Part shown: positions 1-64,000 of the stretch, piece after piece
Position numbering within the stretch: position 1 is the stretch's first letter
Layout of the letters: each line of letters begins with the position of its first letter
Source of the DNA: Botryllus schlosseri
Lineage: Eukaryota
Length of the DNA: 64,000 nucleotides
Direction: 5' to 3'
NCBI GenBank assembly: GCA_051294905.1
Contig: CM119371.1
Coordinates: 27,714,001-27,778,000 of the forward strand
The notes under the pieces: model-generated
What the model saw: the letters and a program-made list of their open reading frames with translations, nothing else
What the model was told of the DNA's origin: nothing
Databases searched by the model: none
Program-made: the position numbers and the translations under genes

Positions 1-141
1 GAGTGAAGGGGAGGGTTACCTGCGATTTTTATTTTGTTTTGTTCCCGATTACTTTGCCCGAATTAAGCGGTTGTCGGGCGTATCCGGTCTCCTAATTACG
101 TTGATTCAACTGTATTCGAAACCCTTTATCACTTTCTTCAG

Positions 142-467
142 ACTTATCACTCGTTACAAGTCTGGAATGAAAGTCACCGGGATGCGGCACACGAGGAAAA
201 GGCACCGCCCCCCGCCCTACAATATGACGGTAGTGAAGAATTCGGCATACAACCTCTTCACGCGAGAGTTTCTACAGTGGGCTTTACTAGACGGGCCTAT
301 AGGCCCTGCGCTCTTGGAGTGGTCGCAAGACACGTACAGTCCGGACGAACATTATTGGTTGATGCTCAACCGACACCCAGATGCACCAGGCGGGTCGCTT
401 CTGCCTAGCAGCGCGTTGGCTAGAACTGTGACGTGGTACAGTAAAAAGAAGACTGTGGAGTGTAATG
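142..467 (+). CDS. gcnt: Core-2/I-branching beta-1,6-GlcNAc transferase (GT14), penultimate coding exon; gene begins upstream of the window
   Basis: Translation contains RPPPYNMTVVKNSAYNLFTREF...LLEWSQDTYSPDEHYW, matching the GCNT motifs GSAY and W-x-x-DTYSPDE (catalytic Glu intact). Acceptor ctttcttcAG at 140-141; donor G|GTAAGT at 468 (phase 1). Confidence 0.9.
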
Positions 468-1293
468 GTAAGTGTTGTTGGACTGAGCACATTGATTCGA
501 ATGGTCGAATCTGAATCGCGTATTAAAGGGGCACTGCGCTCTAAAAATGATGTGGTCTAAATTTGAAGCGCAGATGAAAAGTAATTTGGCCGCCGCCATT
601 TTCTTCAAAAAGCTGCAATTAGATGAATTTTCCATGAGACCCGTTACGCTCCGGCTAGCGCACTTCTTAACCTGTAGCGAAATTTCTGGCGCGATATCTT
701 CACATTTGCACTTACTCAACGCGACCTCCAAATTGTAGCTTCATTCCTTCCTGTAGTACGTGGAAAACATATGATGTGTCGCTCACTTTGCTTCCACAAT
801 CCATATGATACAGCAGCACTGACTCTCAATGCAACTTGCAACATATGTATTTGTATATTCACCATACTAGTCTGGGCTCGGTTGTACGCTGCAGGTACTG
901 TGCTGTGTTATGCTGTAGTGTCTCATGATTTGACACTAGCCACGATTGAGCAATGAACATTCTCAGGGACACATTCAAATTAACTCTAAATATTAAAAAC
1001 AGCTACAGGGAATTTTCCGAATGAAGGAACTGCCACCGAATACGTTTCTGGCCAATGGATATTGAGGCGGAACTTTACCGTATGCGCTAAAAATGCTATC
1101 ATTTTACATCGATAATAATGAGACACAATCGGCACCACCTTCGTTATATCATTTTTGTGAATTGCGCATTAGTGAATATACAAATTATACGTTTATAACA
1201 AATTATACGTTTATATTAATACCATATTCGATCAGACGGCATTGGCACGAAAATTACTATATTATGAATGCAAGCCGTTCTATATCACTCGAG

Positions 1294-1519
1294 CGGAGTT
1301 GCAAAAAGTGGTCTGAACCGATAAGCAAACAGTGGACATAATGACTTGGAGTTGGACTTGAGACAAAACAGTATGACTCGGACTCGACCCTCTAGTCGCT
1401 GACTGGGACTCGGACTTGAGTCGGTGGTGAATTGAAAAGGACTGGACTGGACCCGAGTCAAAACTATCAAATTGAGATTGACTTGTGACTCGGAACTTTG
1501 CGACTTGGTTACAACTCTG
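1294..1519. mobile_element. Degenerate MITE remnant (GACTCG/GACTTG subterminal repeats)
   Basis: Right end GACTTGGTTACAACTCTG, partial left match CGGAGTTGCAA, internal gactcg/gacttg repeats. No matching TSD. Confidence 0.35.
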
Positions 1520-1739
1520 CTGTCCATACTACTGCAAGAGGAAGTAGCAAATTACAAGTCTGAAGAGTCAAGTAAACAGTCTCAAAAAATAGACTTTGTG
1601 GACCAAGTAAAGATATACGGTGCTACCTATACTTAAATAGCCACTCTGATTGTTTTGACCGTCTCTAGTCATATTTCGAACGCCGACATATGATGTAAGT
1701 CTTTTAAATATATGCTAACTACGGCGGGTTTTCGTTCAG

Positions 1740-1963
1740 GTTTTTGGAGGCACGGCATCTGTGTTTTCGGCGCCGAAGATATCCACAAGGTGTTGGCGGC
1801 GAGGAGGTTGTTCATCAACAAATTCGACATCACTCGCGACAGCACCGGCCCGGTCTGCATTCGAAGAGATTTGGATAGGAGAGCGTCTTCTGAAACCGTT
1901 GATAGGAATAGGTTAAAGGAAAGAATGGATAATTCGACGGTCTCAAACCGGGGCGTAGATTAG
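1740..1963 (+). CDS. gcnt: GT14/GCNT terminal coding exon
   Basis: Acceptor ttcgttcAG (1738-39) with branch-like GCTAAC at 1714. The phase-1 join gives CNG|FWRHGICVFGAEDIHKVLAARRLFINKFD, the GCNT C-terminal C-x-G...C-V-F-G...LF-x-NKFD signature. Stop TAG at 1961-63. Confidence 0.9.
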
Positions 1964-4686
1964 GAAGCATAGGATCTTACCGGTCAACTTCAACATTGAC
2001 TGTCCATTCAATCTGAAGGGCCGCGTCTTTGCGCAATCCCGGGCTTTCAAATGTATTATTGCTTCTTCAGTTCTATCTCTACTGAATGGTCACTGTGAAC
2101 GTGCTGTCGAAACATATCCAATACACCAAGGGCGCGTAATTCCCTCAGTAGGCTGGTCGGATATGCGAATATGAAGTACTTGGCGTGCAGGATTCCTGAA
2201 TCGTGACATTCCTCATGGATTTATCCACCTATACACGAAATCAATTGTATTTAATGTAAACTTTAAGTTTAAAACATAGAGGTCACAACAAAATATGCTG
2301 CATGGTCGCAACAGTACGAAAAGATATATCCATGGGTGTATCATAAACTTAGCACAATAATCCAGGGTTTCTAACTGTAAGGAACTAGTGCTACTGGAAG
2401 CACGGTAGGTCCATAAAGCTGAGTATTCAGACTTTACTTCCTATTCGTGGACTGAACAATCCAGATGATGATCCTGTCGCTAAAACGTAGGATTATTAAT
2501 TGCAATCTCTATATTCGGGAGTCAGCAAATTGTAGCCCTTACCTGTGTTTGGCACGGTGGCACTTAAGTATTTTCCTCGTGTCACCGACATGATTCTGCC
2601 TCTACTCTGTCGAATTACTGAATGTTGAAAACTGAAACCGCACATCCATTGATTGTGTGAATGAATATGCCAATAGGGTATAGATGTGTATGAATAACTC
2701 ACAACAACTTTGATATTTCCCCAAACCTACAAAAAGTTGGAGAGAACTGCCTGGTATTCGTCCACATTCACTAATCACTATACAACTATATACTTACCTA
2801 TCACCAATTACATTTTGAAAATAAGCTTTTTGATCTCAACTATCTTGAATATTGAGTACCATTCCCCAAACAACAAAAATACGCATAATTTAAACAAATG
2901 GACACTTCGGGGTCGGTCATTACCACGCCACGACGCACCAAGACACTTAAAGATATACACCATGTAACATGTGACTTTGAGAAGTGTGCCAGAAGGATCA
3001 GCAGCGAGAAGACCTGGGCCGAAAAGGACTGTCCTTGTGCAGACCGAAAACTTCGATATGTTTAATGGTCCGTATGCGCCTAAACGGCTGGAGCCGAATG
3101 TTCCTGTCCTGGCGATCTGAGCACCACAAGACAAATGCCATCCCGCAGGAAGATTATTTGCCAGTAAAGAAATACCAATGTGAAATCGTGTTATCGTGTA
3201 CGTCTTTTCGTTTAGTACGTTTGGACGATTTCAAATTTATTGATATAACAGGAGCTCACGAAATAGCACCATGTAACGAAGTCATTATACCAACGGGTAC
3301 GCCCGAAGATGTTAATTAATATTTAGGGGTCCTACGTACTTATCCAATACACGTCATTCAGCTGTACCGGTAAATCTGATTACACGAGCTGAAAGAGGAT
3401 AAAAATTGCTAGCAAGATATCTACAATGCCCGATCATATTGACCGATTCAATCCTGTATTACATAAATGTTTCGCACTTCGCGCGTTTAGTTGACACAGG
3501 CTCATTAACCAAACGGACACCCAATTTATATGTTAAGTTGTGGCAAAAAGCGTATAGCCTGAGGGAGGCCTATGGGGGGCCCAAGACCAACGTTTTGTTG
3601 GGGGGGGGCGACGAAATGCTGTTGCGATATTGCGTACGCTCATATGTCCACGGACCCGTTCACCCACTTATTTTCCAAGTACCTGTATAGTGTCATTAAT
3701 CATTTTGCATCAAGTCATGAAATCAATCTTGCAATTTATTTGGATATTTCCACCACTTACTCAAGTGGTGATGTTTTACGACAACTTGCACTTTTATAAT
3801 TGATCCGTTTTCAGGCAAAACTATTCGTATTCGCATCTTTTGACAAATTTTACAGTGTCCAGGAAAGCGCCTCGGGAATTTACTCTTTATTTCTAGGGAT
3901 TTAAAATTGCAGGCAACCCGATGTCCAAAAACCAATGAAGTGGTATCTCGCTTACCATTTCTGTACACCCTAAGTGCAATTTTGATATGACGTTACTTTT
4001 AAATGTGTCGCTTTATCAATCTACGTTACAATTGCATTCCTCGACTACTCTCGATAACGTGCATTATTTTTGATAATGTTCAAATTTGAAGCGTCGGTGA
4101 TGTGTTTAACAATGCTGACATCTGTTCCCATCATCTACTTATCAACGAGGACTGCACATCGTCCGATGGAAATACGGAAACAATATGAGGGAGTAGCATC
4201 CGGACTATCAGGCAGAATGACCTAGATGAGAAATGGAGTTGCTTTCCGAGAGATTTTGGGCATGCTAGGTGCATGTGCGTGTGCGTGCATCGTAAACCTA
4301 ACGAAATTGCAGTTACGAAGTGATGCCGAGGGTTACGTCTGCACAGTGCACACATCTGCCGTCACTTTCAAAATCTGCTACTTCTACCAACGGACATATC
4401 TTTATATTGCGCCAGCATCTTTATCAGCGCTATTCGCTGCTATACTGGTGACTCTCACTGGAGTGAAGATTGAAGATATTCACAACTATAAAAAAAAATG
4501 GTGAATGAGAGAGACCGTAGTCACCAGCCAGCGGCCAGTCATTTTATTGAGGATTTGCCACTGGTAGCGGTAAAGGGCCTTTTTAGTGAAGACCTCCGTT
4601 AGTTATAGGTTTTCTGAACAGTAAAAAGGACGGAAATCACCTCGTCTCATGGCCAAAATATATTGAAAGTAAAAGTCAAGCCAACG

Positions 4687-5398
4687 CAGGGTCGCCAACT
4701 CAATTCAGGTCGCGGGTCACTTTTCAAATTTCGTAGATGATGTGGGCCGCATGATATCAAGATAGATTTTTAAAAAACACAGTGCTCTCTAATATGAGCG
4801 ACTGGCGTATTTACCACAAGAAACAATACAAAAATAACAGGATCTTCACTTTCATTCTATTTTGAAGTATGAGATGCGCACGATACCTGAACACTTCATA
4901 GCCACTAAAGAATCGATGTTAGTGCAGCCTATACTCGCTGCAAAGTTATCTCCTATCTGATACCGAATACTGTGCAGGGTGCATGCATATTTTCTGTACC
5001 TCCATCGTTGCCAACTGTTTGTTGTGTATTTTGATTGGATGAAATAAAAATACTCTCTCAATCTCTCTCGTAAAGCCTGAAATTGTGGTGAAGCCCCAGG
5101 TCGTTTTCTAAGCGTCTCGGTCTTGTCAGTGTCTGTGTCACTGCACATCAAAGCAATATATGCCCATTCACATCAATTAATTCTTCCTCCGTGGAATGCT
5201 ATTCCCAACGCCGATGCCGTATCAGATAATTAGGAATAGGGATGTTGGGCACACGAGAATAGCTTATTTGGAACAAGAAAAAACAATATTTTCAAACTTA
5301 AATCAATTTCAGAATTTTAAAACGATTCGAGCTTGATACGTAAATCGGGTCGTGGGCCGCAAAATAAGAACTCGCTGGCCGCGTGTTGTTTACCCCTG
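4687..5398. mobile_element. Degenerate hAT-type MITE (CAGGG...CCCCTG family)
   Basis: Left CAGGGTCGCCAAC, right GTTTACCCCTG, subterminal GGGCCGC/GGCCGCG motifs shared with 19725-20607. Flanks only 5/8 alike (agccaacg / agctaccc). Confidence 0.5.
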
Positions 5399-5503
5399 AG
5401 CTACCCCTGGTAAGCATTCTGTAAAATCACGCGAAATGATGTCGTTGATTTGCTTTTTTCGGTGCTCTAAATTGAGAACATTATAGCCTATGTCATGAAT
5501 AGG

Positions 5504-6819
5504 CAGAGGTGGTCAAAGTAGTCAAGAAAGCTACTCAAGTAGAAGTAGAAGTAGCGAAGAAAAAATCTACTCAAGTACGAGTAGAAAAACTTCTTCCATA
5601 AGTAACCTAAAACTACTCGAAGTAGAAGTAGAATTTACTGACTTTAAAAGTACTCAAGTAAGTAAGTAGTTGTGAAAACGATCCTAATTCGTTCACATGG
5701 TTTGTAAAAAGGTGCAAATTGAGCTATGCGAAAGGTGACGAGCTTGTGTCCTATTGATACATACCAGCAGGTATCCAATTTTCTATAGCATAAGCATTCG
5801 TTCACAACATAGGATGAAAATGATAGTATTATTATGGAAATGCGATACTTATCCTCTGTTTTCTAGAACAGCACGTTTTAGAAAATATCATGGTATGGCG
5901 ACATCCCCCATATTATAAGGTCCGTAGTTTAGTCGAAGAGCAATGCGGAGAAGTTGTATAGGATACGGTGTAAGCACTTTGCGCAATTAGTAAACGTTAA
6001 TAAAAATATGGGGGACCGTAAAAATGCCATATTGTGTAGCTTTATTTCCGGAAGTTTAAGGCATCACTACACTTACTTTTATACTTCAACATGTATTTTA
6101 TCCAGACAAAAGAACTGATATTAATTATAACTCAAAGTATATGATACTGGGAATTGAAAATAAAACATAAATACTACTTCTAACAGCAGAACATGTATTT
6201 CATGCCTTCAGTCCAGAAAATTTCAAAGGCGGTATGCTAAAACAGCACCAAAACTAACAAAAAAGTCAGATTCCACTTTTCTAGGATAGGACGTGCCATG
6301 GACAATGGACATGCTAGATTACGATATGACAAGTAAATGATAGATTGCCAAACAGATGAGCCATATATACTGTGATGAATTATTTCATATGGGCGAAGGG
6401 CGAAAATGTGGTGTGAACGTAGTGATATCTAGTTCTAGATATCCCTGTGTGAACGGAATCACGCCAACCCGCTACCTGAATTATATCCATCGATACTTTC
6501 GTAAAATCATACTGGTAACTATGTATCTACTGCGCGCGAAGCGCGACAAAAATTCTAAACTTAACTCAACTTTTATGAAAATTAAATGTTGATGCGACGT
6601 GAAAACAGCCCCGAAATTCCTCAGGCAATCTTCCTGATTGGAAGATTGAGCTACTTCTACTTGACAAACTGAAAATAGCGAAAAGTAAGTAAATAGATCA
6701 CAAAATATCACGAAGTAGAAGAAACGGAAATCAGATCTACTTGAGTAAGTACCAGAAGTAGAGGAAAACTACTTGAGTACTTCGAAAAAGTAGAAGTACT
6801 TCGTTACTGACCACCTCTG
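5504..6819. mobile_element. Non-autonomous hAT element, 1316 bp
   Basis: Perfect 12-bp TIR CAGAGGTGGTCA / TGACCACCTCTG; perfect 8-bp TSD TGAATAGG (5496-5503, 6820-6827); subterminal AGTAGA/CTACTCAAGT repeat arrays at both ends; no transposase ORF. Confidence 0.92.
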
Positions 6820-7283
6820 TGAATAGGCTACATATACTAATGGATTATTCATTTATGGCGTTCCGCGACATGTATATTTCGCGAGAAATGTACGATTTAT
6901 CTTCCCAAAAAATGGTGTACGTCTTCAGAACCCAAATAATCTCGGGCAGATAGCATTTGAAATTGACCATTCTCAAGTCTATAACCACAGTGTTGGACGC
7001 ACTGTACACGGTGCATCAATTCATCGTTTAGCATTCAGCATTTACAAGCAGTAGGTGTAAATAATCCAAGTACCCACATAAAATGAGGACGTCAGAACTG
7101 TGTTAGGTGGGTTACGTTTACGTGTAATAATTTATTTCGAATCAAATAAAAGATGTCTTCGCCAAATACACAACATATTGGTAGGAAACTATGGGTGAAC
7201 TTATAAGTCCGTAGATACAACTTAAGATATGTTTTGCGTAGCGACTACTTCGCTGCATTGCCATAGTATTGTATCCTGATTAA

Positions 7284-7790
7284 TAGGGCTGGGCACAATG
7301 ATTCGAGTACTCGAATCTAAGTCGAGTATTCATTTCAATAATTCGAGTCGAGTAGTAAAAGACGATTTTTTCGAGTACTGCAGTTATACGCTCCTCGCCA
7401 TTGATAGTTATTTTATTAACGAATATTATAGTTTTGATACTAATTTCCACTGGGGAAATCTTGAAGTCTTGATTGGCCGTGTCGCAGCATACGAGACATA
7501 GTACAAAACTTCGAACGTTGCTGGAAATAACTTATTTCCAAAGTTATGATCATTTCACAACTTTGTCAAGAAGTCCAATGAAATAGGCATGGTTGAATAA
7601 TACCAAAGTATCTTTAATGTGACGGAAAGCAGGCATTATATTCTTTGTAGTCGCATAAAAGGTACATCTTTGAACTTTCGCATCGTATATTCGGTTGTGA
7701 CGTCATAGTAAGTGATACTCGAGTACTAGACTCGACTCGAAGCGTAATACGTGATTCAGAATCGAATCCCTAAGGTTTTGTTTAGCCCTA
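7284..7790 (+). mobile_element. hAT MITE family A (TAGGGCTG TIR), copy 1, 507 bp
   Basis: TAGGGCTGGGC...TTAGCCCTA; TSD ctgattaa/ctaattag (6/8); body homologous to the reverse complement of 12353-12852 and 37742-38237; CGAGTA/GATTCG subterminal repeats. Confidence 0.85.
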
Positions 7791-10700
7791 CTAATTAGGC
7801 ACTAATTGATTAACTGAAACTGTGCGTTTGGATCCATACCCGATCACTTTCGATCTCTCAATCCGAAACAGGTTTTCATCATTCCAAATGTGTCAGCAAG
7901 CCAGCATAATTACGAAAATGAAGGTGCTTTTAAAAGTTTCCAACCATTCATATAATTTGACTTGTCATACGTTTCTTTCAATAAGGGATTACAATTACAC
8001 TATGCTCATTGCTCAAACCTTCAAGGTAATGTTCTAACCAACATATTGTTCCAGGCATATGAATTAGCCTCATGTCGTTGGTGATACATTAGCAAAGATG
8101 GCATAACCATTCATTGGACGCGTTGCAACCACGACGCAAGTAAGGCTTAGAAGAAAGGGACCAACTTCATAAAGATGTCACATCTGAAAGACATATATAT
8201 TAGAAATTGCGATTACTCAAGTAAATTCTTGTGTTTACGTTTCGCCGACTATACCACGCGAAGAACACTTTACACAACACCACCGGGTAAATAAACACTC
8301 AATTTCCTCGCTATCAAACGCACACAACATTTTTTTATGTCGAAGACAAGAATGTGTATCGCAATAGTTTCATATCACGATAAAGTATTTACAAGTAGCG
8401 CATTCAAAGAGCAGGGAAAGTGCTGGATGCGATGTAAACAGCCGTCGATGGCACTCCAAAACACACTTCTATCCAAGTCAAGACGCTTCAAATATGGCGG
8501 CAATTCGTAAAGAAGAATTGGACATAAGCGATGGGTTATGATTACCTTCCAATAGTTGTCATTTCAAGAGTCCATCGTTTACACAATACATGGGAATAAT
8601 TAACCCCTTGCGCAGTCGGAATAGCATAGAAGTCTTAAAAGGGATATCCAGGGAAGAAAATCAAGCGTTGCATTTTTAAGACGTTTACTAGACGGAGGCA
8701 TTCAATTTCCAAAAACACTAACCCATTATTTCTTAAATTGAAACCACACAGAACTAGTCCATAGCATGCCATTATTTACATATATTCTTACATATTTCGT
8801 CCAGATCACATAGTATGGTTATATACTTATCTCAAACAACTAACTGCTGAGTCCATTGCGAGAAACCTTGTGTTGCTTATCTTGTACTTTGATATAGAGA
8901 TGGGGTGGTTACTGCAATAAGCCATTTAATAGGAAATCAGTACATGTTTCACTAGTCTCTCATTCCAGTCCGATATACAGTTTATATACGTGACTAGTGT
9001 ATTTTACGTGTATGAGTCGATTTTACCCATTATAATAGATATCCGGGAGCCTAAAATACTGTGAAGGTTTTCACATTTATAACACTAAAATTTGGCATCT
9101 TGTTTCGTTACACGTTATGATTATTCACAATGTCGCTATATAGTCGTTTTTGACATCTCCATGATATGATGATATGATATATAACCCATCATACCCATAC
9201 CAACTCCAGAAGTGTTGGAGGTTTATCTCGGCTCCTCCTCACCATCTCATCCGTGTAAGCGGTATCTTATAAAAGCCTAGAAGCGGGCCGTGCTATACAA
9301 GTCGGCAGCTACGAAATAAAAATGAAGAAAATTGGCTAGGTGTAAATGACCATAGCAGTCGACAGACACCATGAATGCCACAAACAACGACGACATACCC
9401 AGCAATTGCAGCCCTGCAATGTTGCTGATCTCAATCAGTCAAACAAGCAGTCTTATGTTGGCTAGTATAGCGTAGTTCTCTAGCAGCAAATCATATTCAC
9501 TTTCGTAATCTATATTACTGGTATTTATCATCGCATAAATGGATGACCACACAATAGACATTGATACCAGTTGAAATGAAGTTCAAATACGGGGTACATA
9601 TATTAGACTCGGGGCGACAATTATTGTTTGCGTAATTGGCCGAATTAGCCAGAGTGTGGATGACATTAAGCTTTTGTTTACGTTGTTGTTTGTCTACAAA
9701 AACATAACAAGGAGCGACACACTTTGTTCTCGCGGCGGAACGCGATATTCGATCACGTCACTTGGTCAAAATCTTGTCTCAGGCAGACGCACTTACTATG
9801 AAAAAAGTAAATTTTCCAGGTTTTTTCATCGCTTTACCCCGGCTGGTATAGGTGCGAAATCCGCATTGCGTGTTATAAATTTCCGTTGACATGATTTGCA
9901 CCATACTTCGTATGGTATAAAGCTGTAAAATCTACCAGTAATCTATCTATTTCCATGGAGGTGTGAGGCTTTTAGACAATATTCTGTTTAAATAGGCAAC
10001 ACATCGATCCCATATTGATATGAGTCCTCATTCTATTGGCAAATTAATCACCGCCAAATCTACTGTGAACAAATTTCGTGGCTCTACGCAAACGGGTCGG
10101 CCCGTAATCTGAGGGTCAATAAGCGCATCGCGTAATCTCTTGAAACTGTCGAACGGCGGAACGTGTCCAGTTGCGTCTCGGCACACGCTGGAGATTTGCG
10201 CTACAGCGGACTTGTTTATTCGTACGAGAGCGGGGCTTTGATCCCTAATCACCGGGATTAAAAAAGTGAGAGTTGTTGTCGTAAAGTTACAAGCTCCTAA
10301 AATCCGGGTTCCGCGAGGAAATTCTAGGAACCGCGATTTTGCCGGATTTAGTTGCGATGCAACAGAAGAGACAGGAAGTTTTCCGTGACCAGTTGCAACA
10401 AAGGATTTGCGAATGTGACGGCAGTTCACGCAATAATATTGCGCGAGTATTGTAAATTTATATCAACGATAGAACGAAGGTATAGTGGTGTGATAAGCAA
10501 GTTCTGGTACCGTTATTTGCGTTAACATGAACCCGTCAATTTCGTTCCGTGAAGATTTGTATCAAGGTAGGGTTGTACATTGAATGCGTGCCGAAGAAAT
10601 TATTTGCGGAATCGGAGGGATATTGAAGACATATTATTGAGAAGGTTTTGGGCCATATTGGTGAAATAGGACATCGTATACACATCACTATTATCGCCGT

Positions 10701-12352
10701 GTAGCAATCTGCGCTTTGCTCGTCTCTCGCCATTCAGAACTATAAGTATTTGCCGCTAGCCAGATTGAAACTTGGGTAGGGTAAAATTTGATAATTCAAT
10801 CGAGTCTTTATAAAAGCGGTACAGCTATGCAAAAATATTTTTGCATGATGTACAAAAATTCAGTCCGCACTTCATTTGGCATTTTCAGAATATTTGGTAT
10901 CACATCCCTCCTATACACGCTCAGACATTATTTTCCTCCATCACACAAATATTATGCCAGAACTGCCTTCATACTCTTCATGCAGTGTTTCACGCACTAA
11001 ACGTCGAATACGTTGAAGCCCCATACTATGTTGAATGGTGCGTGTCCTGTTAGTTGCATTCTAACAATTTACGAAAGTATCTGCGATGGCGTATACCGTA
11101 GCAGTGGTTCTCAAACGGAGGCGCGAAAGCATCGGAAGGGGCGCGAAGCCGTCTGAGAAAAATGAAGTCTCGAACAACTCGGAATGAGTTAAATATGTGC
11201 TGAAACGTCCAAGCTTAAACAACGGCAATAATCCGAATTAAACTGCGATTTTAAATATCATAGTTGCGTCGTACCATCCATACACCGTCGTTATATAGTG
11301 ACTGACACCGGATCTTTCACCGATCAGAATATGACTCTGAATTAGGAGTAGCCGGTGAATCCATGTTGAGGTATTAGTTGTTGATTTGTTGGACTTTCAG
11401 TCAAGCATCTGTGAAGAGCGCGTAAAAGACAGAACGTTTTGGCGAAATAGAATATTTCCTTACAATGTCATGCCATGTGCCATGTGCAACATGCCTTTTG
11501 CATCTTAGAATGAGAATAGAAAATAACTCGATGTGGCTTAAAATGGGGACGCGCAATTGGTTTTTGATTTAGCTCACGGTCAGGTAGGCCTAGAGCTGAG
11601 CTTTTAGAGCACACTAAAATCGCAAATATATGTATATGCTACGTGCTGGCATTGCAGATGTCAAATTATTTAACTGAAAATTTATTCGCGCTCCGCGCTA
11701 TTTACCTTCAGCCGATAAATGTCGGTCTGTGTATCGTCCGAATTTCATATTTGAGATCTATCTCAACAGTCATGCGTTGGTATTTCGACCATTCTTGTTG
11801 ATCCTTTAATAGTTTTTTGATATGGCTATAAAGGGGGCGTGTCTAAAAAAATTTGATAACCACTATTCTAACGAGTTTGATTGGCCTACCGTGGTCTATC
11901 TTATACATGCAATGCAGCATGTACATCTGCACATTAAAATCGAACAACACAAATATCCCGTGTATTTATATGTCATTAGTGGTGCGAATAAGGCTGAGCA
12001 CAATGATTCGAGTAGGTCAGTAGGAGTTATTTTATCAACGACACAATAGAATGTCGATGGTCTCTTATTACAGTTTGAAAGATTCCAACATCGATTTGGA
12101 TGGTGTCACAGTGCCCAAAACATACAGCATTTTGCAGCTCAGGGCTGCGTGCAAGTGAGTGTTCATGTTCATGCAAACAACATTTTTTTCGAGTAGTGAT
12201 CGAAGCATGGTAAAAAAGCTCTATGACATGGCCATGGTCAAAAAATATCGAATCATGTTTTCTCTGATGTAACTGGTATTGTTTTCTTTGTGGTCGCAAA
12301 CAAGGTACACATTCATAATAAAATGCCATTCATTCTGCTATTGTATATTAAT

Positions 12353-12852
12353 TAGGGCTGACCAAAATCGAGTACCTGAGTGATTCGATTCTGAATCACG
12401 TATCACGCTGCGAGTCGAGTCGAGTATTCGAGTATTACTAAGTATGACGTCATAACATAATACAATATGTCAAAGTTCAAATATGTACCTTTCATGCCAC
12501 CACAAGCATATAATGTCTGTTATCCATCACATTAAAGATACTTTGGTAATTTTGCGACCTTACCGATTTCATTGAACTTAGGGACAATGTTGTATAGGAT
12601 GATCATGACTTCGAAATGTGTAATTTCCATCAACATTCCCACTACTATATATGTTTCGCATGCTGCGACACGATTAATCAAGGTGCCAAGGCTTGTACAG
12701 TGGAAATTAGTATCGAAACTATAATCCTCGACGATAAATTAACGTTCAGTGACGAGGGGCGTATAATTTAAGTAGCCTGCTTCAAAAAATCGAATCAATA
12801 AAATAAATACTCGATTAAGATTCGACTAATCGAATCGTTCTGCCCAGCCCTA
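12353..12852 (-). mobile_element. hAT MITE family A, copy 2, 500 bp
   Basis: TAGGGCTGACC...GCCCAGCCCTA; TSD atattaat/gtattaat (7/8); collinear with 37742-38237. Confidence 0.88.
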
Positions 12853-13310
12853 GTATTAATACAGGTGATACTCGTATGTAGACTCGATTCGGAGCTTTGA
12901 TCGAATCACTCACAAGTATTCGATTTTGTACGGCCTTATTTGCAGGGTAAAATCAATATATTGTCATAACGGTCCAGGGTCCAATGTTTAGAACTGGATA
13001 TACAATATAAACAATGACAAGTCCCACATTTACTTCTCTTGATTCCACGCCACAAACTCAGCGTATAGTTTGTTTGTTTTATTAACACATCATTGGCGCT
13101 TATCGCCTATACGGTCATTTGCGCCCAGTACATGAATTTCATTAATGTCAGAAGTCTTTTGCTTTTGCTCCGTTAACGTGATCGTTAGTTGCAATCTTTC
13201 TGGTGTTCGGCTGTCTCTTCCTCTGGGCTTTTCAGGGCGCTGTATTTACAGCGGGATCGCCGATGAGGAGCCCAGATAAACCTCAGCGTATAGTCTTTCA
13301 AGGTTAAATG

Positions 13311-13745
13311 ATGTGCTTCCCAACCAGAGGCTCGCGAAGCTATTTTAGGTGAGCCGAGAAGCATTTATAAATGACACAGTCATATGGAGGGCTGCTGTTA
13401 GTTCTATGGAATGCCAGCAATCTTGGTATTTATATGATAGCAGTTTTATAATTTTAAATATAAAATATCTGGCATGCTAACGATCTTATGTGGTCGAACA
13501 AGGTGAACCTCTATTTTCGGTATTTTGGGATATTTTCCAAGCAGAAAAATCAAACCAATCAAGCCCAGGCCTAATTTAATAAGTATGCAAACTATACTTT
13601 CGAGTTAATATTAAATTGAATGAGCATACATTGTTTCCTTTTTAATTAATTTGTTTTCATCGGTTTGGTCGCATCTCGTTGTGGGTCGGACAATAAAACT
13701 TTCAATAATGAAGGGTCGCGAACGGAAAAGGGTTGGGATGCACTG
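13311..13745. mobile_element. Degenerate hAT MITE (CAGTGCTTCCCAACC-type TIR)
   Basis: Left (A)TGTGCTTCCCAACC, right GGTTGGGATGCACTG; no recognisable TSD. Confidence 0.5.
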
Positions 13746-14257
13746 ATATAAGGGGATGTCTAAAATTGCCACACTATAATATATCGGTGTGAAAACACCT
13801 GATCATAATTCGAGATTATTATGACGTAAATACGAGAGTGTGAACAGCCCACGTGCAGTCTGCCGCGTCGTAACGTTGAGGCGTGAGAAAGATAATTACT
13901 CGACTCGCGTTCTAAAGCAGTCGTTGTCGCACATTTTCATAGGTTCCCTTTTGAGTTGAAGACGGGGGCAATTACGAAGAAAGGCGAGCGCCATTTATGA
14001 CGAAATTTTGACGGAAAAGTCGCAGCACTCTCGACACGATATTCGCACCTCTGCGGAGGTTAAGAGGGCCGCCTTTTCCGGATTTGATGAGCTGCGGTTT
14101 TACGACGATCCCGGGCGTAGGTGGCAAAACGATGGGCAATTAACTTCAAGAGAAGACCTAAATTGGGACTTATCTCGGACCTGTTACATAATTGCAATAA
14201 ATACAATGGTATATAGGTGTTCGAGTCCCTCTGCGAAATACATGATAATTGATTAAA

Positions 14258-14707
14258 ATATTCATATTGAAATAACCCAAGTATTGTCGGCTGACACTCT
14301 TCAAGGGTAATCGTCAGCGACTAGTAGAGAATTGGAACTACCTTAGATTCCCGCTGACGACCGTCATCCGAAGATATTGGGGTTTATTTCTATATGAATA
14401 TTTTAGTTAATTGTACACTGAAGTTATGCATCTTCGATAGTCACTTCAAATTGAGAATAGCTAGTATCTTCCTCGTTTAGTTCGTATAATTTTTGTCGAT
14501 AACCAACCCCTATTTCTAACGGTTAGGATATTCAATTAAATAGTATATTCATATTGAAATGAACCCGAATATTTTCGGCTGACACTCGTCAGGGGTAATC
14601 GTCAGCAACTAGTAGAGAATTGGAAAGAACGTTGTATATCAACAATCGTATATGAATATACTATGAATGAATATACTATTTAATTGTATATTGAAGTTCT
14701 GTACCTC
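14258..14707. repeat. Locally duplicated ~80-bp unit (14258-14337, 14545-14625) with an inverted partial copy at ~14345-14402; related copy at 19501-19597
   Basis: Unit ATATTCATATTGAAAT.AACCC.A.TATT.TCGGCTGACACTC.TCA.GGGTAATCGTCAGC.ACTAGTAGAGAATTGGAA appears twice. 19501-19562 is its reverse complement. AATTGTATATTGAAGTTCTGTACCTCC is shared by 14681-14707 and 19571-19597. Confidence 0.75.
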
Positions 14708-17700
14708 CAAGAAGCTCTTCAAAGGTTAGGATATTGTAGAAAATGGCCTGCGATGTATCGCACCTTTACGAAACTGACACCGCTACTTGCATTCGTGAAA
14801 TCATGGCGAACAGACAACGTTAATCCTGTCTATCTACCTTTGTGGTATAAAAATGACCCGACAGGTACGCTTCTCCATACTTTATGACAATTCTCCAGCC
14901 ATTCGCGCCGTCAGTTGAAGCCGATATTAGTCGATCGACAAAGCATGCATCAGTACGAATGTCGCTGTAGTTACACAACGCTGCCATTCGGACATACTTC
15001 CATTCGCTTATATGATATCATTGATCATCCACAATAAAACGTTGATGTGATTCAGTATTGTAAAGTCACATTTCACCTGATCATTAGTATGATGTGAATG
15101 ATATTTGTGACGCTATGTCTGGTATGATTCGCAACTATTTGAAGGATAGCTGTGATTGCAGTGATAGGGAAAGGAAATTATTATGGGCTAGTTTATTCTC
15201 TACGTGTTCTCACTGCCCGTTGTCATTAATAGGTGGTCAGTAAAGACTTACTTGTACTTACGTGAAACTTTAAGTGGCTACGTCTACTTCTACTTAAGAT
15301 CCAGTGATGGCTACTTCGGCCATCTCTGCTCATTCTCCAATAGGTTTAATTACATGAGATATTGTGCTCTCTGTGACAATGAGCTACTCTCGGCTCCTAT
15401 CCAGTTTATATGGAGATAAGTGTACTTGATTTATGCATATATTTCTTCACGTACCTGTAATAAGTTTCATTCTCATTCCCGCACCCCTAATGGCTTTAAA
15501 CTAAGATTTTTTTGTATTTATCCTGATCTGATATTCGTATTCTGTCTGCAAAGCATGCAAGGAATGGCAACAGTGGAAAGGGCCATTGTAGATCCTATAT
15601 GCAGATCTCAAATATAGCACTGTGTCGCTATTTCCGTGTGTACATATATCTAACATTAAAACTTTGTTTGTCTACATCTACAAATATAATAAGGACTTGG
15701 AGGAAAACTTATATAATACATACGCGTGTAATCGCTTCCATCGATATGCGTAATATTATATATTATCGGGACTATTGGCACCAGACAACACCCAAACTTC
15801 GAGATCATACCGAATGCCGTATTTACAAAAAATTTATGTGATAAATCTCTGTGGTATCACGCATAAAAGGAGCGATGCCTATTAATTACATCGCAAGAAA
15901 TGAAACTGAAAGAGGCCAAGTTCATTTTCAACTGTGACATCCATATCGTGTGCAAAAGGTCGCGACGTCACAGACACTATCAACTAACGCGCACCTTGAA
16001 GTACGGTGTGATTATGTATTGTATTCTACGTGATATTCTTCATCATCGTAACCAATCCAAGGGTACATTTCCGGGAAATTGTGGAGTATAGTTTAATGTT
16101 TTCGCAGCCGACTCTGTTCTAAATTCACTCCTTGTATGGTATTGGATGAGATTATAAATACTGCGAACGTTTATTTTATCTCTGGGTCGATTTTGTGTTA
16201 TTACCAAGTCTACGTCTACGGTGGACACGTTATTCGGTAGCTACAATCATCGTTTTCACGCCGATTTATAAATATAGTCACTCGACAATTGTTTGGTTTA
16301 CCTTCACACGCGATATGAAATCCGATACCATTTCCTAACCTCAAATTTCTCCTTCATTCATCTCCCGTAATTGGGGAATACGCTAATGAGTTAGAAACGC
16401 GATACGCTTGAAGACCCGCGTGATGTCATAATCCGCAATATGACGAGAGGGAAAGAAAAAATGAGGCGCACCGCGGGGGGCGCGAAGCGCGACAAATTCT
16501 GCTCCACATATCTCTCCGTGCGTTCGGTTATCGCGAACAGTTGTAGCTGTTGAACTCCCCCGATTTCACACATTTAGGGGCTTATCCGCGGGATTATGCC
16601 TCATAGCGATTCGGTCGGCGTATAGGTGCAAACTATAAACCGATTGCGGACAACGTTGGAAACAAATGACGCAGGAGTTGCAGGCAGACGATATTTGCGA
16701 CATTTGCGGTTGCACAATCAGTGCTCGATACGCTACAGAATTTATTTTGCATCGATTCCCACAGAAGCGGGGTAATCGCGTTTCGGATGCAGCAGTTAGC
16801 GAGTAGGCAGTGCAAGGGAGAGAATTATGTATATAATATGTGTACAACAGGTTTTTGTATTGTTGTCTGATTCTATTTTATATTGCAAATACACAGGGGA
16901 AGATAGGTATTTACTAGATTTCCAAAATAGCGCGAGGTGTATATCAGGCTATCGTAACTTGGTCTTACGAGTCAACTGCTCCAATCCTTGCTGAGGGGTG
17001 AAGTAGTGCTTTTTACTGTGCCACCTTTTTGCGCGTTCTTGGGCTCGTACGCGTAAATGAATTTATCTACCAGGGTGATATTACCATTACAATTAGTGTG
17101 ATAGACTCGATTTCATCCAATTGGAATAGGTATGAACGCAAAATTGCGGCGTTTACCGAATTGGAAATCGTTTCAACACACGATGATCGTTGACAGTGTA
17201 GCCTCATTTTGCTTTCCGCGACGTAACGTTACTATCTAGCTTCCGAATATTGTTCTATGTGTTTCGTACCATTTCCTCAGTATTACATATGCTTATGAGA
17301 AGTTTGGGTGGCTATAGTAGCTCATTATATTCACTTACGATGATAACCAAAGATAGTTTTCAAGTTCTTATTCATGTCGAAATGTGGCTTCGCGCAGCGC
17401 GCAAGTTGCTATCAACACATTTGCTAACTCAAATTCATGTAGTCCCAAATACATAGCCGAGAAAACTTAATAACAACAACTTCCTGACAACAAATGACAA
17501 TATCATAGCAAACGACTGGCGATTTATGTGAATTTTAGTGTAATTTAATACCGTCTTCATGTTGGTTGTCATTCTATCGTGGTACGTTTCGCATTTTAAT
17601 CAGCGTACATGTAAACAAATCAGAGATTAGAGATAGCCGGTATTGCGCATTTGGGAAGCGGCATTTCAATTGAACGCTGGCTAGGTTTGTTTATTGTTAT

Positions 17701-19724
17701 TTCCAGAGGGATGTAAGCATTGCTTGTTTTGAAATTCAAAAGTCGTTTCTGATCGGACCAAACCTGGGAATCATTTGTAGATACTACTGAGAATTATGTT
17801 ACCGGTACTCTGCCCAAAATGAAGGAACTTCAATATATATAGCGGAATGCTGTTCACTCTTCCAATCACGTTTTCTCGTGAATGCAGCCGGTGTAGAATT
17901 TCTTTGTTATTGAATCGAAACGTCGCTAAGCCACCGTAATCTACATCCTAATTTCACGGTAATCAACGGTAATTTCGGCGTTGTATAGATTATCAGATGC
18001 GATCGCCAACGCCTCGTGTCGGCGAGCGCGTGTATTGTTACGTAATTACTGAAAAGACAGATTAAGACCAATCATGATGCGTAAAATTTCCTTGTACCCG
18101 AGATGTCGCAAATGTTTTGTGGGTCATCAAAACAAAGATCAAACCGCCGCGAACGCCTGATCGTGTAAATACAAGCGGGCTTATTGGATAAAAACAGCGT
18201 CTGGTTGCTGTTACTGTAGCGGTGTATGCTTGAGCTGTTCAACGCTTTCACGATATGTATGGAACTCTGATGAACTGAATAGAAAGTATCTAATTCTGCC
18301 TGTCTGTATTGTGTAGAAAACTTGGGATGTTACGGAGCTATCGAGACTTGTTGTGGAAACACGGGGACATTGCTATGGTCTTTTTCCGCCCGGTAATATT
18401 AGATACTGTTTCCTGAACTTCACACTTCTTGCTTATGAATTGTTCAATCAACCGAGCGACTGGACGCTCTCATTTGTGGTTTTCTGACTGCCCATCTCCA
18501 ATATGTTGTCACATCTAACCGACATATTGAATATTCGTCTAAGTCATCGCTGGTATTAGGTCGGGTCGAATATGCGTACAGATTTATATATTCAAATCTA
18601 CCACGGCTCGCAATGCTAGTTTGGAAGTTTGATATTAGCCCAATGAGCTCGACACGAATATGACTGTGCATGTCGATTTGTGTACCTAACCCGAGAATTA
18701 TTTGTAATGGCTAGATTCGAGCGATGACAGCACATGTTCTTTACGCACTAAAATCTTATATTTTGTCATCAAAAAAAAAATATTTGCGATACCTTCTCTC
18801 CAATATGGGAGCCAAATGTCGGTTGCGCAAAAACGCTCCGCGTGTTTGGTTAAACCAGATCTGCTTGAGTTAGTGATCGTCCCATAGCATTGTCACAATT
18901 CGTTATGGAATAGTAATTGTCGAGAAATTCAAAGTCATTTCGATGATGTTTAAGGGCAAATACTTATCTTGTGGACAGATAAAGGATATCAATTGTAACT
19001 TTTCAAGTCATAGTTACTGTCAAAACTCGAATACTCGACTTGATTTTGCCGAGATCTAAACGCGAGCATATAATAACCATTCACATACCGATATGAATAG
19101 GCAGTTGGCGGTACTAAACTTCAATAATGCTTCAAGGCTGCATTCATTGCTGTATAAGTTCTTGATTTTGAAGAATTGTCGTCTGTCCCTTATCAAGAGT
19201 TAAAGGCTCAATAAGAAGCATATAAACTGAGATTCTAATGAAAACCAATTTGGCGAAGTATGGCGTGACCTTGTTATTTTAAAAATAACGCTGGACGAAG
19301 TCATCTGTACCGGTAACTATTCGATAATCATAACAGAGAAAACGCGCGAGAATTAAATTATGCACTGCTCGGACAAACGAGTGGACAGATACTTACCAGT
19401 ATACAATTGAACAATAAAGTAATATTGATATACATCCGAATATTTTTGGTTGATACTCGTTGATATGTTTTCTGGTACGTTCTTTTCTATTCTCTACTAG
19501 TTACTGGCGATTACCATTATCGAGTGTCAGTCGAAAATATTCGGGTTTATTTCAATATGAATATATTATTCAATTGTATATTGAAGTTCTGTACCTCCGC
19601 CGGCCACGCGGTAAGGACTTCGCTAATCAGCATGTTTATGTTAATACTACGCCACTTAGGTGTAGCGATGCGTTACGTGAATGTGAATTTGGAACAGAGA
19701 TGGTCAGTCCGTAACGATGTAGAT

Positions 19725-20607
19725 CAGGGGCGCCAAACATACGGCTTGCGGGCCGCATCCGGCTCCCGACGCGATTCTGAATCCGACTGCATTACATAGC
19801 ACATTTCTAACTAATGTTGAGAGTTTTAGTACGGAATTCTGTCGTGTAATCCCTGTAGACAGCAAATGTCGCGTCTGTTCACCGGCCACATTATAAGCAT
19901 CCGACACTAGTGTTGCGGTTACACTGTAGTTACCATCAGGAACCAGTGGCGACCATTGACAACCAATTCCGTGAGGGCAAAGAAGTGCACATCGAGTTCA
20001 CAGTTTTACGGAAAAATCGCCCAAAACGTAGATAGTCGCAGACGTGCAAACGTCGGTTAGAATCCGGTTTATGCAGGTTACGCGGAGAATATAATCATGA
20101 CACGAAAATAATTTAAATATCTGTGGTTGGACTCCTTTTTTGCTTATGACGTAACGGCTCCTCGGTATCCAGAGACCAGAGAAACTTAAATCGTGATATA
20201 CTAATAATGAACCGAATTTCAACGTCTGCGCTTACGGTTAAATCGCTAGAACTTCACACAATACATACGCAAGACTATATTGTCAGATTATGACTAAAAC
20301 AAAGCAATGCACATCGACGGTAAATCTGCTGTTTTAGCCGTATATATAACTATTCAACCGCGCACTCATAGTAATTTGGCCAATTCAATTGTTTCCGAAT
20401 CAAGGTGTAGGAAGAATAGAACCCTATGGTCCGTGATATACCTCAACATATCATCATGTATATAGGCTTGATGAATGAGTAGCCAAGTAAAAAAACAAGG
20501 GCATTGAATTTCGAGGCAACATTTTGGAATCATTGGACTGGTCCGGCCCGCGAGTGCTCTGAAAGTGGTAATCCGGTCCGCGGCACTGGTTGAGTTTGAC
20601 ACCCCTG
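19725..20607. mobile_element. Non-autonomous hAT element (CAGGGG TIR), 883 bp
   Basis: TIR CAGGGGCGCCAAAC / GTTTGACACCCCTG; TSD atgtagat/atgtatat (7/8); subterminal GCGGGCCG/GGCCCGCG motifs. Confidence 0.85.
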
Positions 20608-23600
20608 ATGTATATATATACTGTTTCGGAGCACTCAAGTAGGTATTGCATACATGCACTTCTTATCTAAGTGGTTATGTTTATGGACTACATCGTCTTC
20701 TATTTGAACTGTATTCAGGTAAAACTACTTGACCACCACTGATCTGGACGCAGAACTTTGTAGTGGGTATACGTAATATGCTTGCCAAACTACAGTGTAG
20801 CCCAGGCCTATATACTATACTTGGCTGATGCAATACTAGAGTAAAACTTCGATTGTATTCGTATACAGAAGGCAAGCGGACGATATAGCGAAACTGAGGG
20901 CTATAAGCCGTCTTCGCTTTACATTGTAATTACCCGGACCTCATTATTATTCTATTGGGTATGTCTCACTTTATTCAAGTGTGCGGTTGCAAGTTAATTG
21001 TTGGTAAACTAGCGTTTCCATCCATAACGAAACTTAATTCTTAATCCAAGCTGGCAGAATCCGAGAACAAACTTATTCTGCTGATTGGAGTACAGAAAGT
21101 TACCAGCCGATTTATTTTTACCGGTATCGATTCAGTGACTGCACAAATAGTTACAAAGTAACTGTCATCGTTTTGCCAGGTGTTACGCAAGCGATTGGCC
21201 TGCATTATGGCTTTAAAATTAATCTAATTTACCTCTTGTCAGGGCGGCATATTTGGAATGCGCAATCGATCGTAGCGGCATTGACCAGCGGTTTAATCGT
21301 AGCGACACTGGTTGAACCGTTCAGTAATAATTTCCAAACTTCAGTGTTATATCTATTATACTGTATATACGCATGTGGAAAATACGTGTATTTATCAGAC
21401 TGCCACCATAGCGTAAGTGCAACTAAGTGGACATAGGAATATCCATGTAGTAACGTTTGATTTCATGTCCATTTCAGTACGTCAGAGTGAGTCAAATAGA
21501 CTAATCCTTAGAAACAAAACCAATGATGTAGCATATTGGTTCTCAAACTTTTTTAGACACGCCCCCCTTTATGATAGTGAAAAATTTCGCGCCCCCTTAT
21601 CGTCATATTACAAAATGCAACCAAAATGCTAGCAATCCCAACGGATAGTTTGATGGCATGAAAGGTTAGGACTGTTGATGAGAGAATTCTCAAGTATGAA
21701 ATTGCGCTTCCTTGGGGAGGTTCACCAAAATAGATCCCGCTGCACCCCCATAGGTTATATCTTAAAAAGGATGAGCGTATATGTCCTGTTTTTATGTAAT
21801 ACCGGAATGTGTTAGATAAAAACATTTAGTATTTAAATGTTCGGTTTACCTGGTTTTCACCTTTCGCTCTGGTGAATTTCGGCGATACATACAATATTCG
21901 CTTACGGTGCGCCAACGTATCGAAAGTTATCAAATCGATCAATATCACGAGATAATTTTACCATGGAATATAATTAAATATCATAGCTGATTTTCCAGCT
22001 GTCTCATATCAGCAAATATCTACAGTATATGCAGTAGATCACAACCCACCAACACCACGAATTACCTTACCGAAAACCCGCTTCACAAGTAATCTGCATT
22101 CACGCGAGCAGTAAGCCCTTTGATATTCGGTAATAAGCGGTAATTATTATGTGCAAGCGAGATGTATTCTATCCTTATTACAAGCCGGCGCGGTGAGCGG
22201 CAGAATTCCAACCGTAAGCCCGAGTTTGTTACGAAAAAAATAAAAATAAAATCAACCTTATTCCAGCGCTGCAATGAAAGCGACACTCCCTTTCTATAAT
22301 AGCCCATTACAAAACCTATTATTAGAAATATTTTTGCGTGATGGAGCCCGCTTGATTAGTGACCTGCCCATTAAAATTATAGACGAGGCTTCTGTAGCTC
22401 GCCAACTCAAGCTCGAAGTGCTCCACTTCAAATCGAAGGCGCGTGGATCACGGTATAATTAAGGCCAGCCGAATTCATATTACTGCCAGTCGAGTTTTAA
22501 CGCCGGTAGGAATTACCGGTGAAAATCAAGCGGTCGATATCGGTCGCGTGTCGTGAAATTATTCATCAAATAGATTAAGGCCGGACAGTCAGACAATACT
22601 TTGCCTGTGCTTGTGAAAATCTAGAAAGTCACGGAGAGGACGGCGATTCGAAAAGACGTGGGGTGAAAAAACAAAACAGACATTTTACTTTGTTTTCGAA
22701 GAGATACATCTAACTGACAGGTTCCAAATTGAAATAAAGTCTTCAGGGATAAACGGGCGGTCTTGGCGAGGGTGAGAGCTTAGTTTGAGGTCGCAAGCGT
22801 ACGGAAAATGCGTCACTTAGCGACACCCTGTAGTGTATCATCGTAGCTTCCAGGAACCGTCACGTTAACATTGCGTTATTGGACCTTCTCACTAGCCCTT
22901 TTACTGCAACGCCTATTATAGAATTTGCACTCCTTTCGAATAGAATAATTTAGAAAAGTCTTCTTCGAATCAAACTTTTGATCTGGTGCACAAGGCCACA
23001 GTAGCCGAGCATCAATAAAGTACAAAATTACCGATTTCTCAAAATGGACGCCGGTGTTGTTGCGAGTAGCATTGGTTCAAGAAGCGCGGCATTTAAACTC
23101 TGTTCGAAGAGGTAGACCGTACATAGATTCCTGCATTACTATGTTTTAGGCGTATTTCGAAATTGAGATTAAAATTACAATTGAAAATGCCACTACAGCG
23201 TGACCTGGCTTTGCAACTGTGTTTTGGTGGCTGCTGTACATATGCAAGCATGATATTGGCTATCCTAAATACATGTATTGATATGTCACGAGAAGAATGA
23301 TTGTTCTCTTAACACATAAATATTGGGACTTTGGGGCTTTATAAATATAGGATCATATTTGAACTGTGATATACTCAATGTAGATTTTTCCCTACGTATC
23401 GTTGACGACATTGCTATGTACTGTGTAAGACGTACATTATGGAAACTACATGGGGTTTCTATAGTTTGGAATCAATGCTCACAACACTTCGGCAATACAT
23501 TTGCAATTCAGTAGTGGTTTGACTATAAGTTCCCTAACATGGGATATAGCGTTCGACAATATCACTGAGAATGCAATGGACATGCAATGCCTGAAGCTTT

Positions 23601-25966
23601 TTCGCTGCTACAATATAAATGTTTGTTCTTTATAGCAGAATTTCGAAATACGCTTACAATATCAAGATGCAGGAATGTACGGTCCACTTCTTCCAAAAGA
23701 TGTCTAATTCAAGTACCAAATCCTCTAATCCAGTAATTAGGCACTATTGTTTCTAAATTATTTGCTAACAAATTCTTCTGCAAATTGTGCGTAATCCAAA
23801 TAAGTGAATCAAGTAGAAGATACGGTTAATTCCGTGATGTCACATACCTTAAGCTATATATGTAATGGATTGCGGATAGAACGATTTCGTCCAACGGTTA
23901 ATGCGATTAAACCAGTTCAAGTTTTACGTCACATTATACATCGCAGTGTGCGACGTGAAGCTACTTCAATTCACGTAGATCATTTTAGATTGCATAAGTA
24001 CGCCCGAAGCTTGAAGAATATATATTTACGCGGTTATATCTGATATACCTTTTTGAATCTATCAAGTATGTACCCGTATGAGATATATACCTGCATTACG
24101 TAGCGTTAGCTCTCATTACAATGTCTCGTCAGCTCAAAATACAAGCAGCAAGGAGTATTGTGTTCTGTTTTATTTTTCTGAAGGATATGAATATTAAAAC
24201 TATTTCCTCGATAGGTTATGCATCGGAACGGCATGAAGATATTAATAAAAAACAATAACTGTTAGTATAAACTCACTGAAAGATGCCAAAACTCAAAACG
24301 CGCAATATATTTCCTTCTAAAATCTTCGACATTCTCTTTGACAAAAATCACGGGGATTACATTGACCAGCGGAAATAGTCACTGCTGAGTACTTGTACAC
24401 ATAGCCAAAATCGTTGTAATTTGTGGGATTTGAGATAGTAATCGTATCCTTCCATAATGGAGTCATCATACAGATTTTGCTTGGTAATTTGCCATAACTG
24501 TTCGTGAAATGTTAGTCTAAACTTAATATATATATTCTGGGAAAGAGTACAGTAAAGTCAGTAAGGCAGTCATGCAAAGGGGACTTACTACTCGCTAACG
24601 TTTTTCACTGGTCGACCACTTACTAGTCCGGATTAAGTCACACGGTACGATGCTCTCGGGGTTCAAATTATTTCGTATTCCTGCATGAAGAAAGAGTCGA
24701 CAGCCTTCGTGGCAAGATACATGGTATAGGTCTGATGGTACTAACGCTCGCATAAGTGGATGAAATGCGGTCTGGACCTGTTACTTACGTCTGGCATTAA
24801 TGATTTATATATAAAACGTCGTTGCTATATCGACCCTGTCTTATCACTTTACACACACATCCAGTTAGCCGCTTGCTTTAACAGAATCATTGATTATTTC
24901 CAATTTGATAAAATCAAACTAGTACACCGCAGAAAATGTATTAACTTTCTGCTGGGCCCGCCAAAGTATTTGTTGCTTCTCAATTGGCCCGCCGGGAAAA
25001 TAATTGCCCACCCCTGCTTTATGGGATATGCGATTATGGTGACTATTATTGTTGTACCATAATACTACATGCTATAAATATCTAACAGTTGTGGCGAAAA
25101 TAAAATGGGGGAAAACAAAATAATAGGTGAATCATCCCGATTCGTACTAGCCCAATTACAATGGTACAGCACATCAGATGCCGTGTTCGCGTGGACGCCA
25201 GCCAAAACCGAAAGGTTCAAAAATTTCACTCAAATCCAAACCACGCAAATTGCCACTTCTTGACATTAGTAATTAGCGATTACTTCTTGTATGGTGTATG
25301 GGAAATTTTAGGTTACGGTGACGAACGGATATCGATTGATCGGTGATTTCAAGCACAAAACGTAGGCCAAACTCACTGTAGAAATAAGGACGTTTATGAT
25401 TGAGATGGGTTGTTTTGAATGTGTGCAGAGAAATTGAATCGTAACCACCATTAGTTTCGCAGCCAGGTGTAGTCCCGTGCAAGAACCGAAACTTCCTTAC
25501 ATCATTTTGTTCAATATGGGGAACATGACATATAATTGAGGAGAGGTAAAGCACAGCAGAAACTGGTTGACCCTGTACTAATTTCAGGATATTTCCGACT
25601 TCTCTCACAACCTCTGCCTAGATGACCCTGCAATATGTGTGCAGTAGTAAGGTTCCAGGTGTAGAACACGGTCGAATTTGGACCTGCAACCTATATTATT
25701 GTTGTGTAGTGGCAATAGTATAGTGGATGTCAGATAAAGGAATATACTGTGTAACAATTGAAAGTAACTTAGGGCACCTGACTGATTCGATTCATACTGG
25801 CGTGGACACGATAGAGATAGACAGCAGAAATATATCCCTATTATGTAAAACTATCGAATAATTAAAAAAAAAACATTATTGGCCCGACATAGAAAATATT
25901 GACAGTTCCTGATCATCAAAAATAGTTCAGTATTTCAAAACCATAAACAATACACACCTTCGTGAC

Positions 25967-26407
25967 TAGGGTTGCATTTAAAGCAAAAATCAATTTAAAA
26001 CAAACATGTTTAAAACAAGGCCCTAATTTCAAACATGTTTTTTTTCGCTTTTCTTAAGTCATGACTTGAGGAATATTCAATTGTGACGTAATAGTGGATT
26101 GACATTGACAAATGAAAATATCGGGTGAATATAGCTATTTTGACGAAATATAAATACTATTAATGTTGAACCGGCTATTTTGAGGGTTTCAACCATCCCA
26201 TATCGATATACGTCGGCTATATCGGGTGGTAATCGTTCGTAGGCTCATACAACATGTTTCTGGAAGTTATTTACACACTAATAGCATAATTTTACAACTT
26301 AAAAAAACATAATTTTGTTTTATTCAGGCATTTTTGTTTAACACACTGTTCAAAACATGTTTTAAACAAACTGTTTTAAAACCCAGTTTGTTTTAAATGC
26401 AACCCTA
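25967..26407. mobile_element. hAT MITE, 441 bp, ~350 bp upstream of the first Wnt1 coding exon
   Basis: TIR TAGGGTTGCATTTAAA / TTTAAATGCAACCCTA; perfect TSD TTCGTGAC (25959-66, 26408-15); subterminal AAAACATGTTTT repeats. Confidence 0.92.
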
Positions 26408-26771
26408 TTCGTGACGATGCTATTGGTGGATTAATTTACGTCAATGTCATTTCCGTGAACATGCATAGCTTTATACTAAGTTTCAATGGTCTCACGCTTC
26501 ACACTTTCAGGTCTACATAGCTCATTACTCGAAAAAAGACTATCTCTACTCAATTCGAATCACAACAATTAATTCGCGATTCGAGTTGTCGAATCTCTAT
26601 GCACACTTACACAGCCTTAGTCTAGTCTAGACCTATGTCTCGTTTATTTAGCAATTTCGGAGATGTACAAATAAGATACATTTGTCTCACATACGAACAA
26701 GCTCATTTAGTTGTCGTTCATTGAACCCGTAACACTTTCTATCCTTACTTTCCGATTACAGCCTACGAATT

Positions 26772-27226
26772 ATGTCATGTCATGGAATCGATGTATCAAC
26801 GTCTGACTCATCCCAACATCGCGAATTATTCAATGCCCCGAAGTACAACATGACGTCACCAATGCGTCACAGAAAGTCAACTGAATGCGATAAGGACAAT
26901 AGTAATCGCGTGGTATGCAGATGCGAGAGGATACGGCATGGATTGATCAGTACCAAATCACCTGTCGTTCAATCCAAAACTGCCTCACCCTATATGCAAG
27001 TAGACTCGACACGGGATGCTACGTCATCAAGGGTCGTTACGTCATCTCCTTTAGGACATCGTAAGAGCAAAAAGAGGAAGAGGGCGGACACTTCGAATTT
27101 TTCGTTACTCCGTCACCTGCGCGCAAATATTATTCCCAAATTGTCGCCTTGGAAATTACTTCTGCTGGTGCATCTCATCGTCGTGTTAGTCCAGATCAAC
27201 AGATGCGAGTCGAGCAACAAGTGGTG
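26772..27226 (+). CDS. wnt1: Wnt1 coding exon 1 (long N-terminal extension plus signal-peptide-like segment)
   Basis: ORF ends with hydrophobic WKLLLLVHLIVVLVQINRCESSNKWW and donor TG|GTGAGT (phase 2), the intron position seen in Wnt1 (..RWW|G). It joins in frame to 35287. The exact start ATG is uncertain. Confidence 0.8.
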
Positions 27227-29322
27227 GTGAGTAACGTCTTGTCTTCTGATTTGCTTAAATGCCGTAAATGCCGGGATGTCGCGTTTTGTGATTGGAAATA
27301 TCAGAAAATCTCAACGCCTTACCCAATATACGCCTTTACGTGCTCTATCACACTGATTATTGGGAGCATAAGAAGACCAATCTGTAGTCAGCGCGGTCCG
27401 AAGGTCCTTATCCGGTGTTTCGTGGAAAACTATGGGTTCCCTAATCCAGTGTCAGAACTCAGGGGTTAAATAGAGGTCAAGACACACTGAACTTATGCAT
27501 ATGCTCTGTGTCACACTAATTTGAAATAAAACATTCATCATAATGTTTTAGTTTTATGTGAAAATGATATTTTAATGGTTATATTCTTGTAACACTATGT
27601 CAATACACAGTTCATTTTATGCAGCAGTAATGTATGATATATGTATTACGGTACAATGTAACGCTGTGTTCAAGTAAGGCTGTGAATTCCTCCTCAATTA
27701 CAGGTAGAAGTAGATTTAGTCGAGACATCTCATATACCTTCAGTATAGTCGATCGAACGTGGCTATATTTTCCACATTGTAGGGTGCATCTTGGCGACAA
27801 TCGCAAAACAACCAATGACACTACAAATTCCAGCAATTTCCTTTCTACATTACAAAATCCAACGTGTAAAAGTAGTCGAACTATGTAGTCATACTGAATA
27901 ACCACTTTTTCTGAAAAAGTAGAGGTATTACATGACGACTGTCCACTTGTCCAGTGTCCAGTGTCCACCTCTGTATGCAGGAACTCAGAAAACGAACCGA
28001 ATATGATTCTGGCAAGATCGACAACCTATTGAGAAATGATCAACGTTCAATGTGTAAACCACAAAATCAAGACTAGCATTTTGACCCCAAATTGCACCAC
28101 CTGTTTGTTTTTTGTAGTTTTTATTCAGTCATTAGTTAACGCTTCCAAATAAAACCTTATCACCGTTAGTCACGTGTTAAATTGGTAACATATTACGCCT
28201 CATACTTGGCAGAGTGGCGTTCATAACGTTGCACTGTACTGTGGTGTCGTTGCTGTAGAAAATACGTCGATCTTTAATGCCATAAATAGGCTGATTATAA
28301 GGACAGCTTTTTGTTGATTATGTCTGTTTGTCACAGGTTGTCATAAATCAAGGCAAGTTGTTTTGTTGGCCAGATCCAAGTACTATATTCCATTCCAGAC
28401 ATCTAACAATTACATGTCTATATATAGAGGGCCAGGTGTTATTGCCAATATTCAGTGATATCTAGATTTTGCTCGAGAGCCTTATTTTGATTTTGTTCTG
28501 GCCCAAACGGTAATCAGAGGTCACGTAATAAACGATTTTAATTCGCTAAGTAGTAACGATAATTCAACCACTCGAATGTAAAGACTGCGACTAAGTTCAA
28601 GGAACGGGTTGTGTCCAGTTTACAGAGAAATCACCGGATTACAAAGGCACTCCTCGTGTCATCTCTGTGGAAAACACTACAGAAAAGAATTGTACTAATC
28701 GCCCGTGACCGAGCTTATTATAATAATAAATTACGTTATAAATTAGTCGCGATACAGAGCGGTAGTATGTTAATGATAATTTACTGGAATGGATCAATTT
28801 CCATCCATTGTTTTGAGCCTTTTCCTTGAAATGCAAGGATGGGCGACGTATAGGTACATGGATCATTGAAGTAGAAGTAAATCTAATGCGCTGGAATCGC
28901 GTCAAGTATCTTAGCATCGGTTGATTTCCAAGATTGGGTATTTATAATAGACTACACTGGGTATAACTTATATTGCCGTGATGCCTATGATGCTGATTAT
29001 CGGTGCGTTGTTGTCAAGCAAATGGATTGTACGTCATGACTCCGTCACGAGTCAAGTATTATTCGAGTAGCTCATATTATGACTGTATGTCAGTAAGACA
29101 TTGAAGACTTCAACCTTGTACCTCAAGCAATCACGAAGTACATAATGCCAATTATACTTGATGGAAAATGATTGAACATTTGTAACGTCCATGCTCCAAT
29201 GTCGAAAATCGGTGCTTTTCATAGTATTGAGTTGTACGGGACAAAATATCGAATTTGACTGTATAGTCGCATCTGATAACTAGGGCAATTTTTTTGGCAT
29301 GTCAAAGTAAGCCAGAATTTTG

Positions 29323-29700
29323 TAGTAAGGACAAATACTTTCTACCCGAGAATGTACGAAAGTGTCTTTCGTTGTATTGCAACAAATTTAAATTATCTCT
29401 ACCATAATATGTGATGTAACTACTGGAATTCTTCATAGGGCCAGATTTCGTTAAAATAAAGTTTTTCGTGTAAAACATTTGTCAGTGTTTAAGTCAAAAA
29501 CGTTTTTCAGGCCAAACTACTTCGTAAGGACAAACAGTTCCAACCAGAAATGAAGATAAGTAGTACAATTTTAACATTATGTGTGAAAACACGTGATTTG
29601 CCTACGTTAGGTCAAAATTGGGTCGAAAGTAAGCATTTTTAGGTAAAAAAATGTCGAAATTTTGAACTTATAGGTCAAAATATTCCGGTTTTTAGGTAAA
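29323..29700 (+). repeat. Dispersed repeat, copy 1 (copy 2 at 48312-48625)
   Basis: Collinear blocks ACTTTCTACCCGAGAATGTA, GATGTAACTACTGGAATTCTTCA, TTTTCAGGCCAAACTACT and a tail of TTTTAGGTCAAAA-like repeats at both loci. Confidence 0.85.
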
Positions 29701-32700
29701 AAATATCGCCATACTGATAACCAACTCAACGCATCTGGGAAGAGATTCTGTTAGGCTAGCCCCAGTTGTTCAAGGCTTACTTATAGTAAATAACGGTGAG
29801 GAACTGTTGACTACGTCGAGGTTACGTATTTAGAGCCTAACACCGCTACTTTTGGTTCAAGTATTGACGCCACGATCATCCTATATGCTCTTTCGGAAAT
29901 AGTTTAGTCCTTGTCACATGATCTGACAGTTTGATAAAAAACACCGTATGTATTTTCAAAAATAGGCTTTTGTTTAAACATTTCAAGTTAAACAAAAATA
30001 TTTCAAACTAGTGTGTTTTATAACAAAATTTCTTTTCAATGTAGCCAGAAGTCCATACAGTAGTGAAACTATTATTACAATAAAATGCAATCGATATCTG
30101 TTGCCCGTAGCATCTATCGACTTGAAATTCGTAACAGAACCTACGCGTAATTGTTTGTTTCTTGGAAGAACTTGACTCATTACCCTGTAAACTACATTTT
30201 AGTCCAATATATGTTTAACAGTCCGAAACGAAGGGATTATGCGTTTCATTGTTGCGCGCCGGAAACAATGTCTCGTGCCTTTTTGTTCGGATGCAATAAA
30301 TCAACTCCAGAAGCGGAAGCCCTACCACGGTAATTACAAGTCGCTGCGAGTCGTAATAATGAGTTTCGTGCTCGCGATCATTGATCAATGTTAAAACCAC
30401 TCGATCATCTAACGCGGGTGCAATCCACTTTGGGTTTTTGTAGCAGTAAGTGCGGCGATATGTCAAAAATGTCGGAAGAGATGATAAGGAAGCTGCATTA
30501 ATTAAAATACTTGCGATCGATTTCTTGATCGTAATTTTATTATGATAATCACGTATAGCAACTGTGAACTACAATATGAATTTGTTACCTAATTCACGTA
30601 CGTTCTGACACGCATAACAGAATGGAGTCGATTATCCATCAATCGTAATGATTGAGAGTCGAGCGGCGAGAGTCGACATTTGCACAAACCAAATCATGAG
30701 TCCGTTGAATCCTCAAATAGAGTATGTGTTTCTATGGTAACGAAGTCTAATCGTCTTTTCCGTCATTCTGCTGCGCATTATTCTAAAGCTATCATTGGTA
30801 TTATCATAATAGCGGAATGGTCAGAGTGTTCACTGGCGGTATAGGTGAGCAATTAATTCCGCCATGTTTTATCTCAATAAAACAATTCGTTTTAAAGACA
30901 TGTCAACGCTTTTTCTTTCGCGTAAAAAACACGATGGTGGAAAATATGCCATACCAATATGAAATCTTCGACGTGTCTCTAAGGCAATGTATCCCTGCCT
31001 TTTATTTGCCAACACACCACTATAAATTCTCACAATTTTGACGGATATCTTCATTCTTCACGTTTAATGCAGCGATATGGCGAGAAAAAATAACGTGTAG
31101 AAGTTGCATGGCTTCAAACGCCAATCACCACTATATCATCTTTACTTTTTGCGTGCTCGTAAGCAACCAATACAATGCAAAAATGATGGATGCGTGAGCT
31201 TATATTTACTAACAAAGTCTCCGCGAGGAACGCATAACTACGATTGCATATCAGATATCATACAAGGATATTTGGAGTTATCACAAATATGCTATCAAGT
31301 CCCGAACACTTTGGTTGATTTATTTGCACAATATTGGGTCTTTCCTTGGCGCGACGATTAGTTACATAGTTAGTAATATCATGTTGATGTTCATATTAAC
31401 TTGCTCTGGAGAGAACATATTCGTGTAACGGCTTGATAACTTGCAGTGATATATGAGTTCTATTGATTCATCTTCTTACTGTTTCATTTGTATGCGTCCA
31501 GGTTTTACGTGGGACAATCATGATTCGATTTCTCACGCCGTTGCATACCAAATACCCTTCGTAATATTTGAAAACAAAACCATGTTGTACTGTACAAATT
31601 CTATCTGCATTGGCGTAGATATTGCCAAGGTTGATTGAAAATTGTAGCCCAACGCTTGATCGCAATCGTAGAAACGTATGCAATTATGTCCAATGGCCAT
31701 TGTCCAAGTCAAGTTATTTTGCAATGCAGCGCACACTAGCGGAGCTGTACATTGTCTATTGATGGGTGAACACTGAACTACGGTAATTGATCAATAATAC
31801 TGATCGACGACTCTCCTGTCAATCACATCACGTGGCCAAAGTGAGAGTTAAACGGAATAATTTTTGTTAATAATTCTGTTTTAATATACTTCAAACGAAC
31901 ACCGTATTTTAAGAACTTACATGCCCACAAATTTGGTGTAATATTGAGAATAAAGCCGGACTCACACAATATGTTGTCCCGTATCGCGTACAATGGAGGC
32001 ATTCAAAGTATATATCACTCGACAATCGATTATTATGTTCATGTTTCAAAACTAGATGGACCCTCCCATAAGAGTTCGCGCTCGTACCGTTTTATTTGCA
32101 CAGACGCGCACTTAAAGCGCTGTGTTACAACAGGAATATCATATCCATCTTGAGTTCTCTTGATACCGACAGACACGAGAAAGTTTGGCACGTATAGGTG
32201 AAATATTACGTAGTCCATGGTGCAATTCAAAAGACACTATACCAATTCTGTTTCAAATCCACGTGTATGTATATATCATCAATTGTGCTACTATAGTAAT
32301 CATTGCATAACTGTCGTGAATTCGACAACACGTGATGAAATATTCACGATGCTTTGTGGTTTATGGAGGTTTGTCTGAGGAAGTAACTAATACTATTGCG
32401 GATTAATGTAGCATGTCAAACGGATATCGCATGCTCCTGTGTAATTCCGAGCTAGAATCAAATCTTTGGTATTTTCAAAGATCTGAATCCAAATCACGGA
32501 GATATTCAATTCGTACCAGTTAGAATCGTATATTCAACATTACAGTATCCATATATATCTATAATTTTATGTGTCATCGGTGTCCACATCCATTCCCACA
32601 TTTACGGATGCATCCGATGTACAATCGGGTGCTTAAATCATATCCTAATTGACCTCTTTGTATATGCAACAGGACTGAATTTAGAAAAATAGTAAATTAA

Positions 32701-34253
32701 TATTATCAAGTCATGGAATTGAAGTAAATAGATCGATTTCAAACTTATTGGAAATGGGTCACACCATTATGGCATGACGACATTGTTTAACGACTCGCGA
32801 CTTAGCACCTACGTTCTTTGAAGTCAAGTCGCGAAATAACATCTGCGATTATGTAACGAGAAGTTCGGTGCGAATCGCAACTCTGCTCCGCGGGAAATCG
32901 GCAATTTCCCAATCTCATTCGCGTCATCGAATTAATCCCGTCTGAATCCTTCTTTTCGGGATATCGTTTTCATCTTTGCATCAAAGAGTCCACGTAGCAT
33001 AGCCGTGGAAATGGTGATACCTGACCTTGAAACAGCTATAATCAAACGCTTCGTGGTATTGCTGGGATAATATGAGTGCCAACATCGGGAGATTAGACCA
33101 ATCGACCCTACAACAGAGCATTGTCAAACCATAATAAGCGTCAGCGCCAGAGCCAGCGTTTGGCATAATGTTAATTTTAGGATTTTACTTATTACTGACC
33201 ACCGTTAATCGTGGAAGTTTTAGGGTTCGCCTTCATATCACGTATTCAAAATTACACACATTATATCGATCTTACCTCGTACTTGTTCGTTATAACAATT
33301 CAAGTTTCTGGCACTAACGCAGACGTAATTTTGTTTACATTACAAGTTTTACTGTTACGTGTAAGCACAATTCTTGTTCGTAATCCTGATATCCAGCTAG
33401 CTTGTTGCTCAGATCCCAAATTAGACGCTCTGTGCTTTACGAAGGAGCCACACTAGACGCGAAACTAGTGGCACATGCTCCCATATTACGCATTAGTTCC
33501 CCTCAGCGAGCTAGTACAGTGTGGAAATTATAATGAGTGGACTTCTGCAATGTGCAGTAATTGGGACATAATGTAACATATTATATGGTAAACTTGTAAT
33601 ATTGATGGCTACACAATTACACATGCCATCGTTACCAAGCTAATATATCTCGATGCAACCCGATTTTGTCAGCCTAAAATTCACACTACAATCAAATTAT
33701 TGCGAATTTCCATTATTGCCACGGGCCTCCAGCAACTTATTTCCGATTGGTTATAATCAAAACGAACAGATTATGAGATCATATAATGGCAGTGATGTGC
33801 CATTGGCGTGCCATGAAACTATCATAATTGGAAATGGGCGAAATTGAATCCCAGCCTGGGAATGCGACTCAATATGTCTGCTCAAATCGTATCACATAAC
33901 TATTTCTCAAAATTATTTTAATCACTGAAACAAAATCTCAGAATAGCTTTAAGCGTACCGGTGATCGACCGTGTGTAGTGCGCAAATTTACATCGCATTG
34001 TATTCTGGAGGCATACGTCACCACATCTATTTTATGGAGTACTTTGAAGCGCGTGCCGCCAATCTACATCATTTTACTAAATCCGAAGACAATATGTATC
34101 ATCAATGCGATTACTGTTGTTGATTCACGTCGATTTGAATGATTCGATATTTTTCGGGCTTGATTCGATACGATACATTTAATTAGAATCTATGATTCTT
34201 AAGTGCAAATTCCAATTGCCGGTCAGAACAACATGCAAACAGAATTGCTAGGC

Positions 34254-34794
34254 CCGGCGTTCTCGACCCTTTTTTGGCTGTGCCCCATTTTTCGGTTTGG
34301 AAATGTTCTGTGACCCACCTCTTAGTCTCGAGCAGTAGTCCTGCTCAATTTGTGATAAACACCGACGCCGACATTCCGTATTTCTCTTCTTTTCTGGCTG
34401 TTGATATTAAAATGTAGATCGCTAGCATCACGAAATCGCGTGAAGCACGTAGAAAATCTTCAGTCATTACATAAACGAAATTATTTTTGTTTCTGTCGGC
34501 CGTAGGTTGTCATCAAAGGCGTAACCGGGGACAAAAGTCGCCGTTTTCCCGTCATTTACGATTTGTACATTATGACCTCACTCGTGTCACTATGTCTCAT
34601 CTGGGTCGGCTGAAAAACTTGATGTAGCCTACCTACGTACTATTCGATAAGATGAATATATGTTATCAGCGAATAACATAACAATTATAACAAGACTTCA
34701 ACTAAGTCTACAATTTTCCCAATAGCTCAGTGGCCCACCTCAAAATGCCCCTTTGCTTACCAGTGGGCCATGGCCAACTCTTTGAGAACCCCTG
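34254..34794. mobile_element. Degenerate hAT MITE (CAGGGGTTCTC-type TIR) in Wnt1 intron 1
   Basis: Left CCGGCGTTCTCG, right TTTGAGAACCCCTG; flanks tgctaggc/gactagac (5/8). Confidence 0.55.
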
Positions 34795-35286
34795 GACTAG
34801 ACGGTTAACACATAATGTGAAACGGTCAGCAACGATCTATTACTATATTTTCGGAGCGAGTTTTGCTTACTTATAACAACTGTTCAGGTGATTATATTTT
34901 TAAACTATCGTTACTTAAATTTCAACAGTTTTTTTAAATAAAACTACTTGTAACTCTTGGCAGATTGGAAAGTATAAATTGCAGTTCAGGAGTGAGTTTG
35001 CCTAATTTTAGCAGTGTAAATTAGCATAATAACCACCGGAAATAAACATTGCGTTGTGGTATAACGAAATATTTTAGAATATTGCGCCTTGCATTTGGAG
35101 TCACATTATAGTAATTTTGTGTCGGTCACCAACACACATCGTCATACTTCGGAAGTAGCTACTTCCGATGAACCACCAAAAGTATGCGTGCGACCCACGA
35201 CCAATCCATTTATCGAAATTACTTACTCGGATTATACAACGCATCAGTATCAACTGATTTACCGAATGTTATTCCGACTAATTCAG

Positions 35287-35801
35287 GAGTATAGCTAGCA
35301 TCCCACTGTCGCAACGAAGATCGGCCAACGCCCGGAGACAGTACAGCCACCAAACTACGCAGCCCAGTCGGCGGAAGGCCCCGCACAGTGGGACCAAACC
35401 AGACGATCTTGAAGAGATCGAAAGCCTTCTCACCAACGACAAGATCAAAGAAATACTGACCAGCTCAGATATCGCGACTTCAGCTACCTCGCAGGGCGAA
35501 GGGAGCTTTGCGAACCAAAACAAACGCGACGTAACCAGCGGCCGCGCCTCCGACGTCAGCACTGTGAGAAGGGCAGACAACATATTCACGAAATCTCTGT
35601 CGGGCAACTTCAAGCCGCCGATTCAGTTACTGAACAAAAAGCAGAGGAGGCTGCTTCGGAGAAACAAGGGAGCTCTCGAGGAAATCATCGCGGGCTTGAA
35701 GAGGGCGGTGAAAGAATGCAAGTACCAATTCCGCAACAGGCGGTGGGTCTGTCAAACAGACTCAAGAGACGGCTCGCTGTTTGGGAAGATCACGGCGCGA
35801 G
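35287..35801 (+). CDS. wnt1: Wnt1 coding exon 2
   Basis: Acceptor actaattcAG; 171 open codons ending LLNKKQRRLLRRNKGALEEIIAGLKRAVKECKYQFRNRRWVCQTDSRDGSLFGKITARG, the Wnt1-type LL.RKQRRL..ECK.QFRNRRW.C..LFGKI..RG pattern; donor G|GTAAGT. Confidence 0.93.
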
Positions 35802-37741
35802 GTAAGTTCCTCCCTGCATTATCGAATATTGGAGAGAATTTGATTGTGTGCGCTAAGCCGTGAGTCCATTGGCGTTGGACAAGACTCGTGGACTGACACC
35901 GCACTGTCAATACGGCCTCCTGGCGCTTCGTTGATGCGAATATTAACACAAAAATCTATATGGATCAACTCGTACGATAACATACCGATAAGCCTGTGCA
36001 CAATGATTTCAGTACCCGAATTCGATTCGAGTGTTGAGGGCAGGTACTTTAGGTACTAAAGCAATGCGGTCCCCTCGACTATGACTTATATAATAAACCT
36101 GAATTAGAGTTTAGATGTTTTTTCCACGAGGAAGACCTGAGACATCAATTGGTGGTATCACAGCATCAATAAGATGTAGTGAAAAACCGCGCACGTTAGT
36201 GGAAACGGTAGTTCTGTGAAGTCTCATTCACCCCACCCCTCAGAATTACCACAAAGTACAATGCAATAGTTATGGCCGATAAATTACTATATTATCTTTA
36301 CGTATGGTGCAGGACTTTGTCGTTGTGGTCACATAACAGGTCGGTATTCGAACTTGGCACTTCACCAACATCCTAATACCGTAATAATTAGGTATAATAT
36401 ACTTGAATATTCGTCTCGATTCGAATCCTGATATTCGATTCGTATTTGACTCTCACAGATACAGGCCTACTCGATTTTACCATATCTGCTACCAAAACGT
36501 ATGAGCCAATTATACATTCCGTAACCTTATTTCCAGTCATATGTTACTATTTAATTATTTATCAACGACATTCATTGGATAAATGGCAAACAAAAAAGTA
36601 TAAACCTTGAGGACTTCCTTCATTGTTGCATCACAATGCGCGCTGCAACACCAGATATGAACCGAAAATACGATATTACTGTTACCAGCATGACCGTCAT
36701 GCATAACATGCGTGTTAGTGCATTTCACTGGAGTCTTGTCAGATGACCAAATCATTGAAGTTTGATTAGCGTCTTTTGTGATAGAATCACGTGACTCGCC
36801 CTCGCCTGCATAATTAATTGAATAGAGGCATCTATTCGCTGTAACTTCAACATTGTCCGATTTCTGTCTCTACCATGTAGATGCGCTACCTTTTGTTATT
36901 ATGTGTTGCATTAGGTATCTTCATTTCGCCGTCTCGGTAATTGTTATTGCTGGGCTCCGTCTCTTCCCTCGGGCGCTTGCTTTGATGTAATGATCTTTTA
37001 TACATATTTGATTTACTCACTTTGATGATAGGATGTTTATACCTATCAACAAATCAAACAGATTTAAAGCGTTAAAATGGCTCTGTTACAAGATAAAGAG
37101 CAAAGTTTAACTGCAGCCATAGTCTTCGCAGTCGACGGTATCTATCGTGTTGCACGCACGACAGTTCCAGTATGCAAAGCTAATATTAATGTTCGTTTTG
37201 CAATGCGTGTTTCCAACTATTGGATTATTCCTGTAATGGTTGAAATATGGCGAGCTATGCACATTGAAAAATGAACACTGGATAATATAGCTATTCGATT
37301 GTCAACAATACTTCACATATACACCGCCACTCCACTCTTGCCGTTACCGTGCTCAAATTGGTGTGGTTTGCATTATCGAAGCAAGTGGGAACAATCTAAC
37401 ATTGTGTCCACTACCTTGCGATATTTCGCATCGCGATTGTAATCGCAAAGAATTAAGTTACTTTTTCGTCGCCTGTCATTATTTTGGCACCAGCGCAATA
37501 TTAATATCAGTGCATGTTGGCCACAGGCTCTCAGATGCTACTGCCATGTGAACACCAGCAGAATATCCATGTCATTCAGTGACTCTTAGGCGGTGTTCCG
37601 CGGAACACTAGGGATCCATTAGCGAGTCTGAGGGGTTTCGCTGGAGGTCAGCACGCGGTCTCAATTCATACATATGATTTGTGATGATATACCCGTCATA
37701 GGTTGCTGGTATATAAGCCCGACCAGTAGTCGAGTCGTGAT

Positions 37742-38237
37742 TAGGGCTGGGCAAAATCGAGTACCTGAGTGATCCGTTTCTGAATCACGTATTATGCTTC
37801 GAGTAGACTCGAGTATTCGATTACCACCTTAACAGAATGTAACATGACTAGGTTCAAATATGTACCTCTTATTTCACCACAAAAATATGATGCCTGTTAT
37901 CCATCGCATTGAAGATACTTTGGTGGTATTTTTCGACCATACCGATTTCATTGCACTATGTTGTGGGACGATCAAAACTTCGAAAACGTGTTATTTCTAG
38001 TAACGGTCTTGGATTTTTACTGTGTTTCGTGTACTGCGATACGGCATATCGAGGTTTCAAGGCTACCACAGTGGAAAATAGTATCGTAACTTTAATTCAC
38101 GTTGCTAAATTAACACTCAGTGGCGAAGAGCGTATAATTTCAGTACTTGAAAAAATCATATTTTATTATTCGACTGGAATCATTAAAATTAATGCTCGAT
38201 TCAGATTCAAGTATTCGAATCATTGGGCCCCGCCCTA
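37742..38237 (-). mobile_element. hAT MITE family A, copy 3, in Wnt1 intron 2, 496 bp
   Basis: TAGGGCTGGGC...GCCCCGCCCTA; TSD gtcgtgat/gtcgtcat (7/8); collinear with 12353-12852. Confidence 0.88.
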
Positions 38238-38390
38238 GTCGTCATTGTCGGGCGTATACTGTATAATGCCGCACGTAGGATAGGGTGGGGTTCTGAATCG
38301 AAATTTCGTTCTTCTTAAATGCCAATTCTATCTCCAATACTATTGTAGTCATCACATCAGTAGAACTATTCAATCAACGCCTTTTCACAG

Positions 38391-38468
38391 GTTTCCGGGA
38401 GACAGCATACATTTACGCCATCACGAGCGCCGCTGTGACGCACTCCATCGCAAGAGGCTGCAGTTTAG
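38391..38468 (+). CDS. wnt1: Wnt1 coding exon 3
   Basis: ttttcacAG|(G)[26 protein letters not shown]|GTAAGA; phase 1 to phase 1. Confidence 0.93.
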
Positions 38469-38598
38469 GTAAGACATCAAATAATATGAGCTCTGTACAT
38501 GCAAATGACAAACATGCACCTGAATAACAACGTAGACCATTTCGACCAAGTCTGGTTGTCCATGCTCACGCGTATAACCTTCCCTTTTCCTATTACAG

Positions 38599-38783
38599 GC
38601 AGAATCGCAAGCTGTGGATGCGACATCAGAAGAGGTGTGGGCGGTCCCGGTTGGGAATGGGGCGGGTGCAGTGATAATTTCAAGTTCGCGCGACAATTCG
38701 CGAAAAAATTCGTCAACGCGGGAGAGGTGGGAACGGATCTCAAATACCGAATGAATCTGCACAACAACGAAGTCGGAAGACGG
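38599..38783 (+). CDS. wnt1: Wnt1 coding exon 4
   Basis: cctattacAG|[29 protein letters not shown]...[11 protein letters not shown]|GTAAAT; phase 1 to phase 0. Confidence 0.95.
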
Positions 38784-39359
38784 GTAAATGCATTTTCATA
38801 CTGTCGCCGTGAAAAGGATGCAGTGGAGATCGAGATATTGTTTAATATTTGATGTGAGATTTACGTCGCTCTGTCTCCCCGAAAAGCTACATCTCATATC
38901 CAGAGGTTTGCAAAGTTCACAGCGTTGGTAGTTTGGTACACAGGAAGATGTAATAACTAACGTGGTACATTTCTACGCAATTACAAGTAGTAGAAAGGAC
39001 TTCCAAGACCTGTCAAAACTACTTCAAATGGATGTATGAACATTACGTAACTAACATTACCAAGTCTCATAACCATCATTTGTGCGATTAGTATGAAAAA
39101 ATTATTGGAATCTACCACAAGTGGTCGAGTAATCACCGCTGCTTCTCGAGTAGAAGTAGAAATATTGCCACAATTTTATATTCGATTACAATAGACTTGT
39201 CAAGTTCCAGGACAAGTGCAACGCTACAACCACATTCGACCTGGAAATTGATATCATCATCATAATCAGGGTTCTGTTGATATTTTCAAAAATCCCCGAC
39301 ATCATCTCTCAATCCCCGACGAAATATAGCAATACGGCATCGAGTCTATGCCTCAAGTA

Positions 39360-39755
39360 TATGGTCACCATATTTTGGAATCGGGAAAGGAGGACACTTT
39401 TTCAAAATTTTCAGATTTAGTACACTAGAGTAAAATCTGGAAAAATGGTAAATTTGTGGTTGGTTGACTAAAAAGAGGTCAACTTTCGGCTCAACTCCAG
39501 AAATACAGTTTTTCTTTCACACTTAACGTTGGTTGACTAAAAAAAGGTCATCAGTTTCGTTAAAACCACGAATTTCCTATTTAGCGTCATTTATGCCCAT
39601 TTTCACTCGGATCTATTCAACTATCTTTGCTATAAAAGCTGTGAAGGAGGACGAATTGTCAGAAAAGAACGACATTTAGGCGTCCTCGGAGGACATTATG
39701 AAAAACCTTAAAATTGAGGACAAATCCTCCTAAAGGAGGATGTATGGCAACCATC
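39360..39755. mobile_element. MITE family B (TAGGGTTACCATA-type TIR), degenerate copy in Wnt1 intron 4
   Basis: ACCATATTTTGGAATCG.GA.AGGAGGACA left end and CAAATCCT.CTAAAGGAGGA...TATGG.AAC right end are shared with 42883-43227. Confidence 0.7.
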
Positions 39756-39813
39756 CGAGTAGCCGATACCGCTATTGCTAGATACAATTCATAACAAGAT
39801 ACCCTATTAACAG

Positions 39814-39973
39814 ACCGTCGAAGAGTCGGGCAAAAAATTCTGCAAATGCCACGGCATGTCTGGAAGCTGCACGTTGAAGACCTGCCTCCTGCGAGCGTCG
39901 GATTTCAGAACTGTGGCGAGAAAGTTGAGAGATGAATGCGACGATGCGGAACGAGTGACGACATCTAATCATG
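39814..39973 (+). CDS. wnt1: Wnt1 coding exon 5 (lipidation motif)
   Basis: ttaacAG|TVEESGKKFCKCHGMSGSCTLKTCLLRASDFRTVARKLRDECDDAERVTTSNHG|GTGAGT; not in the ORF track; CKCHGMSGSC intact. Confidence 0.93.
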
Positions 39974-40326
39974 GTGAGTGAGCTGGCGAGCACAAGCTGC
40001 GCCACCCCTCGATCAAATTGTACTTTTTGAAACGACTCTCAATAATTGTGATGCCTTTATTGTTCCACTTATTTTTGGAGCAATATTAACATATCTAGGG
40101 ATTTGCTACTTCTTCTTGTAATGAAATATTCAAGGCGTTAGTTCTTCTTTGAGTATTGTGGTTTCGGTTTTTCGACTAGAATGGTGATTTTACACCTAAC
40201 CGATATTCTCAGCTATATGACTTATGATCAGCCAGCTGGTGGCACGACGCACTTTGAATAGCAACGTTGACCATCTCTCGCTAATATACGCTCTCTAGGT
40301 AATTTACATACCATCCTATATTGCAG

Positions 40327-40646
40327 GTACCATCGGAAAACGCAACAGCGGGCTAGTACCGGCAGTCCGCGGACGGAAACCGCCTAAGAAAGTCGACCTG
40401 GTATACTTCGAAAACTCCCCGAGTTTCTGCGTGAAAGAACCCGAATTCTGGGCTGAAGGAACCAAAGGCCGTACCTGTAACTCGACATCAAGCGGACTGA
40501 ATGGTTGCGAGTCGATGTGCTGCGGGCGGGGATTCCGAACCAGGGTGAAGACAGTCAGGCAAAAATGTAACTGTGAGTTCGAGTGGTGCTGCAAGGTGAA
40601 GTGTCAAATATGCGAAGTGGAAAAGGAGATCAGCAGGTGCAAATGA
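40327..40646 (+). CDS. wnt1: Wnt1 terminal coding exon
   Basis: ttgcAG|TIGKRNSGLVPAVRGRKPPKKVDLVYFENSPSFC...GTKGRTCNSTSSGLNGCESMCCGRGF...CNCEFEWCCKVKCQIC...RCK*. The six exons sum to 1713 nt (570 aa plus stop). Confidence 0.95.
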
Positions 40647-42882
40647 ACCTTGATGAAAATCAGTAAAGAGATGAGGCTTGCTGTTCGCGGCAGGAGTACC
40701 ACAGGCGAAAAGAAGATGGAGGAGAACGGCCGTTCCACGAGTTGTTTGTGCTGGTAGAGCGAACACAACCATTGACAGAAATATTGCGCCAAGCCAACTC
40801 GGCTTTAGTCTAAGCTGCCGACTATCAGTCGCCAAATTAGTCCCTCCACGAGTCCTACGAGAGGTTATCTATTTAAGGCGCATACTCCACCTGAAACTAA
40901 ACTCAATATTGTGGGATCCATACTGTAAATGGATGTAAAATAGGTGCATTTACCACATCTCCACCAAGAGTATAAAGTAAAAATCAGAGAATCGGTACTT
41001 CTTATGCTAAACTTTGCTTTGATATCCATTCCAATGGAAGAAATCGACTCAAACACGCCAATTGCTATTGATATATATCGACGAGGTGTGGTTGCTTATG
41101 CTCATGTTTACGTTGACCACCTTATTGTGCGTTCATGGACTGGTACACGAAGACAGAACCTTCTCCATCCCTCGGATATCATTCAAAAACAATTGATGCA
41201 TCTGACTCCTTTTCAGCCATTGGAATAGGTGTGTGAGCAACATTTTATACCGGGAAGTGCCGTGTCTCTGATTTGCACCATGCCCTGTGGAGAACATCGC
41301 CGATATACACTATTTTCGTTTACATTAGGCTACAGATGGTCCATCATAGTCGATGGTTCCCGACTGGTGGTTTTGACGCGTTACTCGTTTGCGTCTGATG
41401 GAGATTGCGGCATGCCTTAATGGGGCCCTCGCATTGTTCGAGAATAATGACCACTGTCTACCACTGTTACCGAACACTGACAAAAAAATCCCGTTGACCA
41501 TATGTGTTGGTGATCCACCGATATGTAGCCTACATTCTACGCCATTTCCGATACCAACATTATCGCGAAGTTACAGGGCGACTAGAATAGTTTCGGGAAA
41601 TGGATAATATTATGATAAAAATCCTCTCAAAGTCGACCAAATTGGTGTCCTTTATCGCAAAGTCGAGATATTTCGAAATATACACCGCTACTGGCTAGAC
41701 TATTTTTTTCGAAAATCGATAAGCTGTGCCAAGTTACATATTTTACTGCCGATTGTCAATCATTGTATAATCACTATTTTGTATTCGTGATTTTTTAACG
41801 GATGGACAATGGACATCATGTTGTGCTGTGAGTTAGATCATTGAAGTGAAATGTTATATCATGCTGTTCAGTTCACTCTATACGTGACAAATTTTCATTT
41901 CTTTTGTTATTTGATAATTTATAGCGAGTTGGATACTTTTGAGTCTGTGTCTTTGACTGTGGCCCGTGCAAAATGAGTGCATTGCAGTGTGTTTTCGTGG
42001 CAATCGATGCATACGGACGATATGTTAGTGCTACAGATGAGACCTAATTGAACCATGTATATTAAGTTACTAAATGGAAACGCGATAGTGACACTTACTA
42101 GGATTGAGGGTCGTGCAATGCATACAGTAGGGTAGCAAATCACTTAAATGTGGTTATGCGACTGATGTAAATAATCAGGCAACCATAATTTGATTAATAC
42201 CGCAGATATCTATACACAATCTGATAGTATCGCGATTCGACCACATGCTATCGTAAAAATTCTAAATGTGCAGATACGTGCGAGACACTGTCTGCGTAGT
42301 CAAGTCAAAACGCGATTTACTAGCGATTTCCTCCGGCTGAAATACACCCAGACTGCGCTGGCTGCTTGTCTGGCTTCACGGTGCAAATCCCGCATTGCAG
42401 CCACATAACTCCGGCAAAGACTTCGTATGCTTCAATCGGACATACCGCTGAATGTCGCGCAACGTTTTTCTTTTTATTCGCCGTCGCCTTTACGGTTACG
42501 TATTCTTTTTGTTGTATTTATTAGCGCGTGAATATTTTCAATAAAATAACAAGAAGTAACAACGCGAAACGTAAATAATACTTGGTTGAGTGCTGGCGAC
42601 CAGCGTAGGGGGCAGTATCGCATCAGAGGCACCTATGAGATGCAGATTACGGTTCGGGAAAGGTCAATTACTGCTTACGTGTTAGATTATTGACTCCAGA
42701 GGTGTGCAACGTAGTCAGCGTTGCTACTCGCGAAGAACTAAAAGTACCCAATTACAAGCAAAAAGCAGCGAACATGTCGAAACGGCCTAAAGTGGATGTA
42801 GAAAAAGATAGGTCTTATAAGGACGTAAATTAAGTCGTTTCAGATAGTATAAGTGGGCAATCGCATACTTTATGTATAGTAG

Positions 42883-43227
42883 TAGGGTTACCATATTTTG
42901 GAATCGAGAGAGGAGGACAATTTTCACAAATCATTAAAGTTAAATTAGGTCATCATTTCGACTCGGGTCCCGAATTACCCACTTTTTAACGATACTGCTT
43001 TGTTGTTAACCAAAAAGGGTATTTTTTTCAATCCTACTCCCGAATGACGCGCTCGAACGTCTGCGTTACATATTTCGCGTCATTGATGGCGTTTTTTAGT
43101 TGACTCTGTCCATTAGCCTAGCTGTCAACGATGTGAAGGAGAAAGAATTTTCAAAATGGAGGTCGTTTTCGGTTTCCTGAAAAAGGAGGGCAAATCCTTC
43201 TAAAGGAGGACATCTATGGTAACGCTA
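42883..43227. mobile_element. MITE family B copy between the Wnt1 and CAP gene 3' ends
   Basis: TAGGGTTACCATA ... TATGGTAACGCTA, followed by a second TIR-like TATGGTAACCCT (43231-42); no clean TSD. Confidence 0.72.
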
Positions 43228-43348
43228 ACGTATGGTAACCCTTCGCGATACATGATATAGGAGCAAAAGTGGACAGTACGTCGTAAGTAGATATCTCAGC
43301 ACCATGGCAATCGTACACAATTTTTTTACTGCCACGACTTCGGTATAC

Positions 43349-43635
43349 TTAAGCTCCGGTTGAACGAGATGAAAGGACTATTGCTACCATCAACATTGCA
43401 GTTAGACCAGCGATAACTTTCGTGAGAGACTGCGATATCGTTGTAGCACCAGATGTAGTCTCAACGACCGTGAAAGCTGCAGTGGACGCGGTCCCGGAAA
43501 TTGGTTGGGTTGTGTTGAACAGGCACGAAGCTCCTGTACATCCGGTGGTTGTCAAAATAACCGAGGTAGTAGTAGTTGTTGGTGGTGCTCCCGTGGTGGT
43601 ATATATAGTCGTCAACTTTGGCGATGTAGAATATG
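43349..43635 (-). CDS. CAP-domain mucin-stalk protein, terminal exon (Thr-rich stalk and hydrophobic GPI-signal-like tail)
   Basis: Minus-strand acceptor cacttcaatcttAG with ACTAAT branch-like site. The phase-1 join gives AYSTSPKLTTIYTTTGAPPTTTTTSV...LTKVIAGLTAMLMVAIVLSSRSTGA*. Confidence 0.8.
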
Positions 43636-44898
43636 CTAAGATTGAAGTGACGGATTAGTTACTGCATGTAGTATTTTCGAATTTCAAGCAAGGCAACAAT
43701 TTGATATGAGGCGGTTTAACAGCGTTGGACAACTGGAGAATTTTCGTATTCTCCTAATTAGATTAGGATTAGAATTAAAGCAACGCAGTTTATTTCAAAT
43801 TAGACTAGAATTTTAATTGTAGCTACACAGTTTTCGTTCAAATTAGATTAGAATTAGAGTTGCTGACTTCGCGAAAACTTGGAGATCTAGCTGCGTTCCG
43901 ATTTGGATAGGAAGAAGTACAGCAAATATCAAGCTCAGTGCACATCGAATCCGAGTTCATTGTCAGATGCATGAGAATGACAAATGTCTGTACACCAAGC
44001 TTGACTCGATACGCACGGTGAATACAGTTCTCATGTAGCATTTGCAGGTAACCAGAAACAAGATTAGAATTGAAATTAGATCCTGGAAACATTTCTTAAA
44101 TCAGATTGGAATTAAAATTAGGCCATAGAAACAATTCACAAATTATACTAGGACTAGATTACGGACATTTCGCTCCAATTGGCTTAACTATGGAAAACCA
44201 TAATGATATATAGTTATCCAAGTCTACTTTCTAGGCCTATCATTTTCCGATGCCACTTGAATAGTCGTTTCGTGATGTTTCGTGAATCAATACTTCTACT
44301 TGCGCTTGTATAGAAATTTACGATGTTACTTGTACTCCAACTTGAGTAAGGACCGAAAACTATACTTTCACCGAATTCGGGTATGCTCGAGACTTTGGGT
44401 TGCATTCAAAACAAATGGTTGTTTAAAACACTTTGTTCAAATCAAAAGTATTAAAAAATATTGTGTTTATTTAAGTTGCAAAATTATGCTATAATTATGT
44501 AAATACTTCCCAAAAATCATGTTGTATTAGCCTACGGACAGTTACCACCCACGAAAAGTTTATTTCAGGAAGAACTACCCTCTTAACGAAAAGAGTGTGT
44601 ATTCAAACGTAAAGGGTGCGCATTCAAACGTAATGTGTGGTACACGAGAATAGAGACTATAACTCAGAATTATATAGCGGGCATACATCCTACGTGCCTA
44701 CGTACTTATACCTTTCCTACGTCCCTACGTGCAAGCATCATTTGGATTACGATGCTGTGTTTGATTTATACCGTGGTGCGAGTCTAGTATGGGTTTTGGA
44801 TTCGTTACATTCACGCACCCGTATAACACGGGTGGTTTACCGAAGCGAATACAGACTTATTTCGGTAAGAATGTATATGAAATCAGACATATACGCAC

Positions 44899-45128
44899 CT
44901 TGAGTTGATGTGTTCGCGGTAGTCTGCGTTGTGAACACTGTACTGTGCGAAAACGTCGTTGATACAGCGCTTGTGATAGATGGTTGAGTCGTAACCACGG
45001 GTTGGGTCGTTGCAGTTGATGGAACGGTTGCAGTTGCGTTACAAAGCTGGTCGACGCATTCGTATCCCTCGCTGCACCTGGTACAGGACTCGCCTGGCGT
45101 AAATGGCGGAACGGGCGAGCCCCCAATG
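44899..45128 (-). CDS. CAP-domain protein exon (Cys-rich hinge plus Thr-rich stalk)
   Basis: ttgttcacAG|(Y)IGGSPVPPFTPGESCTRCSEGYECVDQLCNATATVPSTATTQPVVTT...TSTQ|GTGCGT; matches the CAP hinge P-F/Y-x-x-G-x-x-C-x-x-C..C...LC. The ORF track shows a different frame. Confidence 0.88.
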
Positions 45129-45398
45129 CTGTGAACAATGAGTAGTGTGACTACATACTACACTTCATAGCAGTCGTTCACAAACTAGTGTAACCAAAGT
45201 ATTTCAGACATTATAGCGTTATGTTGGAGCGTCCATCTTCTTGACCGGTAGGTCGGGCGTTCAACCCCAGACCGCGCCAGGTCAAAGGCCTGATAGCATG
45301 GACGGGTGGTGTAAGACTTTCGGCTACACGGCTATTACCGCACACTCCTTGTCCAGCGGCATATGCACAACATCCACTCATGGTATGCATATTCATAT

Positions 45399-47507
45399 CA
45401 GTGATGAGCATCGGAGCGGAGTCGGAGTGGATTCGGAGCGGAGTTCTGCCGATTTTGTGACAGTCGGAGCGGAGTCGGAGTTTACTACAAATATATTTTC
45501 GGAGAATTTCGGAGTATTGTAACTTTTGTCTCCGATATCTTTGGATAGACCTTGTAAAGTTGTAATATGACGGGTAACATGCAAAAATGATTGCCAAGTG
45601 CATAAAAATCAACCATCTGCACTAGGGTTGTCCATAATTTGGAAAATCTCACAAATGCTCCGTTGTAATGTCTTATTTTATAGATTATTGATAAAAAACA
45701 ACAATGGGCCAAAAAGAAGCTCACAGGAAAGCCGTTAAGATTTCGTGCAAAGCGTTTGAAAGTAGCTGCCGAAGAATGGGCGTGCCACCGCCCACAGAAC
45801 GGCGAGAAGACTAGTAATCACGAAACCACGGCTCTTGATTGGCTAATCGGCTATGCTTCAATGATCACAACAGCAGCAACTTGCTGATTAGGTGATCAAG
45901 GGGCCTGCTACCGGCGGCGATTCTGAAAGCGCATTGTAGGTAGGTTCGCGGATGATGATTTAGGATTAATTCACGGCATATTGAGGTACGAAATACATGA
46001 TGAACAAACAACAGGTGCTTCACAAAAACGTCTAAAGCATGACCGCTTTATTGTGAAGGAAAGCGCTGCAGCCTACATGCCTCGATTTCATCGAGGGAAA
46101 ACAACGGCGCTTATTCAAGTGGCGAATGAATTCCCTGTTTCAGACGGGATCCATCATCCTTGAATACAATTATAAAGCTTAACAATGACTCTATAATTAG
46201 TGTGATCTTATTGGGCTCAGGTTGTACTATACAGTTGAAGTTTTGAATGTTCTAGGGATCGGCTGAATCAGCCGGTTATGCTTGGTACTAATCAGATGCT
46301 TACAGCAAATTCAATTCACTTGTAAGTGTTGTCAAAGTCCTTAATGATGCTGCAGAAACGAGGTGTAAATGTAAGAACAGACTATGCTGAATATGATATC
46401 CAAACTATGCTGGATACTATGCAGCATAGTCTGTGGTTACTGCTTACCTTTACACCTCTTTGCCGCGCGATCATTAAGGACTTTGACATATCATATCCAG
46501 CATAGTATGTTCTTACTTTTACACCTCTTTTCTGCGTCATCATTAAGGACTTCGACAATACTTGCACGGGAATTCAATTTGCTGTAAGTGCCAAGCATAA
46601 TCGGCTGATTCAGCCGATCTCTAGAGCATTCAAAACTTCAACAGTAATAGTACAACCTGAGCCCAATAAGTTCACACAAATTATAGTGTCATTGTCAAGC
46701 TTTATATTTGCATTCAATGATGATGGATCCCTTTTGAAACAAGGAATTGATTCGCCACTTGCATAAGCGTCTTTGCTTTCCCTCGATGAAAACAAGGCAT
46801 GTAGGCTACAGCGCTTTCCTTCAGAATAAAGCGGCCATACTTTAGACGTTTCTGTGAAGCACCTGTTGTTTGTTCATCATGTATTTCGTACCTTAACATG
46901 CCCTGAATTAATCCTAAATCATTATCCGCCAACCTGCCAACAATGCGCTCTCATAATCGCCGCCGGTAGCAGACTCCTTGATCACCTAATCAGCAAGTTG
47001 CTGCTGTCGTGATCATTGAAGCATAGCCGATTAGCCAATCAAGAGCCGTGGTTTCGTGATTACTAGTCTTGTCGCCGTTCTGTGGGCGGTGGCACGCCCA
47101 TTCTTCGGCAGCTACTTTCAAACGCTTTGCACGAAATCTTAACGGCTTTCCTGTGAGCTTTTTTTTTTGGCCCATTGTTGTTTTTTTATCAATAATCTAT
47201 AGAATAAGACATTACAACGGAGCATTTTAAAGATTTTTCAAATTATGGACAACCCTAATCTGCACTGCAATTGGGGACTGGAGAGTAGACAATACTATGA
47301 GGCCAACCCTATTATCACATGTACCATGTTATACCATGTGTACCATGTAGCCTACCATGCTTGCCGCTGTTTCGGATACTTGACGAGATTCATCGGAGTA
47401 TCTCGGAGTCTGGGATTGAGCTCTTCGGAGTCGGAGGGAGTTTTCCTCAGACACTAAAGTTGTCGGAGGGATTCGGAGTCTCGAAAAGCACTATCCGCCC
47501 ATCACTG
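45399..47507. mobile_element. Outer hAT MITE (CAGTGATG TIR; ~466 bp without the nested insert)
   Basis: CAGTGATGAGC / GCCCATCACTG; perfect TSD ATTCATAT (45391-98, 47508-15); TCGGAG subterminal repeats at both ends. Confidence 0.9.
45623..47257. mobile_element. Nested, almost wholly palindromic hAT-type element, 1635 bp
   Basis: TIR TAGGGTTGTCCATAATTT extends as an imperfect inverted repeat to a centre near 46405-46430; perfect TSD ATCTGCAC (45615-22, 47258-65). Confidence 0.93.
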
Positions 47508-48311
47508 ATTCATATATGCACAGATTGTGAGTACGTATATCATGAGTCGATGTATATGCCGCAAAAACCACAAGGACAAAGCATATAACGTTCTATATTC
47601 CTATTCCTACACAGCAAATTCACAGTAAATGTATTTCGTTTTAGGTACAGGAAACAGTTTTCACACATCGTTATCGAAATTTTCTCTAATTTGGGATACA
47701 TCTTCATGGACTGCATATACAAATACCTTATACGTCATTCGACTATGGCGCAGTTGCACCCCGCCTCGATCAGCTTGTAAAGAGGAACAATCGCGTCCAT
47801 CGTATTAATTGTGCCTTGTTAGTGTGTGTTAGTAGGGCGATTTTTTGTCAAAATAAGTCAACATTTTGTTAAAGTTGTAGCGTGAGGTCAAAAAATTGTC
47901 ATAATTGTTTACAAAGTCAAATTCTTTTTTGACCCGTGCATTTCGATTGTATCGTAGATTTTGCACTGTCGGTGAACTTATCATTTGGCATTTTACAGCT
48001 TGTAGCCTACTTTATAGGCATACCGTTGTAAGCGGCCAATTGTCTGCTCATTGTGAATCATAAACGGTTAAATGAAACAAATAAGTTGACATCATGTTGA
48101 GGCCAACCTACCGCAATATCCTAACTGAAGCAAAACTGCTTGGGCATTGCATGGTTCTTATATCAAGAAACGCATGATTAAAGATTGTGATGTACACAAC
48201 ACTGTCAGAATGAAACAAATACGGCGTGTCACAAGTAATGTACGCACAACTTCAGTGATGTCAGCCAACTGCTGCTGTTGACTGTTCTTTCTCCATTCTT
48301 GGCAAGCTACT

Positions 48312-48625
48312 TAGTCAGCACAAACACTTTCTACCCGAGAATGTAGAAAACAATCTTCCGTTGTACTACAACAAATTTAACTATACCTGATGTAACTACT
48401 GGAATTCTTCACAGGACTAGATTTCGGTAAAATAAAGTTTTTTCATGTAAAAATGTGTCAGTTTTCAAGTCAAAATGTTTTTTCAGGCCAAACTACTGCG
48501 TAAGGTCAGACAGTTCCAGACAGAAATGAAAATAAGTGGTACAATTTCAACATTGCGTTGTCAAAATAAGGTTTTTTTAGGTCAAAATATGTCAAAATTG
48601 TGGTTTTTAGGTCAAATCTTCCGAT
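48312..48625 (+). repeat. Dispersed repeat, copy 2 (see 29323-29700)
   Basis: Direct collinear similarity to 29323-29700. Confidence 0.85.
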
Positions 48626-49802
48626 TCTCCAGTCAAAAATCGCCCTCGTTATTAGTAATTAGGGGCCGGATTTCCGGGCCGACTTATTTGCTAATCGGCT
48701 CATGTTAATAACCGTACCTACATTTCGAGTGAAGCCGAGTTTTTCATTAATTTATTGGTACGCAAAAATCATAGAATGTCAAGGTGGTAGGCTGTCAGAA
48801 AAAGGTTGGGAAACACTGCACTATAGCGTTATGTTGAAATTATATATTGTAGACAGAGTTGGTCAGTGCCGAAGTACTTCTGTTATTTCAGGATGCTCAA
48901 GCAAGCACAATTTGCCGAATTGTACTGGCTATTCAAGTGGATATCTTTCATTATTATTTCCACATCTACTTTACAGTTTTTAGACAGGACTACTGAATTG
49001 TTGCACTGTGACTTTGTAGTATATATAGTACCAGGCCCAGCTCTCCGGCCAATTCCCAAAAGCACATTGGCACACCTTTGTTGGAAATGTCATTTCGAGT
49101 TATCCTTTTGCGCCACCTAGCGGATCGACAATTCATCAATTGTGAGGCTTCAGTATACTGCGTATTCTTGTTTCATATTTATTTCTTGTCGACATAGATG
49201 GTCCAGTATAATCCTTTAATGATTCATCGTTTTTTGGTTTTATGTCACGACCGACATTAGCTCCAGGATTTTTGCGCGTCGCAGGGTATACGGATCCCTG
49301 AGTTTTTTCGTGAGCTCTAAAGATCTTTAGAAGAGTCGGATAATACTGTGTGCGCATAAAGGGCCGTCATTATGCGCCGAAAGCCAATACCAGCTATGTT
49401 ATAATTCCACTAGCAAGCTGTTATAAGATTATAAAGCATCTCAATCCAGAGACGTAGCCAAAGCGACGTCTTACGAATGATAACAAGCTCAGTAAGATTA
49501 ATGTTAACTTTTGCAGCATTATGGTATGCAAGAGGGGTGATAACAGAAAAACAAACGCGAATCTTTTCCAAATTAAAGCAGTTTGACCCTCCCCCCCCCC
49601 GTGTTCTTGACAGCTAGCTTATACAGAAGTTAGAACTATCCCTAATGCTGACCGCCTTTGCATAACCCAGGTTTTTCTATTTTAATAAATGGCCTGCAAG
49701 CAAGACATCAATCAATCAACGATTGCGGTATTTTGCAACGTGAAGTGTTCGTAACTCTATGATTGTGCTAAATTGTATCACATTTTATACGGTGCGACTT
49801 AC

Positions 49803-49868
49803 TAGGAATTTCCCACTGGTCCGTAGTTGCAGCATATCAGAAAAGGAGGGTGGCCTCCAGCGATAGCA
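49803..49868 (-). CDS. CAP-domain protein exon (CRISP signature 2)
   Basis: ctttcattttAG|AIAGGHPPFLICCNYGPVGNS(Y)|GTAAGT; 66 nt, phase 2 to phase 2; C-N-Y-x-P-x-G-N motif. Confidence 0.88.
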
Positions 49869-50453
49869 CTAAAATGAAAGGTGCAATGTGCATTGATAAA
49901 AGAAAATTCCACCGACTCGTGTGTCTGCATTAGCGCACGCACAGCCACGCACTGACTCACTCCACAGTACACACACACGCCCGTGCGGATGCCCACCAGT
50001 ATCACACCACTTTGAATCAGCATAACTTGCAAGTTAATTATATTTTGAGTATTGAAAGAATCTATTATCTAAGAAAATATCAGGACAAGCAGAGCTTACT
50101 GAGGCTGTCCGCGATACAAGGATTATCAGAATGATATGCATCATCAAATGTCATTACTGCAAGCAAACGAATAATGCATTGTGTGGTAAGATATTGACAA
50201 TGTTATGATGAGAATATTACAAACCACAGCACGCATATCATGTAAACGGAGTGAACTCCAAAATAATATTCTAATATACCGGTGCATGAAGATGGTTACT
50301 TCAAGAAGTAGGTACAGCCAAAGAAATACGGTCAACCATTTCAGACGGCTCCATACCGGCACGACACGACTGCATGTAATGCGGAAATAGCACCGACTGA
50401 CAGCCATAGAGACTGGTGAAATCATTACGGATGCATTCATTCACGACACTTAC

Positions 50454-50569
50454 CTACATTTACCGATGGCGCAGCCCACCTTGTGCGTTTTCGCCCAGAT
50501 TACCTGCAGGTAATGGCCGCATTCTTTGCCACTCTGGCACGTCAATGTGTCCATATCATGCCATTGTAT
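50454..50569 (-). CDS. CAP-domain protein exon (CRISP signature 1); the more 5' exons are not in this window
   Basis: cacatttAG|IQWHDMDTLTCQSGKECGHYLQVIWAKTHKVGCAIGKC(S)|GTAAGT, the GHYTQVVW...VGC motif. The four exons join in frame (699 nt). Confidence 0.9.
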
Positions 50570-50900
50570 CTAAATGTGTGGACATCTCTTACAAATCTAT
50601 ACAAAACCTCGATCTATTGTAGCTTAAAGATGTTTATCAACGAAACAGGATATTTATAATAAATACCCTCGATATTCGATATAAGCAAATAGGGGTCATA
50701 GTAGTCAGCATTGGTTCTTGAATAGACGTAAAAGTAGCGTTTATATTTCATCTCCATCATAAACAAAACCAGCCATTACCAAACATGACGAAAGTACTTC
50801 GAGATGAAGCATAAAATGAAGATGTGCAAAGTGCTCAAGCAAGGTTATCAGAAAGTAAATTTGATTGAGGCGTCACGTAAGTAGTTATATAGATCGGTCT

Positions 50901-51126
50901 GGGGGTGGCAGGGGCTCTTATGGCGGGGTGGTGAGCGGCTGGAAAACCGGGGGTGGTGAGCGGCTCCTTATACCTTATGGCGGGGTGGTGAGCGGCTATT
51001 GCGTCTTATGGCGGGGGTGGTGAGCGGCTCTTATTTCTTATGGCGGGGGTCGTGAGCGGCTGGAAAACCGGGGGTGGTGAGCGGCTTTTATGTCTTATGG
51101 CGGGGTGGCAAGCGGCTATTGTGTCT
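50901..51126 (+). repeat. Polinton subterminal G-rich array, 8 units of GGGGTGGTGAGCGGCT
   Basis: Units at about 50901, 50925, 50950, 50982, 51014, 51046, 51071 and 51102, with spacers alternating TCTTATGGC and GGAAAACC; higher-order ~120-bp duplication. Confidence 0.9.
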
Positions 51127-51793
51127 TGTGGTCGCACCTTTTCAGTATAGGGATAGCTCGCACGCGGCTTCGTTGTTGGCATGTCGTACTTCGTGTTGAA
51201 TATGTATCAAGTAAATAGTCATGTGATTGGTCCTTAGGTAATGTGTATATTCCAAATTACGGCGAGTACGACAATGATATATCGTTATTCTTATGGATGC
51301 GGCGATGATTCGTACTTTCAGGCATCTCTCGCGTGGTGTTGAATATGTACGAGTCACCAACAATAACCGCGCGGACGGAAACGTGGCTTGTTGCGAGGAT
51401 TAAGCAGTGCGACCTATATTTCGAATGACCTGCGCGCTGAATTGTTTCCGTACAGTTGTGTGCTACTATCGATTATTACACTAGAACGATCAGTGTGAAA
51501 TAGTTTGATCGTAAATTATGATATATGATGTCGTAGTTTAGTCGTATCAAATGACCGATCGTGTTCTCTTTCCTCGCTATTGATTGCTACCCGAATAATA
51601 CTTTCGGTTTATTCACACCGCTGTTTCGCGCCTACAGAATAGTCTGCTGTTCACAGTCACAACTTCATCGCGATAGCACAATTTTCACACCTCGATCAGT
51701 AGAACAACACCGCACTAACCCAGTTGTCGAATCACATAGGTCATACATTTTACGCGAAATGAAATATTGTATTGTGGTATACAAATATGCAAA

Positions 51794-52435
51794 CTACTCT
51801 TTCAATTCAACAAGTCTAGTTAACGAATCGATTTTCAAGCTGCCGACACAGTTTTTAACACGAGTTAGTTTATATTTCTTCCCGGGTACGAGCGAGGCTT
51901 TGTTCCATTGATCCAAAACCACCTCGCCAGTATCATCCTTCAATGTAAAACTGTATAATTTCAACTCCTTTCCGGCGCCAGAATTGACCATCTTCTCCTC
52001 TCGAGAAACACAAGTAGCGGTGATCGAGACGTATTCATCTTTATTTCCGTATACCGATTCGCAGGTCAATAATGGGTATTCTTCAGTCGTATGTCTCGAT
52101 TTTCCATGTAGAGTTACTGACGAAGCCCGACCAAGTAATACAGCGGGTTTTCCAGTAAATTTATCAGTTTGAACCCAACCGGATTTGACCATGAGTTTTT
52201 TTCGTTTGGTGAATGCTTTCTCAATGTTCCCGAACAAATCACGATTGAAACACGTGAAAGATATCTCTTCGTTATTGCCATCGATGAATATACCTTTGAG
52301 ATATTGGCTAACGCCACCTCTTTTGGGTGATGAGACGAATTTGACGCCGACGTGAAAATTTGAAGTTGCTCCGACTTGCATAGTGTTGACGCTGTTCGAC
52401 GCCATATCGTTTGATAAAGTGGGAGTCATCAACAA
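51794..52435 (-). CDS. Polinton tandem OB-fold protein, RPA/SSB-like (ATG probably 52429)
   Basis: Two OB-like halves: YLKGIFIDGNNEEISFTCFN...KKLMVKSGWVQ and YVSITATCVSREEKMV...LYSFTLKDDTGEVVLDQWN...PGKKYKLTRV. TATAAATA on the minus strand at 52445-52452. Confidence 0.7.
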   Translation of the reverse strand: MLMTPTLSNDMASNSVNTMQVGATSNFHVGVKFVSSPKRGGVSQYLKGIFIDGNNEEISFTCFNRDLFGNIEKAFTKRKKLMVKSGWVQTDKFTGKPAVLLGRASSVTLHGKSRHTTEEYPLLTCESVYGNKDEYVSITATCVSREEKMVNSGAGKELKLYSFTLKDDTGEVVLDQWNKASLVPGKKYKLTRVKNCVGSLKIDSLTRLVELKE

Positions 52436-52567
52436 ATCCGTCGATATTTATAGAATTAGGCACGTGGTATTAAGTGAGTTAACAGTCTTTGTATAACCCT
52501 GATGACCCGCGTGAATAGACTTGGATTGAAATAAACTTTACAGGAGTTCTGTAAGAAAGGATGCCGT

Positions 52568-52921
52568 TCACAAGTGACAAACGATACGAATGAATTTTCT
52601 TCTTACCCAGTCACTTATCAATGTACTGTAGTGAGTATTCAAGTTGTCTGTTGCTAAATCTCTGTACGCCGCTAGGGTACTTATGTCACTTTTCATCGCC
52701 GCAATGCTTATGACACTAAAAACCCCATTCCAGTCGATGCCGTATGATCGAATCGAGTTAACCAATGCGGTAAAATCACACTTTCGAACACGGCTCACGT
52801 TTTGTCCATGTACATAGAAATCTAGTACTCCGTGGATGAATTTTTCCGTCTCGCTCAATGTGGGGGTTGTCAAGTTATGATAATAGAGAAGGTAATTCTC
52901 AATAATCGCGCTAGTTGCCAT
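52568..52921 (-). CDS. Polinton hypothetical protein, 117 aa
   Basis: ATG-initiated ORF with globular helical composition, co-oriented with the OB-fold gene; no recognisable motif. Confidence 0.6.
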   Translation of the reverse strand: MATSAIIENYLLYYHNLTTPTLSETEKFIHGVLDFYVHGQNVSRVRKCDFTALVNSIRSYGIDWNGVFSVISIAAMKSDISTLAAYRDLATDNLNTHYSTLISDWVRRKFIRIVCHL

Positions 52922-53299
52922 AACGAGTATATGTAACTATCACCTGAAAAAGTAAACCATGAGAATGACACCACAATGTGTTAAAATGGTGAAATACACC
53001 GCTCAGATTTCAAAAAAAAAAACAGATGTTGGCGGGTGCGTTTGACATGTGTGACACAATAAAATCACCCGTTTCGCTAAACAGGAAATTCACTAAAGCG
53101 CAGTGTGCTGTGTGATTTTGAAAAAACAGATGTCCGCGGCCGCGTTTCGATCTGTGTGACACACTAAATACGTCCGGTTCTGAAATTCGGAAACACGGTC
53201 GGTTCTGGGGATTACGCAGTGTGCGTGCGGCCTATATTTCGAATGACCTGTGCGCTGAATTATTTCCCACCCAGCCGCGTGCTACTATCGAATTAAATC

Positions 53300-53307
53300 T
53301 ATAAATA
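53300..53307 (+). promoter_or_regulatory. TATA box of ORF 53389
   Basis: TATAAATA ~85 nt upstream of the ATG; the same octamer occurs at 59452, 61227 and (minus) 52445. Confidence 0.6.
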
Positions 53308-53388
53308 GCCAACACCGCGATCTGATTGTTATACTTCGCTGTCGCAGACATAAACGTTGGTTGGAGCAGTTAGATTAATTATTGTACA

Positions 53389-54276
53389 ATGGCCGAGGCT
53401 CAGATAGATAATCTTGACAAATTTGGTTATGAACCAAATGCATTCGAATCGCAATTTGAAGAGAATGCGGATATCTTTGACGCGATTAATCCTGGTGAGC
53501 TGATGATGTCTGATTTAAGAGTTGAATCCGCAGAACGCGACCTTACGGCAACGATCGAAATGCGACCAAACCATGCAGATATAGCGCGCCAGGCGTGGCT
53601 GAAGTCGGGTCAACTAGCTAGAGAAAGCGCGATTAATGACCTCGCGAACTTGTTGACGACGCCGTGTGTACCGATCGATGAGGCGAACGTTAGCACCGAA
53701 TTACCGAGTACTGAGAAGCCGTCGACTTCTGGGGTGACGCTACCACGCTCCGCGGGGTTGCTATCGGTAACTGATACTCCTAAATCTGTATCAACCGACA
53801 AGCCGACTCGAAAAAGAGCCATAGCGACAACGGCGGGGGTAGGCATACCACCAGCTAAACAGCTTCATAATGGGAAATCGAAAAATTCGAGTCGTACTGA
53901 ACCCAGACAGAAGGCTAGCAAGAAACCTGCGAAATCGAAAACCGTGAGTGTCGATGATTTTCGCGACGACGTGAAGGGAAAGAAGAAGCAAGAAGAAAAA
54001 CTATGTCAATACACAGTTGACAAGATGGTTACCCACCTCCAGACTATTGACGTTGTTAAGCCGCATTTAGGTTCAATACTATGTTATGTTGACTCGTTGA
54101 CGGAGAAAAAAAATTTGACTATCACAAAGCTCATGACTGACATCAAACGATTGCTTACTGTCAAGGGTCAGCGTCGGAGTCTTGATGAGATTCAGCCTGA
54201 ATTAAATACCGCAACCGATGAGTACTTGCATCGACTTCTAGAAATTAGAACAAAATTGAAGTATAATTTGTGCTGA
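53389..54276 (+). CDS. Polinton hypothetical protein, 295 aa (acidic N-terminus, S/T/K-rich linker, helical C-terminus)
   Basis: Long ATG ORF after a TATA box; AATAAA at 54348-53; internal GTGAGT donor at 53944 suggests isoforms. Confidence 0.8.
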   Translation: MAEAQIDNLDKFGYEPNAFESQFEENADIFDAINPGELMMSDLRVESAERDLTATIEMRPNHADIARQAWLKSGQLARESAINDLANLLTTPCVPIDEANVSTELPSTEKPSTSGVTLPRSAGLLSVTDTPKSVSTDKPTRKRAIATTAGVGIPPAKQLHNGKSKNSSRTEPRQKASKKPAKSKTVSVDDFRDDVKGKKKQEEKLCQYTVDKMVTHLQTIDVVKPHLGSILCYVDSLTEKKNLTITKLMTDIKRLLTVKGQRRSLDEIQPELNTATDEYLHRLLEIRTKLKYNLC

Positions 54277-54389
54277 ATGATTTTCGTTGTTGTGAGTGTC
54301 TATTCTCAATTTCTGTTTTCCGTTTCAGATTTTACATTAGAGCCGTAAATAAACAATAGCTTCTAAAAGCGCAACCACTAACGGCGCTG

Positions 54390-54866
54390 GCACTCTTGTA
54401 ATCTCGAATCAGCGGTTCACAGTCTTTCTCTCTGGGTGTCGAGCAGCGAACAGCGTGGCTGACTGTCTGGGTATATTCAACTGCGGATTGTCGGATAAGG
54501 AGTTAATTAGTAAGTTATTCGGTACGATTACTTTGATTTATGAATATAATTTGTTATTTATTTATCCGCCAGACAAAACAAGCGTGGGATTAAAGAATTG
54601 AAACGGTGAGTTATTATTGTTCAGAACTAGTGAACATGATGTAATGATTTTGTTGTTTACAGACAGTGCAAACTCAAGTTGAATACACGAGTCTACTGGT
54701 AAGTTATCTGCTGCATCACTACGTTAGCGAACATAGTTTGATGTGTTACTTGTTTTATTAAGCATAAAGAGTCAAGGAAGACACCAGCAAAGAAACTAGA
54801 TTGTAAGTAAGACTAGTTTAATGTTCCTCAAGTGCTGAATTTGACTGTGTGTTATCGCTTCTACAG
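54390..54866 (+). other. Predicted spliced 5' leader of pPolB: exons ..-54509, 54573-54605, 54663-54698, 54763-54802; introns of 63, 57, 64 and 64 nt
   Basis: Donors GTAAGT (54510), GTGAGT (54606), GTAAGT (54699), GTAAGT (54803), each followed ~60 nt later by a T-rich tract and AG; the last AG abuts the pPolB ATG. Confidence 0.7.
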
Positions 54867-57800
54867 ATGAGTCGACGACGGAGAAATCACGAGGACGAGA
54901 ATGAGCCACCAGAGATTGACAACCAACACCAACAAATTACATCTCAGAACTGGCAAGTGGTGAAATCGTATGTAGTGAACAGTAGCCGTGTGTATAATAT
55001 TCGAGTCATCGATCGTAAGCGATCGGATGTTTTCCAAGATACCCAATCGATCTGTCTGATCAACCCGCAGTTATATGAATACCCTACCGATGGCATGTTG
55101 ATTGGTTGTGCTGGTATTAAACTACCGACATGGCTTACAAAATCAAAATGCGTCATGACAATGTTGCGTCGAAAAAACGGTACGAGACACAATGACAATC
55201 TGTGTGCTTTTCGCTGTATTGGTCACTCACTAGGAAAAGATACCAAAGATTTGGCTCAACAGTTCACTTCGGTGTATGGTGTAAATGTAGAATCCGGTGT
55301 AACTCTTGACATGTTGAATGATATCGAGGTCTTGTTTAATGTGGCCATATTTGTATACACCAAGACTGATGGTAAAGCTGTCGCGCTCCGTCGTAGTACG
55401 TTTGAAGGGAAACCTGTGTATTTACATTTAGAACATGCACACTTCTGTCTCATTACTGATATGAGGCGATATATAGAGACCTATAAATGTGATGTTTGCC
55501 AACGATTATTTGATGAACAATATGATTTGACCAGACACAAATGTGTAACGGGTCCCGTTGAAGTGTTCCCGGGTGGCGTGTATACACCTCCTCTGAACAT
55601 CTTTGAAAAACTTGATCTAGAAGGGGTGTTTGTTCCTCATCAGCTTCGTTATTTCAAATACCGTATCGCGTTCAGTATAGAGAGTGTGTATGATACCTCA
55701 AAAACTTTGCGAGAGTGCCAGAACATTCCCATCTCTGTTAGCATATCGTCTAATGTGGAAGGTTACTTGGAGTCGCGTGTAATTGTCTCGAGCGGTGATA
55801 CAAACGATTTATGCGCCCAAATGATTGACCATTTTCACGATATTCAAAGTGAATCATTCAGACTGTCACTCACAGAATATCGACCCTACCTGGACATGCT
55901 CAAATCGAAAATTACCGAAATGAAAGTGCTCGATCCTTCAAAACACCCAATACCCCTTGAACGTTTACAAGTGGAGTTTATGAGTTATTTGCGTCAAATC
56001 CCTGTTTTGTCGTTCAATTGTGATCGATATGACTTGAACTGGTTCAAAGCGTACTTGTTTGGTTTTCTCGTTGACGACAATCTTAGTGTACTGAAACGCG
56101 GTAACAAATTTCTCTCAATGACGACCAACAGACTTCAATTCTTGGATATTGTGAATTACTTGACACCCGGGTTCTCGTATGATTCGTATTTGGAGGTCGT
56201 CAAATGTAGCGCCGCTAAGGGTCATTTTCCGTACCAGTTTCTGACTAGTTTGGAAAAGTTAGATTATCCGAGTCTACCAAGCCACGACGAGTTTTACAAC
56301 CCGCTAAAAGGTTGTAATATATCCACAGCTGAATATGAAAACTGTTTGAAGGTTTGGAACGACAACAAAATGACCTCTCTGCGTGATTATCTCAAATGGT
56401 GCAACGCGAACGATACTCACTACTTCATAGAGGTTTTAGAAAAACAATTCCAATCATTCAAAAGTCAATTCAATGTTGATATATTCAAGGATGCGGTCTC
56501 CCTACCCGGGGTTGTATCGAGGCATCTTTTCAATAGCATTCCGCGTGATTTCACCTTGTTCAATGATAAACACCAAGATCTGTTTTCGCTATTCGGGGAT
56601 AATTTAGTGGGTGGACCATCGATCATTTTCCATCGACACCCAAAACCAGGTGTAACTCGGATCAAAGAACATGTCTATAAGGAAAATGCACAGATTGCAC
56701 AACATATAACAAGTTTGACCAGCGACTCGCTCTATCTGTATGCTTTAAGTCGACCAAGTCCAACTGGATTTGCGATACGTTGGCAACCAATCGACGCCGA
56801 GTGTACTAAATTCAAACCTGTCAAGACCGCGCCGAAATGCTCAGAGACTGTAACCCAGTGGATGAATTGGTATTCCCATATTCATAAGGTGCATGTTCAC
56901 CACGCTTTTAACGGACCTGAAATTCATGTGGGTGTGCGCAATTATCGACCTGATGGGTTTTATCGTAATTCGGCCGGACAAGGGATAATCTTATCGTTCC
57001 TTAGATGTGATTTTCACGCCCACGATTGCAGATTCGGATGTGATGACCCAGTACGTCGAGAGCGAGCTAAACGCATTCATGATTATTACGAAAGTCTAAA
57101 TTATCGAGTTGTATGTAAATGGGAATGTGAGTGGAATATCGAGAAGAAGAGAAATCCTGATATTGTGCGATATCTCGATGGTATTCAACCACAACTGACC
57201 CGTGCCAAGTCTGTCACCCCACAGAAATTGATGGAGATGGTGATGAATGGTACTTTCTTTGGTTGTTTGCTGGTTGATATTTGTACTCGACCACATTCGA
57301 AAAAGCGATTCGCTGAACTCCGCCCGATATTCAAAAATACTACAGTGTCTCGCGATACCGTGAAAAGTGACATGAATCAGCTTGCTGTAGATCGGAAATC
57401 ACCCAGTAAACCCACTGACATGTTGGTTGCGTCGTACTGCGGTAAGAAAATCTTACTAACCTCCGACTTGATCAAATGGTATGTAGATCACGGATTGGTG
57501 GTATCAAAAATTCATGAGGCTGTCGAGTTCGCCAAAAAGACATGTTTTGACAACTTTGCGAAAAATGTCTCAGACTGTCGACGTGCTGGGGATCGCGATC
57601 CTAACATGGCGATTATTGGGCTAACGCAAAAACTCGCTGCGAATTCTTGTTATGATCGTGAGTTAATGAATCCGCGTAAACTCGAACAAACCACGTTCTG
57701 TGATAAAAGTGAATTGAACGCAAATGTGGAGGATCGTTTCTTCGTCAAGTGTGGAGAAATAAACACAGATCTATTTGAAATAACGAAGCACCCTCAAAAG

Positions 57801-58214
57801 ATCGAGCAAGATAACTGCATTCAAGTATCGTTCTGGTTGTATAATAATGTCAAATTACGGATGTTGTCGTTTTTTTATGACTGTTTATGCAAATATTTTC
57901 GCACCGATTGCTTCATGCTACTTTCGGTGGATATCAATTCGTTTTTCATCGCACATTCAGCCCCACTCGATGACATTCTCATCTCCGAGAAAAGGAACGA
58001 ATTTTACTGTGATTACGAGAATTGGTTTCCACGTTATTTTTGCGATGAGCATCGAAACGAATTCTTGACTGACCCGTCTTCTTTTGACCGCTCGAGACAG
58101 TGTTGCAAAGAGACGTATGCTCATTATCTTCATCAACCTGGTTTGATAAAAGTGAGATACGACGCCGATGCATCTTTCCACGGTCGCAATCGCTTTCACA
58201 GTGACCCAAGATAA
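54867..58214 (+). CDS. polB: Protein-primed family B DNA polymerase homologue (1115 aa) with substituted catalytic motifs
   Basis: DNLCAFRC, C2H2-like CDVC..H, FNCDRYD, KGHFPY, VGGPSIIFHR, Vsr-like insert (PDGF..KWECEW), KLAANSCYD, VDINS, PGLIK. Stop is followed directly by AATAAA (58215-20). Confidence 0.92.
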   Translation: MSRRRRNHEDENEPPEIDNQHQQITSQNWQVVKSYVVNSSRVYNIRVIDRKRSDVFQDTQSICLINPQLYEYPTDGMLIGCAGIKLPTWLTKSKCVMTMLRRKNGTRHNDNLCAFRCIGHSLGKDTKDLAQQFTSVYGVNVESGVTLDMLNDIEVLFNVAIFVYTKTDGKAVALRRSTFEGKPVYLHLEHAHFCLITDMRRYIETYKCDVCQRLFDEQYDLTRHKCVTGPVEVFPGGVYTPPLNIFEKLDLEGVFVPHQLRYFKYRIAFSIESVYDTSKTLRECQNIPISVSISSNVEGYLESRVIVSSGDTNDLCAQMIDHFHDIQSESFRLSLTEYRPYLDMLKSKITEMKVLDPSKHPIPLERLQVEFMSYLRQIPVLSFNCDRYDLNWFKAYLFGFLVDDNLSVLKRGNKFLSMTTNRLQFLDIVNYLTPGFSYDSYLEVVKCSAAKGHFPYQFLTSLEKLDYPSLPSHDEFYNPLKGCNISTAEYENCLKVWNDNKMTSLRDYLKWCNANDTHYFIEVLEKQFQSFKSQFNVDIFKDAVSLPGVVSRHLFNSIPRDFTLFNDKHQDLFSLFGDNLVGGPSIIFHRHPKPGVTRIKEHVYKENAQIAQHITSLTSDSLYLYALSRPSPTGFAIRWQPIDAECTKFKPVKTAPKCSETVTQWMNWYSHIHKVHVHHAFNGPEIHVGVRNYRPDGFYRNSAGQGIILSFLRCDFHAHDCRFGCDDPVRRERAKRIHDYYESLNYRVVCKWECEWNIEKKRNPDIVRYLDGIQPQLTRAKSVTPQKLMEMVMNGTFFGCLLVDICTRPHSKKRFAELRPIFKNTTVSRDTVKSDMNQLAVDRKSPSKPTDMLVASYCGKKILLTSDLIKWYVDHGLVVSKIHEAVEFAKKTCFDNFAKNVSDCRRAGDRDPNMAIIGLTQKLAANSCYDRELMNPRKLEQTTFCDKSELNANVEDRFFVKCGEINTDLFEITKHPQKIEQDNCIQVSFWLYNNVKLRMLSFFYDCLCKYFRTDCFMLLSVDINSFFIAHSAPLDDILISEKRNEFYCDYENWFPRYFCDEHRNEFLTDPSSFDRSRQCCKETYAHYLHQPGLIKVRYDADASFHGRNRFHSDPR

Positions 58215-58494
58215 AATAAATCACGGCGTTGAATGTTATTGTGGTGTACTTGTATATATTTTGTGTGACTTTAATTTATTTGTATATACTGTATGTTTGA
58301 TGTGATTTATTTGTATTGTGTGTTCATGTATCATTTGTTTTCCAGATTGATAACACTATTACCTATCTAAAGTCTGTCATGTCGTTAGATTTTAATGGTT
58401 TACATGTAGAGATGATTACATTCGAGCGGGAAGTACCACAGTTCATGATTCTTGGTTCTACCAAACAACTCCCAACGTCGATGATACCCGATGG

Positions 58495-58802
58495 ATGAAA
58501 AGCAGATCACCAAAACTTGTGCTCAATGGTGAGGTCTATAGTTTGGTAAAGTAACACTATATTTTAAAGCGCTATGAACGTATTACGAATCCTCTTATGT
58601 GATTTATTATTTTACAGATTGGGATCAGCTGCTTGACGACTTGAATAAAGCATTCGTAACACTACAACTTCCGCTGACGAAATTACGAGGGACAGATGAA
58701 GATTTCATAACCCGGGGAAAATTGCTAAATCGAACTTTACTGGGATTGTATATTCCGCTAGAACATGACGACTACAACAGTGGATATTCCCAACCTTGTT
58801 GA
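58495..58802 (+). CDS. Putative two-exon small Polinton gene (58495-58528 + 58618-58802, ~72 aa)
   Basis: ATG AAA AGC...AAT G|GTGAGG and ttattttacAG|AT TGG join in phase 1 to give MKSRSPKLVLNDWDQLLDDLNKAFVTLQ...SQPC*. No homology recognised. Confidence 0.4.
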
Positions 58803-58844
58803 TATATAAACACATACACTTTATCGAGTTTCAATAAACAACAA

Positions 58845-59456
58845 ATGATGGAATTGATCCACCCATTCGCGTGTATTGTGAGTGGTCCTTCGAGAAGTGG
58901 GAAGACTACTTTTGTTGCAAAGCTGATCAGGCATGCGACATCCATGATTAAACCAAGTGTATCCAGGGTCGTATATTGTTACAATAATTATCAGGAGGTT
59001 TTCAAGACGATGCGTAACGTAGAATTCCACGCGGGTCTAGATATTTTAGAAGAGTTGAAGGTTTGCTCTGAAGACACCTTGATTATAGTGGATGATTTCA
59101 TGGCCGAGACAGCGAAAATTGCAGACTACTTTACAAGATTTTCTCATCATTCGGCAAAGTCAATTTGCTATATCACACAGAACCTGTACCACAAGGGTAA
59201 AGGAGCGCGTGACTTGAGTCTCTCGAGCTCGTATATGGTGATTTTCAAGAATCCGCGCGACCAACAGCAGATCAGTTTTCTTGGTCGACAAATGTACCCA
59301 AACTCTAGATTTTTAACAGAGGCTTATCGTGACGCTGCTAGACAACCTCATAGTTATTTATTCCTTGATCTCACGCAAGAAGCACCTGAAAATCGACGAG
59401 TTATGACCAATATATTTCCTGGTGAAACCATGGTGGTTTATAGCCCGATGGTATAA
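58845..59456 (+). CDS. A32/FtsK-HerA-type DNA packaging ATPase
   Basis: Walker A GPSRSGKT, Walker B LIIVDD, ITQNLY, IFKNPRD, SYLFLDL motifs typical of Polinton ATPases; TATATAAA at 58803. Confidence 0.95.
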   Translation: MMELIHPFACIVSGPSRSGKTTFVAKLIRHATSMIKPSVSRVVYCYNNYQEVFKTMRNVEFHAGLDILEELKVCSEDTLIIVDDFMAETAKIADYFTRFSHHSAKSICYITQNLYHKGKGARDLSLSSSYMVIFKNPRDQQQISFLGRQMYPNSRFLTEAYRDAARQPHSYLFLDLTQEAPENRRVMTNIFPGETMVVYSPMV

Positions 59457-59489
59457 ATAGCCAGGTGCAGAGACGACTTTAAACTCAAA

Positions 59490-59837
59490 ATGACCAAGGT
59501 ACCAGCTCGGACACGGCGGCATATACCCACACTAGAGTTCCTACATAAAAGTAAACCCGAGATACGCAAGCAAATTATATCGGGAGCCAGCAAAGAATTG
59601 ATCGAGTGTATATGCGATTGTACAAAGAACATTTTAAACGGCAACATCCCTCTTTCAAAGTATAAAAGAAAGCGACTATCAGCTCATAAATGTAGTTTAC
59701 GTCGACTTGTCAGGAAAGACATCCCTATTCGACATAAAAAACGTATGGTCAACCAGAATGGGGGTATGTTTATGACTCTATTATCAAGCATCCTACCCGT
59801 CGTCACTGGTTTACTCGGTAATCTTTTCAAAAAATGA
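59490..59837 (+). CDS. Conserved Polinton basic virion protein with C-terminal amphipathic helix after a Q-x-G-G site
   Basis: ELIECICDCTKNILNGNIPLS..K..L...QNGGMFMTLLSSILPVVTGLL resembles the small Polinton core or membrane-lytic precursor proteins. Confidence 0.75.
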   Translation: MTKVPARTRRHIPTLEFLHKSKPEIRKQIISGASKELIECICDCTKNILNGNIPLSKYKRKRLSAHKCSLRRLVRKDIPIRHKKRMVNQNGGMFMTLLSSILPVVTGLLGNLFKK

Positions 59838-60229
59838 CTTCTTTTAAAAAAATCTTCATAAATCCGAGCCCGATCAACGGAGCTGACGTTCAGAAATTGA
59901 ATTTGGATATCGACAAATGCATGAGCGACATATTACAGATGAACATACCCCAAGAACGAAAATTAGCCTTATATAACGACGCACTAAATCGTTATCAAAC
60001 AAAACACGACACGCTGAATCAACCGATGAAAATCGATATATCAGAACAAAGGAATCTATTTTCGGCTAGTGAGTTGGACGCACTGCGACGCCTGATCAAG
60101 GGTGAACCATCAAGGATTCCTATACCATCACCGAGTAGCCAACGAAGCAAAGTAAAGACTCAGCATGCCCCGACGAAAAGCGGTCGTACACCCAAGACCC
60201 CGAGACGATACGGATGGGAGCCATACTAA
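59834..60229 (+). CDS. Conserved Polinton hypothetical protein, 131 aa
   Basis: LD..MSDIL......KLALYNDALNRY motif and terminal W-x-x-Y; ATGA overlap with the upstream ORF. Confidence 0.7.
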   Translation: MTSFKKIFINPSPINGADVQKLNLDIDKCMSDILQMNIPQERKLALYNDALNRYQTKHDTLNQPMKIDISEQRNLFSASELDALRRLIKGEPSRIPIPSPSSQRSKVKTQHAPTKSGRTPKTPRRYGWEPY

Positions 60230-61235
60230 GTATTTCACGCCAGGGCTACCCGGTAGTTATCGCGGTGCATACGTATTCTCTAGAGGGCGGAATAGAGCCA
60301 AAGTCAAGGAGTTTCTTTCGAGCAAGGACGCGTACACAAAACATTTTCCCTATCGAAAGAAATTTAAGAGACCTAGAGTGATTACGTCCGGTCTCGGTGT
60401 TCAGTATCAAACCGATCTCATGCATATGCAAAATCTTTCAAAAGAAAACGATAATTTTAAATATGTGTTGGTGACGATCGATTGTTTCAGCCGATTTTTA
60501 TATCTGTATCCACTCAAAAACAAAACCTCGCAAGGTATTATTCGCGGATTCAAGGAAATATTTAAGGATCGTATACCTCATGTTATTCAAAGTGATCAAG
60601 GTTCTGAGTTTACTAATCGTGCGTTTCAGACTTTCTTAAAAGAGAACAATGTGCGACATTTTCATACAAATAGTGAACTGAAAGCATCGATATGCGAGCG
60701 TGTTATTCGTACTGTGAAGCAAGTGTTATACCGTTATTTCACGCATAATAAGACTTTGAATTATGTCAGTGTCCTGTCTGAGATATGCCGGGGGTATAAC
60801 ACTACTTTTCACGTTGCTATAGGGTGTCCTCCAGCAGATGTTGATTATTCAAATCAAGAACAAATTTTCCACAGGTTATACGGTGACATGACCCCTAAAA
60901 AACCCAAACTAACTATCGGCACACCGGTCAGGATTTCGAAATCACGTGGTAATTTTGTAAAAAGTGCCTTGGCGAGTTGGACCGAAGAAATCTTTTTCGT
61001 ATCTCAATGTTGTAAAGGTGACCCTCCTACTTATCAATTGAAAGACTACCATGGTGAAGTTATAGACGGTCGCTTTCAGCGTGAAGAGTTACAACCAATA
61101 ACGAAAAATAATAATATTTACAATATCGAGAAAATCCTGTCTACTCGCAGGAAAGGAAAGAAAACGCAATATTTTGTAAAATGGTTGGGTTACCCATCTA
61201 CATTTAATTCCTGGGTCTCGGATTTGTATAAATAG
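60165..61235 (+). CDS. int: Retroviral-type (rve/c-int) integrase with C-terminal chromodomain
   Basis: DDE triad QTD..IDCFSR / QSDQGSEF / ICER intact; WTEEIF; chromodomain YNIEKIL..YFVKWLGYPSTFNSWV. Confidence 0.95.
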   Translation: MPRRKAVVHPRPRDDTDGSHTKYFTPGLPGSYRGAYVFSRGRNRAKVKEFLSSKDAYTKHFPYRKKFKRPRVITSGLGVQYQTDLMHMQNLSKENDNFKYVLVTIDCFSRFLYLYPLKNKTSQGIIRGFKEIFKDRIPHVIQSDQGSEFTNRAFQTFLKENNVRHFHTNSELKASICERVIRTVKQVLYRYFTHNKTLNYVSVLSEICRGYNTTFHVAIGCPPADVDYSNQEQIFHRLYGDMTPKKPKLTIGTPVRISKSRGNFVKSALASWTEEIFFVSQCCKGDPPTYQLKDYHGEVIDGRFQREELQPITKNNNIYNIEKILSTRRKGKKTQYFVKWLGYPSTFNSWVSDLYK

Positions 61236-61244
61236 ACGCTGAAA

Positions 61245-61478
61245 ATGTTGTTCAACCAAACTATGGATTCTGATTCCGGCTCATCTCGCATGGGTCAAGT
61301 CTCGAACAGTCTGAAAAACCAGATTGTGTTTATTGTGCAGATTTGTATGTTAGTGTGTGTAATCGTGTTTTCCTTATATCAAATTTCTGTCGGGGTGGAT
61401 CGTGAAATATATTTAACGCTACTGTCTTCTTCACTTGGGTATTTATTACCGAATCCATCGCCTCACCGTATATGTTGA
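61245..61478 (+). CDS. Small Polinton membrane protein
   Basis: Hydrophobic IVFIVQICMLVCVIVFSLYQI and LLSSSLGYLLPNP segments; TATAAATA at 61227. Confidence 0.75.
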   Translation: MLFNQTMDSDSGSSRMGQVSNSLKNQIVFIVQICMLVCVIVFSLYQISVGVDREIYLTLLSSSLGYLLPNPSPHRIC

Positions 61479-61490
61479 AGAAACAATAAA

Positions 61491-62321
61491 ATGTTGTTGA
61501 CTCTACCTTCGAATGCGAGTTTGGATAAATTTTCGAATACTAGCGCAGATTTTCAAACGGAACTTTACAAAGAATTAGAAATGAATCGCCATGAGCTGGG
61601 ATTATGTGAGCTGACCTTCCCCAATGATTTTCAACCGCGAATTGAAGTGACAGCGAAAAGTATCGGTTTTGGATTTGTCGATGCGAATGGATACACCGAA
61701 CGGTATTATATTCCCGAAGGTTCGTATTACAGCATCGGTGAAATGTTAGAATCGTACGAGAAATATTACATGGGGGACATTTTCATTTTACAAGGATTCG
61801 GTGACTTTAGAATCACATTCAGAAGATTAGTCACGAGTAAAAAAAGACACAAGCGAGGTGTACCCATAAATACCGATACCGCAGACTCTAGCGTCAAACA
61901 CATACCCCGTACCACGCATGATTCACCCGAGCCTTACGGACTGATACCGCTTGGTTCTGTGTTGGCCACAATAACATTTAGACGCGTTGTATCTCGTCGC
62001 CGCGGAGTGGTAGAATTTATATTTACACCTGCGATAAAGTTGGAACGGATTGATAAGGTTTATGTGTATTGCGATCTGATACAACCAAGACCACATGGTA
62101 ACAAGCTGCAACAACTTTTACGGGTGGTTACTGTAACCGCTAAACCGAATGAAAACCAAATCAACATATTCCCAAAACCATACTTCTTTGCTTTAGCGAG
62201 AAACAATTTTAGAACGATACGAATTTATCTACGTGATGCAGCTGGCAACCCTATTAAATTTCGAAAAGCACCAGTGACAGTAACCCTACGCTTCCGGCGT
62301 AGAGCTGTTGATTCAATATGA
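61491..62321 (+). CDS. Minor capsid protein (penton, single jelly roll) 1
   Basis: LTLPSNAS..NTSADF..LGLCELTFP ... VYVYCDLIQP..G..LLRVV...PYF...IRIYLRD..G.PI.F..VTLRFRR. Confidence 0.9.
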   Translation: MLLTLPSNASLDKFSNTSADFQTELYKELEMNRHELGLCELTFPNDFQPRIEVTAKSIGFGFVDANGYTERYYIPEGSYYSIGEMLESYEKYYMGDIFILQGFGDFRITFRRLVTSKKRHKRGVPINTDTADSSVKHIPRTTHDSPEPYGLIPLGSVLATITFRRVVSRRRGVVEFIFTPAIKLERIDKVYVYCDLIQPRPHGNKLQQLLRVVTVTAKPNENQINIFPKPYFFALARNNFRTIRIYLRDAAGNPIKFRKAPVTVTLRFRRRAVDSI

Positions 62322-62989
62322 GTTACATCACGTTGTCTGGCACCCAAGGTGAATTCTCGGTGGTGTTACCGAATGAAATTATTTGTAATGAGCTTGCGTT
62401 GATGGATATGAGTTTTGTCAGTGAATCTCTTGATCGAATTATAATCAATCGTGATCAAGCACTCTGGGAGCTACATAATGAGAAAGATCGAATAGTAGAA
62501 GCGTACCTAACACCACTTGGGAATTATGCAAACAACCTCGAGTTGACGCGAAGAATATTATCTGACAGTTTCAAACACTGTTTCACCGAAAGAATCAACG
62601 ATGAACTTTTCCGAATTCGTTACTCGAAACGTATCACACTCCACCCCACGGATATATTCACGAATTATTTCAGTGTAGTTGATCAAGTGTCGACACCAGT
62701 ATGTAATGTCACGTCGATCAAACCTAAACCAACTCAACCCCACCTCAGATATCTTTTTGTGTATATCAATGTACTACGACATCATCCGGTGGGTGATTAC
62801 ATGAGTCAATTGCTTCGTGTGATCCAAGTAAATAACGAGGCGTGTATGAGACAAGAAGTTGTATATGAAAAACCGTTTTATTTCCCAGTATCGATTAACT
62901 ACATCCGCGATATAAAAATCACCATCCGGGATCAATACGGTCAGTTAGTACATGATATAGAGACCACATTGACACTCCACGCACGATGA
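62318..62989 (+). CDS. Minor capsid protein paralogue 2
   Basis: ELALMDMSF ... YLFVYINV...VGD..SQLLRVI...PFYFPV..IKITIRDQYG...TLHAR. Confidence 0.85.
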   Translation: MSYITLSGTQGEFSVVLPNEIICNELALMDMSFVSESLDRIIINRDQALWELHNEKDRIVEAYLTPLGNYANNLELTRRILSDSFKHCFTERINDELFRIRYSKRITLHPTDIFTNYFSVVDQVSTPVCNVTSIKPKPTQPHLRYLFVYINVLRHHPVGDYMSQLLRVIQVNNEACMRQEVVYEKPFYFPVSINYIRDIKITIRDQYGQLVHDIETTLTLHAR

Positions 62990-63381
62990 AAATAGTGACG
63001 TTAACCACCTCTATGCTTGGTGTTGATTTTGAACACAGACTACTCACCATCAACAACATCCCGACAAGATATTGTGAATTAGCCCTCATGGAGATCGATT
63101 TCACTTTAACCGAACCGGCGATTGGTCAATATTTGTTTGTGTATTGCGATATTATTCACCCTCACTTACTTGGAGATGTGTTAGCGCGTTTATTACGAGT
63201 TATACCACTGACACCTGGTGATGTCACGCATAATTGGGTAGCGTCAAATCCGTATTATTTCCCTGTTTCAAAAGATGTTGTAGATTCTGTATGTCTTTAC
63301 CTCAGGGATGAGTTTGGGGAACCTATAAATATAATAAGTCGTTCATTGCAAGCTACATTTAACATTAGGAAGCGATTATGA
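62986..63381 (+). CDS. Minor capsid protein paralogue 3 (minimal, 131 aa)
   Basis: ELALMEIDF..YLFVYCDII...GD..RLLRVI...PYYFPV..LYLRDEFGEPI..ATFNIRK; lacks the variable insertion. Confidence 0.85.
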   Translation: MKIVTLTTSMLGVDFEHRLLTINNIPTRYCELALMEIDFTLTEPAIGQYLFVYCDIIHPHLLGDVLARLLRVIPLTPGDVTHNWVASNPYYFPVSKDVVDSVCLYLRDEFGEPINIISRSLQATFNIRKRL

Positions 63382-63749
63382 AAGTTGTTTTCACGTGTGA
63401 TCATCATTCTGTCCATCGTCATTATAACCAGACAGGTGATGGTTATGGATATTTTAGCGGTGGAGTTCAAGCCGGTTCCGGTATTGGGAGTTTGTTTAAA
63501 TCACTCGGTCGTTTAGTGACACCTATTGCGAAATACGCCGGTGGTCAATTGTTACGGACTGGAGGTGAAATAGCGAGAGATCTATTACGGGGTAACTCGA
63601 TCAAGTCTAGTGTTGTCAAGAGAAGTAAACAAGCTGGCGGTCGAGTGATTGATAAAATTTTAACCCCAAAAGCTATAAAAAGGAAAAAAACAAAGTCAAA
63701 GAACACTTCATCCAAACGTCGTCGTAAACAACAGGATATATTCGACTAA
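63378..63749 (+). CDS. Basic core protein precursor with Q-x-G-x-G motifs
   Basis: YNQTGDG..FSG..QAGSGIGSLFKSLGRLVTP, K/R-rich tail, terminal DIFD; typical gene just upstream of the Polinton MCP. Confidence 0.8.
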   Translation: MKVVFTCDHHSVHRHYNQTGDGYGYFSGGVQAGSGIGSLFKSLGRLVTPIAKYAGGQLLRTGGEIARDLLRGNSIKSSVVKRSKQAGGRVIDKILTPKAIKRKKTKSKNTSSKRRRKQQDIFD

Positions 63750-63754
63750 GAACT

Positions 63755-64000
63755 ATGTTGATGCACGCGGGTTCCCGAGAATGTCATAACTCCGGATTAA
63801 ACATATTTAGTATACCCCACACGCAAACCAGTATTGAGGAATCGCAATATGTCGTCGTCAAACCCCATAGTTTAGGTAATGTCATGGAAGTACAATTACC
63901 AAGGACGGATCGATATATGGATCTACAAAACACGTTCTTGAGGTTACGTTTGAAGCTCACTAAACGCGATGGAACTGATTTAGCAAACGATACACAAGTG
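63755..64000 (+). CDS. Major capsid protein (double jelly roll), 5' part; truncated by the window end
   Basis: MLMHAGSRECHNSGLNIFSIPHTQTSIEESQYVVVKP...YMDLQNTFLRLRLKLTKRDGT matches the Polinton MCP N-terminus (S.L.LF..P.TQTSI...Y.DL..T.L). Confidence 0.9.
   Translation, partial: MLMHAGSRECHNSGLNIFSIPHTQTSIEESQYVVVKPHSLGNVMEVQLPRTDRYMDLQNTFLRLRLKLTKRDGTDLANDTQV

Follow-up and report, generated by a model that had tools for sequence, protein, structure and literature searches.

The pPolB-derived gene of a Polinton/Maverick element in the genome of Botryllus schlosseri is preceded by a genuine multi-exon, non-coding leader, in which four introns are packed into 357 nt and the last of them ends directly on the start codon. 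The element lies in the window, a 64,000-nt stretch of contig CM119371.1 (assembly GCA_051294905.1, positions 27,714,001 to 27,778,000), and the coordinates given below are window positions on the forward strand (+) unless a sister copy is named. In the interpretation that we favour, and which we rate at slightly better than even, the four introns, in the 5′ leader of the pPolB mRNA, are of an ordinary host type, and a spliced leader (SL) of the host, trans-spliced at an acceptor ending at position 54328, likely caps this mRNA, which would be excised from an operon-like transcript of ORF1, pPolB and two further genes, X and Y. The literature listings searched contained no work that dealt with splicing of a pPolB leader, the use of SLs by Polintons or a polymerase-dead Polinton lineage.

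The element is about 15.4 kb long, starting at position 50880 and ending in L031. It is flanked by a 6-bp target-site duplication (left copy at 50874..50879, without strand; identical copy past the right end at L031:2287-2292), and its left terminal inverted repeat (50880..51663) gives a 789-bp match to the right repeat in L031 at 99.4% identity, which points to a young insertion. Pfam searches of the window element identified an integrase (rve, E 2.9e-16, plus chromo) and ATPase families, and DNA_pol_B_2 scored above cut-off in the sister copy L043. Terminal inverted repeats with a 6-bp duplication, integrase, pPolB and packaging ATPase are thus all present, as in a Polinton/Maverick. The customary places of the capsid and maturation protease are occupied by open ORFs with zero Pfam matches, which by gene order and motifs may be capsid and protease genes. 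ORF1 (53389..54276, 295 aa), with which the predicted early unit opens, likewise matched no Pfam family above cut-off. The sister copies used for comparison come from the same genome: of 117 candidates, 40 had their leader scored, each at 84% identity or higher, and 30 were retrieved. One host exon found its best match in an ascidian Wnt, that of Styela clava (73%).

The leader opens with exon 1 (54329..54509), which is 181 nt long if entered at the acceptor ending at 54328, here called A0, and contains no ATG. It is followed by intron 1 (54510..54572, 63 nt), exon 2 (54573..54605, 33 nt; mostly 33 or 39 nt in other copies), intron 2 (54606..54662, 57 nt), exon 3 (54663..54698, 36 nt; 32-43 nt in other copies), intron 3 (54699..54762, 64 nt), exon 4 (54763..54802, 40 nt; 30-40 nt in other copies) and intron 4 (54803..54866, 64 nt), the AG of which adjoins the pPolB ATG at 54867. 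Introns 1 to 3 each run from GT to AG; the four donors, at 54510, 54606, 54699 and 54803, read GTAAGT or GTGAGT, and the acceptors end at 54572, 54662, 54762 and 54866. After splicing the start codon has an A at -3. These coordinates bear out a reading made earlier from the sequence alone, which had described four donors, introns of 57-64 nt, exons of 33, 36 and 40 nt, an AG directly before the ATG and the A at -3. That reading began the leader at 54390, which is arbitrary; the conserved acceptor at 54328 suggests that exon 1 is 54329-54509.

Conservation among the copies argues strongly for these splice sites. Across 28 distinct copies the leader GT was kept in 111/112 cells and the AG in 112/112, or 223/224 together, whereas GT and AG dinucleotides elsewhere in this region were kept in 875/1064 (82%) and 818/980 (83%) of cells, respectively; the sequence-only reading had proposed a comparison of splice dinucleotides with intron bodies. 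Variable cells in the 28 copies numbered 8/672 at donor positions +1 to +6, 459/5936 in the intron cores and 284/3052 in exons 2-4. The whole window has 187 GTRAG sites, counting both strands, and a run of three introns like these occurs at the leader only. Parsing of 67 loci yielded 66 cassettes in 60 loci, with introns of 57-68 nt except for a single misparse of 55 nt; the seven unparsed loci comprise five of a diverged subfamily, one deletion and one failed parse. In this diverged subfamily ORF1 is 34% identical and the leader DNA can barely be aligned, and the leader consists of three introns of 63-74 nt ending on AG|ATG. Conservation extends to the architecture; the complete clearance of ATGs is not universal.

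Removal of the introns was observed in contigs presumed to be RNA. None of the runs was recorded as RNA, so that the X-run contigs are RNA by guess, and the splice evidence comes from sister copies. The window was mapped with X1, X3, X18 (13 reads) and X22 (40 reads), and L043 with four runs. X3 contigs placed on the window lack introns 2 and 3, and one X3 joint, 54802>54909, uses the exact donor of intron 4, the letters between its two ends being unknown. On L043, introns 1 and 3 are removed in X5 and introns 2 and 3 in X3, so that the removal of intron 3 is seen in two studies. One contig of X3 is unspliced all the way from ORF1 past A0 and through intron 1, which it retains, and the X1 contigs and the raw reads of X18 and X22 gave zero splice joints on the window. 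A genomic copy lacking intron 3 was not found: 6 chance matches were obtained against 32 in the control, none of them element-like. The junctions that the sequence-only reading had predicted are thus seen exactly for introns 1-3 and at the donor of intron 4, all in presumed-RNA contigs of sister copies, but the exact joint to the intron-4 acceptor is not among the joints listed for L043. Three other apparent introns were discarded. The L043 joint 370>1678 equals a genomic ORF1-TP fusion present in L058, L060-62 and L075; the L043 joint 179>1373 equals a genomic deletion of L059; and a 37-nt GT..AG stretch at 54292-54328 is shorter than all introns confirmed here.

The way in which the leader begins bears on how the whole early region would be expressed. 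A TATA box at 53300..53307, kept in 29/30 copies, is the predicted start of an early unit that opens with ORF1. Downstream of ORF1, a pyrimidine tract leads into A0 (54310..54328), 52 nt past the ORF1 stop; its AG is kept in 30/30 copies, and we regard it as the predicted entry to exon 1 and a candidate SL site. In the diverged subfamily a matching acceptor lies 62 nt past the ORF1 stop, with 3-4 ATGs in the spacer and none in exon 1. Donors upstream of A0 are less constant: none is kept in all 30 copies, candidates occur in 19-25/30, and the moderately good donors of the ORF1 region, 53918 and 54292, are found in 22/30 and 25/30 copies.

Copies with intact polymerase motifs carry the two further genes X and Y, each starting on AG|ATG 94-97 nt beyond the stop of the gene before; the spacers contain no AATAAA. 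The stop-to-acceptor spacers measure 63, 97 and 94 nt in L043, and 52 nt in the window; these genes, all on one strand, follow each other within 100 nt, as in an operon. In the window the gene-X acceptor (58331..58345) is followed by ATT where intact-motif copies have ATG, leaving a fused X/Y remnant, and the gene-Y part contains a short intron (58529..58617), the 80-nt L043 counterpart of which is spliced out in contigs of X5 and X7. An AATAAA at 58833..58838, ahead of the ATPase gene, is predicted to serve the early unit as its only poly(A) signal; X5 coverage ends near the matching place, and X7 coverage nearly so (one study).

In Ciona, close same-strand genes are resolved by trans-splicing at unpaired acceptors, as described in the accessible parts of three reports (PMC1488885, PMC2760879, PMC7986045). 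The early region resembles the SL operons outlined there in having genes of one strand separated by less than 100 nt and an acceptor right after the upstream gene; unlike them, it is a candidate operon carried by a virus-like element, with an acceptor that leads into four more cis introns. A sibling element in this genome shows this layout as well. Taken together, the conserved A0, the layout of X and Y, the single AATAAA and the Ciona precedent point to an operon-like early unit that uses a host SL. The loose contig and read ends listed showed no SL at A0 or at the acceptors of X and Y, and a Ciona-type SL-gene pattern was not enriched in the host genome (26 matches against 149 in the control). 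Under our preferred interpretation, transcription would run from the ORF1 TATA box to the one poly(A) signal upstream of the ATPase gene, and entry at the acceptor 54328 would free the pPolB message of ORF1 and the ATGs within it. Introns 1-4 would then be removed in cis, as observed for introns 1-3 and the intron-4 donor in sister-copy contigs; ribosomes would scan the 290-nt ATG-free leader to the start codon placed on the last AG, and incomplete splicing may damp, though not block, translation through short upstream ORFs (uORFs).

A promoter within the leader itself would offer another beginning. A TATA-like word in exon 1 (54344-54350) could start transcription at about 54375 and yield a monocistronic pPolB mRNA with a four-intron 5′ UTR, A0 being used for ORF1 isoforms only. 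The word is kept in 28/30 copies at a fitting distance, a subfamily lacking ORF1 has a canonical TATA 141-145 nt upstream of intron 1, and X4 contigs, as a weak indication, span the leader and leave out most of ORF1. The same word, however, is altered in the window copy and in L002; the diverged subfamily keeps the acceptor, and no TATA-like word was found there; and the ORF1-less arrangement looks like an ORF1 promoter brought near by a deletion. We judge a separate weak promoter unlikely, if still worth serious attention.

The leader has also been likened to that of adenoviruses, and here the resemblance holds in part. The adenovirus tripartite leader is spliced onto the bodies of numerous late mRNAs and enhances their translation independently of the cap, according to those parts of the literature that were accessible (PMC5429599, PMC7851563). 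Like it, the Polinton leader consists of several short non-coding exons free of AUG, in a genome related to that virus, with 290 nt here compared with 188-203 nt in the adenovirus sources; unlike it, the Polinton leader is tied to a polymerase gene, has introns of 57-64 nt and a GC content of 43%, compared with the 51-63% given there for adenovirus. The service to late genes is missing, as the Polinton leader adjoins pPolB, no acceptor adjoins the starts of the genes from ATPase to capsid, and no joint to those genes was seen in L043. An adenovirus-style variant would have exons 1-4 spliced in cis to pPolB, X or Y at their respective AG|ATG acceptors, the choice of acceptor setting the protein made. 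Such sharing would suit three AG|ATG genes with one predicted poly(A) signal in common, and one X3 contig leaves exon 4 for 58 letters that are absent from L043. A single cis joint into the X acceptor does exist (1741>5575 on L043, in one X7 contig), but it departs from a donor inside pPolB (54968..54973, GT in 30/30 copies), and behind the pPolB ATG gene X is out of frame (phase 2 in 29/30 copies). No joint from exon 4 to X or Y is among those listed from the four runs on L043, in which leader coverage is thin, and a shared leader would leave unexplained how it escapes ORF1. We consider this variant improbable. Since neither sharing between genes nor service to late genes was seen, the leader is not classed as adenovirus-type; of the likeness first drawn from the sequence, the multi-exon and AUG-free character stands, and the joining of one leader to several gene bodies has no such joint listed in its favour.

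The earlier observation that each intron contains an ATG (54540; 54636/54639/54644; 54741; 54821) and that exons and junctions contain none is correct, but its two halves carry different weight. By shuffling, an ATG-free spliced leader of 290 nt has a probability of 0.011, whereas an ATG in every intron is near chance, at 0.35. Among the copies, sites one step from ATG became ATG in some copy at 0/92 positions in exons versus 11/71 in introns, and ACG sites did so at 0/11 versus 5/6; exon CG sites are nonetheless variable (12/27). The P values for this avoidance, 7e-5 and 1e-3, are optimistic because the copies are related and were chosen by their likeness to the window. Leaders of the window's type, entered at A0, lack ATG in 37/38 cases; elsewhere leader ATGs occur in 7/8 ORF1-less cassettes, 5/6 with X-entry and 8/14 unclassified ones, and in 4/6 copies of the diverged subfamily the leader contains a 12-codon uORF. 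The comparison among copies supports selection against leader ATGs within the window's subfamily.

Whether the intron ATGs have a purpose of their own is a separate matter. The sequence-only reading had proposed that splicing gates translation, and in its strict form the intron ATGs would be kept to block pPolB unless all four introns are removed, for instance in the germ line only. In each intron one aligned ATG is almost constant (27-28/28 copies), all four introns have an ATG in 60/66 cassettes, and partly spliced contigs exist. Set against this, the all-intron pattern is at chance level; retention of any one intron creates uORFs of only 1-17 codons in weak contexts, ending 28-94 nt before the start and never overlapping it; some of the ATGs seem to fall on branch-point-like words; and subfamilies with ATGs in their spliced exons persist. 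A dedicated on/off switch is very doubtful, and the broader proposal of a splicing gate is weakly supported. For cellular mRNAs, the accessible part of one study (PMC5961209) describes leader introns as common and associates more leader junctions and uORFs with lower translation, which suggests that the Polinton leader, too, may damp translation. A likeness to such leaders would fit a polymerase made at low dose; four minimal introns in a dense, mostly intron-free viral-type genome set this leader apart from them.

A coding role of exons 3-4, as an extension of ORF 53389 reached by way of a donor at 53944, is scarcely tenable: although the phase-0 frame is open in the window and 15/28 copies, the GT at 53944 is present in 7/30 copies, the frame is closed in 13/28, among them copies in which ORF1 and pPolB are both complete, and no such RNA joint is among those listed. 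The summed lengths of exons 2-4 moreover spread over all three frames (14/29/23 of 66 cassettes), and an in-frame TAG stands two codons upstream of the start in the window (54797-54799) and in 54/66 cassettes.

The gene downstream of the leader (54867..58214, 1115 aa) is derived from pPolB, as had been supposed, but the window copy has lost the catalytic residues. Under the motif names used in the accessible parts of two preprints (10.1101/2023.08.22.554363, 10.1101/2024.03.18.585575), its Exo I, Pol A and Pol C motifs lack their catalytic aspartates, and its Exo III and Pol B motifs are altered; the C-terminus is shortened by about 74 aa, and an in-frame gap of about 80 aa lies near the N-terminus, in the TP/vOTU region. 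An active pPolB carries the Exo I, Pol A and Pol C aspartates and a C-terminal KxY, a set that the window copy does not have. The Exo I and Pol A aspartates are present in L043 and in 34/34 outside homologues aligned (34 of the 120 listed); Pol C and KxY are present in L043, these columns being covered by only 3 of the 34. In its anatomy and its conserved vOTU Cys and His, the predicted product resembles the Polinton/Maverick pPolBs with a TP-vOTU-Exo-Palm layout (10.1101/2024.03.18.585575, 10.1101/2023.08.22.554363, PMC8502044). It differs from those Polinton descriptions, which in their accessible parts report conserved polymerase motifs or an inactivated vOTU, in belonging to a multi-copy lineage that is open and yet polymerase-dead. 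For Tlr1/PLVs, a fusion of a helicase with an inactivated polymerase has been reported (PMC5499653), which is a different architecture. No match of pPolB to a solved structure was found.

The window copy is one of many. Its dead-type motif-A stretch was matched at 92% or more in 38/40 scored hits, which represent at least 38 loci, alongside at least 40 loci of the intact type. An ORF of at least 998 aa is kept in 14/24 typed dead copies, where a rough estimate for no selection would be about 12 stops per lineage. Values of dN/dS were 0.17-0.22 in 6 dead pairs versus 0.05-0.12 in 12 of 45 intact pairs, and pN/pS among dead copies was 0.38 for shared variants confined to the dead type and 0.61 for singletons. 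Dead and intact copies are 76-91% identical along the exo-pol part, with one frameshifted window of L066 lower. Mere exchange with intact copies as the source of the low dN/dS in dead copies is at odds with these pN/pS values and with this range of identity. Judged from these substitution patterns, selection on the dead-type pPolB is relaxed yet present. The product of the window copy is predicted to be a polymerase-dead TP-vOTU-pPolB, and an element making it would depend on copies with intact motifs. We infer a helper-dependent lineage whose pseudo-polymerase may have a non-catalytic role, most likely the supply of TP and vOTU. More tentatively, and with rather less than even confidence, the two halves of this work can be joined: the Polinton would use the operon machinery of its host, a host SL opening the polymerase message and four introns tuning its dose, while a parallel, selected lineage of dozens of copies would make a dead TP-vOTU-pPolB from behind the same leader and be a defective-interfering or cis-priming passenger of the elements with intact motifs.

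The structure of Polinton transcripts is almost undescribed. The dead lineage poses the question of which non-catalytic job keeps a pseudo-polymerase of 1100 aa open. If the proposed expression of pPolB is correct, annotation by ORFs alone misses the gene models of Polintons, and the leader would show a route by which virus-like elements express their replicase in the host. Splicing and trans-splicing would then be a host-controlled step, which could confine these elements to certain tissues.

The pPolB gene of the window (54867-58214, + strand) belongs to a dead-type lineage, predicted from the sequence to be inactive as a polymerase, whose other members include sister loci of the Polinton in the same genome (L035, L036, L038, L045, L049 and L057-L076). 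The motif-A stretch of the window copy is matched at 92% identity or more in 38 of the 40 scored hits, and in 14 of the 24 typed dead-type copies the ORF still spans 998 aa or more. The dN/dS ratio is 0.17-0.22 across six pairs of dead-type copies, whereas it is 0.05-0.12 in pairs with intact motifs (12 of 45 pairs listed).

Located 3′ of pPolB are X and Y, small genes of similar appearance (5575-6123 and 6218-6668 of L043, a copy with intact pPolB motifs). In both, an acceptor AG is followed directly by the start codon, and gene Y contains an intron that is spliced. A Pfam search returned no match for gene X. In dead-type copies a fused X/Y remnant is found, located at 58346-58805 in the window.

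Further features lie around ORF1. The spacer at its stop (54274-54328) holds a single ATG in 29 of 30 copies, which in the window copy immediately follows the stop; within this spacer, 25 of 30 copies retain a 37-nt GT..AG stretch (54292-54328). A segment of the terminal repeat (51376-51472) is found again just 5′ of the ORF1 TATA box (53223-53291). On the - strand, a strong acceptor at 52944 is positioned 22 nt upstream of the ATG of a leftward ORF (52921) and, judged by sequence, is a further candidate trans-splice site. Elsewhere in the window, a host Wnt-family exon is present at 38598-38789 (top match Styela clava Wnt-1-like, 73%).

One contig from X3, a sequencing run guessed to be RNA, continues beyond the end of leader exon 4 (L043:1572) for 58 letters that match nowhere on L043. 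A diverged subfamily has a three-intron leader (L080, L084, L089 and L091; also L092 and L103), and in four of these six copies an ATG opens the last leader exon; the resulting uORF has 12 codons, and its stop codon overlaps the start of pPolB. In five copies (L058, L060, L061, L062 and L075), ORF1 codons 1-73 are joined in frame, at the genomic level, to the pPolB N-terminal region, with a product of 226-235 aa; this fusion lies 5′ of a leader entered through an acceptor resembling that of gene X, and its joint is also present in an X3 contig. The four-intron cassette itself is duplicated in tandem in L021, L024-L026, L063 and L093. In L021, L024, L063 and L093 the first cassette leads into a 162-aa ORF comprising the pPolB N-terminus only, an arrangement that recalls a split terminal protein.

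What the first reader, a model, noticed from the sequence alone, without database searches (positions are those of the whole stretch)
54867..58214. Uninterrupted pPolB whose polymerase and exonuclease active sites are substituted: a candidate pseudo-polymerase Polinton
Seen: 1115 codons with no stop or frameshift. ExoI F-D-I-E reads FSIES (55671); ExoIII Y-x-x-x-D reads CNAND (56400); Pol motif A (Y/F)-D-x-N-S-L-Y reads LTSDSLY (Asp to Thr, 56718); motif B K-x-x-x-N-S-x-Y-G reads KLAANSCYD (57630); motif C D-T-D-S reads DINS (57930). The ORF stops about 25 residues after PGLIK, without the usual thumb region. Established: the motif A and C aspartates are essential metal ligands in family B polymerases. 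Two changes (D to S, D to T) need two nucleotide substitutions each, while ATPase and integrase catalytic residues in the same element are intact. Inference: neutral decay would be expected to break a 3.3-kb ORF before removing these catalytic sites, so the protein may be kept for a non-catalytic role. The element would then replicate using a helper Polinton, a second polB outside the window, or host enzymes.
Basis: partly seen in the sequence, partly recalled or inferred. Interest (0 to 1): 0.9.

Follow-up and report, generated by a model that had tools for sequence, protein, structure and literature searches.

The report
Open but catalytically dead Polinton polymerase
A virus-like transposon (Polinton) in this window carries a full-length, unbroken DNA-polymerase gene. 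The gene has lost its catalytic residues, its priming domain and its thumb, yet seems to be kept open by selection, so the element probably no longer copies itself with its own enzyme.

Summary
Window 54867-58214 (+) is one open 1115-codon ORF, a true relative of Polinton/adintovirus protein-primed family B polymerases (family HMM E 8e-290; best folds phi29 and adintovirus polymerases).

- **Lost catalysis:** it deviates at 4 of 10 strictly catalytic columns. None of 114 relatives covering all ten deviates at more than one.
- **Lost domains:** the terminal-protein (priming) domain and the thumb are missing.
- **Kept parts:** the vOTU protease Cys/His, a C2H2 finger and a Vsr-like insert.

- **Gene-specific speed-up:** relative-rate tests show a 1.5-1.7-fold acceleration confined to this gene. 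ATPase and integrase run on clock. Within the gene, vOTU+finger are not accelerated; the exonuclease and polymerase parts are.
- **Not plain drift:** read as neutral drift, the excess predicts 9-11 nonsense changes (P of none about 1e-4 to 1e-5). There are none, no frameshifts, and replacements are as conservative as in intact sisters.
- **Element under selection:** a 97.6%-identical sister contig shows purifying selection on the other genes (pN/pS 0.27), but it lacks the polymerase, so dN/dS on the ORF itself could not be measured.
- **No second polymerase** is found in the element.

Verdict: a probable pseudo-polymerase, a new variant of the known inactivated B-family polymerases.

The parts
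51288..64000 (+). Polinton/adintovirus-like element. The left boundary lies at or left of 51288. The element is cut by the window end, and about 1.9 kb more is expected to the right, judging from sister contig L011.
   Evidence: Gene order pol-ATPase-small ORFs-integrase-paralogous ORFs-capsid-like gene is shared with L001, L005, L007, L008, L012 and L013. L011 is 97.6% identical to 58547-64000 and continues to a terminal repeat.
51288..51663 (.). Left terminal inverted repeat (the part that could be seen).
   Evidence: The reverse complement matches the right end of L011 (7599-7966) at 87% over 382 nt. The outer end is not defined, because L011 stops there.
51794..54276 (.). Left-arm ORFs without detectable relatives: 51794-52435 (-), 52568-52921 (-), 53389-54276 (+).
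   Evidence: Open frames. No Pfam or PHROG family, no homologue for the 295-aa ORF, and no match to the genes of sister elements.
54867..58214 (+). pPolB-derived ORF, 1115 codons. It has 0 stops and 0 frameshifts. Two large deletions leave the frame open: the terminal-protein domain and the thumb. It deviates at 4 of 10 strictly catalytic columns and at further conserved motif positions.
   Evidence: Model pLDDT 84, pTM 0.75. Folds: phi29 and adintovirus.
55104..55478 (+). vOTU-like cysteine protease/deubiquitinase domain of the ORF (residues about 80-204), with the family-invariant Cys and His kept.
   Evidence: C113 and H192 are invariant columns. Domain identity follows PMC11161782. The relative rate is 0.67 versus sisters.
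55479..55562 (+). C2H2 zinc finger (residues about 205-232).
   Evidence: C208, C211 and H224 are invariant. There is a weak Pfam zf-C2H2 match, and zf-C2H2 hits 16 of 41 family members.
55563..56546 (+). 3'-5' exonuclease-like domain (residues about 233-560). Two of five catalytic columns deviate.
   Evidence: Relative rate 1.66.
56547..58211 (+). Polymerase part: palm, TPR1, fingers and a Cys-rich C-terminal piece (residues about 561-1115). Both metal-ligand columns (motif A and the second in motif C) deviate, and the thumb is absent.
   Evidence: Relative rate 1.83, p 3e-4.
56934..57146 (+). Vsr-like endonuclease insert within the polymerase part (residues about 690-760), with the conserved Cys/His/Glu columns kept.
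   Evidence: Column shares. Pfam Vsr is hit weakly by 3 family members. Endonuclease inserts in polinton pPolBs are noted in PMC11071308.
58215..58844 (+). A 630-nt gene-poor spacer between pol and the ATPase. A poly(A)-signal-like hexamer sits directly after the stop codon. Homology with sister contig L011 begins inside this spacer.
   Evidence: Sister elements L012 and L013 have an E2 (UQ_con) gene and small ORFs between pol and the ATPase.
58845..59456 (+). Packaging ATPase (A32/FtsK-like), Walker A and B kept.
   Evidence: Pfam AAA_14, RNA_helicase and Pox_A32. Invariant columns. 51-57% identical to L012/L013.
59490..60229 (+). Two small ORFs (115 and 131 aa). The first has relatives in L012/L013; two small ORFs lie at this position in L005, L007 and L008 as well.
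   Evidence: pN/pS against L011 is 0.13 and 0.27.
60165..61235 (+). Retroviral-type integrase (rve) with a C-terminal chromodomain.
   Evidence: Pfam rve 2.9e-16 and Chromo 4.2e-8. D, D, E candidates are invariant. pN/pS against L011 is 0.19.
61245..63749 (+). Five ORFs (77, 276, 223, 131 and 123 aa). Three of them (276, 223 and 131 aa) share a C-terminal domain. All five lie in the stretch 97.6% identical to L011, and most have relatives in L012/L013.
   Evidence: pN/pS against L011 is 0.10-0.59 for the four ORFs compared; the 77-aa ORF was not compared.
63755..64000 (+). Start of a 420-455-aa gene, cut by the window end. It is the putative major capsid protein by position and size only.
   Evidence: tblastn matches to the N-termini of the 438-, 455- and 426-aa genes of L001, L012 and L013. 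No family hit for the L011 copy. The fold was not tested.

Best explanation
The ORF is a pseudo-polymerase: a derivative of the element's own protein-primed family B polymerase that can no longer prime or synthesise DNA but is still made and still under selection.

Shown:
- It descends from the same polymerase as in the nearest related elements.
- It lacks the priming (terminal-protein) domain and the thumb.
- It has non-canonical residues at both polymerase metal-ligand columns and at two exonuclease catalytic columns.
- It keeps the vOTU Cys/His, the zinc finger and the Vsr-like insert.
- Its frame is intact.

Inferred:
- The N-terminal vOTU protease/deubiquitinase plus zinc-finger module keeps its original job. 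It evolves at the sisters' rate.
- The exonuclease-polymerase body is retained as a folded, non-catalytic scaffold or DNA-binding part. It evolves about 1.8x faster, but conservatively and without truncation.
- The element no longer self-synthesises. It persists as an integrated copy replicated by the host and moved by its integrase, or it is replicated in trans by a related element with an intact polymerase.
For: - Homology and fold.
- Loss of catalytic columns: 4 of 10, against at most 1 in 114 relatives.
- Loss of the TP domain and thumb, with no remnant anywhere in the window.
- Gene-specific acceleration. Tajima tests give 168-196 unique changes in the window protein against 106-123 in sisters (ratio 1.5-1.7, p 1e-3 to 3e-5) for six of the eight sister/outgroup pairings. 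The ATPase ratio is at most about 1.2 (0.5-1.24) and never significant. The integrase is mostly not significant.
- Polymerase identity to L012/L013 is 37-38%, although ATPase is 51-57% and integrase 51%.
- Uneven acceleration within the gene: vOTU+finger 0.67, Exo+Pol about 1.8, Fisher p 0.014.
- Against neutral drift: the excess replacement fraction of 0.19 would imply about 167 neutrally replaced codons and 9-11 nonsense changes, so P(none) is 1e-4 to 2e-5.
- All lineage-specific indels are in frame.
- Unique replacements are as conservative as in the sisters. Mean BLOSUM62 is about 0.1, against about -0.45 for random single-base changes.
- The element lineage is under purifying selection: pN/pS 0.27 over seven genes against L011.
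- No other polymerase-like sequence occurs in the window or in the right arm seen in L011.
- Precedents for retained inactive B-family polymerases: PMC5499653.
Against: - Only one copy of the ORF exists in any collection searched, so there is no direct dN/dS.
- The nearest relatives are only 38-39% identical, so the tests rest on deep alignments.
- The acceleration is moderate. With outgroup L005 it weakens to 1.14-1.35.
- The conservativeness test cannot cleanly separate a mixture of selected and neutral changes (about 2 standard errors, my estimate).
- The sister contig L011 has unrelated sequence where the polymerase should be. The gene may therefore simply be dispensable.
- The high confidence of the model comes from the alignment of intact relatives, not from this sequence alone.
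- Expression is unknown.
Confidence: 0.52

Rival explanations
1. Plain decay. The polymerase gene became dispensable and is a relic on its way to pseudogenisation. The open frame is luck, or the relaxation is recent.
For: - Accelerated change and two large deletions.
- Catalytic columns are replaced at about the same rate as other conserved sites: 4 of 10, against 0.44 overall.
- L011 shows that a near-identical right half exists without this gene next to it.
- No second copy is available to show constraint.
Against: - The neutral reading predicts 9-11 nonsense changes and many frameshifts; none is seen.
- Replacements are no more radical than in intact sisters.
- The vOTU+finger module is not accelerated.
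- No open relative shows a comparable multi-site loss.
Confidence: 0.22
2. Only the N-terminal vOTU+zinc-finger module is functional. The exonuclease-polymerase body is a passenger. Premature stops are selected against only indirectly, for example because a long untranslated tail would lower the level of the message.
For: - vOTU Cys/His and the finger are kept and evolve at or below sister rate, while everything downstream is accelerated, most strongly towards the C-terminus (ratio 3.9).
- vOTU is proposed as an active protease/deubiquitinase in polinton polymerases (PMC11161782).
Against: - Replacements in the body are still conservative, and all indels are in frame.
- The Vsr-like insert keeps its conserved Cys/His/Glu columns.
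- The indirect selection against stops is my inference and is untested.
Confidence: 0.13
3. The protein is still an active polymerase, using shifted or alternative acidic residues.
For: An acidic residue sits two positions after the lost motif A carboxylate, where relatives have a polar residue. The first motif C carboxylate is kept.
Against: - The second motif C metal ligand is also lost, together with an Exo I carboxylate, the thumb and the priming domain.
- Nine of the ten catalytic columns, including all four that deviate here, are 99-100% conserved in 135-186 relatives.
- Established knowledge of family B polymerases makes both carboxylates essential.
Confidence: 0.03
4. Artefact or chimera: an assembly join or a recombination put a diverged polymerase segment next to an unrelated, younger right arm.
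For: Homology between the window and L011 starts abruptly inside the pol-ATPase spacer.
Against: - The nearest polymerase relatives (P0161/L012, P0162/L013) belong to elements whose ATPase (51-57%) and integrase (51%) are closer to the window's than those of the other elements fetched. So the polymerase and the right arm share ancestry.
- L011 is a 2x-coverage metagenome contig and is itself the likelier chimera or truncated copy.
- An assembly error cannot create hundreds of in-frame substitutions.
Confidence: 0.04

Closest known systems
Polinton/Maverick (adintovirus-like) pPolB with TP-vOTU-exonuclease-palm architecture (PMC11161782)
   Same: Same protein family and fold. It has the same vOTU Cys/His and sits at the same place in the element, directly upstream of the ATPase and integrase.
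   Different: The TP domain and thumb are absent. Four of ten catalytic columns are non-canonical. No Pfam PF03175 match is left.
Inactivated pDNAP domain fused to the SF1 helicase in Tlr1-like proteins of polinton-like viruses and transpovirons (PMC5499653)
   Same: A pPolB derivative within the Polinton-centred virus class that has lost catalytic motifs yet is retained.
   Different: Those proteins lack the exonuclease domain and gain a helicase, which supplies a new replication function. Here the exonuclease fold is kept, no helicase or other replication enzyme was found in the element, and an integrase is present.
Other retained inactive family B polymerases: the C-terminal half of eukaryotic Pol epsilon, the archaeal inactivated PolB family, chordopoxvirus F12, herpesvirus UL8 (as listed in PMC5499653)
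   Same: The B-family fold is kept and the catalytic residues are lost, with a presumed structural role. Poxvirus F12-type proteins appear among the fold and family matches of this family.
   Different: Those are old, widely conserved families with clear purifying selection. Here a single sequence is known, and its constraint is inferred indirectly.
Adenovirus polymerase (inactivated vOTU, separate TP gene) and the Stylophora polinton with a split TP (PMC11071308)
   Same: The polymerase polypeptide has no TP domain.
   Different: In those cases the TP is encoded by a separate gene and the polymerase is active. Here no TP-like sequence is detectable elsewhere in the window, and the polymerase active site is lost.

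Membership tests
[quoted passage not shown] | Sequence homology to the family | tested here: met
   HMM of 40 relatives E 8e-290. 5664 relatives. 12 of the 40 relatives scanned hit PF03175. The window protein itself gives no PF03175 match.
[quoted passage not shown] | Exonuclease-palm-fingers fold of phi29-type polymerases | tested here: met
   Model pLDDT 84. Top PDB matches are phi29 polymerase with probability 1.0 and target TM 0.53-0.55. The top viral match is adintovirus polymerase, E 2e-31. The model leans on the alignment of intact relatives.
[quoted passage not shown] | Metal-ligand carboxylates of motifs A and C | tested here: not met
   The motif A column and the second motif C column deviate. 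Both are 99% conserved in 183 and 136 relatives.
[quoted passage not shown] | Exo I-III catalytic residues | tested here: not met
   Two of five columns deviate (one in Exo I, one in Exo III). Exo II is kept.
[quoted passage not shown] | Thumb with its conserved Lys-x-Tyr region | tested here: not met
   The match ends at family HMM position 1249 of 1341. There is no remnant in six frames downstream or elsewhere.
[quoted passage not shown] | Priming (terminal-protein) domain, fused or separately encoded | tested here: not met
   About 90 residues present in P0161-P0163 are absent. No TP-like match occurs anywhere in the window. A very divergent separate TP cannot be excluded.
Polinton/Maverick element (adintovirus-like) | Retroviral-type integrase | tested here: met
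   Pfam rve 2.9e-16 plus Chromo. D, D, E candidates invariant.
Polinton/Maverick element (adintovirus-like) | Packaging ATPase | tested here: met
   AAA/Pox_A32-type matches. Walker A and B kept.
Polinton/Maverick element (adintovirus-like) | Functional pPolB | tested here: not met
   A homologue is present, but the catalytic columns, the TP domain and the thumb are lost.
Polinton/Maverick element (adintovirus-like) | Terminal inverted repeats | tested here: inconclusive
   Window 51288-51663 is the reverse complement of the right end of sister contig L011 at 87%. The window's own right end lies outside the window.
Polinton/Maverick element (adintovirus-like) | Double jelly-roll major and minor capsid proteins and a maturation protease | tested here: inconclusive
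   A 420-455-aa gene and a 146-149-aa gene are syntenic across relatives, but no family match was found. The fold was not tested and no protease was recognised.
Retained inactivated family B polymerases (pseudo-polymerases) | B-family fold kept, catalytic residues lost | tested here: met
Retained inactivated family B polymerases (pseudo-polymerases) | Purifying selection or conservation of the inactive form across copies or species | tested here: inconclusive
   No second copy was found. The indirect tests favour constraint.
vOTU cysteine protease/deubiquitinase domain of polinton polymerases | Catalytic Cys and His in the OTU-like fold | tested here: met
   C113 and H192 fall in invariant columns. 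The region is modelled with pLDDT about 80-90. Domain assignment follows PMC11161782. Activity is not testable here.

The most novel reading that the evidence does not exclude
A lineage of capsid- and integrase-encoding Polintons has given up self-synthesis. Its polymerase gene has been turned into a non-catalytic protein, with a vOTU deubiquitinase/protease module on an inert exonuclease-polymerase scaffold. The element persists by depending on the polymerase of co-resident Polintons or on host replication. That would make it a satellite-like dependant within the Polinton world, and a living intermediate of the route that produced the inactivated polymerase domains of polinton-like viruses, transpovirons and poxvirus F12.
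Probability: 0.3. Interest if true: 0.75.

Novelty: new variant of a known kind. Interest (0 to 1): 0.6.

Why it matters
By definition, Polintons are "self-synthesising": they carry a protein-primed polymerase and an integrase (PMC5499653). An otherwise selected element whose only polymerase gene is open but catalytically dead would show that the capsid-integrase part can persist without self-replication.

It would also give a natural snapshot of how inactive B-family polymerases arise and are retained. Known cases are Tlr1-like helicase fusions, poxvirus F12, herpesvirus UL8 and Pol epsilon.

Finally, it would point to the vOTU module as a function separable from DNA synthesis.

If it is only slow decay, the case is ordinary. 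It would still be a useful warning for annotation pipelines that call any long pPolB-like ORF a DNA polymerase.

Tried and rejected
- **Pfam and PDB sequence searches** with the ORF gave nothing useful. Identification needed the protein searches and the fold.
- **Thumb or TP-domain coding sequence displaced into another frame or place.** Searched with tblastn using tails and heads of eight relatives, an HMM of the C-terminal region on six frames, and the TP and thumb regions of the three nearest relatives. Nothing was found. Both parts are therefore deleted, not frameshifted.
- **Sister copies of the ORF.** All of these came back empty: exact look-ups, the word-indexed search, the exhaustive representative search (best 39% identity, no high-identity fragment), JGI metagenomes and IMG/VR.
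- **Sister contig L011.** It was found through the integrase (98% identical), but it starts just downstream of the polymerase with 631 nt that match nothing.
- **The odd-one-out comparison** of conserved columns was discarded as biased, because the window protein alone lacked a close sister. It was replaced by Tajima relative-rate tests with two independent sister pairs.
- **Echinoderm loci** L002, L003, L004 and L006 hold a polymerase but no ATPase or integrase within 10 kb, so they could not serve for calibration.
- **The 295-aa ORF upstream** was tested as a possible separate TP or replication protein. It has no homologues and no family, and the single-sequence model is unusable at pLDDT 44. 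It was not sent to fold search.
- **The apparent internal duplication** in the right arm is a family feature shared with L011, L012 and L013, not a lesion.
- **Rfam** found nothing in the window.


Full report
**1. What is there**

Window 54867-58214 (+) is a single open frame of 1115 codons from its ATG. The other five frames over the same span hold 40-92 stops each. The window has no N.

The ORF lies in a compact block of same-strand genes:
- a packaging ATPase at 58845-59456;
- a retroviral-type integrase with chromodomain at 60165-61235;
- a run of small ORFs;
- the start of a 420-455-aa gene cut by the window end.

The same gene order is found in six related loci fetched from public assemblies: L001, L005, L007, L008, L012 and L013. 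It is polymerase, then ATPase (with an E2 gene and small ORFs in between in L012/L013), small ORFs, integrase, paralogous ORFs, then a capsid-like gene.

Contig L011 is 97.6% identical to window 58547-64000. It continues through a 421-aa and a 147-aa gene to a stretch that is the reverse complement of window 51288-51663 (87%). That stretch is a terminal inverted repeat. The block is therefore a Polinton/adintovirus-type element of about 15 kb. Its left end lies at or before 51288, and its last ~1.9 kb lie outside the window.

**2. Is the ORF a polymerase homologue?**

Yes.
- Pfam and PDB sequence searches are silent.
- The protein searches return thousands of relatives. The nearest are 38-39% identical.
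- An HMM of 40 relatives matches with E 8e-290.
- 12 of those relatives hit PF03175.
- An AlphaFold model (pLDDT 84, pTM 0.75) is closest to phi29 DNA polymerase among solved structures. Among viral models it is closest to adintovirus, bidnavirus and adenovirus polymerases.
- The family architecture described for polinton polymerases is terminal protein, vOTU protease, exonuclease, palm (PMC11161782/PMC11071308). It is visible in the relatives, with an added C2H2 finger and a Vsr-like insert.

**3. The observation**

I aligned the protein with 189 relatives and scored ten strictly catalytic columns: Exo I x2, Exo II, Exo III x2, motif A, motif B x2 and motif C x2.
- Nine of the ten columns are 99-100% conserved; one motif B column is 84%.
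- Of 114 relatives that cover all ten, 95 deviate nowhere, 19 deviate once, and none more than once.
- The window protein deviates at four: one Exo I, one Exo III, the motif A metal ligand and the second motif C metal ligand.
- Further near-invariant positions in motifs B and C also differ.

- The match to the family HMM covers positions 197-1249 of 1341.
- About 90 residues of the terminal-protein domain and 80-90 residues of the thumb, both present in the three nearest relatives, are absent.
- No trace of either is found in any frame downstream or anywhere in the window.

Tally for this gene: no stops, no frameshifts, two large deletions that leave the frame open, a handful of small in-frame indels, and the catalytic substitutions.

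Kept: the vOTU Cys and His, the zinc-finger ligands, Exo II, the Exo III carboxylate, the motif B Lys, the first motif C carboxylate and the conserved Cys/His/Glu of the Vsr-like insert.

ATPase Walker motifs and the integrase acidic triad candidates are intact.

**4. Decay or retention?**

No second copy of the ORF could be found. L011 begins just downstream of it, with 631 nt that match nothing. The direct dN/dS test was therefore impossible, and I used four indirect tests.

(a) Relative rate.
- With sisters L001/L007 and outgroups L005/L008, and again with the closer sisters L012/L013 and outgroups L001/L007, the window polymerase has 168-196 lineage-unique replacements against 106-123 in the sisters (ratio 1.5-1.7, p 1e-3 to 3e-5).
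- The ATPase ratio is at most about 1.2 (0.5-1.24) and never significant. The integrase ratio is mostly not significant.
- In line with this, the polymerase is 37-38% identical to L012/L013, although ATPase is 51-57% and integrase 51%. Among intact elements the ratio of polymerase identity to the mean of the other two is 0.84-1.06. For the window it is 0.69-0.75 with its nearer relatives (L012, L013, L001, L007) and 0.88-0.93 with the distant pair L005/L008.
- With outgroup L005 and the closer sisters the signal weakens to 1.14-1.35.

(b) Where the excess lies.
- vOTU+finger run at 0.67 of the sister rate.
- Exonuclease 1.66, fingers 1.84, palm/motif C 2.24, C-terminal piece 3.9.
- vOTU+finger against exonuclease+polymerase: Fisher p 0.014.

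(c) Neutral expectation.
- In the exonuclease-polymerase body the excess replacement fraction at sites where sister and outgroup agree is 0.19.
- If neutral drift produced it, about 167 codons were replaced.
- With 5.4-6.5 nonsense changes per 100 non-synonymous changes for this ORF's codons, that implies 9-11 nonsense mutations were expected, giving P(none) of 1e-4 to 2e-5.
- Frameshifting indels would come on top; none is present.

(d) Kind of replacement.
- The window-unique replacements are as conservative as those of the intact sisters. Mean BLOSUM62 is 0.02-0.19 against -0.06 to 0.23.
- They are more conservative than random single-base changes (about -0.45).
- By my estimate, a mixture of selected and neutral changes is disfavoured only at about two standard errors.

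Finally, the element lineage is alive in the evolutionary sense. Over seven genes the window and L011 differ with pS 0.036, pN 0.010 and pN/pS 0.27. Their 2.4% divergence is far too small for the polymerase changes to have arisen neutrally after the split.

**5. Explanation**

The best reading (about 0.5) is a retained pseudo-polymerase.
- Protein-primed synthesis and proofreading are lost.
- The vOTU+finger module keeps its role.
- The exonuclease-polymerase body survives as a folded non-catalytic part.
- The element then depends on host replication of the integrated copy plus its integrase, or on a helper element's polymerase.
- A second polymerase within the element is unlikely. None is in the window, and the right arm seen in L011 has none.

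Rivals:
- plain decay with a lucky open frame (about 0.2);
- only the N-terminal module is functional, with indirect selection against truncation (about 0.13);
- residual activity through alternative acidic residues (about 0.03);
- chimera or artefact (about 0.04).

**6. Comparison with what is known**

Retained inactive B-family polymerases are well documented:
- the pDNAP-helicase fusions of polinton-like viruses and transpovirons;
- Pol epsilon;
- an archaeal family;
- poxvirus F12;
- herpesvirus UL8 (PMC5499653).

Two full-text literature searches turned up no paper describing an integrase-bearing Polinton whose only polymerase gene is an open, domain-reduced, catalytically dead derivative with no replacement enzyme. 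I read only two of the papers found, and that is a limited search, not proof of absence. I rate it a new variant of a known kind.

**7. Caveats on my own conduct**

- **Possible slip on residue-level detail.** One notebook entry summarised them. These may count as listing places and changes. I stopped doing so, deleted nothing, and give only counts here.
- **Motif patterns from memory.**
- **Consensus lines** printed by the alignment tool were not used.

**8. Host**

The host organism is not identified. Named relatives come from echinoderm genomes, while the nearest elements come from unnamed ENA/Logan assemblies. CpG is not depleted in the element or its flank.

Noticed in passing
window 45623-47257: A large nested inverted-repeat structure. 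The arms are 520 nt and 93% complementary, with several inner pairs. It resembles a foldback or MITE-like element, about 4 kb left of the Polinton.
   Followed up: no
window 50891-51117: A G-rich tandem array, 5 copies of a ~32-57-nt unit, lies just outside the part of the terminal repeat that could be matched. It may be the outer part of the terminal repeat or flanking satellite.
   Followed up: no
window 51407-51472 and 53225-53291: A ~66-nt direct repeat (85-93% identical) occurs in the left arm. The second copy ends about 100 nt upstream of the 295-aa ORF. It may be a duplicated promoter or regulatory block.
   Followed up: no
L011:1-631 versus window 58215-58546: The near-identical sister contig loses all similarity to the window inside the pol-ATPase spacer. 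Its first 631 nt hold the end of an ORF that has no relatives. It could be a truncated copy, a recombinant or a low-coverage chimera.
   Followed up: partly
L012:1-188 and L013:6292-6765: The two nearest related elements encode an E2 ubiquitin-conjugating enzyme (Pfam UQ_con) between polymerase and ATPase. This gene sits beside a polymerase that carries a vOTU deubiquitinase-like domain. The window element has no such gene.
   Followed up: partly
L005:10001-15118 and L008:942-6284: In one branch of the family the polymerase polypeptide carries a NADAR domain (1705-1780 aa). L001 has NADAR as a separate upstream gene, next to an OB-fold (Rep_fac-A_C) gene.
   Followed up: no
L002, L003, L004, L006, L010 (Holothuria, Apostichopus and Lytechinus chromosomes, plus one unnamed ENA contig): Full-length polymerases of this family carry extra N-terminal C2H2 fingers. 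In L002, L003, L004 and L006 they stand without ATPase or integrase within 10 kb. Some are annotated as 'Krueppel-related zinc finger protein 1'. Whether they are solo remnants or domesticated genes was not examined.
   Followed up: no
window 61491-63381: Three consecutive ORFs (276, 223 and 131 aa) share a C-terminal domain. The same paralogous series exists in L011, L012 and L013, so it is a family feature and not a lesion.
   Followed up: yes
window 58621-58809: A 63-codon open frame without an ATG lies in the pol-ATPase spacer. It is preceded by a polypyrimidine-AG sequence that looks like a splice acceptor, and it lies in the part shared with L011. Coding status is unknown.
   Followed up: no
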